64,000 nt of DNA from an uncultured Opitutales bacterium. GTDB taxonomy: Bacteria > Verrucomicrobiota > Verrucomicrobiia > Opitutales > Intestinicryptomonadaceae. The stretch is taken from NCBI GenBank assembly GCA_900545705.1, contig URAK01000008.1, positions 72,096 through 136,095 of the forward strand. The letters are read 5' to 3'. The notes beneath the pieces were generated by a model. That model saw nothing but the letters and a program-made list of their open reading frames with translations. It made no database searches and was not told the DNA's origin. Of the stretch, positions 1-64,000 are shown one piece after another. The first letter of the stretch is position 1, and each line of letters opens with the position of its first letter. Position numbers and translations under genes: made by a program.

Positions 1-560
1 ACGACGTCGAGAGAGGCAGCCATCGGAACTTCGTCCCTTTTTATTTTGTCGAGCATCGTGGGCGAGAACACGTCCACCTTGTCGCCAACCCCCGCGCCCG
101 CGGAAGCTGCTAGCCTCTGCCCGATTATTATGGAATCGTCGTCGAGATTGTCTATCGAGCCCATTCTGACGAAATTTTTTTCCCGTATGGGCAAAGCGCA
201 TTCGCCGCTTATTGTGTCGTAGCTGCGAAGCATCGGAAACACCGGTACGTTATTTACCACCATCATTACCGGCCCCTGCGCCACAAACTCCACGCTTTCG
301 ACCTCCGGCATGGATTTTAGCCGCTCCTTCAAGCCTTCAAGCGAGTGCATCGGCCGCCCGTAGTTGCGTATAATTACATCGCCAGTGGTATCGCGCAATT
401 TGAGCGATATCTCGGAATGAAAACCGTTCATTACGCTCTGCGTGCCAAAAAGCCCAAGCACACCGAGCGCAACTCCAAGCAGCGACACCGCCGCAAAAAA
501 CGATACTACTTTCCCCGTGGGGAATAGCTGTTTTAGCGCGATATAAAGCCACCACTTCAT
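1..560 (-). CDS. FtsX-family ABC transporter permease (LolC/LolE-like), N-terminal part; runs off the window start
   Basis: Minus-strand reading frame opens with ATG at 558-560 and is still open at base 1. It translates to MKWWLYIALKQLFPTGKVVSFFAAVSLLGVALGVLGLFGTQSVMNGFHSEI.., the usual N-terminus of LolC/E or MacB-type permeases (TM1 then a periplasmic MNGF motif). Missing from the ORF track because it reaches the window edge. Confidence 0.6.
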   Translation of the reverse strand, partial: MKWWLYIALKQLFPTGKVVSFFAAVSLLGVALGVLGLFGTQSVMNGFHSEISLKLRDTTGDVIIRNYGRPMHSLEGLKERLKSMPEVESVEFVAQGPVMMVVNNVPVFPMLRSYDTISGECALPIREKNFVRMGSIDNLDDDSIIIGQRLAASAGAGVGDKVDVFSPTMLDKIKRDEVPMAASLDV

Positions 561-564
561 CGAC

Positions 565-2055
565 TTATTCCGGCTTCAAAGACGGGAACAATATCGTGTC
601 TCTTATGTTGGCGGCGCCTGTGAGGAGTATTATGAGCCTGTCTATGCCTATTCCCATGCCGCCGGCAGGGGGCATTCCGTATTCGAGCGCTGTGAGGAAG
701 TCCTCGTCCAGCTTTTGGCGCTCCTCGCCGACCTGCGCCTCAAACATCTCGCGCTGGATTAGCGGGTCGTTCTGCTCTGAGTAGGCGGGCGCTATTTCCT
801 GCCCGTTTATGCAGAGTTCAAAGACGTCCAATACCCTTCCGTCCTGCTGGTTTATTTTGGCAAGCGGGCAAAGCTCGCGGGGGACGTTCATAACAAAGGT
901 GGGCTGGATAAGATTCGGCTCCACAAGACGCCCGTAAAGATCGTCAGTTATCTCGTGGTGTTCTTTTGAAACGTCGGTTTCCACTCCCAATTTTGTTGCT
1001 ATTGCGACCTTCTGCTCTTTTGAGAGGTCGAACCAATCCGGGGCGCCGGAAGCCTCGCAGACAAGCTCCATATAGGTTGCCTTCCGCCATTCTCCGCCGA
1101 GATCTATTGTTCCGCCGTCGGCGCGGTTTATGACTGTCGTGCCAAGCACATTCTCGCATATTGAAGATATTAGCGAGCGTATAAGCTCCATCATTCCATT
1201 GTGATCGGAGTACGCCTGGTAGACTTCAAGCATGGTAAACTCCGGATTATGCCTGCGGTCGAGCCCTTCGTTGCGGAATACCCTGCCCATTTCAAAGACT
1301 TTGTCGAACCCTCCGACAAGCATTCTTTTCAGGTAGAGTTCCAGCGCTATGCGCAAATAGAAATCGCGGTCGAGCGCGTTCATATGCGTAATGAATGGGC
1401 GCGCGGCGGCGCCGCCTGCGACATTGTGCAGCACGGGCGTCTCAACCTCCACAAAGCCCCTCGACCAGAAAAACTCGCGTATCTGGCGCTGAATCCGCGT
1501 GCGCAACATAAATCTGCGCCTCGAATCGTCGTTGACAATCAAATCGAGGTATCTTTGGCGGTATATCTGCTCGCTGTCGGTGAGTCCGTGCCATTTTTCC
1601 GGCAGCGGACGCAGGCTCTTTGCGAGTATTTTAAAGTCGTTTACGCGCACGGTTATCTCGCCGGTCTTTGTCTTGAAAAGTTTTCCCTTGGCGCCGATTA
1701 TATCGCCTATGTCGAGAAATTTTTTGAACCAGTCGTTGTAAACTCCTTCGGGGAGACCGTCGCGCGCGAAGTACAGCTGTATGACTCCGTCTCTATCCTT
1801 TATCTTCACGAAACTCGCTTTTCCCATCAGGCGGAAAACCATAATCCTTCCGGCAACGCTTACTTCGTGCTCCGAATTTTCGCCTTCTGGCGTGGATTCG
1901 TCGAACGATTCCACCGCTTCTTTTGACGTGTGGGTTTGTTTCCAATTCTGGCGGAAGGGGTCGTACCCAAGCGCGCGCATTGCGTCGAGCTTGCCTTTTC
2001 TTACCGCAAACAAATCGTGCGAGTTGTCTTCTTTTGTATTTATTTCTTGGCTCAT
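565..2055 (-). CDS. lysS: lysine--tRNA ligase (class II)
   Basis: 496 aa ORF. Has an N-terminal anticodon-binding OB region and class II motifs (FMLRTRIQRQIREFF, GGAAARPF, MGIGIDRL). Confidence 0.95.
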   Translation of the reverse strand: MSQEINTKEDNSHDLFAVRKGKLDAMRALGYDPFRQNWKQTHTSKEAVESFDESTPEGENSEHEVSVAGRIMVFRLMGKASFVKIKDRDGVIQLYFARDGLPEGVYNDWFKKFLDIGDIIGAKGKLFKTKTGEITVRVNDFKILAKSLRPLPEKWHGLTDSEQIYRQRYLDLIVNDDSRRRFMLRTRIQRQIREFFWSRGFVEVETPVLHNVAGGAAARPFITHMNALDRDFYLRIALELYLKRMLVGGFDKVFEMGRVFRNEGLDRRHNPEFTMLEVYQAYSDHNGMMELIRSLISSICENVLGTTVINRADGGTIDLGGEWRKATYMELVCEASGAPDWFDLSKEQKVAIATKLGVETDVSKEHHEITDDLYGRLVEPNLIQPTFVMNVPRELCPLAKINQQDGRVLDVFELCINGQEIAPAYSEQNDPLIQREMFEAQVGEERQKLDEDFLTALEYGMPPAGGMGIGIDRLIILLTGAANIRDTILFPSLKPE

Positions 2056-2934
2056 TATGCGAAAAATTATTTAGAGAGTCTTTCACATCGCTTCCGCATT
2101 CGCAACATTATTATTTGCGGCGGCAGCTGATATTTTACGCGCTCGCACCCATTGCCCACTTTATTTCAAAAATAAACTTTATATTCATAAAAAAATTTGG
2201 CCCTGCAACTGCCGCTATATTTTATGCGGAATTTTGCCTTCACTTTTGCAAATCGAAGTTAAAGCCAGAAAATTTAAGCGCGTAAAGTTATAAAAAAATA
2301 TTCAAGTTCTCTTTACGATTTTTCTTTAAAGCCTGAATCTAAAACAACCAACATTCGCACAGAAATATCCAAAAGACTTTCCCGCACTCCCACCAAAAAA
2401 AATCTATTTTATGCCGTATAGAAAAAAAACTTTTTATGTGCTAAGAGCCTTACGTTTGGCAATAAAACAAAACTTCCGGCAACCGGGGAAAATAGATTTT
2501 TTATCATGCAAAACACAAATAGAAAAATTTTTCCACTGCAAAAGCGCCGATTCTCATGGCCGCCGCAGATAGTTATGCGCGCAAGAACAACGCATTCATT
2601 CCAAGACCGCGCAACACGTTTTAAAATACAAAAAAACTGTGCAAATTTTCATATATAAAAAGCGCAAGCCTCCCCATCAAAAATAGATCCTATACAAATC
2701 TTCAAATCCTTTTCCCCACGCAAAAAAATAAAAAAATCTGCATGCAATGCAAATACAGACAATATACGCTTTTTCTAAGCCACCGCTTTTATTATTTTAG
2801 TTTTATGCCTTATATTTCTTCTTTAAGGTTGCCCTAATCTTTTCTAAACACAAAAAAAGCGCCGCCCCGACTGCGGGCAAGCGCCTTGCAAAGCCGCATG
2901 CGTTTTCGCGCAAAGCGGCCGTTGAAGAATTTTA

Positions 2935-4362
<1,428 letters not shown>

Positions 4363-4380
4363 TTAAAAACGGGCATTTAT

Positions 4381-4474
4381 TACATTTTTGTACATTTTTT
4401 TGAGACTTATTTAAATCTTTTGGGATAAATTTTTCAATAAAAGGCTAAAAGATACATTTTTGTACATTTTTTTG
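4381..4474. repeat. Two copies of a 22-nt direct repeat (tacatttttgtacatttttttg) in the gdhA/deoR divergent intergenic region
   Basis: Exact copies at 4381-4402 and 4453-4474. Each is itself an internal tandem of tacattttt. A near-palindrome caaaaaacattttttg sits nearby at 4330-4345. Confidence 0.7.
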
Positions 4475-4588
4475 TGTTTTAATTTGCAAAAAGCATCAAA
4501 TATTGCATGCAAAGCTTATAACATCAGGGTTTTCAAGCCAGAATTGTCTTGACTAAATGTTATTAAAAATCGACAAATATTTATTACT

Positions 4589-5341
4589 ATGTTAGCGCGA
4601 CAAAGACAAAGACTCATTCTTAATATGCTCGAAAATTCCCCAAGCCTTAGAACTATCGAGCTTGCCAAATACTTTGACGTCACCGACGAAACCATACGCA
4701 GAGACCTCGAAACTCTCGACGCGGAAAACAAGCTTATCAGAACCCACGGCGGGGCGCTTAGAATCGAAAAGCGCTCGGCAGAGCAGCCCCTGCAAAAACG
4801 CTTAAATGAAAACCGCGCCGCAAAACAGGAGATAGCAAAAAAAGCCATTGGATTGGTGTCTCAATCGGACACGATTTTCCTCGATGCGAGCTCCACAGTA
4901 TTAACTTTCGCCGAATCGCTGCCAGACATAAAAATAACTGTCATAACAAATGCGCACGACTGCGTAGTTCCGCTTATGTCGAAGGACAATATCGACGTAA
5001 TCACAACCGGCGGGAAGCTCGACAGGGTTAGCCACAGCTACTGCGGCATATCCGCCCTTTCGCTCATGAAACGCTTCTCTATTGACAAGGCGTTCTTTTC
5101 ATGCAACGGGCTGGATCTTGAACGCGGCGCAAGCGAAGTCGCCGAAATACACGCTGAGTTTAAAGAAAATTCGCTGTCAATCTGCCGCGAAAAAATTCTT
5201 CTGTGCGACTCCTCGAAATTCGGGGTGCAGAGCCTGCGTTTTTTCTGCGACATAAACTCTATCGACACTGTAATAACCGATTCCGCCGCCGACCCCGACT
5301 TTCTCGACAAGCTGCGCAAATCCGGAATCAACGTCCTCTAA
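4589..5341 (+). CDS. DeoR-family transcriptional regulator
   Basis: 250 aa. N-terminal HTH (RQRLILNMLENSPSLRTIELAKYFDVTDETIRRDLETL) followed by a DeoR C-terminal sugar-phosphate sensor-like domain. Confidence 0.85.
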   Translation: MLARQRQRLILNMLENSPSLRTIELAKYFDVTDETIRRDLETLDAENKLIRTHGGALRIEKRSAEQPLQKRLNENRAAKQEIAKKAIGLVSQSDTIFLDASSTVLTFAESLPDIKITVITNAHDCVVPLMSKDNIDVITTGGKLDRVSHSYCGISALSLMKRFSIDKAFFSCNGLDLERGASEVAEIHAEFKENSLSICREKILLCDSSKFGVQSLRFFCDINSIDTVITDSAADPDFLDKLRKSGINVL

Positions 5342-5724
5342 TTGCAGCCTAAAAACCTTTAAACTATGCGGCGCGCAGGCTCGAGCGCGCCGTTTTTTTT
5401 ATCGTCCTACTTCCGCGCGCGGCAGACGGCCGCCTAACAACAATTTTTTCAATTAAGTTCAGCTGCCTATGTTCGCAAAAGCGGGGCAAATTTCCCATTT
5501 GTTTTAATTTGCAAGAACGCGGGAAAATACTGGGCAATACAAAATATATTGCGCGCAAATAAATTTTAGCAGCCCCTGATAGAAAGCGCGCAGAAGTAAA
5601 AATTTTAGCGCAACTATGCAAAATGCAAAAGCGCTACCACTATTAAAAAGCGCGCGCGCCCAATATGAAATTCGAGCAGGCATAAGCCGGCAGAGCCATC
5701 TCAGATTAAGCGCGCGGATATTTT

Positions 5725-7602
5725 CTAATCCGAAATCTCAAACAAGGCCGTGTCGGGAGAGGCGAAGTCGTATTCGAACGATTCGGAGTTTTCAGCAACA
5801 ATTTTGCCGCTATACAACTCTTTTACAATCCCGGCCTTCTTTGGCAGATGTATTTTCTTGACTCCGCCCTCCTTCACATGAACTGCCACAAGTTTTCCGT
5901 TCGAATACACAGGCAAAGGCTCGTCTGTATATATATGAACCCCGGCTTCGCGGGCTAATCGCATTATAGAATTTTTGTCAAAGTCCAAAATACTTTCGCC
6001 GTATACGCTTTTCCAGCTACCCATGTCTTTTTCAGACACACCTTTAGTCTTGTACTTAAAGCCTGTTAGCTTCTCGACATTTGCGGAGTCTGCGCGCTTG
6101 CCGTCAGACATTCCCGCGGCGTCCATAAACACGACAGTCCTACCCGAATTCATCACTCGATTTTCTAATATCTTCCGCTTTTCCGGGGTAATCGAATATC
6201 CCCACGGGAAGACTGCCATCTTATATTTTGAGAAATCCAGATTTTCAATGTCGTCAAAAAGAATATAGTCGAACGGGGCCCCGCATGAGTAAAGCGCTTT
6301 AATCATGCGTTCGATTTTTAAGGGATTTTTCATATAAAAAGCGCTGTCCGGGTCAATCACCATGACTATCTCCGCGCGGTAGTCGAGCGGGGCGTCCTTG
6401 TATTTCTTCCATATTTCGTAGGATTTGCCGACGAGCTCCATTGTCTCGGGAGTCTTAAAAATCCCGCCCCACATGTCAAAACACCAAAGGGAATTCCCCA
6501 TTATCGCCGCCAACGAGAACTCCCTCTTTAAAATCGCGTTTGTCTCGGCTTGGTTTTTTGCGCCCGATGCGTGTATTCCCCCTATTTGAACATATGGGGA
6601 AAGCTTGCCGTTGTACGTGTGCGTTCTATGGTCTATTTCCTGAAACCAGTGCTTGCCGTGAAGGTCAACCGACTTTCGCGGCGACGATATTCCACCGCCA
6701 AGCCCTATGTCGCGGTTAAAATATCCTCCGGGGCTGCCAACAAAGTCAACCGACTTCGACGCAAACGTTCTCGAATTGTCTAGCTTGCCGTACAAGCGCA
6801 ATGGTATAAATCCGCAAAATGCGCCAACCTGTTTTTTATCGCCCACTATTTTTTTTACCTCGCCAAGAAATTCATCGACTCCGTCGGAAATCAGCTCTTC
6901 GAGAAATCTCGAATACTCGGCTTCCGCGCGCTGTGTCTTTGGGTCGAAGTAATTTCCGTCGATTGCGGGGGAGTCCATGCGCTCGCGGCTGGGAACCTCC
7001 CACTTTGGAAGTCCGTTTTTATTCAGCCATCTATACCATGCGTTGCGTTTTGGGACATTAGCGTATCCCTGAGAGTTGCAGTACCATTCGCTCGTGCCGC
7101 CGCCGGCCACTATGTACGACACTATCCTATCTCCGTACTTTTCCTCCATGTGCAGCACGTAGGCGCGGAGCATTTTTTCCGTGAGGGTTTTCCACTCCGG
7201 AATACACAGCGCATTTGAAATATGCTGGTAGCTGTCGCCGCCGAAACCGTATTTCTTATCGAGCCTGCGGACAAGCCACAAGGGGCTGTTTATATCGACC
7301 ATGCAAATGAAGCGGGCATTGGGATTGGCCTTCAAAACGACGTCGAACTGTGCATCAACATTTTCCCAGAGGTACGTTTCGTCCCATACCCAGAAGGGGG
7401 GAAATTTACAATAGGGCTCGCCAAGGCTGTTAAAAGAGTTCGACGGCATGACTGCGTAAAGGTCTACGCCTATGTCGGCAAACTGCTTCATCGCCCCGGT
7501 TTCAGGCCAGAAAGAGCGGTACGCAAAAAACTTTCCCGCAACGCCCGCATGGGCGCACAGAGCCAAAATGGCTGAAAATAAAACTATTAAGAGTTTTTTC
7601 AT
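5725..7602 (-). CDS. secreted putative glycoside hydrolase (TIM-barrel, GH42/GH35-like)
   Basis: 625 aa with an N-terminal signal peptide (MKKLLIVLFSAILALCAHAG). Only weak family-level resemblance to beta-galactosidase-like TIM-barrel hydrolases; the family call is tentative. Confidence 0.4.
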   Translation of the reverse strand: MKKLLIVLFSAILALCAHAGVAGKFFAYRSFWPETGAMKQFADIGVDLYAVMPSNSFNSLGEPYCKFPPFWVWDETYLWENVDAQFDVVLKANPNARFICMVDINSPLWLVRRLDKKYGFGGDSYQHISNALCIPEWKTLTEKMLRAYVLHMEEKYGDRIVSYIVAGGGTSEWYCNSQGYANVPKRNAWYRWLNKNGLPKWEVPSRERMDSPAIDGNYFDPKTQRAEAEYSRFLEELISDGVDEFLGEVKKIVGDKKQVGAFCGFIPLRLYGKLDNSRTFASKSVDFVGSPGGYFNRDIGLGGGISSPRKSVDLHGKHWFQEIDHRTHTYNGKLSPYVQIGGIHASGAKNQAETNAILKREFSLAAIMGNSLWCFDMWGGIFKTPETMELVGKSYEIWKKYKDAPLDYRAEIVMVIDPDSAFYMKNPLKIERMIKALYSCGAPFDYILFDDIENLDFSKYKMAVFPWGYSITPEKRKILENRVMNSGRTVVFMDAAGMSDGKRADSANVEKLTGFKYKTKGVSEKDMGSWKSVYGESILDFDKNSIMRLAREAGVHIYTDEPLPVYSNGKLVAVHVKEGGVKKIHLPKKAGIVKELYSGKIVAENSESFEYDFASPDTALFEISD

Positions 7603-7653
7603 AGCAATTAAAATATTTTTAGAATTTAGAGGCTAACCCACGATTAAAAGAAC

Positions 7654-7753
7654 GCGAAAGTTTTTACTCGGCAAGATGCGAAAGTTTTTTACCCGGCAAG
7701 ATGCAGAAGTTATTTTACCCGGCAAGATGCAGAAGTTATTTTACCCGGTACAA
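7654..7753. repeat. Tandem array of about 4 units of 24-26 nt (consensus gcgaaagttttttacccggcaagat)
   Basis: Units at 7654-7677, 7678-7702 and 7703-7728, plus a partial unit at 7729-7753. Lies between two minus-strand genes (upstream of 5725..7602, downstream of 7814..9205). Confidence 0.8.
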
Positions 7754-7813
7754 ACTTTGCGCACAACAGCATAACAACTCCCGACAAAGCGGCAGGCAAC
7801 GGCATGCGGCGCG

Positions 7814-9205
7814 CTATTTGCAGAGCCTTTTTATGTCGCCCTCCGCGCCTTTAAAATGTTCGGATATTATTTCGGACCTAAGCTGCGAATCTCCCCTATC
7901 GGCTATGAATATTTTATCGGATTCGTTTCCGAGCACCTTGCGCATTTTGTCGATTCCGTCTTCTTCGTCCGCAAATACGGCGTCCTGCGGCTGCCATCTG
8001 TTAAAGAGCAGGTATTGGTCTTTAAATACGTAAAAAGTATTCCCCGACATCTCCGCCGTACAATACTGGTTGCAATATGCGCTCGATCCCCAGAAGAAAT
8101 TTTTATTTATCGACAGGCCTGTTATGGGTTTACGCTCGTATGAAAGCAGAGCGGCGTCGCGAGTTTCAGGAGTTGAGAATTCGTTTTCGCCCATTTCAAA
8201 ACACCTGTTTGAAGAAAATTCGCAGTCGGAATATTTTGCCGTCCCCTCCTTGGAACGAATAAAATGCTCAAATGCCTGGCGGCAATGTATAAAAGTGTTG
8301 CCGATAAATTTTACGTTTTCGATAAGCATATCGCCATTTGCAATTCCCTGTATGGTCGAGCCGCAGTCGTATGTTCTCGACACCGTGCAGCCCTCCACGA
8401 GATTGTTTGAGCACGGACGCTTGTCTGACACCCAAAACTCAAATCCGTTTCCGAGGCGAACCCAATGGGCGTATCCAAGCTGGACAGACCCTCCTATTAT
8501 ATCTACGCGCATATTTTTAAATTTGCAGTTCCATGCCCTCGCAACGCCGTGGACGCCAAATCCCGTCACAGCTATGGAGTCCATCTCGCAGTTTTCGAGG
8601 TTTGTGACCCCCGTGCCGTATGTTGAGAATGCAATCTTCGCCCCTCCCGCCGAGGGATTGCCTTTTGAGCGGAAGTAAAGATAGCGGAAGTTTTCCTTCT
8701 TATCTTGAACGTTTACGCGGTTGACATCACCCGAAACCCAGAAGTCGCCGTATGCGTTCAGCTGGTTGTACCTGCATACTAGATGCCCATAAAGCTTGTC
8801 GGAAGCCATATCGTAAACGGCTCCTATATTATTGGCTTTCCCCTCCGCAAAATAACCGTCAAAATTTTCGGGTTTTGTGAGGTCTATGCGCCATATATCG
8901 TTTGGCTGGCGCTCCCATGCGTCGGGATTTTTTACGATTTTAAAGCCGCTTATGACAGGCATTGGGCCTTCGCCGTACGCGGATATTTTGCAGTTTTTAA
9001 ATTTTGTAATGGGTCCGTAAAATACGTCGCCGCGCTTTAAGTATATCTCGGAATTTTCGTTTGGGGCGGCGGCGATAGTTTTTAGCGGCGCCGCCTGCGA
9101 GCCGTCGTTAGAGTCATCGCCACTCGATGAGGAAATATAGTACGCCTTCCCGAAAGCCGCGGCCGACAGAATGGATACTAACGCGAACGTGAATAATTTT
9201 CTCAT
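7814..9205 (-). CDS. secreted right-handed parallel beta-helix protein (pectate-lyase fold)
   Basis: 463 aa with a signal peptide (MRKLFTFALVSILSAAAFG). Repetitive beta-helix-like segments rich in N/G/V. Confidence 0.5.
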   Translation of the reverse strand: MRKLFTFALVSILSAAAFGKAYYISSSSGDDSNDGSQAAPLKTIAAAPNENSEIYLKRGDVFYGPITKFKNCKISAYGEGPMPVISGFKIVKNPDAWERQPNDIWRIDLTKPENFDGYFAEGKANNIGAVYDMASDKLYGHLVCRYNQLNAYGDFWVSGDVNRVNVQDKKENFRYLYFRSKGNPSAGGAKIAFSTYGTGVTNLENCEMDSIAVTGFGVHGVARAWNCKFKNMRVDIIGGSVQLGYAHWVRLGNGFEFWVSDKRPCSNNLVEGCTVSRTYDCGSTIQGIANGDMLIENVKFIGNTFIHCRQAFEHFIRSKEGTAKYSDCEFSSNRCFEMGENEFSTPETRDAALLSYERKPITGLSINKNFFWGSSAYCNQYCTAEMSGNTFYVFKDQYLLFNRWQPQDAVFADEEDGIDKMRKVLGNESDKIFIADRGDSQLRSEIISEHFKGAEGDIKRLCK

Positions 9206-9635
9206 TTATAAGTCCCCCCAAAACATTTTATGCTAAGAACTTTTTTATATTAACATATGCGCGCTAATTGTGGAAGTAAAAAAGTTTCGAGAATCAATAC
9301 ACCTTTCATGTAAAAAAGGCGCAATCGATGCAATTCTCATGCTGTTATGCTCTGGGGATTTTTTGTTATGGGCGCAAAAATTATTCGGGGCATGCAAATT
9401 TCAAGGGAAGCATACAAGCTTGGCATACAAACACAAATTAAGAATTTTTTATGCGCAATCTCCAATATTCTTTCAAAACCCTGCCTGTAAGAAAAGCCTG
9501 AGAAGCGAACCCAGCGTTTTTGGAACCCCGCTTAAAATTTTTCGATTTTAAATTGAATCGTGGGAAGAAAAATATTGACCACAAAAAGTTAGTGCGTTAA
9601 CTCTGGGAAAGAAACAAACAATATTCATAAATGCA

Positions 9636-11159
9636 ATGAAAAGATTAATTCTTATATTTTGCGCATGCGCCTTTTGCGTAGTTGCGTCGGCAGAACCTAA
9701 AAGCACGGTAGAAAGAAGGAAGCCGTTGACTGCGAATGTCGGCATTGTAGGCGTCGGGCTGGACACATATTGGAAGCAATTTGAAGGGCTCAAAGACGTA
9801 ATGCTCAAAAAACTCGATACATTTGAAAATAAAGTCAAGTCCAACGGCGTAAAAACATTTTCATTTGGTCTTGTCGACAACGCTGAAAGCGCGCGCAAAA
9901 CTCTCGACGAAATCAAGCGGTCGAATCTAGATCTGCTGTTTGTCGATATGGTGACCTACGCAACCTCGGCGACATTTGCCGCAATGGCAAAAGAGCTGAC
10001 AATCCCGATAGTTTTGGTGGCATTGCAGCCGCAAAGCGCAATGCCTTACGAAAAAGCGACAACGTTTATACAGCTTTGCAACGACGATTTATGTGCCGTC
10101 CCTGAATTTGCGGACGTTGCCGTGCGAATGGGAAACCCCGTGGACGATATTATAATAGGAATGCGCGAGGGCGATAAACTTGCAGACGCGGAAATTTCAA
10201 AATGGTGCTCGGTTGCAAAGGTTTTGCACGACCTGCGCTATGCCCGCATAGGACTAATGGGACATGTATTGGAGGCGATGTATGACATGCAAACCGACCC
10301 AACGGCAGTCGCAGCCACATTTGGCTGCCATGTAGCTGTATGCGAGCCCGATGAAATCCTAAGACATTATCTCTCCGAAGATAAAGACGCAGTTGAAGCT
10401 ATGAAAAAGCGGATTCTCTCATTCTTCGACACCCCGGACCCTGTCTCAGACCCAATCACCCAAAAGCTCACAGACAAGGATCTCGATGTTGCAGCTAGGG
10501 CGGCAGTTGCCCTTGAAAAGTTCGCGGCCGACAGAAAGCTCGACGGTCTTGCATACTATTACGAGGCGCTACCCGGCTCCAAAATGCGGGAGCTCGTAAC
10601 AAACCTAATAGTGGGCAACTCGCTTCTCACCGCAGCCGGATTCCCTATGTGCGGAGAGTTTGACATCAAAAATTGCATTGCAATGATGATAATGGATAGG
10701 CTTCAAATAGGCGGAAGCTTTGCCGAATTCCACCCGATAGATTTCAACAAGGGGACAGTTCTTGTCGGGCATGACGGTCCGCACCATCTTAATATTGCCG
10801 ACGGCAAGCCCGTATTGAGGTCATTAAAAAAATATCACGGCAAACCCGGAGCGGGCGCTGGCGTTGAATTCAAGATAAAGGAAGGCCCCATTACCATACT
10901 CTCAATAGGGGTAAAAGCCGACGGGAAATTCAAATTTATAGTGGCCGAAGGCGAGTCTGTTGCGGGAGCCATTCCACCCACGGGGAATACAAACACCCAT
11001 GCTAAGTTTAAGCCTGACATTCGCACATTCTTGCGGAGCTGGTGCATGGAAGGGCCAACCCACCACTTTGCACTCGGTATTGGGCACCACGCAGACGAAA
11101 TTCAGAAAATCGCAAAGGTTTTAAATATTGAATGCGTAAATGTGACGGCCGGCAAATAA
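9636..11159 (+). CDS. L-arabinose/L-fucose isomerase-family protein carrying an N-terminal signal peptide
   Basis: 507 aa. Core aligns by eye to AraA (RIGLMGHV..., GEFDIKNCIAMMIMDRLQIGGSFAEFH, HHFALGIGHHADEIQKIA). The N-terminus MKRLILIFCACAFCVVASA looks like a cleavable signal peptide. Confidence 0.55.
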   Translation: MKRLILIFCACAFCVVASAEPKSTVERRKPLTANVGIVGVGLDTYWKQFEGLKDVMLKKLDTFENKVKSNGVKTFSFGLVDNAESARKTLDEIKRSNLDLLFVDMVTYATSATFAAMAKELTIPIVLVALQPQSAMPYEKATTFIQLCNDDLCAVPEFADVAVRMGNPVDDIIIGMREGDKLADAEISKWCSVAKVLHDLRYARIGLMGHVLEAMYDMQTDPTAVAATFGCHVAVCEPDEILRHYLSEDKDAVEAMKKRILSFFDTPDPVSDPITQKLTDKDLDVAARAAVALEKFAADRKLDGLAYYYEALPGSKMRELVTNLIVGNSLLTAAGFPMCGEFDIKNCIAMMIMDRLQIGGSFAEFHPIDFNKGTVLVGHDGPHHLNIADGKPVLRSLKKYHGKPGAGAGVEFKIKEGPITILSIGVKADGKFKFIVAEGESVAGAIPPTGNTNTHAKFKPDIRTFLRSWCMEGPTHHFALGIGHHADEIQKIAKVLNIECVNVTAGK

Positions 11160-11267
11160 CCCGAAACCTGCATTGGCAACTTGGCGCGGAAGAAATTGAT
11201 TTATTCTGAGCCTGCTAATAAGCTTAATATTGTATAAGTAGCGAGCAAACTACGGCTGCAAAATTTA

Positions 11268-11306
11268 AAAGCCTTCCGTTTTCATTCGGAGGGCTTTTTA
11301 TTTTTC
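11268..11306 (+). terminator. rho-independent terminator after the isomerase-like gene
   Basis: Stem agccttccg / cggagggct with loop ttttcatt, followed by a T-run. Confidence 0.6.
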
Positions 11307-12490
11307 GAATTAAAACTGTGCACCTTTCGGAGAGTTTCTTATTTCAGATTTAATTATGCACAAATATCTTGGCTAATGTTGAGAAGGAAATGGCACAATG
11401 TAGGGCATTCCAGTATTTCAACGTTTTCTACAATATTGGCAGTTTATTTTAATGATGCTTTAAATTAAAAATAGCCTGTTTTAAGCAGTTGTTTTTTAGA
11501 GTGGAATACCAAACGCCGATAACCCCTTTGGGTAAAAATGCATAAATACACGCATACATTCTATAAAATACCAATTGCAGGATTTCCCATATTGGATCAG
11601 GTTTTAGATATAATTTTCTTCTTAAAAAGGTAAATGCAAAATGAAATATTATTTATATAGGCTAACTATAATACGAGTCAGGCAGAAAATATAAATTAAG
11701 TCGACTTTAGAACATTTGATACAAATACCAAAATTTATTTCATAAAATAGGGAATGCCTTTCTTATAATAAAAGTTGCACTGGCTTCTTTCCCCCAATGC
11801 CTTTTTGGTGTAAAATCTTTAACAACCACTGGGTATTTAGGGTATGAAATTAAATTTTGGATTTATATTATACTCAAATGCTACCTAAGAATTTTAATAG
11901 TTTCATTTCATACATTCCAGAAATTTTAAGAAGCAAAAAATACAATAAGATGTGGAGAAAAACGGGCGATTATCAACATTGCAATACGCTGTTGCTAAGC
12001 TACTGCATAAGGAATCTAAACTGCAATAAAAGGCCTTTAAGACGTGTAGATATAGTTTGATATGATATTTTAATGACCGTTAATTTCTTGCTTCGCTTAA
12101 AATTTATTACTGCAAAAATATTTCTAAAAAAGATAAGTAAAAAATTGCAATCTATATACCGACAATTTCTTTTATAACCATTATCTTGTTCTTTGCGAAA
12201 ATTTTCTCGAATGCTAAAATTATACTTTCAGTGCAAATAATACATTTTTTTGTGTAAAATATATAGATGATATTCGCTTCTTACAAGAATCCACAAGTAG
12301 ATGAGCTTTAAATATTAAAATGTCGCAATTTATTGTATAACTTTAAAGCGCTGCGAATCCAATATCTTTACTTAATATGTTTGAATATCAAAGAATAAAC
12401 TTCCCATAAGCGTGTAATTACATCTGGTACGCGAGAGAAAACGCACAAATCCAATAAGGCTAAAACACTTGTGAGTAAGTTATTTCTTTA

Positions 12491-12520
12491 GCAAAAAAAA
12501 GTGCCCGAATTGTCGGGCAC
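12491..12520 (-). terminator. rho-independent terminator after the secretin gene
   Basis: Perfect 8-bp stem gtgcccga/tcgggcac with loop att. On the minus strand a T8 run follows it. Confidence 0.65.
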
Positions 12521-12543
12521 TTCAAAGATTCTTTTATACCAGA

Positions 12544-15342
12544 TTAACGTGTAATAGTTTCGGTAGCGTCGTCTTCAAGTATGCGATGTACCGCACCACC
12601 AGGGGAAACTATGACAGGATTCTGGTAAACGCTTCCGGGACGCATATCCTGGAACTGTTCGCGACCAACGCTGCCTCCGGGGGAGATTCTGTTCGCAGTC
12701 ACGAATATTAACAGATTCCTCTTCTGGCGAGATTCGCCCTTTGAGCGGAAGAGCCTGCCGATCCACGGAATATCGGAGAGAATCGGAACGCTGTCGTTGA
12801 TTGTGCGGACTTCTTCACGTGTCAAACCGCCCATAACAACGGTCGCACCGTCAAATACCGTTACAGTAGTCTTAACTTCTCTGACCGAGAACACCGGCTG
12901 AATGAATCCAGAGGGAACCGTTACGGTTGTTCCGGAAGATATAGCAACTGCAACGCCGCCGTATTCCATGAACCCTTCAAATTCCGTTACGTTCGGGTTG
13001 AGAACGAGGTTGATGCTATCATCTTCTTCGACGTTCGGGGTGACTTCCATAGAGACACCAACGTCAACCGAGGTGAAGTCCTGAGGAGTACCGGGGGTGA
13101 TAGTTACACCAGCAGAAGATGAGTTTTCACCATTAACTGTCGTAGAAGAAGAACCAACGTTAGATTGAACGTCGCCCCATGATTCCGGATAACGCATACG
13201 TTGCGAAACCGTTATCGAAGCAGTGCTGCCAGATATAACCGTCACCTTCGGAGCGCAGAGCAAGTCTGAACCCTGGCGCTGTTCGAGAGCGTTGACTATC
13301 AAGCTTACATCGTAACCATTGATAACACCGAGAACTGTGTTAGCCGCTTGAGCTGCGCCGGACGCCATATTTATGGTCGAGGGCAAGAGCGGAACTACAG
13401 GCTCAACAGTATACGGATTTGGAACGTCTGCTGTCACCTCATTGGCAGGCTTCAAGATTGTTATCGGAGTAGATCCGGCACTCGCGCTTGTTATAGAGTC
13501 GGCAAGCGTACGATTGTTATATGTGCTTATCACACCGGTTGTGTTTCTTCCAACTGTGGAGAACAGAGTGCTGTAAGTGCCATCAGCATTCTTCCTGGAA
13601 ACATTCCAGTTGAATCCGAGTTCCTTCAAGACGCCCTGGTTGACTTCCATAAATTTAGCTTCGATTTCAACCTGCTTGGTTTCGCTATAACGCAACAGTA
13701 TATTGCGAACTTTGTCGAGGTTGCGGCGCGTATTCGTGACCCAAAGTTTTGAACCGTCAAACGCAACAGTCGCGCCAGGACCAAACTCTACGCCAGCTTT
13801 AACGAGGAAGTTTTTGATAGCCTCTTCCTTGCCGTCTCCAGCACCTGCCGCAGCACCACCGCCGCCGCTGCCGCCGAAGGGATTGCCCGAATCGCCGGAT
13901 TCGCCAACCGCAGCCTTAAAGCCTATCATACGCATAACAGTCGAAGTCGGGAGCGGAAAGTCGAGAGTGTCCATTGAAGCGACACTGTTGTCCATTGCTT
14001 TGCGGACTACGATTGTATCCTTTTCAATATCGTATTGGAAACCGGCTTGCTGGGTGACCCAGTCGAGTATTTGGCCGAGGGAGAGGTCGCGGAGTGTGAG
14101 AACTACCGGCTTTGCTTCAGAAGCGTTATCGCCGAAAAGAACTATGTTAACACCCTTCTTCGCGTCGTTTGACTTATCGTATTCAACAGACAATATAGAA
14201 AGTGTGTTTATTGCCTGGGCGAGTGTCACGCCGGGAGCGGGGAAGCTTACATTCGGGATTATGATTTCGGCCAGTTTTTTGTCGATTATAGAATCGGCTC
14301 TCGCGCCGCCTCTATCAACTGTCGTGCCGGTGTAAACTTGCGGGCGCTGCCACGCCTTGCTTACTTCGTCCATCATCGCTTCACGGGTTGCCAGATAAGT
14401 TAGGCGGCCGCGGTCAGCAAGCTTTTCAGAGATCAAGCGCTGATACGCTTTTGCCTGTATATTGTCGGCATCGAGCGTTTCAATCTGGCGGAAGGTAGCG
14501 CGAGCTCCCTGATAGTCGCCATAAAGATATTGCCTGCGACCTTTTTCCAAGAGATTTTCTATCTTGTTCTGGCGAGTTGCGTAATCCGGGCTTATGTCAG
14601 ATATCGAATTGTTGTAAGGATTGGCTGTAAATTCTTCAACTTCTTCGACAAATGCTGCGCCGGCATCTTTGCTTTCTTCAGCCGCAGCATATTCAGCGGC
14701 ATAAGATTTTGCGGCAGCTGTGTCTCTTTCAGACATCGCAATCTTAGCGCGGGACTTCGCCATTGCAGCTTTCGCTCTATTGAGTTCAGAACGAGCCTCG
14801 TCAGCTACCGGAGAATAAGATTCTTCGGGAAGTTTTTCCTGTGCAAAAGCCAATTTCTTGGAGGCTTCATCCCAATTGCCAGCGTCCATTAGATCGTACG
14901 CTTCATCTATCAGATCAAACGCCGCTATAACTTGCAGCTGCTGCTTACGCAGTGCGTCGGACATCGCCGCATCAACAGGTTCAACCTTCGCTGCTTCGCC
15001 ATCCTTTGCAACCTCGGCATCTTCAGCTCCAGCTTCTTCTTTGGCAGGTTTTGCGCCAACAAGCACGGGAGCTTCGCCTTTTGCCTGACGTTCAATGTCC
15101 TTATTCACGTCGGCAAGCATGCGCTGTACGCCTTCGTCATTGGGCGCAATCTTCAATAACTCTTCAAGCGATTGCTTTGAAGATTTAAGATCGCCCGCGT
15201 CACGCGCCTGTACGGCCGCAACCATAAGACGGATTTTCTCTTGGGTCTGGTCCGGCTTGGCATAGCTAAAGCTTGCCGTCACGGCGGAAGCTAATATCGC
15301 CGCGACAAATGCCGCTTTTCGTTGGGTTGTCTTTATTTTCAT
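12544..15342 (-). CDS. secretin-family outer membrane channel (PilQ/GspD-like) with a long TPR/coiled-coil N-terminal extension
   Basis: 932 aa with a signal peptide. About 330 aa of TPR-like, Ala/Lys/Glu-rich helical region, then a Gly-rich linker, then the C-terminal secretin domain (VPILSDIPWIGRLFRSKGESRQKRNLLIFVTA). Confidence 0.85.
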   Translation of the reverse strand: MKIKTTQRKAAFVAAILASAVTASFSYAKPDQTQEKIRLMVAAVQARDAGDLKSSKQSLEELLKIAPNDEGVQRMLADVNKDIERQAKGEAPVLVGAKPAKEEAGAEDAEVAKDGEAAKVEPVDAAMSDALRKQQLQVIAAFDLIDEAYDLMDAGNWDEASKKLAFAQEKLPEESYSPVADEARSELNRAKAAMAKSRAKIAMSERDTAAAKSYAAEYAAAEESKDAGAAFVEEVEEFTANPYNNSISDISPDYATRQNKIENLLEKGRRQYLYGDYQGARATFRQIETLDADNIQAKAYQRLISEKLADRGRLTYLATREAMMDEVSKAWQRPQVYTGTTVDRGGARADSIIDKKLAEIIIPNVSFPAPGVTLAQAINTLSILSVEYDKSNDAKKGVNIVLFGDNASEAKPVVLTLRDLSLGQILDWVTQQAGFQYDIEKDTIVVRKAMDNSVASMDTLDFPLPTSTVMRMIGFKAAVGESGDSGNPFGGSGGGGAAAGAGDGKEEAIKNFLVKAGVEFGPGATVAFDGSKLWVTNTRRNLDKVRNILLRYSETKQVEIEAKFMEVNQGVLKELGFNWNVSRKNADGTYSTLFSTVGRNTTGVISTYNNRTLADSITSASAGSTPITILKPANEVTADVPNPYTVEPVVPLLPSTINMASGAAQAANTVLGVINGYDVSLIVNALEQRQGSDLLCAPKVTVISGSTASITVSQRMRYPESWGDVQSNVGSSSTTVNGENSSSAGVTITPGTPQDFTSVDVGVSMEVTPNVEEDDSINLVLNPNVTEFEGFMEYGGVAVAISSGTTVTVPSGFIQPVFSVREVKTTVTVFDGATVVMGGLTREEVRTINDSVPILSDIPWIGRLFRSKGESRQKRNLLIFVTANRISPGGSVGREQFQDMRPGSVYQNPVIVSPGGAVHRILEDDATETITR

Positions 15343-15412
15343 ATTCGCTGTATTTATAATTTGTTAAATGGACGTTAACACTTTTTGGGGTTTTTTAAAG
15401 AATTATTTTCAA

Positions 15413-16279
15413 TTATTTGACGGGAACCACTCCCGCCGCACTTAGGTTCATTGTTTGTGGTTCGATATCGGTATTGTCCGGAATCATCTCAATTACGGCA
15501 TTGCCTTTATCAAAATCTATCGACTTCACCTTGTATGTGGCTGTCCCAACCTTGCGCGATTCGCCAGGCGCTTTAACATGCCATATGCTACCGTCGGGCG
15601 CAGAGAACGATATCCTCCTACGGTCGTCTATGACGGTTTCCTTATTGGAGTATATCGTCACGTCTTTACCAAGGGATTTATCATACAACACTACGGTCAC
15701 AATGTCCGATATTGTGTTGTTTTTATCGTTCTTAACGCGCTTTATCTCGAATTTCTTGGGAGTCAGCCCTAGATTGATCTTTTTGCCAGTTGACGGCGCA
15801 GACGCAACTATCTCCTCATTCAATTTCCCTATGAAAGATAGATTCGTGGAGGTATTTTCAAACTGGATTATCGGTTCAGCTTTCGTTCCGAAATATCCGA
15901 GATATTTTATCGGATACGGCTCGTTGGATACCCCTACATACTTCAACGCAAAAGACTGTCTCGCGACTTCCTTGTAATAGGGCGACTCGGTCATGAAGTT
16001 GCCCTTTTTGTCCACCCATATCTGAGGTGGGGTAAATACTTGGAAGAACCATTTCCCAGCTTCGTCCTGCGCCCTGACCTCGGGCCATTCTATGGACGTC
16101 ACTTTCAGTTCGGGCACTATTATCTTCTTCCAAGGTATGCCAGCGGGCAATTTCTTTTCAAGTGTTTGCACGCGCGCTTCCAATAGTTCGCCCTTCGGTT
16201 CATTCATAAAATAATATCCGCAAGACAAACCCGCCACTATCACGGCGATTACAAAAAATATCTTATCGTAGTATTTCAT
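15413..16279 (-). CDS. bitopic inner-membrane protein, candidate PilP/GspC-like secretin-coupling component
   Basis: 288 aa with a single N-terminal TM helix (IFFVIAVIVAGLSCGYYF) and a periplasmic beta-rich domain. Assignment rests mainly on its position between the PilO-like and secretin genes. Confidence 0.35.
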   Translation of the reverse strand: MKYYDKIFFVIAVIVAGLSCGYYFMNEPKGELLEARVQTLEKKLPAGIPWKKIIVPELKVTSIEWPEVRAQDEAGKWFFQVFTPPQIWVDKKGNFMTESPYYKEVARQSFALKYVGVSNEPYPIKYLGYFGTKAEPIIQFENTSTNLSFIGKLNEEIVASAPSTGKKINLGLTPKKFEIKRVKNDKNNTISDIVTVVLYDKSLGKDVTIYSNKETVIDDRRRISFSAPDGSIWHVKAPGESRKVGTATYKVKSIDFDKGNAVIEMIPDNTDIEPQTMNLSAAGVVPVK

Positions 16280-16294
16280 TTCTGTGCCGCTTCT

Positions 16295-17398
16295 TTATTG
16301 TTTCTTTGGTTTTGTGGCCGACTTTGCCTTCGCGGCTACACCTTTTTTATCGGCGTCCTTTTTATCTCCAGGCTTTGCCGTATCTTTGACCACTTCTACG
16401 TATTCTATCACCACAGTGAATTCCGATATGTTGTCCGTAACAACGGGAACTTTATTTTCGTCTATCACCGGCGCGGCAGGCGTTTCCCCGCCCTCTTCGG
16501 AATCTGTCGATGCAAATGCGTCCGCCGCATCAGATGTCTCCTCTGCAAGGGCTTCCTCCGGGTTCGCCATCATTATTAGCGACGTATCAGCAGGCTTTAC
16601 ATCAATGCTCCTAACTACAAGCATTGCATCGAAATCCTTCAACTGGTTTAGGAACCTGCGGAGCACGTCAGTATGCCCGGTAAACACAAACCTGTATGCC
16701 AGGGTATCCAAGCTGCCAGGCTTGCGCGCAGTTATATTCTCGTCAATCTTAAAGTTGTCGCCCCTCAACGCCGCAGACGACTTTGAACGGGCAGACGCCC
16801 TTACGCGACGCGTCTTTGTTTCCTCTTTTATCCCTTCCTCAGGCAGTATCTCGCGCTGCACGTTCAATATCGCCATAGGGGATTCTTTCGATTTGCAATT
16901 AAAAAGCTTCTGATTGATGTAGTCCAACACGCAAACCTGCTTCCATATTGCGGGCATCGCCTCGTCTTTCGGTGAGTCGGCTGTCGGCGCTACATACTTT
17001 TTATATCCAAAATCCATTTCGTCGGGCACATATATTTCGCGCTTTTTTGCCTCGGCACGCCAAGAGTTTACCATTCCGCGCAACTGCTCGCGCAACTGGA
17101 ATCCCTCTTCGGCCGTAAGCGGCTTGAATATATGCTCGCTCTCGCGAGTCAAGTCCTTTTCCAAGTCGGAAAGATGCTTTTCAAGCTCCTTTATGTTTTT
17201 CGCAGAGGCGTCTATAGACGGCTGGGTCGGATCTGTTGCAAGTACGTCGTCGTACTGCCTCATCGCGCTGTTCAGCTTCCCAAGCGCCGCTGCATCGTTC
17301 TTATAAAGCATTGCGTCATATGCAGCGCCGGCTATAAACAGCGCTATCAATACGAACATTGCTATAAAAAATATAGGGTATTTCTTAAAGTATTTCAT
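16295..17398 (-). CDS. bitopic inner-membrane protein, candidate PilO/GspM-like, with a Lys/Ala-rich C-terminal tail
   Basis: 367 aa. N-terminal TM helix, a coiled-coil segment, a periplasmic domain, and the tail KPGDKKDADKKGVAAKAKSATKPKKQ. Confidence 0.4.
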   Translation of the reverse strand: MKYFKKYPIFFIAMFVLIALFIAGAAYDAMLYKNDAAALGKLNSAMRQYDDVLATDPTQPSIDASAKNIKELEKHLSDLEKDLTRESEHIFKPLTAEEGFQLREQLRGMVNSWRAEAKKREIYVPDEMDFGYKKYVAPTADSPKDEAMPAIWKQVCVLDYINQKLFNCKSKESPMAILNVQREILPEEGIKEETKTRRVRASARSKSSAALRGDNFKIDENITARKPGSLDTLAYRFVFTGHTDVLRRFLNQLKDFDAMLVVRSIDVKPADTSLIMMANPEEALAEETSDAADAFASTDSEEGGETPAAPVIDENKVPVVTDNISEFTVVIEYVEVVKDTAKPGDKKDADKKGVAAKAKSATKPKKQ

Positions 17399-17417
17399 CA
17401 GACAAATTCTTTGACCG

Positions 17418-19052
17418 TTATATCGGCTTGTCGGGGTTTACAACAAGAGTAAAGTCAAACTTCAAAATGCGCGGATTCGACGGGTCTGTCCTCACATTTT
17501 CAAACGACTTCAAAAATTCGGAACTTACAAAGGAATTCAACAACTTTGTTATTCTGTCTATTGCCTTCTGCGTATCGTACGCCTCCAAATTTTCCGGATT
17601 CACGTCTCTTATCAAGAGCCTTCCCGTCAACTCGAGCTTGTACTCCTGCACGCCGTTCTTTACGGCGCGGTGCACTCTCAGATTGTCGAGCCAGACGTCC
17701 TTCTGCTCCATCAGACGCTTCTCTATATCTATAAACAGATTTATCCAGTTTGATTTCGATTTCGCCAAACCTTCCAATCCGTTTATTTTTGCCTCCAAAG
17801 AATTCGCTGTCTCGCCGTTCTTCTTGAACTCCGCAGCCCTATCCTCTATCGGGAGCATCATCGACTGGAATTTAGCGGTTGCTTCAGTCTTCTCGCTTAT
17901 CGATTTTGTAAATAAGAACATTGGCGGCAGTGTCGCGGCCACCAATATCGCCGCGCCTAACACCATCAGCGGCCTCGTCTTTGCAAATGCCGTTTCTTCA
18001 ACAATGTGCTTGGGCAGCAGATTTACGCTCATCAAGCCGGGAATTACAAGCCTCGCCGCCTCGCCGACTATTTCGCTCACCTGCGACGCGCAACTCGACA
18101 ACAATTCCTGATTCACACGCGGACTCACCGATACATTCGAAAGGGCGTCGAAGTATTCCACGCTCATCTTCTGGTCTTCCGCCAAAAATTCGGCAAACCC
18201 AGGCAAGAGAGATCCGCGACCACACAAATATATTTTCTTAGGGGCTTCTACGCGCGAAGTGCGCCTGTAATTTACTATCGAGCGCTTTATCTCAACACCT
18301 ATCCTGCGCATTACGGATGTCGCAGCATTTGTAAAGTGCTCTGAGCCCGCATTCGATGAAAGAGACGCGTTCGCAAAAAATCCGCGCTTCAGCTCCTCCG
18401 CTGTCGCAAAGTCGCGGCCGAGAGAATCGGCAACGGCCTGCGTTATCGAATTCCCGCCAACCGGTATGCTTCGCACGAAAACGCCGTCCTCGCGCGCTAT
18501 CATCAAATTCGTAAAGCGTGACCCTACATTTAAAAGAATTACGTCGTTTTCAAGACCGCAATACTTCCACGCGTTATAGTCGAGTATCGAGGACGCCTCT
18601 ATCGACTCGGGTATCACACCGGCCTGGGAAAGTGCCATGCAAAAGTCGTCCGCTGCCGTCGACTTCATCGAGGTCAGGAATATTTCCGTTTCGACTCCGT
18701 CGTCGGAAATTATTTCGTAGTCCCATGAAACCTCATTTATCGGGTACGGAATATTCTTTTCAGCCTCAAACTGTATGACCTCGGCTCTCCGGGCCTCGTC
18801 TACATGGGGTATTTTTATTGTTTTTGTGAGCAGGAGCATCGACGGCGCTATCACTGTCGCCTTCCCGGATACTCTCATCATCTTTAGCGTCGCCGCAAGT
18901 TCCGACAGCCATTCTTCCTGGTTGGAATAGTCATATTTCAGCTCTTGCACCTGAAAACTTTCCAAAACAAGACGGCCAGCAGATACGCCAAACTCCGACG
19001 CGCTAACGTGGGTTGCTCCGCAGTTTATTATAAGCTTGCTTTTAGAACTCAT
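17418..19052 (-). CDS. PilM-PilN fusion (GspL-like) assembly protein
   Basis: 544 aa. N-terminal actin-like PilM domain (LIINCGATHVSASEF, LLNVGSRFTNLMIAREDGVFVRSIPVGGNSITQAVA), then a TM helix and a PilN-like coiled-coil periplasmic part. Confidence 0.7.
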   Translation of the reverse strand: MSSKSKLIINCGATHVSASEFGVSAGRLVLESFQVQELKYDYSNQEEWLSELAATLKMMRVSGKATVIAPSMLLLTKTIKIPHVDEARRAEVIQFEAEKNIPYPINEVSWDYEIISDDGVETEIFLTSMKSTAADDFCMALSQAGVIPESIEASSILDYNAWKYCGLENDVILLNVGSRFTNLMIAREDGVFVRSIPVGGNSITQAVADSLGRDFATAEELKRGFFANASLSSNAGSEHFTNAATSVMRRIGVEIKRSIVNYRRTSRVEAPKKIYLCGRGSLLPGFAEFLAEDQKMSVEYFDALSNVSVSPRVNQELLSSCASQVSEIVGEAARLVIPGLMSVNLLPKHIVEETAFAKTRPLMVLGAAILVAATLPPMFLFTKSISEKTEATAKFQSMMLPIEDRAAEFKKNGETANSLEAKINGLEGLAKSKSNWINLFIDIEKRLMEQKDVWLDNLRVHRAVKNGVQEYKLELTGRLLIRDVNPENLEAYDTQKAIDRITKLLNSFVSSEFLKSFENVRTDPSNPRILKFDFTLVVNPDKPI

Positions 19053-19212
19053 TTCTGAATGTGAACGGGGGTAAAATAAAAATTCGGAATGAAAATAAAT
19101 CTAATACCTTTTCAGCCGCTTAGTAAAGCATTTTTTGCATTTACTTCGCACAAATTGCATCGCGCGCATGCAACGCACTCTACAGCACATTGTTGCGCGC
19201 TATGCCTCGGCC

Positions 19213-19890
19213 CTATTTTGTAGTAATGTAATTCGGCACTATCGGCGATTTCCCATATTCGTACAGCTTTACGTTGAACGGACACTCCGGCAAAGACATC
19301 AATACTCCGTCGTTTACCTTCGCTGATTTCTCTATCAATTTCATGAACGAATCGTATACCGCTTTCGGATCATCGTTCTTATAAATGTTTCTCGAAAGCA
19401 TCGTTTTCATATTTTGCTTCGTCAATTCTATCGGGTTCCCGTTTATGGATACCTCTATCTTCCATGCAAACGGATCCGCCGCAAGCCTGTATATCTCGTA
19501 CGCTTCGGAAGGTATATAGAACACTACTGGCGTCTTCTTGTTTATTTCCAAGGCAAACAATTTCGCCTTTGAACGCAACACAATAAGGCTGTCAAGCGAA
19601 CGCTTGTCGGTCGCCATTTGGTCTTTATACACCAGTACCAAATCAACGTCTACATTGCGAATCCACTTCTGGTTGTTCGCTTTATTGTCGGGGTTTTCCT
19701 TCGCAAACAACGGAATCTCTATGCGAGTCCACTGCCCGCTTGAACTCGGTACTGCACCGGGCTGCAGACGCTTCGCGTCGAGCTTAGAATGTTGGATTAT
19801 TATGGGGTCTTCTTTTGAAGGAGCAGCAAAGGCTGCCGCTGCAAAAGCTAATGCGACAAAAGAGAGTAATACGTGTTTCATGGACTTCAT
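19213..19890 (-). CDS. secreted hypothetical protein, first gene of the pil-like cluster
   Basis: 225 aa with a signal peptide (MKSMKHVLLSFVALAFAAAAFA). No recognisable domain. Confidence 0.45.
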   Translation of the reverse strand: MKSMKHVLLSFVALAFAAAAFAAPSKEDPIIIQHSKLDAKRLQPGAVPSSSGQWTRIEIPLFAKENPDNKANNQKWIRNVDVDLVLVYKDQMATDKRSLDSLIVLRSKAKLFALEINKKTPVVFYIPSEAYEIYRLAADPFAWKIEVSINGNPIELTKQNMKTMLSRNIYKNDDPKAVYDSFMKLIEKSAKVNDGVLMSLPECPFNVKLYEYGKSPIVPNYITTK

Positions 19891-20632
19891 AAGGTTTATT
19901 GAAGCGGTAGAACGGAAAATTTCAAGCTTTTTTTAGCCGCTTCTGAAATCACAGGCAATTCTCAAATCCCATGTTTTGGCTAACTCTGCGCAAAAGTTAA
20001 GAATCCAACGCAAACTATATTTACGCTTATCCATACCCTCCCTCAAAATCTCACATATATCCCGCCAAACCAAAGAACTTTCATTTAGCACAAAGAATTA
20101 TTCATCACTTAACGGAAAATCCCGACACAACCCATAAAATTCATTTTCCACAGCCATTCTAAATAAAGAATCAAAAAAAATATTTTTCTGTCCCCACTGC
20201 TCTCCACATGTTTTTTTAAACTTTAAAGCTTAAAAAAATCCTAATCTTTAACACCAGACTTCTAGCCACCGCGTTTAAAACGCGAAAAAGTTTTATCATC
20301 TCTTTTAATAAAAAACCTTCAATCCCGCATTATCATGGTTCCTATTCAGGAAAAATTTAAAGCGCCACAATAGAATGCCACAAAAGATTTTTTTCGGCAT
20401 AGAATTTCTCCCACACTACTGTTTAAGATTTGCGAGACTAAACTTCATCTGTAAAAATTATCTTTCCAAAAGCCGGCTCAAACAAAAAGTTTGGCGCGGC
20501 AAGATTCGCATACACACGCATAAATCCACGCGCCCGCACAAAACCTGCCGCGCCAATCGCTATATCAAAGGCAGCCCCGCAAAATGCCTGCCACCTTCCA
20601 AATATTTTTACGCTTTCGCCTTCATTAAAAAA

Positions 20633-21499
20633 TTAATGCAGTTTTTTTTCCCTCAATCCGCCAGCTAAATCACGCACTATTTCCATTCTTGACGCAAAAT
20701 CTCCGCCTTCGGGAAACACGATTTTTTGAAATCCGCACTCCTCGTGGTATATCCTCAAAATATCGCCTTCGCAATTTGCGGCATACGCGCTCTGGCAGCC
20801 GCCGCCAAGCGACTTCAAAAACTCCCGCTCAAGCGCAAACGCCATATTCGTCTGAGAATCGGTAATCGGACGGTAGACTTCGGCCTCCTCTGCGCGGCAT
20901 TGAAGCGCTATTATCCCTTGCCCCACCGCAGGAACGCATATGTCAAGCTTTATCGGCCGAAATTCAAGCCCCTCATAAGACTCGATTCCAAGCCTTTCAA
21001 GGCCGGCGAGAGATAGAACTGAGGCGTCGGCAAACCCTCCGGCGAGTTTTTTAAGGCGCGTATGCACATTTCCCCTAAACTCAGTCCATACTGCCTGGGG
21101 AAAGATCTTTTTCAGCTGGGCCCGACGGCGGGGACTTCCAGAAGCTATCAATTCAGGAACCTGCACTCCTGAACGAATGATCAAAACATCGGCGCATCCA
21201 TCGCGCGGCATGCAACCTGCCAACACCAGCCCATCGGGAGTTTCCGTAGGGAGGTCTTTCGCGCTGTGGACCGCAACGTCTGCCTCGCCCGAAAGGAGCG
21301 ATTCTTCTATTTCTTTTGTGAAAAGCCCCTTCCCGCCGTACCTTTCGAGAGACCAATCTTGGCGCTTGTCGCCGGAAGTTTTTACCTCCACTATTTCAAA
21401 CTCCGCCCCTGGAATGCGAGAGCCTATATATTTGGCAGCCATATGCGCTTGCGCCATAGCGAGCGGACTTGAACGTGTTGCGAGCCTTATTTTCTTCAT
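20633..21499 (-). CDS. hemC: hydroxymethylbilane synthase (porphobilinogen deaminase)
   Basis: 288 aa. RLATRSSPLAMAQA.. N-terminus and the GGKGLFTKEIE motif. Confidence 0.9.
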   Translation of the reverse strand: MKKIRLATRSSPLAMAQAHMAAKYIGSRIPGAEFEIVEVKTSGDKRQDWSLERYGGKGLFTKEIEESLLSGEADVAVHSAKDLPTETPDGLVLAGCMPRDGCADVLIIRSGVQVPELIASGSPRRRAQLKKIFPQAVWTEFRGNVHTRLKKLAGGFADASVLSLAGLERLGIESYEGLEFRPIKLDICVPAVGQGIIALQCRAEEAEVYRPITDSQTNMAFALEREFLKSLGGGCQSAYAANCEGDILRIYHEECGFQKIVFPEGGDFASRMEIVRDLAGGLREKKLH

Positions 21500-21597
21500 T
21501 AAATATATTTTTTGCGGCGGAAATTTACCGAATCCGCACAGTTCTTAAATACGCCCGCGGCGCACTGTTTTTATTAGCGCGCATTAGATTCGGGCAT

Positions 21598-21634
21598 TAA
21601 AAAAAAAAGACCCGGTCGATTTCGCAACCGAGTC
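21598..21634 (-). terminator. rho-independent terminator downstream of ilvC
   Basis: On the minus strand: stem gactcgg/ccgggtc (with one G-U pair), 12-nt loop, then T10. Confidence 0.5.
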
Positions 21635-21653
21635 CTTTGGTTAAATAGAAGCG

Positions 21654-22739
21654 TTATTTTTTCGCCTTCTTAGCGGGAGCCTTCGCAGGAGCCTTGGGCG
21701 CTTCCACAACGGCAGAATAGGAGGCTTGCGCGCCCTTGATATTCTGCTTTGCAGCCCACGGCATTAGCGCGCGCAGACGCTGGCCGACTTTTTCTATCGG
21801 GTGCTTTTCGCCTTCTGCAAGGAGCTTGTTGTACTTTTTGAGGCCGCTCTTGTATTCGGCAACCCATTCTTTGACAAATTTGCCCGACTGTATTTCTTTG
21901 AGGATTTTTTCCATTTCCTTCTTTGTCTTGTCGGTGATTACGCGCGGGCCGCGGGTGACATCGCCGTACTTTGCAGTTTCGGATATGGAGAATCTCATGC
22001 CGGATATGCCGCTTTGATTTATGAGATCGACGATAAGTTTGAGCTCGTGGCAGCATTCAAAATATGCCATTTCGGGTTTGTACCCGGCTTTAACGAGAGT
22101 TTCAAAGCCGGCTTGGATTAGCGCGCTCACGCCGCCGCAGAGAACCGCCTGTTCGCCAAAGAGGTCTGTTTCCATTTCTTCTTTGAAAGTGGTTTCGATT
22201 ACTCCCGCGCGGGTTGCGCCTATGCCGTCAGCCCATGCCAAGGCGATTGCCTTTGCGTCTTTTCCGCCTTGCGCAACAGCGATGAGAGCGGGCACGCCCT
22301 TGTTTTCGAGGTATTGCGAGCGAACAGTGTGGCCGGGGCCCTTGGGGGCTACCATAATAACATTTATGCCGGCAGGCACTTTAATGAGGCCGGAGTGGAT
22401 TGAGAGCCCGTGCAAGAACACGAGAGTCTTGCCTTTTGTGAGATTCGGCGCGATTTCCTTTTCGTAGAGATCGGCTTGAATCATGTCCGGGACGGCAATC
22501 ATTATGATGTCGGCGGCCTTGACTGCTTCGGCGGTGGGAAGAACCTTGAAGCCTTGTTTCTTGGCCACCTCTATCGACTTGCTCTTGGGATAGAGCCCTA
22601 CGATTACATTGTAACCGCTGTCCTTGAGGTTGAGCGCATGCGCGTGCCCCTGGGAACCATAGCCGATTACGGCGAGCGTTTTATTTTTAAGGATGTTTTT
22701 ATTAGCGTCCTTTTCCTTATATACCTTAGCTGGTGCCAT
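21654..22739 (-). CDS. ilvC: ketol-acid reductoisomerase with a Lys/Ala/Pro-rich C-terminal tail
   Basis: 361 aa. NADPH-binding motif ([21 protein letters not shown]) and the catalytic C-domain. Ends in ..[15 protein letters not shown]. Confidence 0.95.
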
Positions 22740-23136
22740 ATTTTTTTCCTGTTAAAAAATTTAGTTAAAGAAATATGATGCTTAAAAAATAAATTGCAAC
22801 TATTTTATGACACTTCCCTAACACTCAAAAACTTTGTATTTTATCAAGCCTCCGATGAGCTTCCATTGCCCTAATATAAACAGATTGCAGCCATTCCGTT
22901 GCAAAAAAATTCAACGAGATTATCCGCGCATTTTATTTCTTTTGCGATTTTTTTAATCGGAAAATGCGCGATAAAATATTGGAAGCATCTTGCATATATT
23001 GCCTCTTTATTTGGATTCTTTCTCTGCAACCAACATATTTTGGATTGCATTTTTTTTCATGAAAAAAAATTTATACTAAAAAAATATAAAAAAAATTTCT
23101 TAGAATTTTACGTTTCCATTCCCGAATATGCTATCT

Positions 23137-23170
23137 AAAAAAAAGGCCGCCAAGATAATTGGCGACCTTT
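23137..23170 (-). terminator. rho-independent terminator downstream of the oxidoreductase gene
   Basis: Stem aggccgcc/ggcgacct (1 mismatch), loop aagataatt. T8 follows on the minus strand. Confidence 0.5.
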
Positions 23171-23216
23171 AAATTTACATCTGCGGGAAGCCCCGCTTCC
23201 CATATCAATGAATGGA

Positions 23217-24587
23217 TTATACGAGCTTGTATTTTCCGGGAACAGGAACCGAAACCGGATTCTTCAAGCTCAGATCCTGCGTCTTGCCCATCAGATCGAC
23301 ATTCTTGGGAACTATGTCTTCCGTGGACTTTTTGACCATCCATTCGTACTTGAACCTCTTTCCGGAGAAAGCGCTCATTCTTCCGGCGATGGCCGCCATA
23401 TTGGAATTCATGAGGTTCTTTAGCTCGTTTACCCTCTTGCCGCTGCGTATTGCTGAAAGCAGATATTTGTGTTCGGCAATATAGGGGTCGAGTTCGAGTT
23501 TTCCGGGAGCGTATATTGTCTTTCCCTTGAGGTCGGTCAGGCGCAATCCCTGGAATATGCCCTTAGAACCAACGATTCTCTCGCTGACGTTCGGGGACGT
23601 ATTCGGATCCTGATGGCAATAGCTTTCCATGCGAAGGCCGTTACCCATATCGAAATCGATTGCGAAGTGCGAGAATCTATCGCCGTAGCGCGGGCAGGGC
23701 AAATCTGTGCTTCTGCCGCCGAGACCGGTCGTCACTTCGATTGGGAGGCGGTCGTCGCCAAACGCCCACATCAATACGTCGATATTATGTACGTGCTGCT
23801 CGACAATGTGGTCGCCAGACGCCCAGATGAAGCACCACCAGTTGCGTATCTGGTATTCGAGTGTTTCTTCAGTACCTTCTTTTCCGCCGGCCCACGAGCC
23901 AATATAGCCGCCGTTGTTCCAATAGCACTGCCCGGCGAGGAGTTCGCCTATTTCGCCGTCCTGCATGCGCTTTACCAAGTCTTGGTAGCGGTTGTCGTAG
24001 CGGCGCTGGTTGCCGCAAACAACGCAAAGGCCCTTCTTTTCCGCCTCTTTGGCGAGCTCGTACATTTTGCGGCCCTGGATTACGTCCACGGCGCCCGGCT
24101 TTTCGAGGAAGGCGTGCTTTCCGGCTGCAACTATCTTTTCATAGTGGGGGGTGCGGAATACCGGCGGGGTTGCGTCCATTACAAGATCTACGTCCTCTGC
24201 GAGCACTTGGTCAATATTGTCCCAACCTACAAATTTCTTTACTTTTGAAGTGTCGATTATCTCGGAGGCCTTCGCTTCGCCGACAGTCTTTTTGGCAAAT
24301 TCATAAATCTTGTTAGCGGCTCTGTCCGGTTTACCGGGGAATAAGTCGCCAAGAGCAACGAACTTAATATTTGGGTCGGCTGCAATCATATTGCATGCAG
24401 CGCCTGTTCCGCGGCCGCCGCAGCCTACGAGCGCCACTTTGACCCTGTCGCTGCCTTTAACCTGCGCAAAACTAAAACGGGGCAAAGCCGCCGCTGCTCC
24501 TATTACCGCACTATTTTTTACAAAACTTCTTCTATCCATATTATTATAATTGTTGAATTGACGTTGTCCTGCGACGTTAAATGACAA
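23217..24587 (-). CDS. Gfo/Idh/MocA-family oxidoreductase with a twin-arginine signal peptide
   Basis: 456 aa. TAT motif (DRRSFVKNSAVIGAAAALP) and a Rossmann fold (VKVALVGCGGRGTG). Confidence 0.85.
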   Translation of the reverse strand: MSFNVAGQRQFNNYNNMDRRSFVKNSAVIGAAAALPRFSFAQVKGSDRVKVALVGCGGRGTGAACNMIAADPNIKFVALGDLFPGKPDRAANKIYEFAKKTVGEAKASEIIDTSKVKKFVGWDNIDQVLAEDVDLVMDATPPVFRTPHYEKIVAAGKHAFLEKPGAVDVIQGRKMYELAKEAEKKGLCVVCGNQRRYDNRYQDLVKRMQDGEIGELLAGQCYWNNGGYIGSWAGGKEGTEETLEYQIRNWWCFIWASGDHIVEQHVHNIDVLMWAFGDDRLPIEVTTGLGGRSTDLPCPRYGDRFSHFAIDFDMGNGLRMESYCHQDPNTSPNVSERIVGSKGIFQGLRLTDLKGKTIYAPGKLELDPYIAEHKYLLSAIRSGKRVNELKNLMNSNMAAIAGRMSAFSGKRFKYEWMVKKSTEDIVPKNVDLMGKTQDLSLKNPVSVPVPGKYKLV

Positions 24588-24686
24588 ACCCCCATCACCC
24601 GGGATATGCGTACCGCCGTTGAACTCTACAAATATCTTAACGTTTTATTAATTAGTCAACCATTTTTATCTTCTAAAAATGAATGA

Positions 24687-25112
24687 TTATTTCTTCCTCT
24701 TAAAAATTGCGCGCGCCTGAAAAATCATAAAAGGCCTATCCGGCGAATCTCCAAAAACGCGGACATCGAATATTGCGCCCTTCTCGTCTGAGAACGTGCA
24801 TTTTGCCTCAGCAGTAATTTCTGCGCCGGCAGGGCATGGGCTTATGTAGTTCACAGAGGCGCTCGCGCTGACGGCCGAGCGTTCGTCGGTATTGGAAGCG
24901 AGCGCAAGCGCGAAATCCGCCATTGAGAACAAATATCCGCCGTGCGCTATTCCCAGCCCGTTCAGAAATTCCGGCTTCACCCTGCCCTTTACGCGCGAAT
25001 ATCCAAAGCGGCTTTCCAAAACCTCAAATTCAAGTTTCTTTGCAAAAGAGTCGTTGTCTGTACTTGGCATATGTAAAATAACTTCTCCCATCGGCGTTAA
25101 ATCGCAAGACAA
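24687..25112 (-). CDS. PaaI-family hotdog-fold thioesterase
   Basis: 141 aa. Carries the GIAHGGYLFSMADFALALASN motif. Confidence 0.7.
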   Translation of the reverse strand: MSCDLTPMGEVILHMPSTDNDSFAKKLEFEVLESRFGYSRVKGRVKPEFLNGLGIAHGGYLFSMADFALALASNTDERSAVSASASVNYISPCPAGAEITAEAKCTFSDEKGAIFDVRVFGDSPDRPFMIFQARAIFKRKK

Positions 25113-25473
25113 ATATATTGCCCTGCTTCATATAAAAACCTTTATTTTCGCTCCACAATTTAATCTCGATGCAGCGCGAATTTATTATCGTAAAAACATT
25201 TTGCTTATAAAGAGCATCGGCTGCATCGCATTCCCATTTTTTAGTGCCCAGCCGCCAAAAAAGCATTTAAAGAAATGCGCATACATAAAAATTTATTTGC
25301 CGAATTTTTATAAGAAAATTTATGGCTGGGCACATGCTTTTATTAAGCTTAAAACTTCATAATCTTTTTGCCCTATTGCTAAAATGCAATAATTACGCCA
25401 CAAAAAAAAGAGACGCCAAATGGCGTCCCTTAAATTTTAATGCCCGCTCAAAAGCGCATAGACAGCAGCACTG

Positions 25474-26340
25474 TTAGATATGCACGCCTATCTTCGGGGC
25501 TACTTCGTTGAATGCGTCTATGAGGCGTTTTGTGATTTTGCCGGGTTTGCCGTCGCCTATTACGCGCTTGTCGAGCTCGACAAGCGGAATGAGCTTGGCG
25601 GCAGTTCCTGTCAGGAAGCACTCGTCGGCAGTCCAGATGTCGAAGCGCGTAATCGGTTTTTCGTCAAAATCTATATCAAGGGACTTGGCGAGCTCTATGA
25701 CGGTTCCGCGCGTCATTCCGCCGAGCGAGCCGCAGCTTATCGGGGGCGTAATCAGCTTGTTGTCGAAAACTATAAACACGTTGTCTCCGCTGCATTCGGA
25801 AACATACCCCTCATTGTTAAGCAGCAGGCATTCTTCGTATCCTGAATTGTGGGCCTCGATTTTCGCCAGAATATTGTTGAGGTAATTCAAGCTCTTAACC
25901 ATGGGCGGAAGCGCCGCCTGCGAGTTTCTGCGCGTGGGAACTGTGAGAGCTTTCAAACCGCACTCATAAAGTTCTTTCGGATAAAGCTGTATTTCGTCGG
26001 CAATTATTACCAACTGAGGATCCTCGCACGAAAACGGAGAGAGACCGAGCTTTCCCTTGCCGCGGGAAACAACAAGGCGTATGTAGCCGTTTTGAAGCCC
26101 GTTTGTGCGGCATGCGTCGCAAACGGCGTCGATTATCTGCTGCTTCGTCCACGGCATATCGAGCATTATTGCGCGGGCGGAACGGAAAAGCCTGTCTATG
26201 TGTTTGTCGAGCTTAAACACGTTTCCGCTATATAGGCGGATCCCTTCAAAGATGCCGTCGCCGTACAAAAAACCGTGGTCGAACACCGACACTTTCGCGT
26301 CGTCCTTTTCGTAATATTTTCCGTTTATATAGACTTTCAT
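25474..26340 (-). CDS. ilvE: branched-chain amino acid aminotransferase (class IV PLP enzyme)
   Basis: 288 aa. Class IV fold motifs FDHGFLYGDGIFEGIR and HIDRLFRSA. Confidence 0.8.
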   Translation of the reverse strand: MKVYINGKYYEKDDAKVSVFDHGFLYGDGIFEGIRLYSGNVFKLDKHIDRLFRSARAIMLDMPWTKQQIIDAVCDACRTNGLQNGYIRLVVSRGKGKLGLSPFSCEDPQLVIIADEIQLYPKELYECGLKALTVPTRRNSQAALPPMVKSLNYLNNILAKIEAHNSGYEECLLLNNEGYVSECSGDNVFIVFDNKLITPPISCGSLGGMTRGTVIELAKSLDIDFDEKPITRFDIWTADECFLTGTAAKLIPLVELDKRVIGDGKPGKITKRLIDAFNEVAPKIGVHI

Positions 26341-26449
26341 ATTTTTTTCCTCAAAATAAAAAACTCTCTCAAATGCGGTTTTGCCTAAGCCCCCGCGAAT
26401 TTCGTATTTTCGGCATTTTCTATATTTGAAATCAAAATCGTCAAATGAA

Positions 26450-27475
26450 TTATTTGTCGCCGATAAAGAATTTGCCGTCTTTAAACCCGAAATCTCGAAT
26501 CGTCAAAGTTTCATTTTTTGAATTTGGCGAATGGTAGGATATCTTAGTGTCGCCGGAAAAGGTTTTAAACACCATCGCGTGCCCGCCATCGTCGTTGTTC
26601 AAAGTATACGGGAAATGCACCCATTCGCCGTCTATCTTTCCGGAGGGTGATTTCGCCGCGCCTATGCGGTACTTGCCCGAGAAAGAGGACCACGTCATGT
26701 ATAGAGTGCCGTCAGGAAGGCGGTTTACGACAGGCGCATCAGTGACGTGCGTTCCGGATTTGTCCGCTATCCACGGCGCGCTCGACGCCTTGAATAGAAC
26801 TTTCGGCTCCCCAATAGTCTTCTTCAAATCGCGGGATATCTTTTGGGCGACTATCTCTCCGTCGCCCACTTGCAGCCATTCGCGGCAATATAGCAGCCAA
26901 AGCGAGCCGTCGCCGTCCTCAAACAGAGTGCCGTCCAAAGCCATCCAGTTTTCGGGCGTTATGGGCTTGTCGGAAAGCGGCTTAAAGCCTTTATCGGGCC
27001 TGTCGGATACAAGCACCGCGCAACCGCGCATCGGCTCCAATTTTCCCCTCATGGTTTTTATGGAAGGCTTTTCGGCGCTGAATGTCGCTATTATGTAATA
27101 CTTGCCGTCTATATAAAACATGTCCGGCGCCCAGAAGTCCGATTTTCCCCAAAAGTCGGAAGGGGCTATGAACGAGGGGCCTAACAATTTCCAGTTTTTC
27201 AAGTCCTTGCTTTCATACGCATACAGCGCCTTGCGCCCAACGCCAAACCTGGATATTTCGGCGTCCGACAATTTGAAGCCATTGGCATGCATGTAGTATT
27301 TTCCGCTCTCTTTGTCTGCAAAAACGTAGGGATCGCGTATTCTGAGATTGGCGGCGGGAATATCGTAGCCCGAATCCACGGGTTCATTGCCTACGCCCGC
27401 GTAACCAAAGAGAGAAAAGGCGATAATTGCGGCGGACAAAAGCGCGCTACGCTTCAGGGCATCACTACTTACCAT
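26450..27475 (-). CDS. secreted GH43-family glycoside hydrolase (arabinanase/xylosidase type)
   Basis: 341 aa with a signal peptide. GH43 five-bladed propeller motifs IRDPYVF and [14 protein letters not shown]. Its start overlaps the glnS stop by 11 nt. Confidence 0.8.
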
Positions 27476-29150
27476 ACGAGTCTTTCAGAGTCACTGTTCT
27501 GTTAAATACCGGATTCCCGGGGGTTGAGAGCTTGGAGTCTGGCATGAAGTAGGCGTTTCGCTCGAATTGTATATGGTCTCCCGCCTTTGCCTCTATAAGC
27601 GAGGGCTCAACAAGGGCCTCGCACTCCACAACCGAATTCGGATTTAAGAATTCCTTGAAGTCGCTTCCCTCAGGCAAATCGGACATATCCTCGCGCGTGA
27701 ACAAATTCTCAAAGAGGCGAACCTTTGCCTTCTTTGCCGCCGACGCGTCCACCCAGTGAATGGTCGATTTCACCTTGCGCCCGTCGGGCGAATTTCCCCC
27801 GCGCGACGCCCTGTCTATCGAGCATATCAGCTTAACCACATTTCCGGAAGAGTCCTTCACAACTTCGTCGCACTTCATAAAGTACGCATACCGCAAACGC
27901 ACTTCTTTTCCGGGAGAAAGCCTAAAAAACTTTTTCGGCGGGTTTTCCATGAAGTCTTCGCGCTCAATGTAAATCCGCTTCGAGAAAGGTATCTTGCGGG
28001 TTCCGGCAGATTCGTCCTCAGGGTTGTTGACGGCGTCGAGCATATCTATCTCGTCATCGCCCCAGTTGGATATCTCCACTTCGAGGGGGTCGAACACCGC
28101 CATTCTGCGCAGGGATATTTTGTTCAAATCGTTGCGCACGCAATGTTCAAGCAGGGCGATGTCGGTAAGGCTGTTAAATTTTGTGACGCCTATTTTTTCG
28201 CAAAAATCGCGTATGGCCTCCGGGGTATATCCCCTTCTCCTCATTCCCGAAAGAGTCGGCATGCGGGGATCGTCCCAGCCGTCCACTACGTTTTCGGCGA
28301 CAAGCTGCTGAAGCTTGCGCTTGCTCATCATCGTGTAAGAAAGATTCAAACGCGCAAACTCGTATTGGCGCGGATGGACTTTAAGCGTCTTAACAATGCT
28401 TGTGTTGTCGATAAACCAGTCGTAAAGCGGCCTGTGCACTTCAAATTCGAGAGTGCATAGAGAGTGGGTTATGCCCTCTATCGCGTCGCTTAGGCAGTGG
28501 GCAAAATCGTACATCGGGTATATGCACCACTTTGTGCCGGTACGGTGGTGGGCCTCCTTCTTTATCCTGTATATGGCGGGGTCGCGCATATGAAGGTTTG
28601 GGGAGGCCATGTCTATCTTGGCGCGCAATACGTATTGACCTTCCTCGAATTCGCCAGCTCTCATTCTGCGGAATAAATCGAGGCTCTCTTCCGGCGGACG
28701 GTCCCTGTGCGGGCTCGGCTTGCCGGGCTGCCCAGGCACTCCCCTGTACTCCTTAAATTCCTCGGGCGACAGCGTGCAGACGTACGCCTTGCCGCTCTTT
28801 ATAAGCTCCTCGGCAAAACCGTACAAGCGCTCAAAATAGTCGGACGCATAGAACTCACGGTCGCCCCAATCGAATCCCATCCAATGCACGTCCTCGCGGA
28901 TTGAGTCCACAAACCGAGTGTCCTCCTTGTCCGGATTTGTGTCGTCGAACCTCAGATTGCAAAGTCCGCCGTTTTCAATGGCAGTCCCAAAATCGAGGCA
29001 AAAAGCCTTGGCGTGGCCTATGTGCAGACAGCCGTTTGGCTCTGGAGGAAAACGCGTGTGCACGGCTGAAGGCGGCAGCCCGTTTTTTATGTCTTCGGCA
29101 ACTATCTGCCTGATAAAATGCATTTGCTTGTTTTCGGATTCTTCCGGCAT
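27465..29150 (-). CDS. glnS: glutamine--tRNA ligase
   Basis: 561 aa. Class I HIGH region ([18 protein letters not shown]) and an anticodon-binding beta-barrel C-terminus. Confidence 0.95.
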
Positions 29151-29480
29151 ATTTTTTTATAAATCGCGTCAAGATTTAAACGCTATTGCCCGCGCGTCAA
29201 TTTTTTATTGACGCCTGTGCGCTAAATTTCTCGCGTCCAAGCCCGCTCTCTATGCGTCTTAAAGCATTTTTTTGCTAAAATGCTAAGCATGCCTTCAAAA
29301 AATATCGGAAGGCACGCCTAAGCCCGGCGACAATCCTAATGATAAAAATCCCGTCCACTACGCCTTATGAAACGCAGCTGCCCGCCGCCATGAGAACGCG
29401 CGGATTGACGCTATCTTGCCGCGCGGCAAAGCGCATGCCGCGCGCTGCTATATACTATATAAAAGCGCGCAAAAATTGGG

Positions 29481-30908
29481 CTATCGGACGAGTTTTTTTA
29501 GTATTTTCGCAATGTCCGTATTGTCTATCGTCCCCGAAAACTTTTCGGATTTAACACCCGCGGCAGAAGTCTCGACTGGCAGAGCCGTATGCGCATGGCT
29601 CGTCCAAGCAAGCCCCGCCTTGTTGTTCAATATCTTCGCCGCTACGAACGACAGCTCATCGCCCTTTGGCTCGTCTTTCCACTCCTCAAACGCCTCTTTG
29701 AGCTCGTCTACCTCCTCCTTTGAGAGCGCAAGCCCAGCTTTTGAACCTTCGTCGAAAACAAATCCAAATGTCTTAGACAATAGCGCCTTTACTCCGCCAA
29801 ATTCAAGGTATTCATTTTCCTTCAAAAGGCGGCGCAGGCTGGAGTCAAACACGCCCCTTGTTGTTTTCTGGGCGTTCAAGCGCTCCAAGTAGGAATTGTA
29901 GGCAGTGCCGTCGCTGCCCATTGTGAGCCCGCCTGTTTCATGGTCTGCCGTGACTACCACAAGCGTGTCTTCGGGGTTTTTCCTCAGAAATTCCAGCGCA
30001 ACCCCGACCGCTTTGTCAAAATCTATTATTTCAGAAACCACCGCAGCCGCGTCGTTGGCATGGCACGCCCAATCTATTTTCCCGCCCTCGACCATGATAA
30101 AAAATCCCTTGTCGTTGTCGAGAAGCTCTATCGCCTTTTTAGTAAATTCAGATATGCGCGCGGACGAAGGGTTGTCGAGATAGTATTCGAGCGCCCCGTC
30201 GGAACCCGTCGCTATTACCTTTCCGCAGCCGGGCTTTAACGCTCTGAGAGCTTCCATGTCGCGGCGCACGACCTTGTATCCGGCCTTTTCTGCCAATCCG
30301 TAAATGTCGCCCTTGTAAGCCTTCGACTTTTTGTCGTCGCTCTTGCCAATGCCGCCGCCTCCGAAAAAGTCGAAGCCGGAGGCTATCATATCAAGCGCCA
30401 ATTCGTAATAATTTCCACGGTTTGGATTGTGCCCGTAGAAGGCGGAGGGAGTCGCGTGATTTAAGGTGACGCTAGTCAGAATCCCGACTTTTCTTCCGGA
30501 ATCCCGCGCGACCTCGGCAATGGATTGAAGCCTTGCGCCGTCCGCCCCAACGCCTATCGCCCCGTTCTTAGTTTTGACTCCGCACGCTATCGCCGTGCCG
30601 CTCGCGGCGGAATCCGTAATGAATGAGCTCTTTGAGCGGGTGATTGTCAGAGCCTGGTGCGGCATGGAATTCATCGCGAGCCCCTTCCCCGTATTTATGC
30701 GCGAAAATTCCTCGGCTGTCATTCTTTGCGGTATAGACATTCCGTCTCCGATAAATAGAAAAACGTATTTTACCGTCTCACCCGCATAAAGCGCCAAAGA
30801 CGACATTAGTATCGCCGCCGTAAAAAATATGTATTTTAGCAGTTTCATTTTCCACTCCGTTTCCAAGATTATATCAACTTGCAAGAGCCGCTCCCGCAAA
30901 GAAAACAT
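29481..30908 (-). CDS. alkaline phosphatase (PhoA family), secreted
   Basis: 475 aa with a signal peptide. FIGDGMSIPQR.. motif and a metal-ligand region. Confidence 0.85.
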   Translation of the reverse strand: MFSLRERLLQVDIILETEWKMKLLKYIFFTAAILMSSLALYAGETVKYVFLFIGDGMSIPQRMTAEEFSRINTGKGLAMNSMPHQALTITRSKSSFITDSAASGTAIACGVKTKNGAIGVGADGARLQSIAEVARDSGRKVGILTSVTLNHATPSAFYGHNPNRGNYYELALDMIASGFDFFGGGGIGKSDDKKSKAYKGDIYGLAEKAGYKVVRRDMEALRALKPGCGKVIATGSDGALEYYLDNPSSARISEFTKKAIELLDNDKGFFIMVEGGKIDWACHANDAAAVVSEIIDFDKAVGVALEFLRKNPEDTLVVVTADHETGGLTMGSDGTAYNSYLERLNAQKTTRGVFDSSLRRLLKENEYLEFGGVKALLSKTFGFVFDEGSKAGLALSKEEVDELKEAFEEWKDEPKGDELSFVAAKILNNKAGLAWTSHAHTALPVETSAAGVKSEKFSGTIDNTDIAKILKKLVR

Positions 30909-30936
30909 CTCCCGAATGCCCTCGAGATTGTCGGGC

Positions 30937-31887
30937 CTACACTACATCTATCGAGCGGACGCTGTCCACAAAGAACTCGTCGCCCTCGGAGGTCGCTTTT
31001 GACTGCACGAGCTCAAGGCCTATTATTCCGTCGTACCCTTTCTTATGAATGTGCTCCATAATTTTTTTATAGTTTATTTCCCCCGTGCCCGGCTCGTTGC
31101 GACCGGGATTGTCGGCAATCTGAAAGTAGGCAATTTCGTCCCAGGCAGCGTCGATGTTTTCAATGAGGTTTCCCTCGGTGACCTGCTGGTGGTAGAGGTC
31201 GTTTAAAATCTTGCATTTTGGGCTTCCGACAGCCTTGCACACTGCGTATGCCTGCGGAATTCTTTTAAGCCAAAGTCCTGGGTGGTTCTTTATGTTGAGA
31301 GACTCCAACACCATAATAGGCCCGTCGTTTTTCTCGAGAAAATCTGCGGCATATTTTAGGTGCTCGACAGCATTTGAGAATTGATAGCCGTATTCAAGGC
31401 TCGGGTCCTCCGCCCCTATTACAACAGTAAACCATTTAGCCCCCGCGCGCTTTCCGACTTCGAGAGCCGACTCCATGATGGAGCGCACCATGCGTTTAAC
31501 TCCCTCTTTGTCGCGTATGCGCGATTTTGGGTCGAGAATGTTTCCTGTGAGGTTCGGAACCTCCCAGCTTCCTACGCGCGGAGCAAATACGCCCATCTGC
31601 ATTCCGAGTTTTTCCATCTGCCTTGCGACAGCCTTTTGCTCCTCGACGGGAAGTTCACCGTATTCGTTAAACTCCATTGCGCGGAACCCGGCGTCATAAA
31701 AAACTTTAACCTTGTCGGCGGGCGAAAGTTTTGCCGCGCGCCCGGAGAAATGCCGGCACCAACCGCTCGGGTTTGGCGCGAATTTTAGGTTGAAAGGTTG
31801 CCCTGGTGTTTTTTCTGAGTCCATAAGATTTTTTACCGTAAATTTGTCCTGATGATTTTCTTTCTTTAAGAGGCAATCTTCAATCAA
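30937..31887 (-). CDS. sugar phosphate isomerase/epimerase (xylose isomerase-like TIM barrel)
   Basis: 316 aa with an AP endonuclease-2/xylose-isomerase-like TIM barrel pattern. Confidence 0.65.
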   Translation of the reverse strand: MIEDCLLKKENHQDKFTVKNLMDSEKTPGQPFNLKFAPNPSGWCRHFSGRAAKLSPADKVKVFYDAGFRAMEFNEYGELPVEEQKAVARQMEKLGMQMGVFAPRVGSWEVPNLTGNILDPKSRIRDKEGVKRMVRSIMESALEVGKRAGAKWFTVVIGAEDPSLEYGYQFSNAVEHLKYAADFLEKNDGPIMVLESLNIKNHPGLWLKRIPQAYAVCKAVGSPKCKILNDLYHQQVTEGNLIENIDAAWDEIAYFQIADNPGRNEPGTGEINYKKIMEHIHKKGYDGIIGLELVQSKATSEGDEFFVDSVRSIDVV

Positions 31888-32279
31888 ATTTTTGCTGTTT
31901 TAATATTTTACCGTTAATTCCGATTTTTGCCGTTTTTTGACCATAAACCGAAAAAGAAGTAAAAAAAGCTTTTTGAATTATTCTGAAATATGAATTCCTC
32001 TGCAAGCGTATAGGTTTAAAAGTATTAATAATAATTTGCCTTCATAATTTTTGCAATGGGCTAAGAAAGGTTTTGACTTACAGTCAATTTTTGGGATACT
32101 TATAGAAATAATCTAAAGAGGTTCATTAAAGTTGAAAAGTGTTGCAAAGTGCTGCAACATTTCAGGTGAAAAATTCCGAATTCTTAACGACTTCTCGGTA
32201 AATTTGGAAATTCACTTGAATTGGAGATACACTATCAAAGGCTTTTAAACAAAGCAAATGCGGCAAATAAAAATTTTTT

Positions 32280-32362
32280 GCTCGGGTGGCGGAATGGTAG
32301 ACGCAGCGGACTTAAAATCCGCTGGCTTAACGGCCGTACGGGTTCGAGTCCCGTCCCGAGTA
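32280..32362 (+). tRNA. tRNA-Leu (anticodon UAA)
   Basis: Cloverleaf read directly: acceptor stem GCTCGGG/CCCGAGT, D-arm GGCGGAATGGTAGACGC, anticodon loop CTTAAAA, a long variable arm, and a GGTTCGAGTCC T-loop. Discriminator A; CCA is not encoded. Confidence 0.9.
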
Positions 32363-32740
32363 CACTTCGCTTTTTTGGCACACTGGCGCAGTTTTTTCTC
32401 TTAATATAAATTTGGGCGCGAGAGGAAAAATATTTTAACTTTCGGCACACTTATTTTGCGGCGATTCTCGTGCCTAAATATCCGCGCATGCAAAACCACA
32501 TATTTTGTTAAACCATACGCTTTGCCCTCCCTAAAAATCTAAACTCAACACACGGCTTTCATACAGAACCAATGCCCGCAAGCGCAAAAATTAAAAAATC
32601 TAAGCGCACGTTGAGAAATCGAAAAACCGGCTTCCATTGTGTCTTTTTCCGACACTCGAAACCGTCCCCCAAACGCCCTCCGGCACACTTTAAATCCATA
32701 TTTCAATTGACTGACTTTTAGGAAAAAATATTTCTAAATT

Positions 32741-33841
32741 ATGAATATTTTTAAAGTTTGTGCATTCGTTTCGATCATTCTAATTTCCTGTATTTCCTAT
32801 GCTCAATCTAACACGGGAAAAGACAATAACCTTGAAGACTTTCCCCGATTGGCAGGCGAGAAATACGACTCCGCAAGAATACAGCGCGCAATAGACGCCT
32901 CGGCATTCCGCGTCCTAAAAATTCCCGCGGGCGACTATCTGCTGGACAAGCCGCTTAAAATTGAGAATTGCGCGTCCCTCGACATGCACAAGTCGGCAAA
33001 TTTCACACCCGTATCCGAGATGGAATATATGCTTACTTTCGACGGCGCGCGCGGTTTTTTGGGGAAGCCTCCGTTTTCATTTGGCGAAGACCACAATCTG
33101 TTTATAAAAGGCGGGAACTTCAACTGCAAGGGAATGTCCGGCGGAGTTCTCATAATGAACTACCACCACTTTACCTATAAGGATTCTACCATACGCAACG
33201 CCAAAACCTCAGGCCTTAGAGTGGACAGTTCCCTAAAGCCGGGCGGTCAAGGATACGAGCTGGTTGCAAGCAATATATACTTGCGCTGCACAATGAGTGG
33301 GCTTGCCGGAAATGTCGGCATACTGTCGAACGACGGCGACAACCATTTTATAGACTGTATTGTAATAGACTACACTACCGGAATATTTGTGCGCAACGGC
33401 GGCGGATTGAGATTGACCCGCTGCCATGTATGGGGCGGGCCGGTTCCTCCAGCAAAAAAGGGCGAGCTCCCGGAAATGATAAAAGATTCCGTATGCTTTA
33501 AACTAACTGCCGGAGACACTCTGCTAACGGACTGCTATGCCGATACGGGCATGACCGGCTTTTTAGTCGACGGCTACCAAGTGCGCCTAATAGGCTGCTC
33601 GTATTACAACAATTACAAAGCATTTAAAATGGATAATCCTGTCGCAGTAGAGCACAAAAAGGGGAAATTGCTCGTTCAAGGCTGCCTTTTTACCAAAACA
33701 TCGCCCCACGCAAAATTATACAAAGGCAACGGAAGAGATTTAATTTGGAATAGCAACATCATAAACGGATTCAAAGAAAGCGAATTTGGACTGCCGGAAA
33801 ATATCACAGATTATCCTGATATTAGAGTAGACTTCTATTAA
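32741..33841 (+). CDS. secreted right-handed beta-helix protein (pectate-lyase fold)
   Basis: 366 aa with a signal peptide. Repetitive beta-helix-like segments. Confidence 0.5.
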   Translation: MNIFKVCAFVSIILISCISYAQSNTGKDNNLEDFPRLAGEKYDSARIQRAIDASAFRVLKIPAGDYLLDKPLKIENCASLDMHKSANFTPVSEMEYMLTFDGARGFLGKPPFSFGEDHNLFIKGGNFNCKGMSGGVLIMNYHHFTYKDSTIRNAKTSGLRVDSSLKPGGQGYELVASNIYLRCTMSGLAGNVGILSNDGDNHFIDCIVIDYTTGIFVRNGGGLRLTRCHVWGGPVPPAKKGELPEMIKDSVCFKLTAGDTLLTDCYADTGMTGFLVDGYQVRLIGCSYYNNYKAFKMDNPVAVEHKKGKLLVQGCLFTKTSPHAKLYKGNGRDLIWNSNIINGFKESEFGLPENITDYPDIRVDFY

Positions 33842-33982
33842 ACACAGTTTTCCCACAATAAGCCCGCGCAGATAAAGTATGCAAAATCGCAAGAACGCAA
33901 AAATAAATTTTTCTGCCGCAAAAAAACGCGGGGAGTATTGCTCCCCGCGTTAATTTTCCATTATATTTCTCAACCAAACTAC

Positions 33983-35230
33983 TTAAAAGTTGACTTCCAC
34001 GCGCGCCCCCACGACATACGCCGCTCCGGAAATCCCTTTGCCGGGGTTCATAAATATCTGCATGTCCGGCTGCAATACTATCGCAGGCGTCAATCGGCAT
34101 TGGTATGTAATTTCAAGGGTTCCCTCGTAATGCGAATACGATTCGCGCGCCCCGCGTTCATTTTCTATTACGGAAAACGCCGCCGCGAATATATCCCCTT
34201 CCCTTCCGGGAATCGGCCCAAACCAGTTAATTCCGAAATCCGCATAAAAGTTCTGGTCGGAAGCGTTTGCCTGCGGGACAATTCCAAGTCTCGCGAATAC
34301 CCCGAAGAGCCTGTTCCCGTCGGAATCAAGAACCAAGTCTTGCTGTATGCCGAAGTAAAACGAATAAAAGCTTCCAGCGTCTATCTTGTCAAAATTTACA
34401 TTTGAAGGATCGCTGTGCCAGTTTCCGCCAAACATTGCCCTACCTTCCAATCCGCCTATTTTATAGTTATAGCCAAGCTGGTACCAAAGTGCGACTGTGT
34501 CAAAAGTGTTTGAGTAATCAAAGCCGTTGTTGCTTGAAATATCCTCGCCGACATTTCCGTTATAGATTCCAAGCATAAGGCTAAAATTTTCGCGCGAGTA
34601 ATATACCACCGCCCCCGGCGTTGCCACATTGTACTGAGAAAACAGCTGGGCAGGCGCAACATTGGGCATCGCGCCCAGCGAGGAATTCAAAAATACGTCG
34701 GAATAATCCATTCCCATAAAGTCTTCGTCTGCTGCAAGCTGCCCTATCCGCAAGCCAAAATTACCGAACTTAGTCTCAATTTCGTTCGCATAGTATATTT
34801 CAAACACCCGCGCCATGTTTCCCGCCACTATATTTGAAAAACACCCTTGCGACGAATCCAGCCCGCCAAGTGCTCCACCGCTGCTTTGCGCATAGTAAAA
34901 CGCGCTCGCGCCTATCCTTCCCGCCCCTTCGCCGACTATCGCCGATAAATTCTGCTCGAATCCTATTGTAATTAGAGTGTCGAACAATGTTTTTATGTCG
35001 GAACCGCGCGAAACGTCCGACCATCCCTCGCCCGTCCATACGGCAAACGGAGAAAATCCGCTGTCGGGCGCAATTTTTTCGATTGCCTCCCCTGTGAATA
35101 ATGTCTCCCGATCATGCCATCGGAGATCTCTGTATGCCTGTGTCGCCACAGTTTCGCTGTCCTCTGCATATATTGACAAAGCAAGTATAGTTGCGGCTAT
35201 CGACGCTATTACTTTTTTTTCTGTATTCAT
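33983..35230 (-). CDS. outer membrane beta-barrel porin (OprB/carbohydrate-selective porin-like)
   Basis: 415 aa with a signal peptide. Alternating amphipathic strands and a C-terminal ..VEVNF that ends in Phe. Confidence 0.45.
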   Translation of the reverse strand: MNTEKKVIASIAATILALSIYAEDSETVATQAYRDLRWHDRETLFTGEAIEKIAPDSGFSPFAVWTGEGWSDVSRGSDIKTLFDTLITIGFEQNLSAIVGEGAGRIGASAFYYAQSSGGALGGLDSSQGCFSNIVAGNMARVFEIYYANEIETKFGNFGLRIGQLAADEDFMGMDYSDVFLNSSLGAMPNVAPAQLFSQYNVATPGAVVYYSRENFSLMLGIYNGNVGEDISSNNGFDYSNTFDTVALWYQLGYNYKIGGLEGRAMFGGNWHSDPSNVNFDKIDAGSFYSFYFGIQQDLVLDSDGNRLFGVFARLGIVPQANASDQNFYADFGINWFGPIPGREGDIFAAAFSVIENERGARESYSHYEGTLEITYQCRLTPAIVLQPDMQIFMNPGKGISGAAYVVGARVEVNF

Positions 35231-35883
35231 ATATTTTCCTTTTTCTAATTTTTTTTAGCTACGCTTGTTTTTTAAAAAGATATCCGTCGTTGCCCGTTTT
35301 TTTTACAGCTATGGGACGCATACCCGCCAAAAAGGGAAAGCAAATTTAGCCGCATAAAAGTTAGATTAGACTAACTTGTCAATTAAATTATTAGACCCAT
35401 CTAACTTTTTTACAAAAAAATTTTCCATTCTTCATTAATGATTTTCGCCTATGAAACTGCCAAAAAGCTTAACGATAAAAGAAATTTTTTGCGCAGCCCC
35501 GCGCAATCCGCCTTAGTCAATTTGCATACAAAACCCAAAACATTCCGTTAAATAAGCAGAACCATCGCACTTCCTGCGCGCGGAATCTTGGGAAGCCCGC
35601 CGCGAACTAAATCCGCCGAACTTCACTTAGTCGCCCAACAAAATATTAGCGCAATACATATAAAGTAGTGCCCCCTTGCGCATGCCTATTGCATTGCGCT
35701 CCGCGCATTGCACTGTTTGCAACATGCGCATATCTGCACATTAAAAAAGCACCGTTATAAGAAAATTAAATGGGGAAAGCTCGAAATTAACAAGCCTCCG
35801 CAATAAAATAATTAGCATCACTAATGCGTAAAAAAAACCGGGCAATCCCACACCCGGTTTTCGCAAAAAAAGCAAAAATCAAT

Positions 35884-36525
35884 TTACATGCGCGAGTGGC
35901 ATTTCAAAAAGTTGGAGTAAAAGAGCAACCCTTTCTTCTGGCTCTTCTCCGGGTGGAACTGGCAAGCTACAAGATTGCCGCAAGATATGGCGCTCGTAAA
36001 TTTTTGCCCGCCGTATTCCGTCGTCCCCAATACAATGTCAGTTCTCGGGGTATCCACATAATAACTGTGGACAAAATAAAACTGGTCTTCAGAAGATAAT
36101 CCTTCAAGCAGGCGCTCGTTGCCCTCACGCCTAAATTCCACATTATCCCACCCCATGTGCGGAACTTTATACCCGCGCGGGAGATTCAATTTTTTTACGT
36201 TTCCTTCAAATATTCCCAAACATTCCGTGCCGCCACCCTCCTCGGAAAACTCGAAAAGCGCCTGCAAGCCAAGGCATATCCCAAAGAACGGCTTGTCTGC
36301 CGCTATCCAGTCGCGTATTGCAGTGTCGAAACCGGTGCTCTTTAAGAGCTTCATTGTATCTGCAACTGCCCCCTGCCCCGGAAAGACAAGCAAATCGTCG
36401 CCTTCAATTTCCGATGGCGAAGAAATAATCCGCGCCTTTGCGCCAACCGCCTCCCACGCGCGAAAAACGCTGCGCAGATTGCCCATTCCGTAGTCTATTA
36501 TCGCCGTCTTTGCGCCGACTGACAT
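35884..36525 (-). CDS. hisH: imidazole glycerol phosphate synthase, glutaminase subunit
   Basis: 213 aa class I GATase. [11 protein letters not shown] and the catalytic Cys in GICLGLQ. Confidence 0.9.
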
Positions 36526-36527
36526 AT

Positions 36528-37139
36528 TTATATCGATCCTTTCGTGGTTGGCAGCGCTCCTCCGAGCCGCCCATCTATCTCGACAGCCCTTCTAAGCGCC
36601 TTCGCGAAACATTTGAATGCCGCCTCAGCAACATGGTGCGGCTCGCCCCCGTAAATCAGCGACACATGCAGGTTCGCCCCGGCTTCGTTGGCAAACGCCT
36701 GAAAGAATTCGCGGCAAAGCGAAACGTTGAAGTCGCGCACGCGCGCGTCTTTATCGCCTAAATCGTACACCAAAATTGGCCTGTTAGACAAGTCAAGCGC
36801 AACTCTCACGAGGGTCTCGTCCATAGGCAGAATGAAAAATCCGTACCTAAAAATGCCTGCCTTGTCTCCGAGCGCCTCGCGAAACGCGCGCCCCAAGACT
36901 ATCCCGACATCCTCTACCGTGTGGTGGTAGTCTATGTCTATGTCGCCAGAAGCCTTTATTTTCAAATCGAACAGCCCGTGCCGCGCGAAGAGCTCGAGCA
37001 TATGGTTGAAGAACGGTATGGAAGTGTCTATTTCGTAATTTCCGGAGCCGTCTATATTCAGCTCTATATTTACGTCAGTCTCTTTTGTTTTGCGCGCTAT
37101 TTTGGATATTCTCGACTTCATTATTCGCCTTTCTTCCAC
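36528..37139 (-). CDS. hisB: imidazoleglycerol-phosphate dehydratase
   Basis: 203 aa. [16 protein letters not shown] and [14 protein letters not shown] motifs. Confidence 0.95.
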
Positions 37140-38227
37140 TCGATTGCCGCCGCCCTGAACGCCTCCATCTGCCCCGGGGTCCCCACGGTCAGGCGTATCG
37201 ACTTGTTTACGTTCTTATCTTTCGGGAAATAGCGCAAGAGTATTTTTTTCGAGCGCAGGTATTCAAAGAGCGACGACGCCTCCGACACCGACGCCTTCTT
37301 CCCGTCACGAAACGGCTCAAACAATATAAAATTGCTAGAGCTCTTGATGTACTTCCAGCCTATCGAATCGAAAAACTTTTCCGTCGCGCTGCGCTCTGCT
37401 ATGACTTTCCCAACGCATTCCAAATGGTATGGAGCGTCCCTCAGCGCGGCGACTCCCGCGGCCTGCGCGAGCCTGTCTAAATTGTAGCTGTCCCTCACCC
37501 TGTCGAGAATTTCTATTATTGCCGGCTGCGCAAACGCCCAGCCTATCCTCATTCCGGCAAGTCCCCAGCCCTTGGAAGACGTACCCGTCACTATCAGGTT
37601 TTCGTACTTCTTTACAAGCGGAATGGCGGTCTCCCTCGCAAACGGCGCGTATGCCTCGTCCACAAGGACTATCCCGCCAAAGTTTTCGCATATTTCCGCA
37701 ACGGCGTTCAGCCCGAAACCTTTGCCTGTAGGAGCATTGGGATTCGTAAAGAAAAAAATGTTTGCGCCGCTTGAAAATATTTTCTCGAACGGAATTTCGA
37801 GATCGCCCGCAAATGGTATTTGGATTATCTCCGCCCCCTGTATCTTTGCGAGAACCGGATATAGGGAGTAGCTCGGATCTATTGTGGCAATTTTAAGAGA
37901 CTCGTCGGAGAACGCCCTGACCGCCAAGTTTAGCGCGTCGTCGGAGCCGTTTGCGGCAAACGCATACTCGGCCTCCATGCCGTAGTACTCAGCAACTGCC
38001 TTTCTAAGCTCACGCGAATAAGGGTCTGGATACAGCCTGAGCATTTCACCGTCGGGGCCCATTGCAGAAATTACCGCCTCGCGCACTTTCGGAGACGGCG
38101 CGTACGGCAACTCATTCGTGTTCAGTTTTACCCAGCCGCTCTCGCCGGGCTGTTCCCCAGGCGTGTACGGCGACATTTTCCTAACGCTTGCGGATACTTT
38201 GTCGTTTAGCGCAAATTTATTTTTCAT
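37121..38227 (-). CDS. hisC: histidinol-phosphate aminotransferase
   Basis: 368 aa class II aminotransferase. Overlaps hisB by 19 nt. Confidence 0.9.
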
Positions 38228-38999
38228 TTTCCATTTTCCTCGCTTTCATCGCATACTCCGCCGGATTCTCGACGGGATTTTCCCTCATTCCACTCTGAAG
38301 CCTCGCAAGGTACGGGTCGGGCTTGCGCTCAAGGCTGAACGGCTCTTCGGGAAGATTTTCGGCGTCTATGTCAAGCTCGTCCACTGCGTCGAAATCGTCG
38401 AAAATCATGGATATTCTCCGCGCCTCGTCTATCATGAGTTCTATCGGGTTTTCGGTTTTAAAATTCTTGTCAACGTATTCAACCAAGTGTGGGTGGCGCA
38501 TTTTTTCCCATCTCAGCTTCAACTCCTCAACGCTTTTATTTGACACTCCGCTGCGGCGGGAAAGTAGAACGCAGTCGGCAAAGTGCGCGAGCATATCCAA
38601 ATATTTTAACGTCTCCTTCGGAAATTTTTCCGACATTGAGCAGTCGACAACCGCCCATATTCTCGCAAGCCTTATCTTTCCGCCGTCGCAAAGCCCCTTG
38701 AAGCTCTCCACTTCGTCCGCAGGATTCTTTGTTGAATCAGCCACATAAAATACCCTTGTTATTTTAGATGCGTCAAGCGCGCCAATCTTCACCGCCGCAT
38801 CCGCGGCGTCGGAATATTTTACTATTCCGGCATTGTCGGCCTTGGCTATCGAAGCATCGCTCTCGGAAGGCTTCTCGTTTTCCGAAACGAACACTACCGA
38901 AAAATCTCCGTCCATAGATCCCCGCTCTATGGCGTCGCGCACAATCCCGCGCCGTCCTGATGTCGGGGTTCCCATTATATAATACGCGGGAATTTGCAT
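38217..38999 (-). CDS. hypothetical protein embedded between aroC and hisC
   Basis: 260 aa with no confident family. N-terminal Gly-rich stretch (YIMGTPTSGRRGIV) and an acidic C-terminus. Its stop overlaps the hisC start by 11 nt. Confidence 0.5.
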   Translation of the reverse strand: MQIPAYYIMGTPTSGRRGIVRDAIERGSMDGDFSVVFVSENEKPSESDASIAKADNAGIVKYSDAADAAVKIGALDASKITRVFYVADSTKNPADEVESFKGLCDGGKIRLARIWAVVDCSMSEKFPKETLKYLDMLAHFADCVLLSRRSGVSNKSVEELKLRWEKMRHPHLVEYVDKNFKTENPIELMIDEARRISMIFDDFDAVDELDIDAENLPEEPFSLERKPDPYLARLQSGMRENPVENPAEYAMKARKMENEK

Positions 39000-39026
39000 T
39001 GCGCTCCTCCTTTGCTGCGCGGCGCG

Positions 39027-40103
39027 CTAAATGCGCACCGTACGGTTAATCAATAGAAAATCGGCCGCGACAATCGCCGCCATTGCCTCGACTATTGGAA
39101 CCGCGCGCGGCAATACGCACGGATCGTGGCGCCCGCGCCCTATTACCTTTGCGGGTTTGAGCTCGCGCGAGACAGTGTCCTGCTCTTTGGCAATCGTTGC
39201 GGTGGGCTTGAATGCCACCCTGAAATCAACGGGCGCCCCTGACGTAATCCCGCCAAGCACGCCGCCCGCGCGGTTCGATGCAACCGACACTCTTCCGCTT
39301 TCGTCGAGGCAAAAAGCGTCGTTGTGCTGCGAGCCGAACATGCGTGTAGCCGCAAATCCAGCTCCTATTTCAAAACCCTTTGTCGCCGGCATTGAAAGCA
39401 TGGCCTTTGCGAGCTCCGCTTCGAACCTGTCGAATACGGGGTCTCCAAGCCCTACGGGGAGCCCCTCTATCCTGCACCTTACGACGCCGCCTACACTGTC
39501 GCCTTCCGATCTCGCCTTTTTTATAAATTCAATCATTTTGTCGGCGGTTTGCTTATGCGGGCACCTCACGGGAGAAGACTCAATCTCTTCGGCGGAGGGC
39601 GTCTCTGACACTGCGGGCATTGTTATTGCGTGCACGCTTTCGACCCACGCTCGTATTGCGACGCTTTCGCCCAAAATCTTGCGCGCAACCGCGCCAGCCG
39701 CAACGCGCCCTATTGTCTCGCGCGCCGAGCTTCTGCCGCCTCCGCGCGGATCGCGGAAACCGTATTTCATATCGTAAGTGAAGTCTGCATGCGACGGCCT
39801 CCACAATTTTGCAATCTCGGAATAATCGCCGGGGCGCTGGTCGAGATTTTCAACCATTACGCAAATTGGGGATCCGAGTGTTTTTCCTTCGTAAACGCCT
39901 GACAGTATACGGCAAGTGTCAGACTCCTTGCGCAGGGTTGAAATCGTACTCTGCCCCGGGCGGCGGCGGTCAAGCTGTGCCTGTATGTCGGCCTCGGAAA
40001 GCTCTATGCCCGACGGGCAGCCGTCAATAACGCAACCTACTGCCGCCCCATGGCTTTCGCCAAAGGTGGCGACTCTGAATATTTTACCGAATATATTTCC
40101 CAT
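39027..40103 (-). CDS. aroC: chorismate synthase
   Basis: 358 aa. GNIFGKIFRVATFGESHG N-terminal signature. Confidence 0.95.
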   Translation of the reverse strand: MGNIFGKIFRVATFGESHGAAVGCVIDGCPSGIELSEADIQAQLDRRRPGQSTISTLRKESDTCRILSGVYEGKTLGSPICVMVENLDQRPGDYSEIAKLWRPSHADFTYDMKYGFRDPRGGGRSSARETIGRVAAGAVARKILGESVAIRAWVESVHAITMPAVSETPSAEEIESSPVRCPHKQTADKMIEFIKKARSEGDSVGGVVRCRIEGLPVGLGDPVFDRFEAELAKAMLSMPATKGFEIGAGFAATRMFGSQHNDAFCLDESGRVSVASNRAGGVLGGITSGAPVDFRVAFKPTATIAKEQDTVSRELKPAKVIGRGRHDPCVLPRAVPIVEAMAAIVAADFLLINRTVRI

Positions 40104-40335
40104 TATGCCGCAAACGTTAGACTAACTTTTAGCATAATTCAACAAATCTCTTTCCCTATAAATCCGTATTTTTCAACCCATATGTGCGCCGCCGCGCCCG
40201 GCATTGTCCGACGGCAGGATTTTACCTAACAAATAAACCGATCGATTTTTTAATAATAAATTATTTTCTCATTGCGGCGCAAAAAAACGCGAGGCCGCTT
40301 TTGGCAGACTCGCGCCGGATTTCATTAAATAACCG

Positions 40336-41433
40336 CTATTTTCTGCGGCGAACAACTACCGCCGCAAACGCAAGAAGCCCCAATGCCGCCGCTACCATAG
40401 ACGGTTCGGGAACAACCGTAAGTATCAGGTTTTGGCCGTCCCAAGCTATATCGTAGTTGACTCCGTATGCGTCCAAGATGTCGGTACGCAAATCAAAGTC
40501 TTCAAGAGAGCCCGCATCGGCAAATCCTTCCGACCACTCGTCCGCCCAAAATATCTTATATTCTCCTGCCGATAAATTATCCGCATTCAAAATTCCAAAA
40601 TCAACGGTTATAACTTCCGTGTCGTTTTTCTTTGTCGTACCAAACGAATATATTGCAGTTCCGTCGGTCTTTAACTTGCCGACGTTCAGCGTCATCTTCA
40701 GGTCGCCCTTTGTGTTTGTCATAACGGTAGATGCAAAGTCGGTGCTATACGCATACATATTGACGCTTATATCGAGCACATCCCGTATGTTCAATGTATC
40801 AGCACTAATGCTGTCTATAAAACCATCATACGCCCCTAAATCTAAATTTACCCCGCCTTGTTGGGGTGGAGTAATAGTTATAGTTCCTCCAACATTTATA
40901 TTTACGCTTCCAGCGGTTGTCTTTTTTAAATACATGTGCGCTATCTGAGACAATGTCAGACTGCTAAGATTTAAGTCTATATTTTCGGCATCTTCAAATT
41001 GAATTGTCATAATATTATTTATGCGCGCATTCATTGCGCCCGCCGTAAAACTTTCCGTAAATTTAAATACAGTCGACTCGGTGACTGTCGTTCCAAATGA
41101 GACAGACCCGTCGGATTGCAACTCGCCCATTACCCACCGCTTTAACAGCACTGTTGACGAAGATGTTATCTGCTGAGACTGGTCGGCTCCTATCGCACCG
41201 CTTGCGTATTTTCCCTTGTCAGTAGGTATTCTGTCGTCGGTTCCAACAGGAAACACCCTAAAATTCCAGTCGTCGCCGCCACTGTCGTAAGTGGATAAGT
41301 ACGTCCATTGGCTTCTGTCGCTCAAATTCGCGGGATTTCCCGTTCCCATGAACAAAAAAGCGTCTGCACCGTAAATTGCAAAAGGCGAAATGAAAAGACT
41401 GAGAAGGGTAAATATATGTAATCTCGTTTTCAT
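40336..41433 (-). CDS. PEP-CTERM (exosortase-sorted) secreted protein
   Basis: The likely start is the internal ATG that gives MKTRLHIFTLLSLFISPFAIYGADA (a signal peptide). The C-terminus is PEPSMVAAALGLLAFAAVVVRRRK, which is a PEP motif, a TM helix and a basic tail. Confidence 0.7.
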   Translation of the reverse strand: MKTRLHIFTLLSLFISPFAIYGADAFLFMGTGNPANLSDRSQWTYLSTYDSGGDDWNFRVFPVGTDDRIPTDKGKYASGAIGADQSQQITSSSTVLLKRWVMGELQSDGSVSFGTTVTESTVFKFTESFTAGAMNARINNIMTIQFEDAENIDLNLSSLTLSQIAHMYLKKTTAGSVNINVGGTITITPPQQGGVNLDLGAYDGFIDSISADTLNIRDVLDISVNMYAYSTDFASTVMTNTKGDLKMTLNVGKLKTDGTAIYSFGTTKKNDTEVITVDFGILNADNLSAGEYKIFWADEWSEGFADAGSLEDFDLRTDILDAYGVNYDIAWDGQNLILTVVPEPSMVAAALGLLAFAAVVVRRRK

Positions 41434-41636
41434 AAAATTTATTCTAGATGTTTTTTCTAATTTTGCAATAAATTTCTCAATATATAGCACTAAAAAAATT
41501 TAAGCCAATTCAAAGGGGTTAACTTGCCTATTTTAAAAATCTTAAAAAAGAAAAAAACACCATGTTCACAAACGCCAAACAGCGCCCCTAAACCGCATAA
41601 AAAATACCCAAACTACAATAAAAAAACCGCCGCCGC

Positions 41637-43277
41637 TCAGTCGCCTGCCGCAAGCTTTGAAAGCTTTTTCAAATCGAGCTTCCCGCTCGGCAATAACGGT
41701 ATTTTGTCCGTGCGAACAAGATGCTTCGGCATCCATAGGTTGCTTATGCCCGCGCGCCTGAGCGCCTCCTTCGCCTCTGCGAGAGTTATATCGACAGCGG
41801 CGACAAGCACTATCGCCTCGCCCTTCCCCTCGTCCAGCCTAGAAGATATCGCAAGCGACGGCACGTCAGAACCGGCGTATCCCAACTGCGCGTTCAAGGC
41901 GGCCTCGACAGTCGCGTGCGGAACCATCTCGCCGCCTATTTTAGAAAAGCGCGAAAGCCTGCCGTCTATGTACAGGAATCCGTCCGAATCCAAGCGGGAC
42001 AAGTCGCCGGTCACAAGCCAGCCGTCCACAAGAGCAGCATTTGTCGCTTCGGGGTTGTCGAGGTAGCCGGCAAATATATTCGCCCCCTTCAAAGCAAGCA
42101 AGCCCCTCATTCCAAACGGTAGCGGCTTCAAAGTTGAGGCGTCGAGTATCTTGGCAGACATTCCGGGAAACAATTTCCCAATTGACCCCTTGCGGGCGCC
42201 GGTGGAATACCACCCAAAATCGCGCTCAGGCAAATTAACTCCAACCACAGGTGTCGCCTCGGTAAGCCCGTAGCCCTCACGGTAAGTGTCGCCAAACTTA
42301 CTGTTCCAAAGCTCGTGGAAACCGTTTGGAGTCTTTTCCGCGCCGGCAACCGCCTTGCGTATTGTCGCCATATCCTCCGCATTCGCGTGCTTTATGTACG
42401 CCCTGAAAAACGTCGGGCTTCCTATAATAGCCGTAGCACCTGTTTCCTTCACAGCGCGCACATTGCTTTTTATGTCGAGCGGGCTTGCCAAAGACACTGT
42501 CCTCTGACCCTCTATCGCCATATACCACACTTCAAACAGCAGCCCGAAACTATGGAATATCGGCAGGTTCGCAAGAAGTATGTCGTCGCTATCAAATAGT
42601 CCGCACAGTTTTGTCTGCAAGCAGTTGGCGATTATGTTGCGCTCAGTAAGTATCGCAGCTTTCGGCGCGCCCTCGCTGCCGCTCGTAAACGCGAGCGTCC
42701 CCTCTTTCTTTGGGTCCGTCGAGTTTTCGGAAATTCCAAAATGCGACAATATGTCGGCCGGATTGCCCTTTGCGGCCGCCTCCCTCCACATATCGAGCCT
42801 CTCCTGCGGTATCTGCGCGAGCATCTGGGAGGCGTCCATAACTTTCTGCGACCACGGAAATGCGGGGTTTGCCTTCGATATTTTTGCGCTGTACGGAAGC
42901 GCCGTTATCATTTCCCTTATCTTTGCCGTAGCCACGCAACTTGCGGCCGCGACGGGTCCGAGCGTAAAATTCAAATTTACGGGAGTTATCCCGGACAGCA
43001 CGCATGCATAGTTTACAACGCAAGCTATAAACGACGGCGGTATCGCTATCCCGAGCCTTCCGCCGAGGCTCTCCGCGCGCAACACCTCTGCGAGCGCGCA
43101 CGACGCCGCGAGCAAATCCGCGCCGCTGTAATTCTTTGCGCCTCCGGAAAAATCGCACAAGAGGGGCTTTTGGGCGTTTTCGCAAAGCCCGCGAACCACC
43201 GCATAGGCAAGCGTCTTTCCAAGCTCGCCGCGGCGTTCAAAGACTTCATACCCCATATCGACAATATCCGCGCTCAT
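41637..43277 (-). CDS. AMP-dependent synthetase/ligase (acyl-CoA / acyl-ACP synthetase-like)
   Basis: 546 aa ANL-superfamily adenylation fold (TSGSEGAPKAAIL, GYGLTEATPVV, GDLSRLDSDGFLYIDGRLSRFSKIGGEMV). Confidence 0.8.
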   Translation of the reverse strand: MSADIVDMGYEVFERRGELGKTLAYAVVRGLCENAQKPLLCDFSGGAKNYSGADLLAASCALAEVLRAESLGGRLGIAIPPSFIACVVNYACVLSGITPVNLNFTLGPVAAASCVATAKIREMITALPYSAKISKANPAFPWSQKVMDASQMLAQIPQERLDMWREAAAKGNPADILSHFGISENSTDPKKEGTLAFTSGSEGAPKAAILTERNIIANCLQTKLCGLFDSDDILLANLPIFHSFGLLFEVWYMAIEGQRTVSLASPLDIKSNVRAVKETGATAIIGSPTFFRAYIKHANAEDMATIRKAVAGAEKTPNGFHELWNSKFGDTYREGYGLTEATPVVGVNLPERDFGWYSTGARKGSIGKLFPGMSAKILDASTLKPLPFGMRGLLALKGANIFAGYLDNPEATNAALVDGWLVTGDLSRLDSDGFLYIDGRLSRFSKIGGEMVPHATVEAALNAQLGYAGSDVPSLAISSRLDEGKGEAIVLVAAVDITLAEAKEALRRAGISNLWMPKHLVRTDKIPLLPSGKLDLKKLSKLAAGD

Positions 43278-43461
43278 ATTCCACTATCAATTAACCCGAG
43301 TCCCGCGATTGTCAATACTTAGAAAAGACTTACTGCCAAAACTCCCGCGACTCCCTTGATAAAACGCGCCCATCCACCAAGAAAAAGAATTTCCGCAAAT
43401 CTTTCGCCCGTGCCAAAAAACTCGCGCGCCTATAAAAGACGGAGAACTTTCCGATAAATAA

Positions 43462-44763
<1,302 letters not shown>

Positions 44764-44764
44764 T

Positions 44765-44824
44765 TTTGCGGCCGCAAAAAATTCTTACCGGCGGGGCGGA
44801 GCTTATCCGCCCTTTTTGCTTTTT
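44765..44824. terminator. hairpin pair between convergent eno and tauE-like genes, probably a bidirectional terminator
   Basis: Perfect 16-nt palindrome ttttgcggccgcaaaa, then stem gggcgga/ccgccc followed by tttttgcttttt. Confidence 0.5.
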
Positions 44825-44899
44825 ATGCGTGAATATTGGCGCAAATGTAAGTTTGCTTTTCCACAAAGTCGGATTTTGAGGGCAAAGCCGCAAAAATCT

Positions 44900-45652
44900 T
44901 CAAAGAACCATAATAATAGTGCCCACAACAGTGGAGAGCACAACAAGCGCGCGGAAGAATTTTTCTGGAACAATATTTACGAGGCGCACCCCAAGAATTG
45001 CCCCAATAAATATGAAAGGTATGCCGCACGCCCCCGCCTTCAAAGCCAGCACGCCTATATTGTCCCACGCAAAGACTTGCAGCGGTATCTTCATATAGTT
45101 TACGAGCAGGAAGAACCATGCGGAAGTTCCCACAAACGAGCGTTTCGGCAGGCCCGCCGAAAGCAGATAGACCGACATCACAGGGCCGGCGGCATTGCCT
45201 ATCATTGTCGTAAACCCGCCAAGTATCCCAAACAATACTGCGCATTTTCCGGATTTTGCGATTTTCTGCGCGCGCTCCCCGCGCGCCGCAAACATCGTAA
45301 TAAGGCCAATAAAAATGCAGGAAGCCATCAGTACTCCGAACCCGCGCCCCGAAACAAAAGAGTCTGCGACAAGAGCCGCGAAAAACCCGACGACCGCACT
45401 CGGAAGGAGCTTTAAGACGAGCCGCCAGTCGGCGTCGCGCCTATAATATGCCACTGCTATCAAGTCGGCAAAGCAAAGCATCGGCAGAATAACACCCGTG
45501 GACTCCTTCGCACCGAATGCCAAGGCCATCATCGGAATAGAGACTACAACCGCCCCTTGTATTCCAGTTTTGGAAAACCCTATAAGAAGCGCGCAAAATG
45601 CAAGCGCCGCAAATTGCCAGTCCGACGAAAATATTCCGTTGTAAAATTCCAT
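44900..45652 (-). CDS. TauE/SafE-family (sulfite-exporter-like) membrane permease
   Basis: 250 aa polytopic membrane protein with the 4+4 TM repeat architecture and the Gly-rich helices typical of the family. Confidence 0.75.
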   Translation of the reverse strand: MEFYNGIFSSDWQFAALAFCALLIGFSKTGIQGAVVVSIPMMALAFGAKESTGVILPMLCFADLIAVAYYRRDADWRLVLKLLPSAVVGFFAALVADSFVSGRGFGVLMASCIFIGLITMFAARGERAQKIAKSGKCAVLFGILGGFTTMIGNAAGPVMSVYLLSAGLPKRSFVGTSAWFFLLVNYMKIPLQVFAWDNIGVLALKAGACGIPFIFIGAILGVRLVNIVPEKFFRALVVLSTVVGTIIMVL

Positions 45653-45811
45653 TTTTTCCGATTTTTATAAAAAGGAGATTTTACAGTCCCCTTCCGCAAA
45701 AAACGCGATATGAAAAATCAGACCGCATATTTTGCAAGGCAAAAATTTATGCGAATTTTATACGCATTTTAATGCTTGTAGAATCAAAATTTACCAACAA
45801 TATTACGGGAT

Positions 45812-46762
45812 ATGAAAAGAAGAGAATTTATTGTAAAGACCGCATTGGGCACGGCGGCGGCCACGCTGCCTTTTTCAAGAGAACTTTTCGCCGAAGCTAA
45901 AAACGATCCCCAAAAACCCCTCGACATCGCCGCGATATTCGGCGGAACGGCCGCTGAAATGTTCGAGCGCGGAATCGCCGAAATGGGCGGCATGGGGCGT
46001 TTCGTGAAAAAGGGCGACTCTGTCGTCATCAAGCCAAACATCGGCTGGGACCAACCGCCGGAAGTCGGCGCCAACACGGACCCTGACCTCGTGGGGCTCG
46101 TCGTAAAAAAGTGCTTCGAGGCAGGCGCAAAAGAAGTATTGTGCTTCGACCACACTTGCGGCAACGACTGGCAAAATAGATATAAGATCAGCGGCATCGC
46201 GGAAAAAGTCGAATCAAACGGCGGAAAAATGGTCGCCGGCAACGACGAATTTATGTTTGTCGACCACGACATTCCACGCGGAAAATCGCTAAAGCACGCA
46301 AAAGTACACAAGCTTACCGTTAATCCAGATGTTTTTATAAACATTCCTGTCCTGAAACACCACGGCGGCGCGAAAATCACTTGCGCTCTCAAAAACTACA
46401 TGGGCTGCATTTTCGACAGGCAATGGTGGCACCGCAACAATATGCCGCAGTGCATCGCCGACTACTCCACATACCAAAAAACCACACTCACAATCGTTGA
46501 CGCCTACCGCGTTATGCTCGAGCACGGCCCACGCGGGAAATCGCCGAAGTTTGCGCCCGTCTCCAAGTACCAGATAATATCCACAGACATCGTCGCGGCG
46601 GACACGGCGGCAGTCCAGATTTTCGCCTCCATCGCGAAACGGCACGGAATGGGAAAGCCTTACGCACTCGACGAAATTAAGTACATCGCGCTCGCCGAAG
46701 AGCTTGGCGTCGGCACAACCGACCTCTCCAAGCTCAACATGAAGAGAATCTCCGTGGCGTAG
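45812..46762 (+). CDS. DUF362-family protein with a twin-arginine signal peptide
   Basis: 316 aa. TAT motif (MKRREFIVKTALGTAAATLPFS) and a DUF362-like core (VVIKPNIGW ... VLKHHGGAKITCALKNYMGC). Confidence 0.65.
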   Translation: MKRREFIVKTALGTAAATLPFSRELFAEAKNDPQKPLDIAAIFGGTAAEMFERGIAEMGGMGRFVKKGDSVVIKPNIGWDQPPEVGANTDPDLVGLVVKKCFEAGAKEVLCFDHTCGNDWQNRYKISGIAEKVESNGGKMVAGNDEFMFVDHDIPRGKSLKHAKVHKLTVNPDVFINIPVLKHHGGAKITCALKNYMGCIFDRQWWHRNNMPQCIADYSTYQKTTLTIVDAYRVMLEHGPRGKSPKFAPVSKYQIISTDIVAADTAAVQIFASIAKRHGMGKPYALDEIKYIALAEELGVGTTDLSKLNMKRISVA

Positions 46763-46840
46763 CAAAAACCTCTGGCGCGAAGATAAAAAAACTTCGCGCC
46801 GACTTCGCCCGAAGTTTTACGCTTTACCCGCAAGATTTTT

Positions 46841-48739
46841 ATGAAAACATTTAAATTTCTGAAAGCGGCGAGAGTTGTCGTCGCGCTATTGTTGTTCTGC
46901 CTTATAAGCGCGCAATTCCTCGATGTGTACCACAGCCTCGGGAAGACGTATTGGGCGGCGAACCCGACGTCGCTTATGTATGCGCCGTCGCTTTTAAAGG
47001 CCCTGTCGGGGGCGGGGCTTGCAGCGGGCTGGGCGTTTATTGCATTCTCTCTCGCGGCGTTCGCGTTCGGGAGGGCATACTGCTCTTTCGCATGCCCGTT
47101 CGGGATTTTAATGGATATTTTGAGAAGAATCTCGGTGTATCCTGCAAAATCGCGCCTCCTAAAAAACACGGCGATTGGGAAGTTCTGCAAAAAGACTTTC
47201 GCCGCGCTTAAATACTCTCCGGCTGTCCCGTTTGCAAGGTGGATATTCCTCGCGCTGTCTGTGGCGGCCGTCGCATTCGGATACGGGGCGCTCTTCGGAT
47301 TTGTAGAGCCGTATTCTCTCTATGGGAAAATTATGGGGGGCATCGTCCACCCGGCGGCGAGCGTGGCAGTCGACGAAAGCGGAAGGCTGCTTGCAAACTT
47401 CGGCGTATATTCCATTCCTCCTGTCGGGGGAGATCCGACAGTCGCCCTCGCTTCTTTTGCGGTGGCAATTATAATTCTCGTAGCGATTTGGGCGGCGAGC
47501 GCACTATCGGGCAGAATTTATTGCAACACAATCTGCCCGGTGGGGGCGCTTCTCGGGCTATTTTCAAAAGCGGCCGTTTTTAAGCTCTCAATCGACAAGT
47601 CTTCATGCGTGTCCTGCGGGTTGTGCGAGCGCAACTGCAAAAGCAAATGCATAGACTCAAAAGGCAAGACGCTCGACTTCTCCAGATGCGTTCTATGCTT
47701 TAACTGCGCCGCAAACTGCCCAAAGAAATCCATATCTTTTGAATTTATCGCATCTCATAAAGAAAAACCGTCCGCCGAAAACTGCGTTGCCCGCGCGGAA
47801 GGAATTCCTCACGAAAAAAGACTCAGTCTCCAAGAAGGAAAGGCCAAAGAAAACAGACTCAATCGCCAAGAAAGCAAGACCGCTGAAAACAGCGTTGCGA
47901 ACTACGCGCCCACCGAAGGCAATCCCGGCAAAAGCAGTTTTTCGCCCACCGAAAACGAATCCGCAAAAAAAGACTTTAAAATGCCGAGGCGCTCATTCGC
48001 CGCCGGCCTGCTGCCGCTCGGCGCAATCCTCTGCTCCGCCGCAAAAAACGATTCCGCCGCGGGCAAAAATTCGGCGGCATCAAAAGACAATATCTCGCCA
48101 TATTCGCTCGACCCGTCGGATCCGCGAAGCAGAATGCCGTCTCCGCCCGGCTCGGTAAGCGTCGAGAATTTTCTTGAAAACTGCACGGGTTGCCAGATTT
48201 GCACTGCGGCATGCAAGGCGCATATCTTAAAGCCTTCCACAGGCCAATGGGGTCTCTCGGGATTTATGCGCCCGTATATGGACTATCTCGAAGGCTTTTG
48301 CCTCCACGCATGCAGAAGCTGCTCCGACGCCTGCCCAACTGGCGCGATTAAATTCATAACCGAGGAACAAAAGCGCTTTGAGAAAATTGGAACAGCAATT
48401 TTTAAGGAAGACCTGTGCGTCGTAAAAACCGACGGAACCGACTGTGCAGCATGCGCCGAGCACTGCCCTGTCCAGGCAATAGAAATGATTCCGTTCGGAG
48501 ATCCTAAAAATAGCCTCTACATTCCGCATGTGCACGAAGACGTCTGCATAGGCTGCGGCGCATGCGAATATATATGCCCCGTGCTGCCTAAAAAGGCAAT
48601 CGTCGTAAGGGGGCTTGCCGTGCACACGCGCGCAACGCCGTTCGATGAATCAATGCGCATATACAAACCGGAGCAGGAAGAAAAGAAGCCGACTAAAAAT
48701 GCGGTTCCTGTCGATACCCAAAACCCCTTCCCGTTTTAA
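46841..48739 (+). CDS. membrane-anchored polyferredoxin, NapH/MauN-like N-terminus plus multiple 4Fe-4S domains
   Basis: 632 aa. TM segments carry CSFACPFG and CNTICPVG motifs. At least six CxxCxxCxxxCP ferredoxin motifs. A low-complexity linker of about 140 aa, with imperfect duplications at DNA level (47760-47960), separates the ferredoxin domains. Confidence 0.8.
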   Translation: MKTFKFLKAARVVVALLLFCLISAQFLDVYHSLGKTYWAANPTSLMYAPSLLKALSGAGLAAGWAFIAFSLAAFAFGRAYCSFACPFGILMDILRRISVYPAKSRLLKNTAIGKFCKKTFAALKYSPAVPFARWIFLALSVAAVAFGYGALFGFVEPYSLYGKIMGGIVHPAASVAVDESGRLLANFGVYSIPPVGGDPTVALASFAVAIIILVAIWAASALSGRIYCNTICPVGALLGLFSKAAVFKLSIDKSSCVSCGLCERNCKSKCIDSKGKTLDFSRCVLCFNCAANCPKKSISFEFIASHKEKPSAENCVARAEGIPHEKRLSLQEGKAKENRLNRQESKTAENSVANYAPTEGNPGKSSFSPTENESAKKDFKMPRRSFAAGLLPLGAILCSAAKNDSAAGKNSAASKDNISPYSLDPSDPRSRMPSPPGSVSVENFLENCTGCQICTAACKAHILKPSTGQWGLSGFMRPYMDYLEGFCLHACRSCSDACPTGAIKFITEEQKRFEKIGTAIFKEDLCVVKTDGTDCAACAEHCPVQAIEMIPFGDPKNSLYIPHVHEDVCIGCGACEYICPVLPKKAIVVRGLAVHTRATPFDESMRIYKPEQEEKKPTKNAVPVDTQNPFPF

Positions 48740-48765
48740 CTCTAAAAAAGGCAGATACCGCCGCG

Positions 48766-48802
48766 AAAAAAAAGACGCCCAATTTGAGGCGTCTTTTTTT
48801 TC
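48766..48802. terminator. bidirectional rho-independent terminator between the polyferredoxin and EamA genes
   Basis: An A8 run, then stem aagacgcc/ggcgtctt with loop caatttga, then a T8 run. Confidence 0.7.
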
Positions 48803-48904
48803 GCGCAATTTACTTGCGGAATACTGGAGGCTCTCAGTTTTACTAAGGCATTTTTTAGCGCGCTATTATTTCAAAACGCCCGCCGTTATTGTTGAAATCC
48901 AAAA

Positions 48905-49846
48905 CTATTTTGCCGCAACAAGCGCGTGCCCTCCTGCGGACACGGGAGAATCGGAGGGCGGCGAAATGGGTATTTGCGCAAAGAATATAAGCGCACCTAT
49001 CGACAATAACATCGCCGCAAGCCACCGCGAATCAACTTTGTCGGGAACCCCCAAGAGTTTGTCGGCAAGCATTATCCATAGCGGAGCGGTAAGCGAAAGC
49101 GCACTTAGATATGCCGGATTCGGAACGTACAGCGCCGAAAGATTTCCGAAAAATATCGTAGCCGAACTCACTGCCGACATTAAAATTCCCGCAGTTATTA
49201 TCCGTTTTGACGACAATGCGCCAATCAATTTTGCCCCGCCGCCGTGCACCGCAAATACGGTCAAGTTTATCGCGCCGCTTAAAAATATTGCGCATAGCGG
49301 ATAATAAACCGCCGCGCTTTCAAAAGCCACAGCCTCCATTGCCTCCTTGCGAACTATCATCATTACGGCGAGCACTAACACAGCAGGCGTAAGAAAAGCA
49401 AGCTGGCTCCTCATTGCGCCCCCGCCGCTGTTCATCTTATAAAAGCTCAGGCAAATCGCGGCCATGGAAACTGCCAAACCCGCAAAAACAACAGGGGCTC
49501 CCTCAAGCTCAAAAAATCTTTTTGGCATTATAATCCATCACATTACAACGCCGATTGGGACGGCAAGCATGCTTATTCTCGATGTAGTTCCGGCGCCAAA
49601 CCTTGCGGCGGAAGCGTAAAGGCGCGAGTTGAAAAAGGACGACAACATTCCCTCAAATACAATCAGCGCCCAGAATTCAGGCGATTTCGGGAACGGCACA
49701 AAAAATGCGGCGGGGCTATATATCGCAGCAACCCCGACGCCCCTTAGCCCAGACATCAAAACGCCCTCTATTTTGTATTTTTGGCTTACGAGCATTGTTC
49801 CGGCGTTGAACACCGCAAATAATATCCCTGCCGCAAGCCATAGCAT
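48905..49846 (-). pseudogene. EamA/DMT-family transporter gene interrupted by one in-frame TGA
   Basis: ORFs 49538..49846 and 48905..49528 share one frame and are separated by TGA plus 3 codons (..PIGVVM*WIIMPKRFF..). Joined length is about 312 codons, normal for a 10-TM EamA protein. TGA is an ordinary stop elsewhere in the window (larE, the methyltransferase). Confidence 0.6.
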
Positions 49847-49946
49847 AACTCTTTCGACGGCTTTTTAGGGCAAAAGTTCCATCTTGCTTTATGCTACGCT
49901 CAAAATCCGCGCATAGATGCAAGTCAAATCCGCGGACGGACCAATG

Positions 49947-50624
49947 CTATTCAAAAAACAGCGCCAGCGCACACAGCAGAATTACAGCCCCCGCGATTGC
50001 ATGCCCCCACCTTCGCAAAAAGAAAGTGTCGCTCTTTATAAAATTCAAGCCGAGCGAAACCGCCGATACGCAGGCGAGCATCGCCGCCAAAGTAGATGCC
50101 GAAAATGCCGCCACCACGGCGCAAACGCCCTCCCAGTTTCCATCAGAAGCCGGAACCATCACAAGGGGCGCGAGTATTTCGCACGGGCCAAGCGTAAAAA
50201 TCAAAAACAATGTCCAAAAGTTCGCCTTGTCCGACAACCCGCCGATTTTTTTTGCGCCCGAATCGGCTTCGCAGCAATGCATTCTCCCCCGCCCCGATAT
50301 CGAAACGCGCAATCCGAGAAAAAAGTACACTATTGCAAACGCAAGAAACGCCCATTTCATTATGTCCTCGCGCGCAGCGTCGAGAAGAGAAGCCTCCCCC
50401 ACACCCGCACCAAATGCGATTCCCAAGCCCCCAACCAAGGCTGATGAAAGCAAATGCCCCATGCCGCAGGCAGCCGCAAACGCAAGAATCTTCGGAAGGC
50501 CCCACCCGTGCGACTTTCCAATCGCGACAAACGGCAGGTAGTGCGCCGGATTCGCCGCCGTATGCACCGCACCAAACGCCGCCGCAGTCGCCGCCAAAGC
50601 CAATATTCCGCCGCTATCTTCCAT
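49947..50624 (-). CDS. polytopic membrane protein with CcdA/DsbD_2-like Cys motifs and a His/Cys cluster, candidate metal (Ni/Co) transporter
   Basis: 225 aa, about 6 TM helices. GPCEILAPL motif in a TM helix, an MHCCEADSG loop, and several His in helices. Stop/start overlap with larB suggests co-transcription. Confidence 0.4.
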   Translation of the reverse strand: MEDSGGILALAATAAAFGAVHTAANPAHYLPFVAIGKSHGWGLPKILAFAAACGMGHLLSSALVGGLGIAFGAGVGEASLLDAAREDIMKWAFLAFAIVYFFLGLRVSISGRGRMHCCEADSGAKKIGGLSDKANFWTLFLIFTLGPCEILAPLVMVPASDGNWEGVCAVVAAFSASTLAAMLACVSAVSLGLNFIKSDTFFLRRWGHAIAGAVILLCALALFFE

Positions 50625-50625
50625 A

Positions 50626-51372
50626 TCACAACCTGTTTGCCAAGTGCGCGCAATAACCCGCGCCGAAACCGTTGTCTATGTTCACAACACTTACTCCATT
50701 CGCGCAAGAGTTTATCATCGACAGCAACGCGGAAATTCCGCCAAAACTTGCCCCGTATCCGACACTCGTCGGAACGGCAAAAACGGGAACTGAAACAAGG
50801 CCCGCCAAGACGCTTGCAAGCGCGCCCTCCATGCCGGCAACTGCCACTATTGCGCTGCATTTGCGTATTTCTTCAAGCCTGTCGGCAAGCCTGTGTATCC
50901 CAGCCACACCGCAATCGTAAAACGCCTTTGCGGGGCTTCCCAGAAATTCGGCTGTCACGCGGGCCTCCTCCGCGACGGGCATGTCGCTCGTGCCGGCGCT
51001 AACTACCGCGATTTCCCCGCGCACGCGCGGTTTAGGAGAATCGGAATTTATCCATGCCGCACCCGCTATCCCGCAATATTTCGCGCGCGGAAATTCGCGC
51101 AAAAAAGCCTCTGCCGACTCTGGAGAAAGACGCGTCGCCAAAACTCCGCTACCCCGCTCGACCATCGCCCTGGCTATATCTATAATCTGCGGCGGAGTCT
51201 TTCCCGCGCCGTAAATGACCTCCCCCGCACCGCACCGGCGCTCCCTCGCCGCGTCTATCGACGTGTGCGACAGCTTTATTATCGACATTGAATCTATCAG
51301 CCTCTCGGCCTCCGCCTCGCCTATTTCTCCGTTCTTGTACGAGCGCAAAATTTCTTTCAAACCGTCTTTCAT
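50626..51372 (-). CDS. larB: nickel-pincer nucleotide biosynthesis carboxylase/hydrolase LarB (PurE-like)
   Basis: 248 aa. PurE-like core (EIAVVSAGTSDMPVAEEA, AIVAVAGMEGALASVLAG) with the roughly 70-aa N-terminal extension typical of LarB. Confidence 0.8.
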   Translation of the reverse strand: MKDGLKEILRSYKNGEIGEAEAERLIDSMSIIKLSHTSIDAARERRCGAGEVIYGAGKTPPQIIDIARAMVERGSGVLATRLSPESAEAFLREFPRAKYCGIAGAAWINSDSPKPRVRGEIAVVSAGTSDMPVAEEARVTAEFLGSPAKAFYDCGVAGIHRLADRLEEIRKCSAIVAVAGMEGALASVLAGLVSVPVFAVPTSVGYGASFGGISALLSMINSCANGVSVVNIDNGFGAGYCAHLANRL

Positions 51373-52166
51373 ACGTTCATGCTTCCGCTTTCATAGCCTC
51401 TCAAATCTACACACGCGCGCGCGAATCCCGCGCCCTCGACAAACTCCGCAATCTTCGGCGCGAGGAAAGCCGCATTCGCATAAAACCTGCCCAAGTCCGC
51501 CGCGCCGAGCTCCACGCGCCCGACCTTGCCGTGAACCCTCACCCTTACCTGCGAGAACCCAAGCGAACGCACGCGCCTTTCAGCCTCGTCCACCCTTTTT
51601 AAATCCGTCTCTCCTATCTCTACACCCGTCTCGAAGCGCGTCATTAGACACGCCCCGGACGGCGCGAACTCGACGGGCATTCCCGCATTTTTTGCGTATT
51701 CCCTCACATCCGCCTTCGTCCACCCTGATTCCAACAGGGGGCTGCGAATTTTCAATTCCTTCAACGCCCTCATTCCGGGGCGGTAGTCCGACAAATCGTC
51801 TGTATTTGTGCCGTCGCACAAGACTCCGAGAGATTCTTCGGCGCATATTTTTAGAAATTCTGAAAACATTGCCCTCTTGCACAAATAGCATCTTTCGGGC
51901 GGGTTATTCCTTATCTCTTCTGGAATCCTGCCGTTTCTGACAACTTTGCGGCGCACTCCCAAATAGCGGCAGATTTTTTCGGAATTGTCCGTCTCTGAGG
52001 CGGGCATTTGCGGGGTATCGGCAGTAATGGCGGCGCAATTTTCGGCCCCTAAAACGGAGGCGCAAAAATGCAGCAACACCGCGCTGTCAAGCCCGCCTGA
52101 AAGGGCTACGGCAGCCCTGCCCAACCCGCGCAGATTCTCACTCAGCGCCTTTTCCTTCAAATTCAT
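51369..52166 (-). CDS. larE: nickel-pincer nucleotide biosynthesis sulfur transferase LarE (PP-loop ATP pyrophosphatase)
   Basis: 265 aa. PP-loop SGGLDSAV, a CYLCKR pair, and a conserved Cys in APSGACLMTRF. Overlaps larB by 4 nt and larC by 29 nt. Confidence 0.8.
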   Translation of the reverse strand: MNLKEKALSENLRGLGRAAVALSGGLDSAVLLHFCASVLGAENCAAITADTPQMPASETDNSEKICRYLGVRRKVVRNGRIPEEIRNNPPERCYLCKRAMFSEFLKICAEESLGVLCDGTNTDDLSDYRPGMRALKELKIRSPLLESGWTKADVREYAKNAGMPVEFAPSGACLMTRFETGVEIGETDLKRVDEAERRVRSLGFSQVRVRVHGKVGRVELGAADLGRFYANAAFLAPKIAEFVEGAGFARACVDLRGYESGSMNV

Positions 52167-53712
52167 CTAATATCTTTCTCGACAATTTTCCAAAAGGCAT
52201 TCGCGTTTTCGCCGAAATTTTTGCAATATCGTCGGCCTCCGCCTTCGACTTTCTTATTCCGCCGAAGCGCGCGGTCTTAACGCGCACTTTGCCGAACGAC
52301 GACTCAAACACAGTTTCCTCGCGCGGAAGGCTGTCCCGACGTACTCGCATTCGCCTGACTCCTAGCGTTCCAGACCTCTCAAAAAAAGCCGCCGCAACCC
52401 TGTCTTCGGCCCCAGTCGGGCACAATGCGCACACTTTTACGCCCACCCTGCACTTCTTCATTGCAATTGGCTCTTGCCATGCGTCCACGGCGCCTTCGCC
52501 AAAGAGCGACTGCGCAAATTCGGCAAGCTCCTCGGCGCTCATATCGTCGATATTCGCCTCCACAAGCGCCATCTCTTCGGTGAGCGTCAGGGGCTCTTGG
52601 CTCGTTTCGTAAACCATAACCCTAAGCACATTCGCAATTCCGGGAACGTCGCGGCCGCCTATCCCGACGCCGACAGACGAAATTTTACCCGAGAGCTTCG
52701 GCTCGTACGCATCGCACATTGAAGCTATAATCGCAGCGCCTGTCGGAGTTGTCGCCTCATGCGCGGCGCCCCCGACCTTTGACGGGAAAGACTTTGCAAG
52801 CTCCGCCGTCGCGGGGGCTGGAACCGGCATCACCCCGTGCGCGCATCTCACCGTGCCCGAACCAAGCTCAACCGCCGAAGACACTATTCTGTCAACCCCC
52901 AGCAGCTCAAAGCATACGGCTGCCCCTACTATATCGACTATCGAGTCAACCGCGCCGACCTCGTGGAAATGAACATTTTCGATTTCAACCCCGTGCACTT
53001 TGGCCTCCGCCTCGGCGAGCGCCCTAAAAATTTTCATGGAGTCGCGCTTGACCCTTTCGGACAATCCAGAATTTTCTATTATTTTGGCAATTTCCCCGAA
53101 TGTTCTATGTGAATGGCGGTGCGCTACCGCCCCGCCGTGCGCCGTTTCATCGAGGTTGTTGTGCGCGCGAGCTTCGGCTGAAGTTTTAATTTTCCCGCTT
53201 TCTTTTATAGAGTGCCCATTATTGGAGGTGCAATATGCTAAATTTTCCGCAGAATGTTCGTGAGTATTGTGGGCATGTTCGTGGGCATGGCGAGAATGTT
53301 CGCAAATATTGTGGGAGTGCGCGTGGGCGTCGTTGAAATGTACATGGGTATCGTGGGAATGTTCGTGCTGAAAGTGCCCGTTAGTATCGTGGAAATGCTC
53401 GTGGGCGTGGCGAGAATGTTCGTGGGTATCGTGGGAATGGTTGTGGTCGTAGTGCGAATGTTCACAGCCTTCCGAATGCGTGTGGCCAAAGTCTTCCGCG
53501 CCTTCGCATTCGCAGTTGTCGAGCGCGACATGTACGCGGGTTCCAAATATGCCAAGCCTGCTCTCGCGCGATATCTCAAGCCTCCAGCCTCCGACCCCCA
53601 ATGTTTGCAGCCGCCTTTCAAGTTCTGCCGCATCGGCCCCGGCGTCCACAAGCGCGCCGAGATTCATATCCCCGCTTATGCCCGCAAAACAGTCGTAATA
53701 TAAAGTCTTCAT
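52138..53712 (-). CDS. larC: nickel insertion protein LarC (DUF111) with an expanded His-rich insert
   Basis: Start taken at the internal MKTLYYDCFAGISGDMNLGALVDAG (the LarC N-terminal motif); the track ORF extends to 53790. About 100 aa of H-x-H repeats (HTHSEGCEHSHYDHNHSHDTHEHSRHAHEHFHD...HAHEHAHNTHEHS). C-terminal LarC2-like CTP-binding domain. Confidence 0.8.
   Translation of the reverse strand: MKTLYYDCFAGISGDMNLGALVDAGADAAELERRLQTLGVGGWRLEISRESRLGIFGTRVHVALDNCECEGAEDFGHTHSEGCEHSHYDHNHSHDTHEHSRHAHEHFHDTNGHFQHEHSHDTHVHFNDAHAHSHNICEHSRHAHEHAHNTHEHSAENLAYCTSNNGHSIKESGKIKTSAEARAHNNLDETAHGGAVAHRHSHRTFGEIAKIIENSGLSERVKRDSMKIFRALAEAEAKVHGVEIENVHFHEVGAVDSIVDIVGAAVCFELLGVDRIVSSAVELGSGTVRCAHGVMPVPAPATAELAKSFPSKVGGAAHEATTPTGAAIIASMCDAYEPKLSGKISSVGVGIGGRDVPGIANVLRVMVYETSQEPLTLTEEMALVEANIDDMSAEELAEFAQSLFGEGAVDAWQEPIAMKKCRVGVKVCALCPTGAEDRVAAAFFERSGTLGVRRMRVRRDSLPREETVFESSFGKVRVKTARFGGIRKSKAEADDIAKISAKTRMPFGKLSRKILDEFEGKGAE
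53190..53510. repeat. imperfect tandem DNA repeats encoding the LarC His-rich region
   Basis: Recurring gtgggcatgttcgtg / gtgggtatcgtgggaatgttcgtg-type units, read directly from the sequence. Confidence 0.7.
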
Positions 53713-53910
53713 ATATTTTTCGCGCCATTTTAATTCCAAAAAATAGCGCGTCAAGCCGTTTAGGCGCGCAAAAAATGGCAAAAAAAACACCTTTTTAACT
53801 TTCTCAGAAATTTGACTTATCGTTCATAAAACGAAAACAATTGAACTGTTAAAAATAAAAATGGCTTTTTACTTATTGATTTTTAAGCAAACAAATAATA
53901 ATTCCCAAGT

Positions 53911-56226
53911 ATGTTTAGGAAATTATTATACATATCTTCTCTTTTGGCGTTTTCGGCTCTTGCGGCGCGCGCCATAACGGTCGTTTCGGAGGACGCGTCT
54001 ATACCAAAGCACTATGTTCCGCCGGTTGTCGGCAACGGCTCTATATGCACGAGCATCGACTTTGAAGGCGAACAATTCCAGAAAAAATACCGCTCGTACT
54101 ATCCCGAAGTAGTCTGGGCTGGCAGAAGGTATTCGCGCACAGACAACTATTCAGCCCTCATCACTATGGGGCACTATAAGACTTCGATTACCGTCGGCGG
54201 CAAGCCCCTCGGGAAGCCTCTCTCGTGGGAGCAAGAGCTCGACCGCGAAAACGCACTAATCGAGTGCACTGTTAAATATGCAGAGGCTACCGTAAAAACT
54301 ACCGTATTCGTGCCGATGGGTCTCGATATGCTCGCCGTAAAAAAAGTGGTTGAGCCAAACGACAAGTCCGCAAAAGTCGACGTAAAATTCACATACTTTC
54401 TCACCGACGCGGACTCTGTTAAAAATCCGCCGCGAATGGTAATCGAAAAACCCGAAAAGCTGGAATCCCCCGAGCGCGCCTCCATCAGATACACAGCATA
54501 CGGATTGAAAGTCTACCGCGGGCAAATCCAAATCCTGCCTTCCAAGCCCTCAACTTTCGAGGCCGGCAAGAATTATGCCTCATTCTCAACTTCATTCGAC
54601 AAATCCCCCGCAGAAATATCGTACGTCGCCCTATATGCCGACAACTATAATACGGATATTGCGGGAGATATCGAGCGCCTCGCAAATAAAATAACAAAAA
54701 GCGGCGGCGAAAAGGTAAAATACTCTGACGTCGTAAAGCTCTCGAACACTGCCCGCCAAGACGAATTCCCCGAATCCGTGCGCGACGAACGCTCCGCAAA
54801 ACTCTTGGAAGCCGCCAAAGCAGGCTTCGGAGGGCTGCTCGAAAACCATAAGAAGGAATGGAAAAAATTCTACGAAGAAGGCTCGAAAGTCTCAATCCCC
54901 GACAAGGCAATATCCGACGTATACCTCACATCTCTCTACCACATGAAAACCGTCGCCACAAGGTGGTCGTTCCCGGTGACAATATTCGGGCACGGCGCGG
55001 GCTGGTCTGGCAGATACTTCGGCTGGGACGAATTCTACACTTCGGTCGGGGCAATGTCGGCGGGTAAATTCGACCTCTCCGAACGCCCGTGCGTATTCCG
55101 CAGAAAACTCCTCGCTCCCGCCATAATGAGGGTTTCATACTACCGCGCCCCGACTTTCAACAAAATAGGCGCAAGATACGTATGGGAAACAAACGAAGAC
55201 GGCTCCGAAGGCACAACCGACGGACTCTGGCTCGACCACGTCTTCCATATGTCAACAATCTCGGCCACGGGCTGGAAGCAATATCTATATACAGGCGATA
55301 AAAAATTCCTCAAAGAAACAGCCTACCCCGTAATGAAAGAGTGCGCCCTATTCCTGCTCTCGCACATGGTTTACAACAACGGCGGCAGGATAACCATAGG
55401 CAAATGCACCGACATCGAACGCCTCGGCCCGGCAGTGGAAAACGCATTCCTAACCTCGTGCGGCGCAATATACTCATTCGAAACCGCAGCAAAGGCCGCC
55501 GACATTCTCGGAATCGATGCCGAAACCGCAAAAACTTTTAGGGAAACAGCCGCCGGATTGCGCAAAACGCTTCCGCAAAACGACGAAATGTATATACCGT
55601 TCGAAGGCTGCAAAGAAAAAAGCATTGTGACAATATGCGGATATTTTCCATTCCCTGTGCTCTCTTTGGACGATCCCAAGGGGATAGCCGCCGTACGCGA
55701 CTTCTTCAAAAACATATATTCTGCAGGAAATATGGTTCCCGTCGGAAAATCGGTTTGCTCTTGGTACGCAAGCTGGCTTAGCTCCTCATTCTCATGCATT
55801 GGAGACGCAAAGAATGCGTACGATACCGCAATTCTCTCCATGTCGGGCGTCGGCCTTTTCAAAGAGCCGTGGGAAATCCTTGAAACCGGAAACAATCCGT
55901 GGTTCGTTTCGTCGGCAGGCAACTTCATTTACGCTTTCAACAACCTGCTATTGCACCAAAACGAGAAAGGCGAAATGAAAGTAGCATGGGCGGCTCCGGA
56001 AAGCTGGAAAGATTTCTCATTCACTCTGCCGGCGTACGGCGGAGGGAAAGTCGACGTTTCGGTCAAAGACGGCAAATTCTCCAAGCTCGACTACAAATCG
56101 GCCGACGGCGCCCAAAAGACAATCATTTTCCCCAAGCGCCTCGTTCCCGAAAATAAAATCGACAAATCGTGGGAAAGCGACGGGGATTTCTACCGTGTAA
56201 AAGTTTCGGGGGATTTTTCCATATAA
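53911..56226 (+). CDS. secreted putative (alpha/alpha)6 six-hairpin glycoside hydrolase
   Basis: 771 aa with a signal peptide (MFRKLLYISSLLAFSALAARA). An N-terminal beta-sandwich followed by a large helical catalytic-like domain. The family was not resolved. Confidence 0.4.
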   Translation: MFRKLLYISSLLAFSALAARAITVVSEDASIPKHYVPPVVGNGSICTSIDFEGEQFQKKYRSYYPEVVWAGRRYSRTDNYSALITMGHYKTSITVGGKPLGKPLSWEQELDRENALIECTVKYAEATVKTTVFVPMGLDMLAVKKVVEPNDKSAKVDVKFTYFLTDADSVKNPPRMVIEKPEKLESPERASIRYTAYGLKVYRGQIQILPSKPSTFEAGKNYASFSTSFDKSPAEISYVALYADNYNTDIAGDIERLANKITKSGGEKVKYSDVVKLSNTARQDEFPESVRDERSAKLLEAAKAGFGGLLENHKKEWKKFYEEGSKVSIPDKAISDVYLTSLYHMKTVATRWSFPVTIFGHGAGWSGRYFGWDEFYTSVGAMSAGKFDLSERPCVFRRKLLAPAIMRVSYYRAPTFNKIGARYVWETNEDGSEGTTDGLWLDHVFHMSTISATGWKQYLYTGDKKFLKETAYPVMKECALFLLSHMVYNNGGRITIGKCTDIERLGPAVENAFLTSCGAIYSFETAAKAADILGIDAETAKTFRETAAGLRKTLPQNDEMYIPFEGCKEKSIVTICGYFPFPVLSLDDPKGIAAVRDFFKNIYSAGNMVPVGKSVCSWYASWLSSSFSCIGDAKNAYDTAILSMSGVGLFKEPWEILETGNNPWFVSSAGNFIYAFNNLLLHQNEKGEMKVAWAAPESWKDFSFTLPAYGGGKVDVSVKDGKFSKLDYKSADGAQKTIIFPKRLVPENKIDKSWESDGDFYRVKVSGDFSI

Positions 56227-56380
56227 TAAAAAAACTACCCTGCGAAGGAACAGCCGCAAAAAACAAGTTTGGATTTTTTGCGGCTGTTAAAATTTTCCGC
56301 TTGACGAACGCCGCATAAAATAAAAATATTGAATCTTTAATTCCCGATGGGAATACAAAAAAGAAGGAGGTGAATCAAAG

Positions 56381-56581
56381 ATGCCCGTAGAAGTTAAACT
56401 CCGCAAGGGGGAAGCGATGGAAAAGGCCCTGCGCAGACTTAAAAAGAAGCTCGACAGGGAAGGAGTAATCCGCGATATCCGCCAGAAAAGATACTTTGAA
56501 AAGCCGAGCGAAATCAAGCGCCGCAAGAAGAAGGTGGCCGCTTTCAACAATATGCTCCGCCAGCGTTACGAAAACCGTTAA
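56381..56581 (+). CDS. rpsU: 30S ribosomal protein S21
   Basis: 66 aa, MPVEVKLRKGEAMEKALRRLKKKLDREGVIRDIRQKRYFEKPSEIKRRKKK. Confidence 0.95.
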   Translation: MPVEVKLRKGEAMEKALRRLKKKLDREGVIRDIRQKRYFEKPSEIKRRKKKVAAFNNMLRQRYENR

Positions 56582-56593
56582 CAGCTTTTATTC

Positions 56594-56625
56594 AAAAACC
56601 GGACTTTCAAGTCCGGTTTTTTCAT
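56594..56625 (+). terminator. rho-independent terminator after rpsU
   Basis: Stem ccggac/gtccgg with loop tttcaa, followed by T6. Confidence 0.8.
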
Positions 56626-56927
56626 TTTTAAAACAGCGAGCCTATTCCCAAATATCCGCCCTAAAAAATACCTGAGGTTAAAATCCTTTCCGCAAGGCGC
56701 ACTACGTCCGAAAGTTAAAACGGGTACACGCAAAAAATTTACCCCAGAGGATACCCAATTTATCTTCTTATTACATGGGAAATAAGGCAGGATTTTCTAT
56801 TTTCCCCCCAAAAAAACCCCAAGAATCTTCTCCCCCAAAATTTACAAAACAATATCCGCAAGCTCAAAAAACTTTACTTGATAGATTCGGGCTTTACCGT
56901 TTTAATGTTCCATCAAAGGACTAATTT

Positions 56928-57842
56928 ATGAAAAATATTTTTAGAAATATAGCCGCACTCCTTGCAATAACAGCCGCCGCGCTCGCATACGCCGACGCCG
57001 ACAATGTAATAAGGGAAACCATTCCCGTTTGGCCGGAAGGCAAAATGCCGGGCGCCGACGCCGACAAAATCACAGACAAGAACGGGAAAATACCGGAAAT
57101 AAAAGAACTGCCGAGACTTGAAGTATTCCTCCCGCAGACGCATAGGAAAACGGGCTTTATGATAATCTGCCCCGGCGGAGCGTACATGGGGCTTGCAAGC
57201 AATCATGAGGGCACGCAAATCGCCAACTGGATTTCGGACGAAGATATTCCGTGCGCAATCCTTTTCTACCGCGTTCCGAACAAACCCCAAGCCGCACTTA
57301 TGGACATACAGCGCGCAATAAGAATAGTCCGCTCAAACGCACAGAAATGGAATATTGACCCAAATAAAATAGGCATAATGGGCTTTTCCGCCGGAGCCAA
57401 CCTATGCGCCCGCGCCTCAACCCAGTTCGACAAAAAAACCTACGAACCAATAGACGCAATAGATACCCTTTCCACCCGCCCCGACTTCACGGGTCTCGTC
57501 TACCCCGCCTATTGCGACAAGCCCGGCAACGACTTGCGCTGGTCCGGCAAACCCTTGCGCGACGCCGACTACAATTCAACTTACGCCATTGCGGAAAACT
57601 TGAATGTCACAAAAGACACCCCACCCGCGTTTATTGTCCAGACGCAGGACGACTTCTACGCAAACGCGGCAATCGCCTATTATCTGGCACTCAAAAAGAA
57701 CAAAGTTCCCGCAAACCTGCACATGTTCGATAAAGGCGGCCACGGCTACGGCTTGAATAATAAGGCCGACCTCGTATCAGAATGGAAAGATTTGTACGAA
57801 GAATGGCTAGAACACAACAATTTTGACGGAAAAAGAAGATGA
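56928..57842 (+). CDS. secreted alpha/beta-hydrolase esterase (acetyl esterase/lipase-like), paralog 1
   Basis: 304 aa with a signal peptide. GxSxG nucleophile elbow (MGFSAGA) and the HGYG motif. Confidence 0.75.
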   Translation: MKNIFRNIAALLAITAAALAYADADNVIRETIPVWPEGKMPGADADKITDKNGKIPEIKELPRLEVFLPQTHRKTGFMIICPGGAYMGLASNHEGTQIANWISDEDIPCAILFYRVPNKPQAALMDIQRAIRIVRSNAQKWNIDPNKIGIMGFSAGANLCARASTQFDKKTYEPIDAIDTLSTRPDFTGLVYPAYCDKPGNDLRWSGKPLRDADYNSTYAIAENLNVTKDTPPAFIVQTQDDFYANAAIAYYLALKKNKVPANLHMFDKGGHGYGLNNKADLVSEWKDLYEEWLEHNNFDGKRR

Positions 57843-58744
57843 AAAAATTATTGATTGCCCTCTCCGCATTCGCCGCGGCATCGCTATGTCTCGCCTCCGA
57901 AAAATTCGATCTATGGCCGGAAGGCAAAATGCCGGGCAAATCTGCCGCCGAGCCGGAATCGTCTAAAATTGAGGATACTTGGATTGGCAAGAAAGACAAA
58001 GTGCTAATCATACGCAATGTCTCCAAGCCTACTGTGGAATTTTTCAAGGCAAAGTCCGACAAGCCCACCGGACTGGTTGTAGTCTGCCCCGGCGGCGGAT
58101 ACGGAGTAATCGCATACGGGCACGAAGGCACGGAAATCGCCGAATGGCTGAACTCGCAGGGAGTGTCGGCGCTCGTGCTAAAATACCGCGTCCCGAATAA
58201 TCCTATGGGCGCGCTTATGGACGCCCAAAGGGCTATCAGGACGGCGCGCGCAAACGCAAAAGAATGGAATGTAGACCCAAATAAAATCGCCGTTATGGGC
58301 TTCTCAGCAGGGGCAAGCCTGTCAGCAAGGGCGTCGACAAACTACGAAAAAAAATTATACCAGCCAATAGACAATATAGACGGGCTGTCCGCGCGCCCCG
58401 ACGGAACTATCTTGATTTATCCCGCATATTGCGACGAACCCGGCAACGAAAAGCGGTGGAAAAACTCAAAGAACCCCGGGCACGACTACAACGGAATGTA
58501 CAGGCTCGCCGGCGAATTGCCCGTCACAAAGGACACCCCTCCGGCATTTATCGTGCAAACGCTTGACGACGGTCTCGTCAACTCTGCAATATCCTATTTT
58601 CTCGCACTAAAGGAACTGAAAGTCCCCGCGAGTGTCCATATATTCCAAAGCGGCGGACACGGCTACGCCCTCCGCAAACTCGACAAGCCCGTCGACGAGT
58701 GGAAAGACTTGCTCGCAACTTGGCTTAAAGCGTACAATTATTAA
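57839..58744 (+). CDS. secreted alpha/beta-hydrolase esterase, paralog 2 (tandem duplicate)
   Basis: 301 aa. Shares WPEGKMPG, CPGGGY, MGFSAGAS, TPPAFIVQT and GGHGY blocks with paralog 1. A 4-nt ATGA overlap joins the two genes. Confidence 0.75.
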   Translation: MKKLLIALSAFAAASLCLASEKFDLWPEGKMPGKSAAEPESSKIEDTWIGKKDKVLIIRNVSKPTVEFFKAKSDKPTGLVVVCPGGGYGVIAYGHEGTEIAEWLNSQGVSALVLKYRVPNNPMGALMDAQRAIRTARANAKEWNVDPNKIAVMGFSAGASLSARASTNYEKKLYQPIDNIDGLSARPDGTILIYPAYCDEPGNEKRWKNSKNPGHDYNGMYRLAGELPVTKDTPPAFIVQTLDDGLVNSAISYFLALKELKVPASVHIFQSGGHGYALRKLDKPVDEWKDLLATWLKAYNY

Positions 58745-58746
58745 AA

Positions 58747-59391
58747 ATGCAGATGAAAATTGAAACATTCCCGTCCGGGCAGCTTGATACAAACTCGTAC
58801 TTAGTATACGGCGCATCGCAGGGCGAAGCAGTCCTTATCGACGCCCCATTTGGCTCGGCAGATCAAGTAATGCCGCGCCTTAAAGAGGAAAACTTGAAGC
58901 TAAGGGCAGTTCTAATAACGCACGGGCACTGGGACCATATCGGCGACGCCGCAAAAATCTCCGCTGCCTGCCAAGCGCCAATTATAGCCGGCGCTGAGGG
59001 CAAACAGCTCATCGAAAATCCGGAATTCCAAACTAGCCGCCTATTCGGGCAGATAAAACTCGATAAAACCGTCGTAAGCATAGAGCCAAAAGACGGCGAC
59101 ATATTGGAATACGCGGGTTTCAAAATAAAATGCCTCGAAGTTCCCGGCCATTGTCCGGGTAGCCTTGCGTTTATTTTTGAAGACGAAGGCAAAACCTGCG
59201 CTTTTGTGGGCGACTTGATTTTTGAAGGCAGCGTTGGGCGCACTGACCTTTGGGGCGGAGACTTCCCGACCCTTGAAAAATCGGTAAAGAAAATATACGG
59301 CTTGCCGGACTCAACTGTAATATATCCGGGGCACGGCTACCCGACCTCCGTCGGAGTCGAGAGAACCTCTAATCCATTTGTAAGAGGCTAA
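58747..59391 (+). CDS. MBL-fold metallo-hydrolase (glyoxalase II-like)
   Basis: 214 aa, HxHxDH motif (ITHGHWDHIGD). Confidence 0.8.
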   Translation: MQMKIETFPSGQLDTNSYLVYGASQGEAVLIDAPFGSADQVMPRLKEENLKLRAVLITHGHWDHIGDAAKISAACQAPIIAGAEGKQLIENPEFQTSRLFGQIKLDKTVVSIEPKDGDILEYAGFKIKCLEVPGHCPGSLAFIFEDEGKTCAFVGDLIFEGSVGRTDLWGGDFPTLEKSVKKIYGLPDSTVIYPGHGYPTSVGVERTSNPFVRG

Positions 59392-59392
59392 A

Positions 59393-60496
59393 ATGCCCGG
59401 CTCCGAATTTTATATGCGCCGCGCGCTCGAGCTCGCAAGGCGCGGTTGGGGCGCTACTTCCCCGAACCCAATGGTAGGAGCTGTCTTGGTAAAAAACGGA
59501 CGCATAATCGGCGAGGGTTGGCATACGAAAGACGGCGCGCCGCACGCGGAAATTGAATGTCTAAGAAACGCATCTGAGTCTCCGAAGGGCGCCGATTTGT
59601 ACGTCACCCTCGAGCCGTGCAGCACGCGCGGACGTACGGGGGCATGTTGCGACGCGATAATTTCGGCAGGAATCGCGAGGGTTTTTGCGGCGACTAAAGA
59701 TCCAAATCCGGCGCATTCTGGCCGCGCCGAGCAAATATTGAAATCCCATTCGATAGAATGCTCATTCGGGCTTCTCGAAGAGCAGGCAAAGCGGCTAAAT
59801 TTTATTTTCAACGAATCCATAACTTCGCAAAAGGCCGTAATCGCGCTCAAATACGCGATGTCAAGCGACGGCAAAATTGCCGCAAAGCGCGGTGAAAGAA
59901 CCCGCATAACAGGCGAAAACGCGGCTGCCGATGTAATGAAATGGCGCTCGCTTTTTCAGGCCATCGGCGTGGGCTTCGGAACACTGTTGACCGACAACCC
60001 AAGGCTCACAGCAAGAATCAGCGGGAAACCGGAAAAATGCCCCGTAAGGCTCATTTTCGACGCGAAATTGTCGCTCGCGGAACTAACGGATATTTCCGCC
60101 TTCCACGTTTTTTCAGATGAATTTGCAAGCCGCACGAGGGTTGTTTGCGCAATGGAATCCGACCCAATCAGGGAAAAATCGCTCGCGGAGCGCGGGATTG
60201 CCGTAATGCGCGTGCCTGAGCCTTCGGATTCACCACTTTTTTGGGATTTTTTAAAAAAATCGCTTTTGCGGGAGCGTATTTCGTCGTTATATCTTGAAGG
60301 GGGCGCGCGCATATTGCAGTCCTGCTGCGCGGCAAAGGCCGCCGAATTCGCTTTTGAATATGTAAACGAATCCCTAAAACTCGGCGATTCGGCACTTTCC
60401 GCATGGGAGGGTGAACGCCCGTTTGAATTCGTTTCCCCGCAAGAATTTAACTTTGGGAACGACCGCATGAGCTTCGGAAAAATTAAATACAGATGA
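59393..60496 (+). CDS. ribD: bifunctional riboflavin biosynthesis deaminase/reductase
   Basis: 367 aa. CMP/dCMP-type deaminase zinc motif (HAEIECL ... LEPCSTRGRTGAC) plus a RibD C-terminal reductase domain. Confidence 0.9.
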   Translation: MPGSEFYMRRALELARRGWGATSPNPMVGAVLVKNGRIIGEGWHTKDGAPHAEIECLRNASESPKGADLYVTLEPCSTRGRTGACCDAIISAGIARVFAATKDPNPAHSGRAEQILKSHSIECSFGLLEEQAKRLNFIFNESITSQKAVIALKYAMSSDGKIAAKRGERTRITGENAAADVMKWRSLFQAIGVGFGTLLTDNPRLTARISGKPEKCPVRLIFDAKLSLAELTDISAFHVFSDEFASRTRVVCAMESDPIREKSLAERGIAVMRVPEPSDSPLFWDFLKKSLLRERISSLYLEGGARILQSCCAAKAAEFAFEYVNESLKLGDSALSAWEGERPFEFVSPQEFNFGNDRMSFGKIKYR

Positions 60497-61242
60497 ATCC
60501 TGAAACCGTAAAAAACTACTTCGACAATCCGCTGGTCGTAGCCGATTACGCGTCTGCCGCGGAAAATGTCGGATTGTGGAACTCCGAACGGATAGTGTTT
60601 GAAAAGTATATTCCCAAAAGCTCTAAAATAATAGAGTTTGGCTGCGGCGCCGGCAGAATATCCCTCGGGCTGAACGCCCTCGGATACGGCAACCTAACTG
60701 CAACCGACTTTGCCCCTAAAATGGTCGAAGCCGCCGCGGAAATATTCGCGCGGCACAACGCGAATATAGAGGCATTCGTCTGCGACGCTACCGATACACA
60801 ACTTAAAGACGCATCTTTTGACGCCGCGATTTTCGGATTCAACGGACTCATGCAAATCCCCAAGGCCGCTCAAAGGCGGCGCGCCATCGGGGAAATTTGC
60901 AGGATATTAAACCCCGGTGGAATTTTTGCGTTTACAACCCACGACCGCGGCGCCAAACGCAACGCCCACTATTGGGAAAACGAAAAAAAACAGTGGCAGT
61001 CAAACTCCCAGCAGCCAGTGCTCGACGACTTTGGCGACATCTTCTACGAGGGCGAACACGGAAATATATTTATCCACTCACCTTCTCGCGAAGAAATTGA
61101 GCTCGCGCTTTCGGAGGCAGGCTTCGACATTGTATTTTCCGCAGCCCGCCCGGAAATCGCGCAAGAGCCGGAGCTCGTGCGGGACTTCTCTGACGACTGC
61201 ATATTCTGGTGCGCAAAAAAACGACTTAATCTAGAAAAATGA
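60493..61242 (+). CDS. class I SAM-dependent methyltransferase
   Basis: 249 aa, motif I IIEFGCGAGRIS. Overlaps ribD by 4 nt. Confidence 0.75.
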   Translation: MNPETVKNYFDNPLVVADYASAAENVGLWNSERIVFEKYIPKSSKIIEFGCGAGRISLGLNALGYGNLTATDFAPKMVEAAAEIFARHNANIEAFVCDATDTQLKDASFDAAIFGFNGLMQIPKAAQRRRAIGEICRILNPGGIFAFTTHDRGAKRNAHYWENEKKQWQSNSQQPVLDDFGDIFYEGEHGNIFIHSPSREEIELALSEAGFDIVFSAARPEIAQEPELVRDFSDDCIFWCAKKRLNLEK

Positions 61243-64000
61243 AGAAATTAGGCATTCTGATAATGGCATTGCTATCTGCAAATATTTTTGGGGCTCCACA
61301 GTTTCGCGCGGACCCCTCTTTGAAAGTAAAAAAGTTGCCGAATATGATGACGGTTGCTGTAATGAAAAATTCAGAACCGCCAAATAGGGTATCAATGAGG
61401 CTGCTCGTGCGGCGCGGCTCCGCCCACGAAACCGAAGCTGAAAGGGGGCTCGCGCACTTTATAGAGCACATGGCCTTCAACGGGACAACCCACTTCCCTG
61501 CGGGAAGTATGGTCGAATATTTCCAAAGGCTCGGAATGGCTTTCGGTGCAGACACAAACGCCCATACGAGCTTCACGGAAACCGTCTATAAACTCGACAT
61601 GCCGGAAGTCTCGGACAAGCTGCTCGACGATGGAATGCTCCTGCTGCGAGACTACTGCGACGGCATGCTTCTCGAACCCTCCGCAATAAACAAGGAAAGA
61701 GGCGTCATTATCGCCGAAATGAAGTCGCGCGACACAAACGAATACCGAAAGGCAGTCAAGGAAATCTCCCACTATTTCAAAGGCTCGATTTTCGGAGACA
61801 GAATGCCCATCGGTCTTGAGAAGGTCGTAAACAGCGCACAAAAGAGCGATTTTGAAAATTTCTACCGCGCCAACTACAAGCCCGAGAACACGGTGCTCGT
61901 GGTTGTCGGCGACGTCGATTGCGATAAGATTTTCGCACTCGCCGAAAAAACATTCTCGTCTTTTGCCGGCGACAAAAATTTCGCGGGCCGCCAAGACAAT
62001 TTCGGCTCCCTCGAAATTTCAAACGAAGTTAAGTCGATTATCGAAGGCGCGGACCTCGACGCCGACAGCATATACGACCCGATAGAAAACTCGCCAAAAT
62101 CATACGCTTCGGTCGCCGTATCGAAACAAAACACTGAAGAAGACTCCCTCAAAAGGAGAATCGAAGATGTGCGCTTACAAACAGCTTTGTTTGCGGTAAA
62201 TGCGCGGTATCTCAAAGTCGCCGACACCCCAGGCTCGGCTATCACAAACGGATCGGCCGGAATGTTCGACTTCTCCAGATTCTGCCGCACTCTTATATTT
62301 AACGCCGAATCTCCCGTCACCAAAGGCTCCGAAGCCCTCGCCGAAAATTTTAGGCAAATCCTCGGTTCGGCAAACATCTCCGAAGCGGAATTCGACGCCG
62401 CAAAGAAAAAATTATTCCAGCAGCTCGAAAGCGCAATAGCCTCAAAATCGACGCGCAACAACCGCGATCTCGCAAACGAAATAGTCTCGGCGTTCTCCGA
62501 CGGAACCGTATTCACTTCCCCGGAAAACGACCTGCAAATCGCAAAATTCGCTCTCGAAAACTTCTCCGCCGCCGATGCGGTAAAGCTATTAAAGCGCGAA
62601 TTCTCGGGGGCAAAAATAAAAATATTCCTTTCAGATTCAAAGGCGGAAATTCCACAGAGTGATCTCGAAAAAATTGTTTCCGACACTTTTGCGGCCGCAA
62701 AAAAATCGCCCCACGACCCGGCAAAATTTGAACCTGGCAAGCTCGCATTCACGGAATTCGGCGCGCCGGGGAAAATCGAGTCCGAATCGGAAGCCGCCGA
62801 CCTCGGCGTTAAAATGCTGCTCTTCCAAAACGGCGTTCGACTGAACGTCAAGCGGACCGACTTTAAAAAGGACGAAATACGCTTCAAAATCTCCTTTGGC
62901 AACGGCCTGCTCGACATACCCGGCAACAAGCCTGAATACTTTGCAGCACTATACGCGCTCACCGCCGGAGGCACAAAATTCCAAAGCGCAGCTGAAATTT
63001 CCGCCGCACTCTACAATATGAAGGCATCTCTTGGGGCTTCCATCTCCGGAAACAGTTTCGAGATATTCGGGGTAAGCACGCGCAAAGACTTTGACTCTAT
63101 CATATCGCTCGCGGCAACAACCGTATCGAATCCGGGGTTTAGGGAGGACGGAGAGGACTCGCTCGCAAAATTCGGAGAGGCTTTTTACCGCGATTACCTA
63201 ACCAATCCATCTACAAAACTGACTTTCGGCATTCTGAAACTTCTCGATTCCCCAATAGAAAAAGTCCCGGGAACGCTCGAAAACTTCAAAAAAATAAAAA
63301 TGCAGGAAATTAGGGATTGGCTTACCCCCATACTGCGCAGTTCCTATATGGAAATATCAATCGTAGGCGATATTGACGAAAAGGAGGCTATCGATAAAAT
63401 TGCAAAAACATTCGGAGCAATGCCGCCCCGCGAAAAGGTCAAACAGAATCCGTTTGCCCAGATCAAAAAGGCAGAAACCGGCAAGTCGGTATCATTAAAA
63501 TACCTTACAAAAGACGAGCCTCGCTCAATAGCCGCAAAGCTATGGTTCTCATGCGGAAGGCAGGATTCGCACAAAATGCGCATTGCAAACCTCCTTTCAA
63601 GCGTATTTGACGATGTCATGCGCAAGGATATACGCGAAGCTGAGGGCAAAGTTTACAGCCCGTTCGCGTACAACAATCCAAGCACATGGATTAAAGACTA
63701 CGGCCTGCTAATCGGACTCTCTTTTGTCACCCCGGAATACAATCGGGAAGTTCTATCCCTCATAGAAAAATGCGCCGATAAAACTGCCGCATCGATCACA
63801 ATGGACGAATTTGAGCGCGCGAAGATCCCCCTGCTCAAAGAGGTTGAAGCCAATATGCGCAAAAACGTCTATTGGCTCGAAGCCGTCCTAAATCTTTGCC
63901 AGGCTAAACCCGAAAATATAGAGCTAGCAAAAACCATACGCTCGGGATATTCCGAAATAACTCTCGAAGACGTGCAAAATGCGGCAAAGGAGATTTTCGG
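61239..64000 (+). CDS. M16-family zinc metallopeptidase (insulinase-like), secreted, large two-module form; 3' end beyond the window
   Basis: ATG at 61239 overlaps the methyltransferase stop (ATGA). Signal peptide (MKKLGILIMALLSANIFGA) and the inverted zinc motif HFIEHMAFNGT. The frame is open to the window end, so the protein is more than 920 aa. Confidence 0.8.
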   Translation, partial: MKKLGILIMALLSANIFGAPQFRADPSLKVKKLPNMMTVAVMKNSEPPNRVSMRLLVRRGSAHETEAERGLAHFIEHMAFNGTTHFPAGSMVEYFQRLGMAFGADTNAHTSFTETVYKLDMPEVSDKLLDDGMLLLRDYCDGMLLEPSAINKERGVIIAEMKSRDTNEYRKAVKEISHYFKGSIFGDRMPIGLEKVVNSAQKSDFENFYRANYKPENTVLVVVGDVDCDKIFALAEKTFSSFAGDKNFAGRQDNFGSLEISNEVKSIIEGADLDADSIYDPIENSPKSYASVAVSKQNTEEDSLKRRIEDVRLQTALFAVNARYLKVADTPGSAITNGSAGMFDFSRFCRTLIFNAESPVTKGSEALAENFRQILGSANISEAEFDAAKKKLFQQLESAIASKSTRNNRDLANEIVSAFSDGTVFTSPENDLQIAKFALENFSAADAVKLLKREFSGAKIKIFLSDSKAEIPQSDLEKIVSDTFAAAKKSPHDPAKFEPGKLAFTEFGAPGKIESESEAADLGVKMLLFQNGVRLNVKRTDFKKDEIRFKISFGNGLLDIPGNKPEYFAALYALTAGGTKFQSAAEISAALYNMKASLGASISGNSFEIFGVSTRKDFDSIISLAATTVSNPGFREDGEDSLAKFGEAFYRDYLTNPSTKLTFGILKLLDSPIEKVPGTLENFKKIKMQEIRDWLTPILRSSYMEISIVGDIDEKEAIDKIAKTFGAMPPREKVKQNPFAQIKKAETGKSVSLKYLTKDEPRSIAAKLWFSCGRQDSHKMRIANLLSSVFDDVMRKDIREAEGKVYSPFAYNNPSTWIKDYGLLIGLSFVTPEYNREVLSLIEKCADKTAASITMDEFERAKIPLLKEVEANMRKNVYWLEAVLNLCQAKPENIELAKTIRSGYSEITLEDVQNAAKEIF

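Follow-up and report, generated by a model that had tools for sequence, protein, structure and literature searches.

A larA-less nickel-pincer cofactor operon beside a predicted Tat-exported DUF362 protein with a LarA fold

Genes that appear to form a full pathway for the cofactor NPN (nickel-pincer nucleotide) lie on the minus strand of the 64-kb stretch of Opitutales DNA analysed here (the window), without a gene for LarA, the classical NPN-dependent enzyme. Which enzyme would use the cofactor?

The lar genes and the absence of a classical client

The sequence-only reading of this DNA had proposed consecutive larC, larE and larB genes, and these are real: profile searches with LarB, LarE and LarC models matched all three products above the NCBI equivalog cut-offs. 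Judged by these matches, larC-larE-larB is a complete NPN biosynthesis operon. Its overlaps of 29 nt between larC and larE (52138-52166) and 4 nt between larE and larB (51369-51372) are exactly those given earlier.

The larC gene (52138..53712, minus strand) encodes a 524-aa protein in which LarC1 and LarC2 are fused, with a long His-rich insert. Its start is ATG 53712, the mechanical ORF beginning at GTG 53790, and a promoter-like TTGACG-16-TAAAAT (53754-53727) sits close 5' of the ATG. The protein matches Pfam Ni_insertion (PF01969; 3.3e-129, 431.7 bits) and the NCBIfam models for LarC1 (TIGR00299, 214.8 bits against a cut-off of 90) and LarC2 (NF052512, 116.6 bits against 50), and is a predicted CTP-dependent nickel insertase (cyclometallase). 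A degenerate 42-nt tandem repeat of 5.2 copies (53251..53463, minus strand; Tandem Repeats Finder) codes for much of the His-rich insert (about aa 65-200). This insert is unusually long, with 33 His among residues 85-230. LarC of other strains has 510 aa compared with 524 here, a gap of one 14-aa unit.

The larE gene (51369..52166, minus strand) matches NCBIfam TIGR00268 with 258.2 bits (cut-off 150), and a motif scan places the PP-loop SGGLDS at aa 23 of its product. The cysteines of LarE, C93-x-x-C96 plus C173, correspond to C92/C95/C172 of the [4Fe-4S]-type LarE of T. maritima (PMC9283937). LarE is a predicted ATP-dependent sulfur insertase. Since it belongs to the CXXC-C ([4Fe-4S]) type, cluster binding and a catalytic, non-sacrificial action are expected. 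The larB gene (50626..51372, minus strand) scores 280.6 bits on NCBIfam NF033503 (cut-off 175) and just 34.8 bits on the purE model TIGR01162 (cut-off 149.6), so LarB is no plain PurE; Pfam AIRC spans its residues 121-242. LarB is a predicted NaAD carboxylase/hydrolase, which would convert NaAD to P2CMN.

The absence of LarA from the 64 kb, also part of the sequence-only reading, is borne out. Neither DUF2088/Lar_N (PF09861) nor LarA_C (PF21113) was found in selected window ORFs of at least 90 aa, and a search of six-frame ORFs, 80 aa or longer, with a three-sequence LarA HMM gave no match. The accompanying claim, which made LarA the sole NPN-dependent family known, is outdated: NphT, an aldo-keto reductase (AKR)-type enzyme, depends on NPMN, and an NPAD-dependent ornithine cyclodeaminase is also known (PMC13524815). 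The window gave no match to the AKR family (PF00248), to which NphT-type AKRs belong, and encodes no ornithine cyclodeaminase.

The lar system of L. plantarum comprises larA-larB-larC-larD-larE and the larQO/MN nickel transporter (Desguin et al. 2014/2015, per PMC11770544 and PMC12611868). The window cluster shares with it LarB, LarE, a His-rich LarC and a nickel transporter gene, here putative. Unlike L. plantarum, the window has no DUF2088 LarA, LarD aquaglyceroporin or LarR, and its LarC is a single fused polypeptide. LarE of the window is of the CXXC-C type found in T. maritima (PMC9283937), whereas L. plantarum has the sacrificial single-Cys type. The transporters also differ, a single putative DsbD_2/NicO-like permease here and a CbiMNQO-type ECF system in L. 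plantarum.

Membrane protein genes after larB

The putative permease gene (49947..50624, minus strand) encodes a 225-aa, six-helix membrane protein, a putative divergent member of the DsbD_2/NicO-like type. Its start had been described as overlapping the larB stop; the junction in fact reads TGA-t-ATG, with a 1-nt spacer. On the DsbD_2 model PF13386 the protein reaches 20.4 bits, compared with a gathering cut-off of 24.9, and 10 of 12 homologues match the model (best 2.7e-8), the L155 homologue with 26.6 bits. One homologue is labelled a NicO nickel/cobalt transporter by JGI, distant homologues bear a His-rich loop, and the family keeps the motifs HT..P.HYLPF, CG.GH and GPCE. A fold search with the model of the protein (pLDDT 65.8) was unspecific. 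The gene follows larB in loci L015 and L155 as well. We infer that this permease, cotranscribed behind larB, would import Ni(II).

The next gene (48905..49846, minus strand) encodes a multi-pass membrane protein of 313 aa when intact, and is interrupted here. An in-frame TGA (49540-49538) breaks it into two ORFs of the same frame, one at 49538-49846 and the other at 48905-49528. The codon is TGG (Trp) in the near-identical strain L004, and the gene is probably a pseudogene in the present strain; four related strains have a 142-154-aa ORF in its place. The earlier label of EamA transporter lacks support: the gene, which carries this TGG>TGA nonsense mutation, shows no PF00892 match in either half or in the intact orthologue, and searches of Pfam and NCBIfam gave no family match for either half or the intact version.

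The converging DUF362-polyferredoxin operon

A second operon converges on the lar genes from beyond their 3' end; the sequence-only reading had wrongly placed it upstream. A bidirectional intrinsic-terminator hairpin (48762..48805), with an 18-pair stem flanked by T/A runs, sits between the two. The converging operon consists of genes for a DUF362 protein (45812..46762, plus strand; 316 aa), 3.2 kb from the lar operon, and a membrane polyferredoxin (46841..48739, plus strand; 632 aa) that matches Pfam Fer4 families. Divergent from the DUF362 gene lies a TauE/SafE-family permease gene (44900..45652, minus strand; PF01925, 5.5e-24). The gene occupies the same place in L014-L017 and L019, and the permease may belong to the DUF362 module in Opitutales only.

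The DUF362 protein scores 160.2 bits on PF04015 (cut-off 24), its residues 71-268 spanning profile positions 1-199 of 200. Its N-terminus, MKRREFIVKTALGTAAATL, has a twin-arginine motif of the S/T-R-R-x-F-L-K type followed by a hydrophobic stretch. In an alignment of the window protein with 134 diverse relatives, 131 of the 135 sequences have R3, 118 have R4 and 120 have F6, and homologues give weak PF10518 matches. These features suggest that the protein is exported through Tat, which would make it periplasmic.

In the polyferredoxin, a twin-arginine motif in the interior of the protein (PRRSFAAGLL, aa 383) links a NapH-like half, with five hydrophobic segments, CX3CP motifs and two Fe-S motifs, to a NapG-like half. 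Its NCBIfam scores (NapG 61.5 against 269, NapH 45.8 against 213) are far under the cut-offs, and we reject membership of either family; only the architecture resembles NapGH. In locus L010 the polyferredoxin is encoded by two genes, of which the second opens with a Tat-like signal. NapGH-type architecture is the classical means of connecting a Tat-exported enzyme in the periplasm with the quinone pool. Periplasmic nitrate reductase systems have NapGH as their quinol dehydrogenase, and the window protein is like it in its NapH-like membrane part with CX3CP motifs and cytoplasmic clusters, and in its NapG-like, Tat-dependent poly-[4Fe-4S] part. It differs in that the halves are fused, with the twin-arginine motif internal, and in that its partner enzyme is DUF362 instead of NapAB/NapC.

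DUF362 and DUF2088 belong to one Pfam clan, CL0471 (PMC11770544). LarA of L. plantarum, in a sequence that agrees 100% with 5HUQ, matches the DUF362 HMM PF04015 with E=5e-5 over LarA residues 83-246, a span that takes in H108, H174, K184 and H200. Direct profile comparisons of LarA and DUF362 that used our own shallow alignments gave no significant match. The AF2 model of the DUF362 protein (pLDDT 91.4) has a LarA fold: in a Foldseek search of the PDB, the best 18 matches were all LarA-family, with probability 1.0. We infer that the protein is a remote LarA homologue. Residues K182, H184, K194, N195, G198 and H207 are present in 53 of 53 close relatives and in 130-134 of 135 sequences when the window protein is aligned with 134 representatives of 29-50% identity; for H184, K194 and H207 the conservation is 97% or higher. 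By transitive alignment and spacing through a bridge sequence (L094) and Pfam HMM coordinates, as distinct from structural superposition, H184/K194/H207 would be the counterparts of three LarA residues: His174, which is catalytic, Lys184, which tethers NPN, and His200, a Ni ligand. In L094 a cytoplasmic DUF362 adjoins a lar operon; its spacing (H+10=K, K+16=H) is precisely that of LarA, and the protein aligns both to the LarA HFFAGFSGGRK stretch and to H184/K194/H207 of the window protein. H114, the counterpart of LarA H108, is variable. Unlike LarA, the DUF362 protein lacks Lar_N and LarA_C matches, is about 110-140 residues shorter, carries a Tat signal and has a membrane polyferredoxin partner.

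Candidate users of the cofactor

We compared 80 species-level DUF362 loci, 42 of them with full flanks. In 79 of the 80 the polyferredoxin gene comes straight after DUF362, and lar genes lie within 10 kb of the module in 13 (8 of the 42 with full flanks). LarC and LarB are the commonest neighbour families, the module itself aside. Clustering at 60% identity divides DUF362 into 14 clusters, and the lar-adjacent loci spread over 4 of them. Three different arrangements occur: larC divergent, 260-680 bp upstream of DUF362, in ten loci; a co-directional DUF362-polyferredoxin-larC-larE-larB order in L058 (Competibacteraceae); and, in L015 (Opitutales), the convergent order of the window. LarA was found in none of the lar-adjacent DUF362 loci. 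In L094, an AKR-ferredoxin fusion adjoins DUF362, so that the AKR could be the client there.

The LarA fold and the adjacency to lar genes in many bacteria suggest that DUF362 is probably a new kind of NPN user. We favour, with moderate confidence, the reading that the DUF362 protein, a predicted exported enzyme, and not a classical LarA, is the client of the cofactor made by the window operon. The neighbourhood had been taken to hint at a new client through the DUF362 pair and a glycoside hydrolase; the former half of that suggestion gains from the fold and the 13 of 80 loci, and the glycoside hydrolase has no such link. A precedent is NphT (PMC13524815, Nat Chem 2026), likewise a non-DUF2088 enzyme beside larA-less larBCE clusters, with conserved Lys and His that tether the cofactor in NphT. 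Unlike DUF362, NphT is cytoplasmic, lacks an Fe-S partner and folds as a TIM barrel, without relation to LarA. The NphT paper does not mention DUF362, and we found no paper that proposes DUF362 as an NPN client.

Several points count against DUF362 as the client. In about 80% of DUF362-polyferredoxin loci, among them those of Parabacteroides faecis and Bacteroides nordii, the 10 kb nearby hold no lar gene. The two operons of the window meet head-on at a terminator and have no promoter in common, which makes local adjacency alone weak evidence. The transitive basis of the residue equivalences, the variable H114, the shorter length of the DUF362 protein and the AKR-ferredoxin fusion of L094 also speak against it. 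One-electron Fe-S partners have no obvious fit to a hydride-transfer cofactor, and NPN enzymes are not known outside the cytoplasm. A LarA, an NphT-type AKR or another client may also be encoded elsewhere in the genome.

That last point leads to an alternative that we consider unlikely, though worth weighing: the lar operon would serve a DUF2088 LarA, an NphT-type AKR, an NPAD-type ornithine cyclodeaminase or a new family encoded elsewhere, and DUF362 would be a mere neighbour. Non-LarA clients do exist, larBCE without larA is known from about 15% of genomes (PMC11796402), and lar clusters are mostly solitary. As a calibration, LarA, a bona fide client, is adjacent in only 2 of 80 arbitrary LarB loci, and no other family recurs near larB in these. 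The convergence of the window operons fits this alternative too, as do four of six other Opitutales-clade genomes without a lar gene in the up to 10 kb of sequence past the polyferredoxin; in a fifth (L014) the sequence ends there. However, a client elsewhere leaves unexplained why lar genes top the neighbours of DUF362 in 13 of 80 species, three arrangements and four clades, once co-directionally, and why this neighbour has a LarA fold and a conserved His/Lys/His triad; nor is there an alternative client in the 64 kb. The evidence supports DUF362 as the client better.

Distinctly improbable, in our estimate, is that DUF362 is a LarA-fold enzyme without NPN. Its conserved His/Lys/Asp residues would then bind another metal or cofactor (for example at a carbamylated-lysine site), with the polyferredoxin feeding it, and the recurrent lar adjacency would reflect shared nickel/redox regulation or a role of DUF362 in the synthesis or modification of the cofactor, as opposed to its use. 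DUF362 domains typically occur with Fe-S domains (Pfam description; PMC5742341), and much of the LarA C-terminal domain is missing. Most loci of the module are without lar genes close by; in Bacteroides/Parabacteroides loci, the module follows genes for a protein of ECF-S-like type and for a small phosphoribosyltransferase instead. A WbqC-like gene travels with larB and DUF362 alike. Against this, the triad would reproduce the three residues of LarA homologues that are decisive for catalysis and for binding NPN (PMC12611868), and the DUF362 cysteines are not conserved across the 135-sequence alignment. The genes linked to the module, moreover, are the NPN-specific larB and larC rather than nickel genes of a general kind, and a Tat-exported protein is an unlikely cytoplasmic biosynthetic factor.

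If DUF362 is the client, it would receive NPN while still in the cytoplasm, and Tat would then export the folded protein. In the periplasm it would trade electrons with the quinone pool via its NapH/NapG-type polyferredoxin partner. The substrate could, as a guess, be a sugar or a 2-hydroxy-acid-type compound. The constant pairing with a membrane polyferredoxin argues for net electron transfer and not an internal hydride shuttle, and DUF362 would then be a net oxidoreductase that depends on NPN, and no racemase.

The lar operon and its accessory membrane genes

Five genes are packed tightly on the minus strand, from 53712 to 48905. The first three, the lar operon, encode the biosynthetic enzymes of a cofactor, nickel-pincer nucleotide (NPN), and Pfam and NCBIfam profiles match all three, in agreement with the sequence-only reading: larC (52138–53712, minus strand; Ni_insertion, 3e-129, with both the LarC1 and LarC2 equivalogs of NCBIfam matched), larE (51369–52166, minus strand; TIGR00268, 258 bits against a cut-off of 150) and larB (50626–51372, minus strand; NF033503, 281 bits against a cut-off of 175). 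The purE model gives LarB no more than 35 bits, and the proposed refutation, by which larB would score as a plain PurE, therefore fails. The overlaps of 29 and 4 nt within larC–larE–larB are as claimed. The mechanical larC ORF opens at a GTG at 53790, while the Pfam model begins at residue 4 of the protein starting at ATG 53712, and a promoter-like TTGACG-16-TAAAAT lies before this ATG at 53754–53727. No riboswitch or other RNA was found near the operon, and Rfam matched one tRNA only across the window.

A motif scan showed that LarE carries SGGLDS, C93xxC96 and C173. The CXXC-C triad binds a [4Fe-4S] cluster in T. maritima LarE (PMC9283937), and given this shared triad the window enzyme is probably catalytic and not sacrificial, despite the product name of its model. 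LarC contains a His-rich insert of ~135 residues, 33 of them His; a degenerate 42-nt tandem repeat (53251–53463) makes up much of the insert's coding sequence. Between sister strains LarC measures 510 aa versus 524 aa, a difference of exactly one 14-aa unit. In two assemblies, a gene caller broke larC at this repeat and predicted a spurious ORF there on the plus strand.

The fourth gene (49947–50624, minus strand) encodes a 225-aa membrane protein. The stop/start overlap with larB ascribed to it does not exist; the junction reads TGAtATG, and the gene begins 1 nt past the larB stop. The protein matches DsbD_2 weakly, at 20.4 bits against a cut-off of 24.9, and 10 of its 12 homologues match this family. 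One homologue is annotated by JGI as a NicO nickel/cobalt transporter, and a His-rich loop is present in distant homologues. Structure prediction and fold search of the 225-aa protein were uninformative. A homologue lies directly after larB in an Opitutales locus (L015) and also in L155, an unrelated contig from a metagenome. The L155 locus (2–2411) has larC–larB followed by a DsbD_2-family membrane protein at 26.6 bits, above the cut-off, and is an independent instance of the pairing. From these sequence features, the 225-aa protein may sensibly be taken for a nickel permease. Its orthologues in two other strains carry 1-nt deletions at nt 29/30 and nt 217/218 (L004, about 14760–14790, and L001, about 14550–14560), leaving the gene shortened or split, which could reflect relaxed selection or homopolymer assembly error.

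The last gene (48905–49846, minus strand) had been labeled an EamA transporter, a name that found no support, as it matched neither EamA nor any other family in Pfam, NCBIfam or PDB. It consists of two same-frame ORFs interrupted by a TGA at 49540–49538. The near-identical strain L004 has TGG at that codon and an intact protein of 313 aa, the two alleles differing by a single G>A change that converts Trp-103 from TGG to TGA (window 49538–49540, minus strand). The identical split allele is found in a second assembly, L007, and is therefore a real strain variant rather than a read error. Recoding of the TGA, as selenocysteine or otherwise, was rejected, since TGA serves as the stop codon of larB and the sister strain has TGG at this position. 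In other strains, a shorter ORF replaces this last gene. Since the accessory membrane genes are damaged or replaced in strains where larC, larE and larB are intact, as in those with the 225-aa gene deletions, both look dispensable.

Several features lie elsewhere in the window. The stretch 11160–12543, upstream of a secretin/pilus-like gene cluster (12544–19890), comprises 1.38 kb with no ORF of at least 70 aa on either strand and no Rfam match; GC is low, about 0.42, in the 2-kb window 10001–12000. A 384-aa protein (40336–41490) has a PEP-CTERM-like sorting signal at its end (VPEPS...RRRK) and no Pfam match. At 56928–58744, two neighboring alpha/beta-hydrolase esterase genes (BD-FAE/Abhydrolase_3), paralogues of each other, share 4 nt, and a metallo-beta-lactamase-fold gene comes after them.

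The DUF362 protein and its kinship with LarA

A second operon converges on the lar operon and is separated from it by a strong bidirectional terminator (48762–48805). Its first gene encodes a DUF362 protein of 316 aa (45812–46762, plus strand). This exact protein sequence is listed in 1624 blocks of a public assembly collection, and 9131 representative clusters match the DUF362 profile. A TauE/SafE-family permease gene (44900–45652) is divergent from the DUF362 gene, a position kept in five Opitutales-clade genomes (L014–L017 and L019) and not in Bacteroidota.

DUF362 and DUF2088, the LarA family, belong to one Pfam clan (PMC11770544). The DUF362 HMM matches L. plantarum LarA (E=5e-5; sequence 100% to 5HUQ) over residues 83–246, which include H108, H174, K184 and H200. 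The AlphaFold model of the window protein has a pLDDT of 91.4, and with it Foldseek returned 18 significant matches, all of them LarA-family structures. DUF362 is therefore a remote relative of LarA, with a LarA fold in the predicted model. Direct comparisons were not significant, whether a profile of 53 homologues was run against PDB sequences, the 53-homologue and 135-sequence alignments were compared by hhalign with three LarA structures, or our own DUF362 HMMs and global pairwise alignment were applied to LarA; some paired the DUF362 N-terminus with the LarA C-domain. The link thus rests on the Pfam HMM match, the fold searches and a bridge sequence from locus L094.

The bridge is a cytoplasmic DUF362 protein (170 bits on PF04015) that adjoins a lar operon. 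It reads KGH138PMGGYGGALK148...AYIH164, which is the LarA spacing (H+10=K, K+16=H), and exactly this stretch gives a weak Lar_N match. The bridge protein lines up with HFFAGFSGGRK of three LarAs in this register and, by both HMM and MAFFT, with K182/H184/K194/G198/H207 of the window protein. From this transitive alignment, which fits the Pfam coordinates, we infer that H184, K194 and H207 correspond to LarA H174, K184 and H200. The counterpart of LarA H108, H114, is variable. Few active-site residues are constant across LarA homologues: one catalytic His, the His that ligates Ni, the Lys that tethers NPN, an Asp near the ribose and, at the phosphate, an Arg/Lys (PMC12611868).

The His/Lys/His triad is conserved in DUF362. 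Twelve residues (K74, N76, D113, K182, H184, K194, N195, G198, R203, H207, D217 and D230) are invariant in 53 close homologues. Seven of these (K182, H184, K194, N195, G198, H207 and D230) are kept in 130–134 of the 135 rows of an alignment of the window protein with 134 representatives at 29–50% identity. The cysteines are poorly kept in the same alignment (45% and 34%), making a Cys-ligated cluster in DUF362 itself unlikely.

The co-directional L094 cluster (2116–13923) encodes a HAD hydrolase, the cytoplasmic DUF362 protein, an aldo-keto reductase (AKR)–4Fe-4S dicluster fusion, DUF3842, LarE, LarB, LarC1 and LarC2, together with a methyltransferase, NikB/C-like permeases and an SBP_bac_5 binding protein. 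It thus has two adjoining candidates for an NPN client, of which the AKR–ferredoxin fusion could be the user at this locus.

The window DUF362 protein begins MKRREFIVK, and about 90% of 134 diverse relatives retain its RRxF motif, which marks it as a predicted Tat substrate. Tat substrates are exported folded, usually with their cofactor. In the literature searched on DUF362 and nickel-pincer enzymes, a connection between Tat, DUF362, polyferredoxin and NPN is represented by the clan note only, with DUF362 as an outgroup. The protein is a LarA-clan relative with a predicted new location, a new partner and probably new chemistry.

Polyferredoxin partner and gene neighborhoods

The second gene of the operon encodes a polyferredoxin of 632 aa (46841–48739, plus strand), composed of a half resembling NapH (five hydrophobic segments, CX3CP motifs, two CxxCxxCxxxC motifs) and a NapG-like half. 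NapGH conducts electrons from quinol to a periplasmic enzyme, and by analogy the polyferredoxin may do likewise. None of the NapG/NapH scores comes near its cut-off, and the resemblance to NapGH would lie in the protein's manner of working, not in membership of either family. Between the two halves, within aa 383–405, lies an internal PRRSFAAGLL, and at least 64 of 89 homologues have such an RRxF-plus-hydrophobic motif. One Opitutales genome has the polyferredoxin split into two genes, the second starting MNNSKKNRRTF. The twin-arginine motif lies midway along a polytopic membrane protein. This points to an unusual topology, in which the Fe-S half at the C-terminus would be Tat-translocated after Sec-type insertion of the N-terminal half.

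Scanning with the DUF362 alignment, at one genome per species, gave 80 loci from Bacteroidota, Verrucomicrobiota, Lentisphaerota, Ignavibacteriota, Spirochaetota, Desulfobacterota and Proteobacteria; the nearest genome matches were an uncultured bin (87%) and Opitutales MAGs (64–76%), and the window has the look of a verrucomicrobium related to Opitutales. The DUF362–polyferredoxin pairing is constant, with the polyferredoxin directly after DUF362 in 79 of the 80, often with a 4-nt overlap, and the pair is recurrently linked to lar genes. In 13 of the 80 loci these are no farther than 10 kb away, and so they are in 8 of the 42 loci whose flanks measure 5 kb or more on either side; in 10 loci larC is divergent, 260–680 bp from the DUF362 start. 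A Competibacteraceae genome has DUF362–polyferredoxin–larC–larE–larB on one strand, with a polyferredoxin–larC gap of 6 nt, and an Opitutales MAG shares the convergent operons of the window. In an unsupervised clustering of all neighbors, only the module's own families outranked LarC (15 of 85 loci) and LarB (13). Lar-adjacent loci occur in 4 of 14 DUF362 clusters (60% identity), one Bacteroidota cluster being lar-adjacent in 10 of 11 members. We estimate that chance alone would place a 3-kb cluster no more than 10 kb from a given gene in far fewer than 1% of genomes. A search for LarB homologues aimed at module-carrying isolates returned environmental Bacteroidales only.

Other genes recur at these loci. 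In Bacteroidota, a WbqC-like gene (PF08889, 104.8 bits) lies directly after larB, with larE present or absent (L012, 7215–7865; L071, 7079–7702; also L072, L090, L021, L040, L049 and L063), and in three genomes (L029, L039 and L073) it stands alone, divergent from DUF362. Its product may contribute to the cofactor system as a further factor. Two same-strand genes precede the DUF362–polyferredoxin pair in loci of Bacteroides, Parabacteroides, Chitinophagaceae and relatives (for example, L084, 8465–9943), encoding a 170-aa membrane protein weakly resembling an ECF S component (E 0.0015) and a 133-aa phosphoribosyltransferase (PF00156, 1.7e-13). No lar genes were found near these loci (L045, L050, L052, L053, L061, L066, L067, L069, L070, L082, L084, L088 and L091); that the two genes form a pyridine-precursor salvage route is pure speculation.

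Candidate clients of the cofactor

The operon itself is ordinary, and lar genes without larA are already known. About 15% of genomes have lar clusters lacking larA, which raises the question of the proteins that use NPN in them (PMC11796402). The reported lack of LarA in the 64 kb held up, with no Lar_N or LarA_C in Pfam scans of selected ORFs of at least 90 aa and no match of a LarA HMM to the six-frame ORFs of the window. The Pfam scans of these selected ORFs also contained no aldo-keto reductase or ornithine cyclodeaminase. LarA is no longer the sole client family, as had been assumed: NphT, an AKR-type enzyme, and an NPAD-dependent ornithine cyclodeaminase are now described, the only two families of non-LarA users found so far, and known nickel enzymes are few, 12 by one count (PMC13524815). 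The glycoside hydrolase at 53911–56226, earlier seen as a hint of a client, was rejected; it lies beside the operon only within the window species and has no lar link elsewhere.

We lean, by a modest degree, towards the DUF362 protein as the client. The lar operon would produce NPN, the DsbD_2-like permease would provide nickel, and the LarA-fold DUF362 protein would bind NPN. The holo-protein would then be exported by Tat and act with the polyferredoxin as a periplasmic net oxidoreductase, coupled through it to the quinone pool. A main weakness of this client reading is that most DUF362–polyferredoxin loci have no lar gene nearby. It is possible, if rather unlikely, that the client is encoded elsewhere in the genome. 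As a yardstick for the lar linkage, 80 arbitrary LarB loci from metagenomes were examined; LarA, the proven client, is a neighbor in just 2 of them, and beyond it no family turns up repeatedly. No LarA was found in the DUF362 module loci. Use of another cofactor by DUF362, the lar linkage reflecting something else, is improbable.

If the DUF362 protein is the client, its substrates may be of the carbohydrate type, as loosely hinted by gut lignocellulose metagenomes in which DUF362 is fused to CBM9 and dockerin (PMC5742341). We suggest only tentatively that Tat-exported DUF362 proteins are a large unrecognized family of NPN enzymes, working as periplasmic respiratory-type oxidoreductases and quinone-linked by NapGH-like polyferredoxins; the family is represented in gut Bacteroidales, Opitutales, Victivallales, Ignavibacteria, Spirochaetota and Proteobacteria. 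Together with its relatives, the locus puts forward a concrete and widespread candidate NPN user, with a predicted LarA fold and the key Lys/His residues, in another location and with an electron-transfer partner. If this is true, the NPN cofactor would leave the cytoplasm and gain its first coupling to an electron-transfer chain of Fe-S type. Nickel-pincer chemistry would then widen from racemization and hydride shuttling to respiration-linked net redox catalysis, with abundant gut bacteria among its carriers.

Follow-up and report, generated by a model that had tools for sequence, protein, structure and literature searches.

A long, length-polymorphic histidine-rich loop in the LarC of a human-gut Opitutales bacterium

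The larC gene described here is predicted to encode a genuine LarC in which a loop of the LarC1 domain has become greatly expanded and rich in histidine. The loop is polymorphic in length between strains, and the explanation that we consider probable is that it grew by old in-frame duplications and acts as an arm or reservoir that captures Ni(II). A preliminary description had drawn attention to the histidine-rich region; the observation is confirmed, and its interpretation is partly supported. The window analyzed is a 64,000-nucleotide stretch of contig URAK01000008.1, from a human-gut bacterium, and its relevant features are collected in Table 1.

Results

Identity of LarC and its operon

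The protein scores above the cut-offs of the LarC family profile PF01969 (E = 3e-129; 431.7 bits, cut-off 22.1), the LarC1 profile TIGR00299 (214.8, cut-off 90) and the LarC2 profile NF052512 (116.6, cut-off 50), in agreement with the original assignment of the gene to LarC. The full-length LarC structure 12bi aligns at 7e-70 with both domains covered, and 6bwo aligns at 1e-12. For the modelled C-terminal domain, superposition on 6bwo and 6bwq gives TM scores of 0.87–0.90; a Foldseek search against a copy of the PDB older than the full-length LarC entries matched the LarC2 domain alone. The gene is a single open reading frame (ORF) with no larC1/larC2 frameshift junction, and the first two residues, M1 and K2, are nearly invariant among 146 aligned LarC homologs. 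The product is a genuine member of the LarC family, predicted to insert nickel in a CTP-dependent reaction and so to complete the nickel-pincer nucleotide cofactor. The reading frame is also open further upstream, to a GTG at 53790 that is probably unused as a start.

Genes for LarE and LarB occur next to larC, in the order larC-larE-larB, in one orientation and with overlapping ends, an arrangement kept in all related loci. Among the matches listed, the best named relatives of this LarC are from Verrucomicrobia/Opitutales metagenome-assembled genomes (MAGs), at 42–55% identity. We found no canonical LarA among the ten ORFs of at least 384 aa upstream of position 43300, nor in the neighbours scanned. 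Likewise, an Rfam scan of the window for RNA control of the operon, such as a riboswitch, identified one tRNA and nothing else. No other His-rich ORF occurs within the window.

Table 1. Features of the lar operon and of the histidine-rich insert in LarC, with positions in the window
Feature	Position	Strand	Description
larC coding sequence	52138–53712	minus	524 aa plus stop; ATG start, MKTLYYDC; N-terminus conserved family-wide
larE (sulfur transferase)	51369–52166	minus	TIGR00268, 7e-77, above cut-off; overlaps the end of larC
larB (NaAD carboxylase/hydrolase)	50626–51372	minus	NF033503, 8e-84, above cut-off
Insert relative to Moorella LarC	53116–53520	minus	aa 65–199; 135 aa, 33 His
H-x-H repeat tract	53245–53487	minus	aa 76–156; 81 aa, of which 29 are His (36%); built of degenerate 21-nt units, each encoding 7 aa (HxHxHxx)
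Higher-order repeat, copy 1 (protein order)	53379–53464	minus	aa 83–112; member of an 86-nt pair, 120 nt apart, 76% identity
Higher-order repeat, copy 2 (protein order)	53259–53344	minus	aa 123–152; partner in the 86-nt pair, 76% identity
27-nt direct repeat, copy 1	53395–53421	minus	GAACATTCTCGCCACGCCCACGAGCAT; encodes EHSRHAHEH, aa 98–106; breakpoint of the 120-nt deletion allele
27-nt direct repeat, copy 2	53275–53301	minus	GAACATTCTCGCCATGCCCACGAACAT; aa 138–146; second breakpoint of the 120-nt deletion
His-poor, non-repetitive spacer	53116–53244	minus	aa 157–199; AENLAYCTSNNGHSIKESGKIK...; species-group specific
H203-R204 motif closing the insert	53101–53106	minus	Equivalent to Moorella H70-R71 (His-patch and acidic-pocket residues) by the 12bi alignment
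His-patch residues H240, H248, H250, H292	52837–52995	minus	Equivalent to Moorella H108, H116, H118, H160 by the 12bi alignment
Antisense V/G/M-rich ORF	53254–53703	plus	149 aa; mirror of the His codons, not a gene

Position and composition of the insert

The solved LarC of Moorella thermoacetica shows 3 residues opposite aa 65–199 in the 12bi alignment, and the insert in the present protein is therefore about 135 aa long; correspondingly, the 375 positions of the PF01969 profile are stretched across aa 5–509. In the AlphaFold model the insert is a loop of the LarC1 domain between a strand (aa 55–64) and a helix (aa 205–213). Confidence is low (pLDDT below 50) with no secondary structure over approximately aa 66–199, and exceeds 90 elsewhere. 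The model thus predicts that this segment is disordered or flexible and separate from the folded core.

Directly after the insert comes H203-R204, a motif bordering the His patch and acidic pocket, the proposed nickel site. Both residues are nearly invariant in alignment A2, where they are numbered H202 and R203, offset by one. The His-patch and acidic-pocket residues are all present, and most are invariant among the 146 homologs, including H240, H250 and H292. Specifically, Moorella D15, R71, E104, H108, H116 and H118 correspond to D15, R204, E236, H240, H248 and H250, and Moorella E119, D124, D128, H160 and E187 to E251, D256, D260, H292 and E319. Mutagenesis of the Moorella enzyme showed that acidic-pocket and His-patch residues are needed, with activity lost in R71A and in His-patch mutants (PMC13510736).

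All 41 histidines of the protein sit in the LarC1 domain, and the entire linker (aa 64–203) has 35 His among its 140 residues. The preliminary description had placed about 40 His at 53190–53510, an overestimate, as this interval corresponds to aa 68–174 and holds 30 His in 107 residues. It had also put Cys, Glu and Asp between the histidines. Glu and Asp are indeed among the main intervening residues of the tract, together with S, A, T and N, while Cys occurs just twice. HxH pairs are in excess (17 observed against 9.9 expected, P = 0.0004), and adjacent HH pairs are absent against an expectation of 10. The spacer that separates the tract from H203-R204 is confined to relatives at 87–91% identity and is missing in the next relatives, at 52–70%.

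To place the linker within the family we compared it with samples rather than the whole family, namely 147 best-scoring representatives (at 50% identity) and 55 GTDB loci. In the 147 representatives the linker has a median of 31 aa with 9 His and a 95th percentile of 91 aa. At 140 aa and 35 His the present linker is the second longest, which places it in the top 1–2% for length in this sampling; the proposal of a great expansion over the family norm is borne out, and the length is not typical of the family. Of the 21 linkers in the LarC survey that reach 40 aa or more, 17 contain in-frame tandem repeats. Among the LarCs sampled, expansions at this site in distant phyla were always His-rich, and no other composition was found; Prolixibacteraceae LarCs have 10 residues at the site.

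Repeat structure of the tract

The DNA periodicity of the tract is real and exceeds what its composition gives. Tandem Repeats Finder reports a period of 42 nt in 5.2 copies (68% match) and also a period of 21 nt, and a repeat search identified nine copies of a unit spaced at 21 nt, with 61–84% identity. Autocorrelation against codon-shuffled tracts peaks at lags of 21, 42 and 120 nt (z = 5.7, 6.3 and 6.5, respectively; P ≤ 0.001 after correction over all lags). The tract is thus built of 21-nt units (7 aa) in higher orders of 42 and 120 nt; the unit of about 24 nt given at first needs revision. Repeat copies also have synonymous codons in common above chance, at lags of 14 aa (P = 0.006) and 40 aa (P = 0.019), which indicates that they arose by DNA duplication and not by converging on a similar peptide composition. 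At the 7-aa lag of the basic unit such sharing is not significant (P = 0.38), so that the signature of duplication is seen only at the 14-aa and 40-aa orders. These four lines of analysis bear out the original view that the tract derives from repeats. Its further suggestion of a recent expansion does not stand, because the repeat copies have diverged to 61–84% identity while strains differ by 0.4–1.5%.

Repetitive regions can be mis-assembled in short-read metagenomes, and the tract could in principle be an artefact of assembly or sequencing, a possibility to which we give almost no weight. The copies are well diverged, and the longest near-exact repeat, of 27 nt, is below assembly k-mers. An independent human-gut contig (L099) has a larC identical over all 1572 nt, four further contigs from independent samples carry an allele of the same length with 14–27 point differences, and each short allele recurs in several samples.

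An antisense reading frame and its effect on annotation

The strand opposite the tract contains an ORF that gene callers repeatedly select (135–149 aa), shortening LarC to 299 aa. Taken literally, such calls would mean that the antisense ORF is a real gene and that LarC begins downstream, at M226. This is extremely unlikely. The reading frame of larC runs uninterrupted from the conserved N-terminal domain, across the tract, into the remainder of LarC1, residues 1–64 match LarC structures and profiles and are modelled with pLDDT above 95, and the antisense ORF is the GTG/ATG-rich complement of CAC/CAT codons. In contigs L086–L089 the complete larC ORF is intact, yet the calls gave a 299-aa product and the antisense ORF. 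We considered whether 299-aa entries represent frameshifted or phase-off alleles, and rejected this given the intact ORFs; the entries are gene-calling artefacts. Because the antisense strand of a His tract forms a long open frame, callers truncate long-tract LarCs to 299 aa, and surveys of protein databases will under-count these variants as a result.

Length variation among strains

At least seven length alleles of the tract, all in frame (24, 31, 38, 52, 64, 78 and 82 aa), occur among human-gut strains with backgrounds about 99% identical, as the preliminary description had anticipated in suggesting that length might vary between strains. The most frequent allele called is the short 38-aa form. 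Some of the strains share an identical LarE protein while their tracts span 24–82 aa. Deletions of 120, 141, 165 and 36 nt and a gain of 12 nt were seen, all in frame; the gain, in contig L098, is the one case of a small recent increase. Breakpoints fall inside repeat copies, and the 120-, 141- and 165-nt deletions are flanked by repeats of 27, 9 and about 8 nt, respectively. At the codon level, the 38-aa alleles (L001, L005 and others) have a hybrid of copies 1 and 2 of the 27-nt repeat, with the intervening 120 nt gone. These comparisons show that in-frame deletions, small gains by slippage and recombination between alleles all take place at the repeats.

The long allele is spread across lineage A, where flanks diverge by at most 1.5%, and lineage B, at 5.5% divergence, still has its central part. 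The short alleles are thus most simply explained as deletions between repeat copies. Turnover seems moderate, given that the repeats are old and degenerate and that alleles are common to strains 1–1.5% apart. The 78-aa allele, for example, persists across about 1.5% divergence with 2–3 substitutions.

Length variation in a coding repeat could also reflect a phase-variable contingency locus, in which slippage frameshifts LarC on and off. In contig L090 a frameshift does split LarC, although it lies upstream of the repeat region and could stem from misassembly. The unit of 21 nt is imperfect and a multiple of three, and the tracts of all the sequences compared, about 70 in number (approximately 20 loci and 50 cluster members), were in frame. 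We disfavour phase variation as very improbable.

Selection on the tract and the spacer

The tract evolves quickly, with a dN of 0.156 against 0.007 in the core (approximately 20-fold), while its dN/dS is 0.27. Histidine is kept at 21 of 25 aligned positions and other residues at 34 of 53, a modest preference based on small counts. The absence of HH, the excess of HxH, the retention of His and a dN/dS below 1 indicate that the His-rich composition of the tract is maintained. The spacer has a dN/dS of about 1 relative to a divergent lineage, again with small counts.

Several of these results are also what would be expected if the loop accepted nearly any sequence and slippage and unequal recombination had inflated a short ancestral His patch, with lengths that drift and no physiologically important role in nickel handling. 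Tract length ranges widely among strains with the same LarE, nonsynonymous change far exceeds that in the core, the spacer is close to neutral, the commonest allele called is a short one, and many LarCs lack a tract, including the active Moorella enzyme. The threefold variation in length, the elevated dN and the spacer dN/dS fit a weakly selected low-complexity loop equally well. We regard such near-neutral growth as unlikely. All of the approximately eight indel events within the tract are in frame, its dN/dS is well below 1, HH adjacency is wholly avoided while HxH is enriched, the expansions in distant phyla are consistently His-rich, and the 78-aa allele has lasted with few substitutions; these observations argue against it.

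Discussion

We favour, as probable, a functional histidine-rich arm on a genuine LarC. The surface loop of LarC1 before H203-R204 has grown to about 135 residues, predicted to be disordered, and its H-x-H tract was probably built up in the distant past, as a 21-nt unit was duplicated in frame into the 42-nt and 120-nt higher-order repeats. We hypothesize that the tract is a flexible, multi-site arm that captures Ni(II), or a local reservoir, and that it passes nickel to the adjacent fixed His patch. It would assist catalysis without being a part of the catalytic machinery, and the weak constraint on its length would follow from this. The core reaction would not need the tract, given the natural short alleles, the active Moorella LarC with 3 residues at the site and the Prolixibacteraceae LarCs with 10. 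A role in nickel capture or storage is plausible from position and by analogy, as the insert ends at the equivalents of Moorella H70-R71, which border the His patch and acidic pocket.

A more specific and improbable possibility is that repeat-mediated gain and loss of HxH motifs allows rapid tuning of nickel capture by LarC, with alleles sorted by nickel availability in individual human guts. If so, tract length would follow host or diet, and LarC with a long tract would become a significant store of nickel in the cell.

What the His-rich region of LarC does has so far only been presumed. The 2026 structure paper worked with the tract-less Moorella enzyme, and its cryo-EM maps showed no nickel density (PMC13510736). 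The species described here provides a natural allelic series, with seven tract lengths in otherwise about 99% identical proteins, and this is a ready-made test of tract length against nickel stoichiometry or performance at low nickel.

Comparison with known systems

Histidine-rich tracts occur in several nickel accessory proteins, such as the N-terminal His stretch of HypB (Bradyrhizobium), the C-terminal tail of UreE (Klebsiella), CooJ, Hpn/Hpn-2 and SlyD. These tracts are of low complexity, flexible, accessory to the core function of the protein, and variable between species. The loop described here is similarly a low-complexity, His-rich segment, predicted to be flexible, on a nickel-handling protein, and these tracts suggest its likely mode of action; specifically, we propose that it resembles the corresponding segments of HypB, UreE, CooJ and Hpn, as well as the shorter His region of the Lactiplantibacillus plantarum LarC. 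The accessory proteins belong to unrelated families and carry their tracts as terminal tails, whereas the present tract is an internal loop that adjoins the active site, in an enzyme expected to form a Ni–C bond.

Within the family, the reference LarC is that of L. plantarum, which has a His-rich region with 21 His in LarC1 (PMC13510736). The two proteins are alike in family, two-domain architecture, the location of the His-rich site in LarC1 and association with larB and larE. They differ in that LarC1 here has 41 His, 33 of them in the 135-aa insert, that the tract is built of 21-, 42- and 120-nt repeats and is polymorphic in length, and that the protein is encoded by a single ORF rather than across a larC1/larC2 frameshift junction. 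The M. thermoacetica LarC (cryo-EM structures 12bi–12bl) has the same core, His patch and acidic-pocket residues. With 3 residues in place of 135, it naturally lacks the tract and is nonetheless active (PMC13510736).

Repeat-derived, His-rich expansions at the same site also occur in the LarCs of Bacillus sp. FJAT-49711 (101 aa, 53 His), Mobilitalea sibirica DSM 26468 (106 aa, 38 His, with a 72-nt unit at 92% identity), Anaerocolumna sp. MB42-C2 (121 aa) and the Verrucomicrobia MAG CIM:MAG 1451 (143 aa). The repeat units of these four differ from the present one and are of independent origin. Because long repeat-derived tracts (approximately 100–140 aa) recur in other LarCs, the feature is extreme rather than singular.

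At the DNA level the tract resembles bacterial coding minisatellites (variable-number tandem repeats), with imperfect in-frame repeats and length alleles that arise by recombination or slippage between copies. It differs in being cytoplasmic and metal-related rather than part of a surface antigen, and its repeats are old and degenerate. The tract is thus an extreme, length-polymorphic example of a feature already recognised in the LarC family.

Identity of LarC and position of the insert

The larC product matches Pfam PF01969 (Ni_insertion) in a profile search (E=3e-129), exceeds the NCBIfam cut-offs for both LarC1 (TIGR00299) and LarC2 (NF052512), and matches in sequence the full-length Moorella thermoacetica LarC structure 12bi (7e-70) and the L. 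plantarum LarC2 domain 6bwo (1e-12). The C-terminal domain of the predicted model superposes on 6bwo and 6bwq with TM 0.87-0.90. Given these independent lines of evidence, and because larE and larB follow directly in the same orientation (see table), the gene had been correctly identified as larC in the preliminary description. All critical residues are kept (D15, R204, E236, H240, H248, H250, E251, D256, D260, H292 and E319), and most of them are invariant in an alignment of 146 homologs. By sequence, the protein is a real LarC with its catalytic apparatus intact.

The 375-position PF01969 profile is stretched across aa 5-509. When the protein is aligned to Moorella LarC, its residues 1-64 and 200-482 pair with chain residues 18-81 and 85-366, so that Moorella has 3 residues opposite about 135 in the window protein (the insert, aa 65-199). 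The end of the insert is marked by H203-R204, equivalent to H70-R71 in 12bi. Cryo-EM and mutagenesis of Moorella LarC place H70 in a surface His patch (H53, H70, H72, H108, H116, H118, H160 and H226) that is the proposed nickel site (PMC13510736, 2026). AlphaFold2, run with the 146-homolog alignment as input, gave pLDDT >90 in both LarC domains and <50, without secondary structure, at approximately aa 66-199. The insert is thus predicted to be a disordered loop whose exit from the fold coincides with the presumed nickel site.

Features in the window (nucleotide positions are those of the window)
Feature	Position	Strand	Remarks
tRNA gene	32280-32362	plus	sole Rfam match in the window
DUF362 protein	45812-46762	plus	PF04015, 9e-47
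Membrane polyferredoxin	46841-48739	plus	632 aa
Multi-pass membrane protein	49947-50624	minus	225 aa; directly after larB
larB	50626-51372	minus	downstream of larC with larE, same orientation
larE	51369-52166	minus	directly after larC, same orientation
larC	52138-53712	minus	524 aa; N-terminus MKTLYYDC
Repeat tract proper	53245-53487 (aa 76-156)	minus	29 His in 81 residues
Spacer	aa 157-199	minus	His-poor, non-repetitive
Antisense ORF	53254-53703	plus	long V/G/M-rich open frame opposite the His tract

Composition and repeat structure

Histidine is less abundant than the approximately 40 residues first reported: the region concerned (aa 68-174) holds 30 His in 107 residues, and the whole linker (aa 64-203) 35 in 140. 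Apart from His, the residues E, S, A, T, D and N dominate the repeat tract, which has only 2 Cys. All 41 His of the protein fall in LarC1, compared with 21 in L. plantarum and 8 in Moorella (PMC13510736). Statistics bear out the H-x-H alternation: there are 17 HxH pairs where 9.9 would be expected (P=0.0004), and adjacent HH, expected 10 times, does not occur. The spacer is known, from homolog comparison, only in the window's species group.

Since His codons alone would give some periodicity, we compared the tract with its own codon-shuffled versions. Self-identity exceeds the shuffles by 5.7, 6.3 and 6.5 SD at lags of 21, 42 and 120 nt, respectively (each P<=0.001, corrected over all lags). 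In TRF the tract shows periods of 21 and 42 nt (the 42-nt unit in 5.2 copies, 68% match). A repeat search found nine copies spaced 21 nt (identity 61-84%), as well as two 86-nt copies (76% identity) at a spacing of 120 nt. The base unit is therefore a 7-aa HxHxHxx heptad (21 nt), and not the 24-nt unit initially proposed. Where copies have the same amino acid, they share the synonymous codon at 18 of 25 positions at lag 14 aa (P=0.006) and 13 of 17 at lag 40 aa (P=0.019), but not above chance at lag 7 aa in the same test. Duplication of DNA thus gave rise to the 42- and 120-nt orders; the 21-nt order has become too old for codon sharing to reveal its origin. Both the periodicity beyond controls and the shared codons uphold the earlier view that the tract is repeat-encoded.

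Length alleles and their history

Tract length is almost the only difference between the window LarC and its closest database proteins, which share 87-91% overall identity with it. Without the linker, larC DNA is 98.5-99.3% identical to the window in the closest relatives (lineage A) and 95.8% in a second lineage (B). Contigs encoding the window's exact LarE protein, all from human-gut metagenomes or MAGs, carry tract alleles of 24, 38, 64, 78 and 82 aa, and members of the LarC cluster add alleles of 31 and 52 aa. The suspected length variation between strains is thus borne out by seven lengths, 24-82 aa, on near-identical backgrounds.

Codon-level comparison of alleles maps the breakpoints and reveals a repeat-mediated allelic series. 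In the 38-aa allele, the missing stretch is exactly the 120 nt between two copies of the 27-nt repeat GAACATTCTCGCCAYGCCCACGARCAT, and a hybrid of both copies is left. In the 31-aa allele, 141 nt are gone between two copies of CACGAACAT, and in the 24-aa allele 165 nt between a pair of CAC-RAT-ACY motifs. The 52-aa allele is shorter by 36 nt, and a 12-nt gain gives the 82-aa allele an additional HEHA. Every allele is in frame, which disfavours phase variation by the tract repeats. An assembly artefact is disposed of by a contig (L099) whose 1572-nt CDS is identical to the window larC, and by four further samples with the window's tract allele and 14-27 point differences.

The tracts of L096 (a related contig) and P0006 are chimeras, with the 5' half of one lineage and the 3' half of the other. 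Together with the related locus L001, where a lineage-A larC (98.5% to the window) lies within a larC+larE+larB region that is 4.2% divergent, they are signs of recombination between lineages about 5.5% apart.

The preliminary description suggested recent expansion by slippage, and the direction of change argues otherwise. The two 120-nt copies differ by 24%, whereas strains differ by 0.4-1.5% over 2730 nt (larC core, larE and larB), so the long allele cannot be a recent duplication of the short one. Over the same 2730 nt, the 78-aa allele is found throughout lineage A, in strains as much as 1.5% divergent, the 38-aa allele occurs in the closest neighbours of the window (0.4-0.7%), and lineage B (5.5%) keeps the middle section FHDTN.H..HEHSH. 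The spread of the 78-aa allele and the retained middle section are most simply explained if the long form is ancestral in this group and the short alleles are deletions. The sole clearly recent gain is 12 nt, between two contigs 0.1% apart (L098 versus L097).

Pairwise comparison of the window with lineage B gives dN/dS of 0.04 for the core, 0.27 for the tract and about 1 for the spacer (small counts), and dN rises from 0.007 in the core to 0.156 in the tract. At aligned positions, 21 of 25 His are kept and 34 of 53 other residues. These values, together with the strict in-frame record, the avoidance of HH and convergent His-rich expansions elsewhere, argue that composition is maintained, with length and exact sequence weakly constrained. 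The main rival, which sees the tract as a low-complexity outgrowth that is essentially neutral, has to be weighed against this maintained composition and seems unlikely to us.

Gene calling and neighbouring genes

Gene callers repeatedly pick the frame opposite the His tract, which also occurs at L086 1835-2263, L092 1064-1492 and L099 1064-1513, leaving a 299-aa LarC product that starts at M226. That the antisense ORF is the real gene is nevertheless disfavoured by direct test. Many database members of the window LarC's cluster are such shortened products, and long-tract alleles are consequently under-represented among full-length proteins; the window's 524-aa LarC has no entry in the protein collection despite the identical CDS in L099. 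On another related contig (L090 1368-2896; ERZ28656714 scaffold_2178), larC has a frameshift after GAENFGH, shortly before the repeat tract, and is called as 98-aa and 299-aa products. The frameshift may reflect an error of assembly, or the gene may be a genuine pseudogene.

The DUF362 and polyferredoxin genes lie 2-5 kb from larB and are kept beside lar genes in related contigs. DUF362 and the LarA domain DUF2088 share Pfam clan CL0471 (PMC11770544), and the window ORFs scanned included no canonical LarA. The nickel-pincer cofactor may have a candidate user in this pair. The 225-aa membrane protein, encoded in most related loci, has a sub-threshold match to PF13386 (DsbD_2/UreH-like; E=5e-4, 20.4 bits versus a cut-off of 24.9) and could be a nickel permease of the lar operon. 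Gene content downstream of larB differs among strains: L094 (4142-4710) is without the 225-aa and 313-aa genes and has the polyferredoxin gene almost directly next, L003 (5248-7482) has a PriA-like gene after larB, and L096 (4142-4567) is without the 225-aa gene. Both contigs with the shortest (24-aa) tract are among those with altered content. Rfam found no riboswitch, NiCo included, near the lar operon in the 64,000-nt window.

Possible function of the loop

A His-rich loop, built of repeats and predicted to be disordered, projects from the LarC fold at the presumed nickel site. We infer that, being flexible and offering multiple sites, it may collect or store Ni(II) and feed the fixed His patch, by analogy with the His-rich segments of HypB, UreE, CooJ and Hpn. 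This would extend to the long loop the role presumed for the shorter L. plantarum tract (PMC13510736). The loop would be accessory, since active LarCs without it exist. We hold the anatomy and evolution of the tract to be very probable and put the nickel-reservoir function slightly above even chances; the account as a whole is, in our judgement, fairly likely.

Comparison with the LarC family

The His-rich LarC1 region is textbook knowledge, any alignment shows that it varies between species, and long repeat-derived tracts are already public in genomes of cultured bacteria. What is new is the quantified length rank of the window LarC (top 1-2%), the repeat anatomy of the tract, the seven within-species alleles with mapped breakpoints, and the shortening of long-tract LarCs by gene callers.

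We surveyed 147 LarC representatives at 50% identity, a sample of the best-scoring among 12,600 matches. Between the same anchors, their linkers have a median of 31 aa (IQR 11-51, 95th percentile 91, maximum 156) and 9 His (95th percentile about 30, maximum 41). The window linker is the second longest among these best 147 of 12,600, five of which have linkers of at least 100 aa. The homolog alignment advised at the outset thus places the insert length outside what is typical of the family. In some clades, such as Prolixibacteraceae, the LarC linker has 10 residues with 1 His. In a sample of named GTDB genomes, TRF detects in-frame tandem repeats (periods 6-72 nt) in 17 of 21 linkers of at least 40 aa, so that the growth of a His-rich loop by repeats at the same place is a recurrent family habit.

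The window LarC is an extreme member of the family, not a singular one. In the GTDB sample, LarC tracts reach 97 aa with 36 His in a Marvinbryantia MAG, 121 aa in Anaerocolumna sp. MB42-C2 and 143 aa in a Verrucomicrobia MAG. Some are even denser or more recently duplicated than the window's: Bacillus sp. FJAT-49711 (locus L038) has 53 His in 101 aa, a Treponema MAG (L075) an 18-nt unit in 6.7 copies (91% identity, TRF), and Mobilitalea sibirica DSM 26468 (L007) 38 His in 106 aa, with a 72-nt unit in 2.1 copies (92% identity, TRF). The Bacillus and Mobilitalea strains are cultured and would be convenient for experiments.
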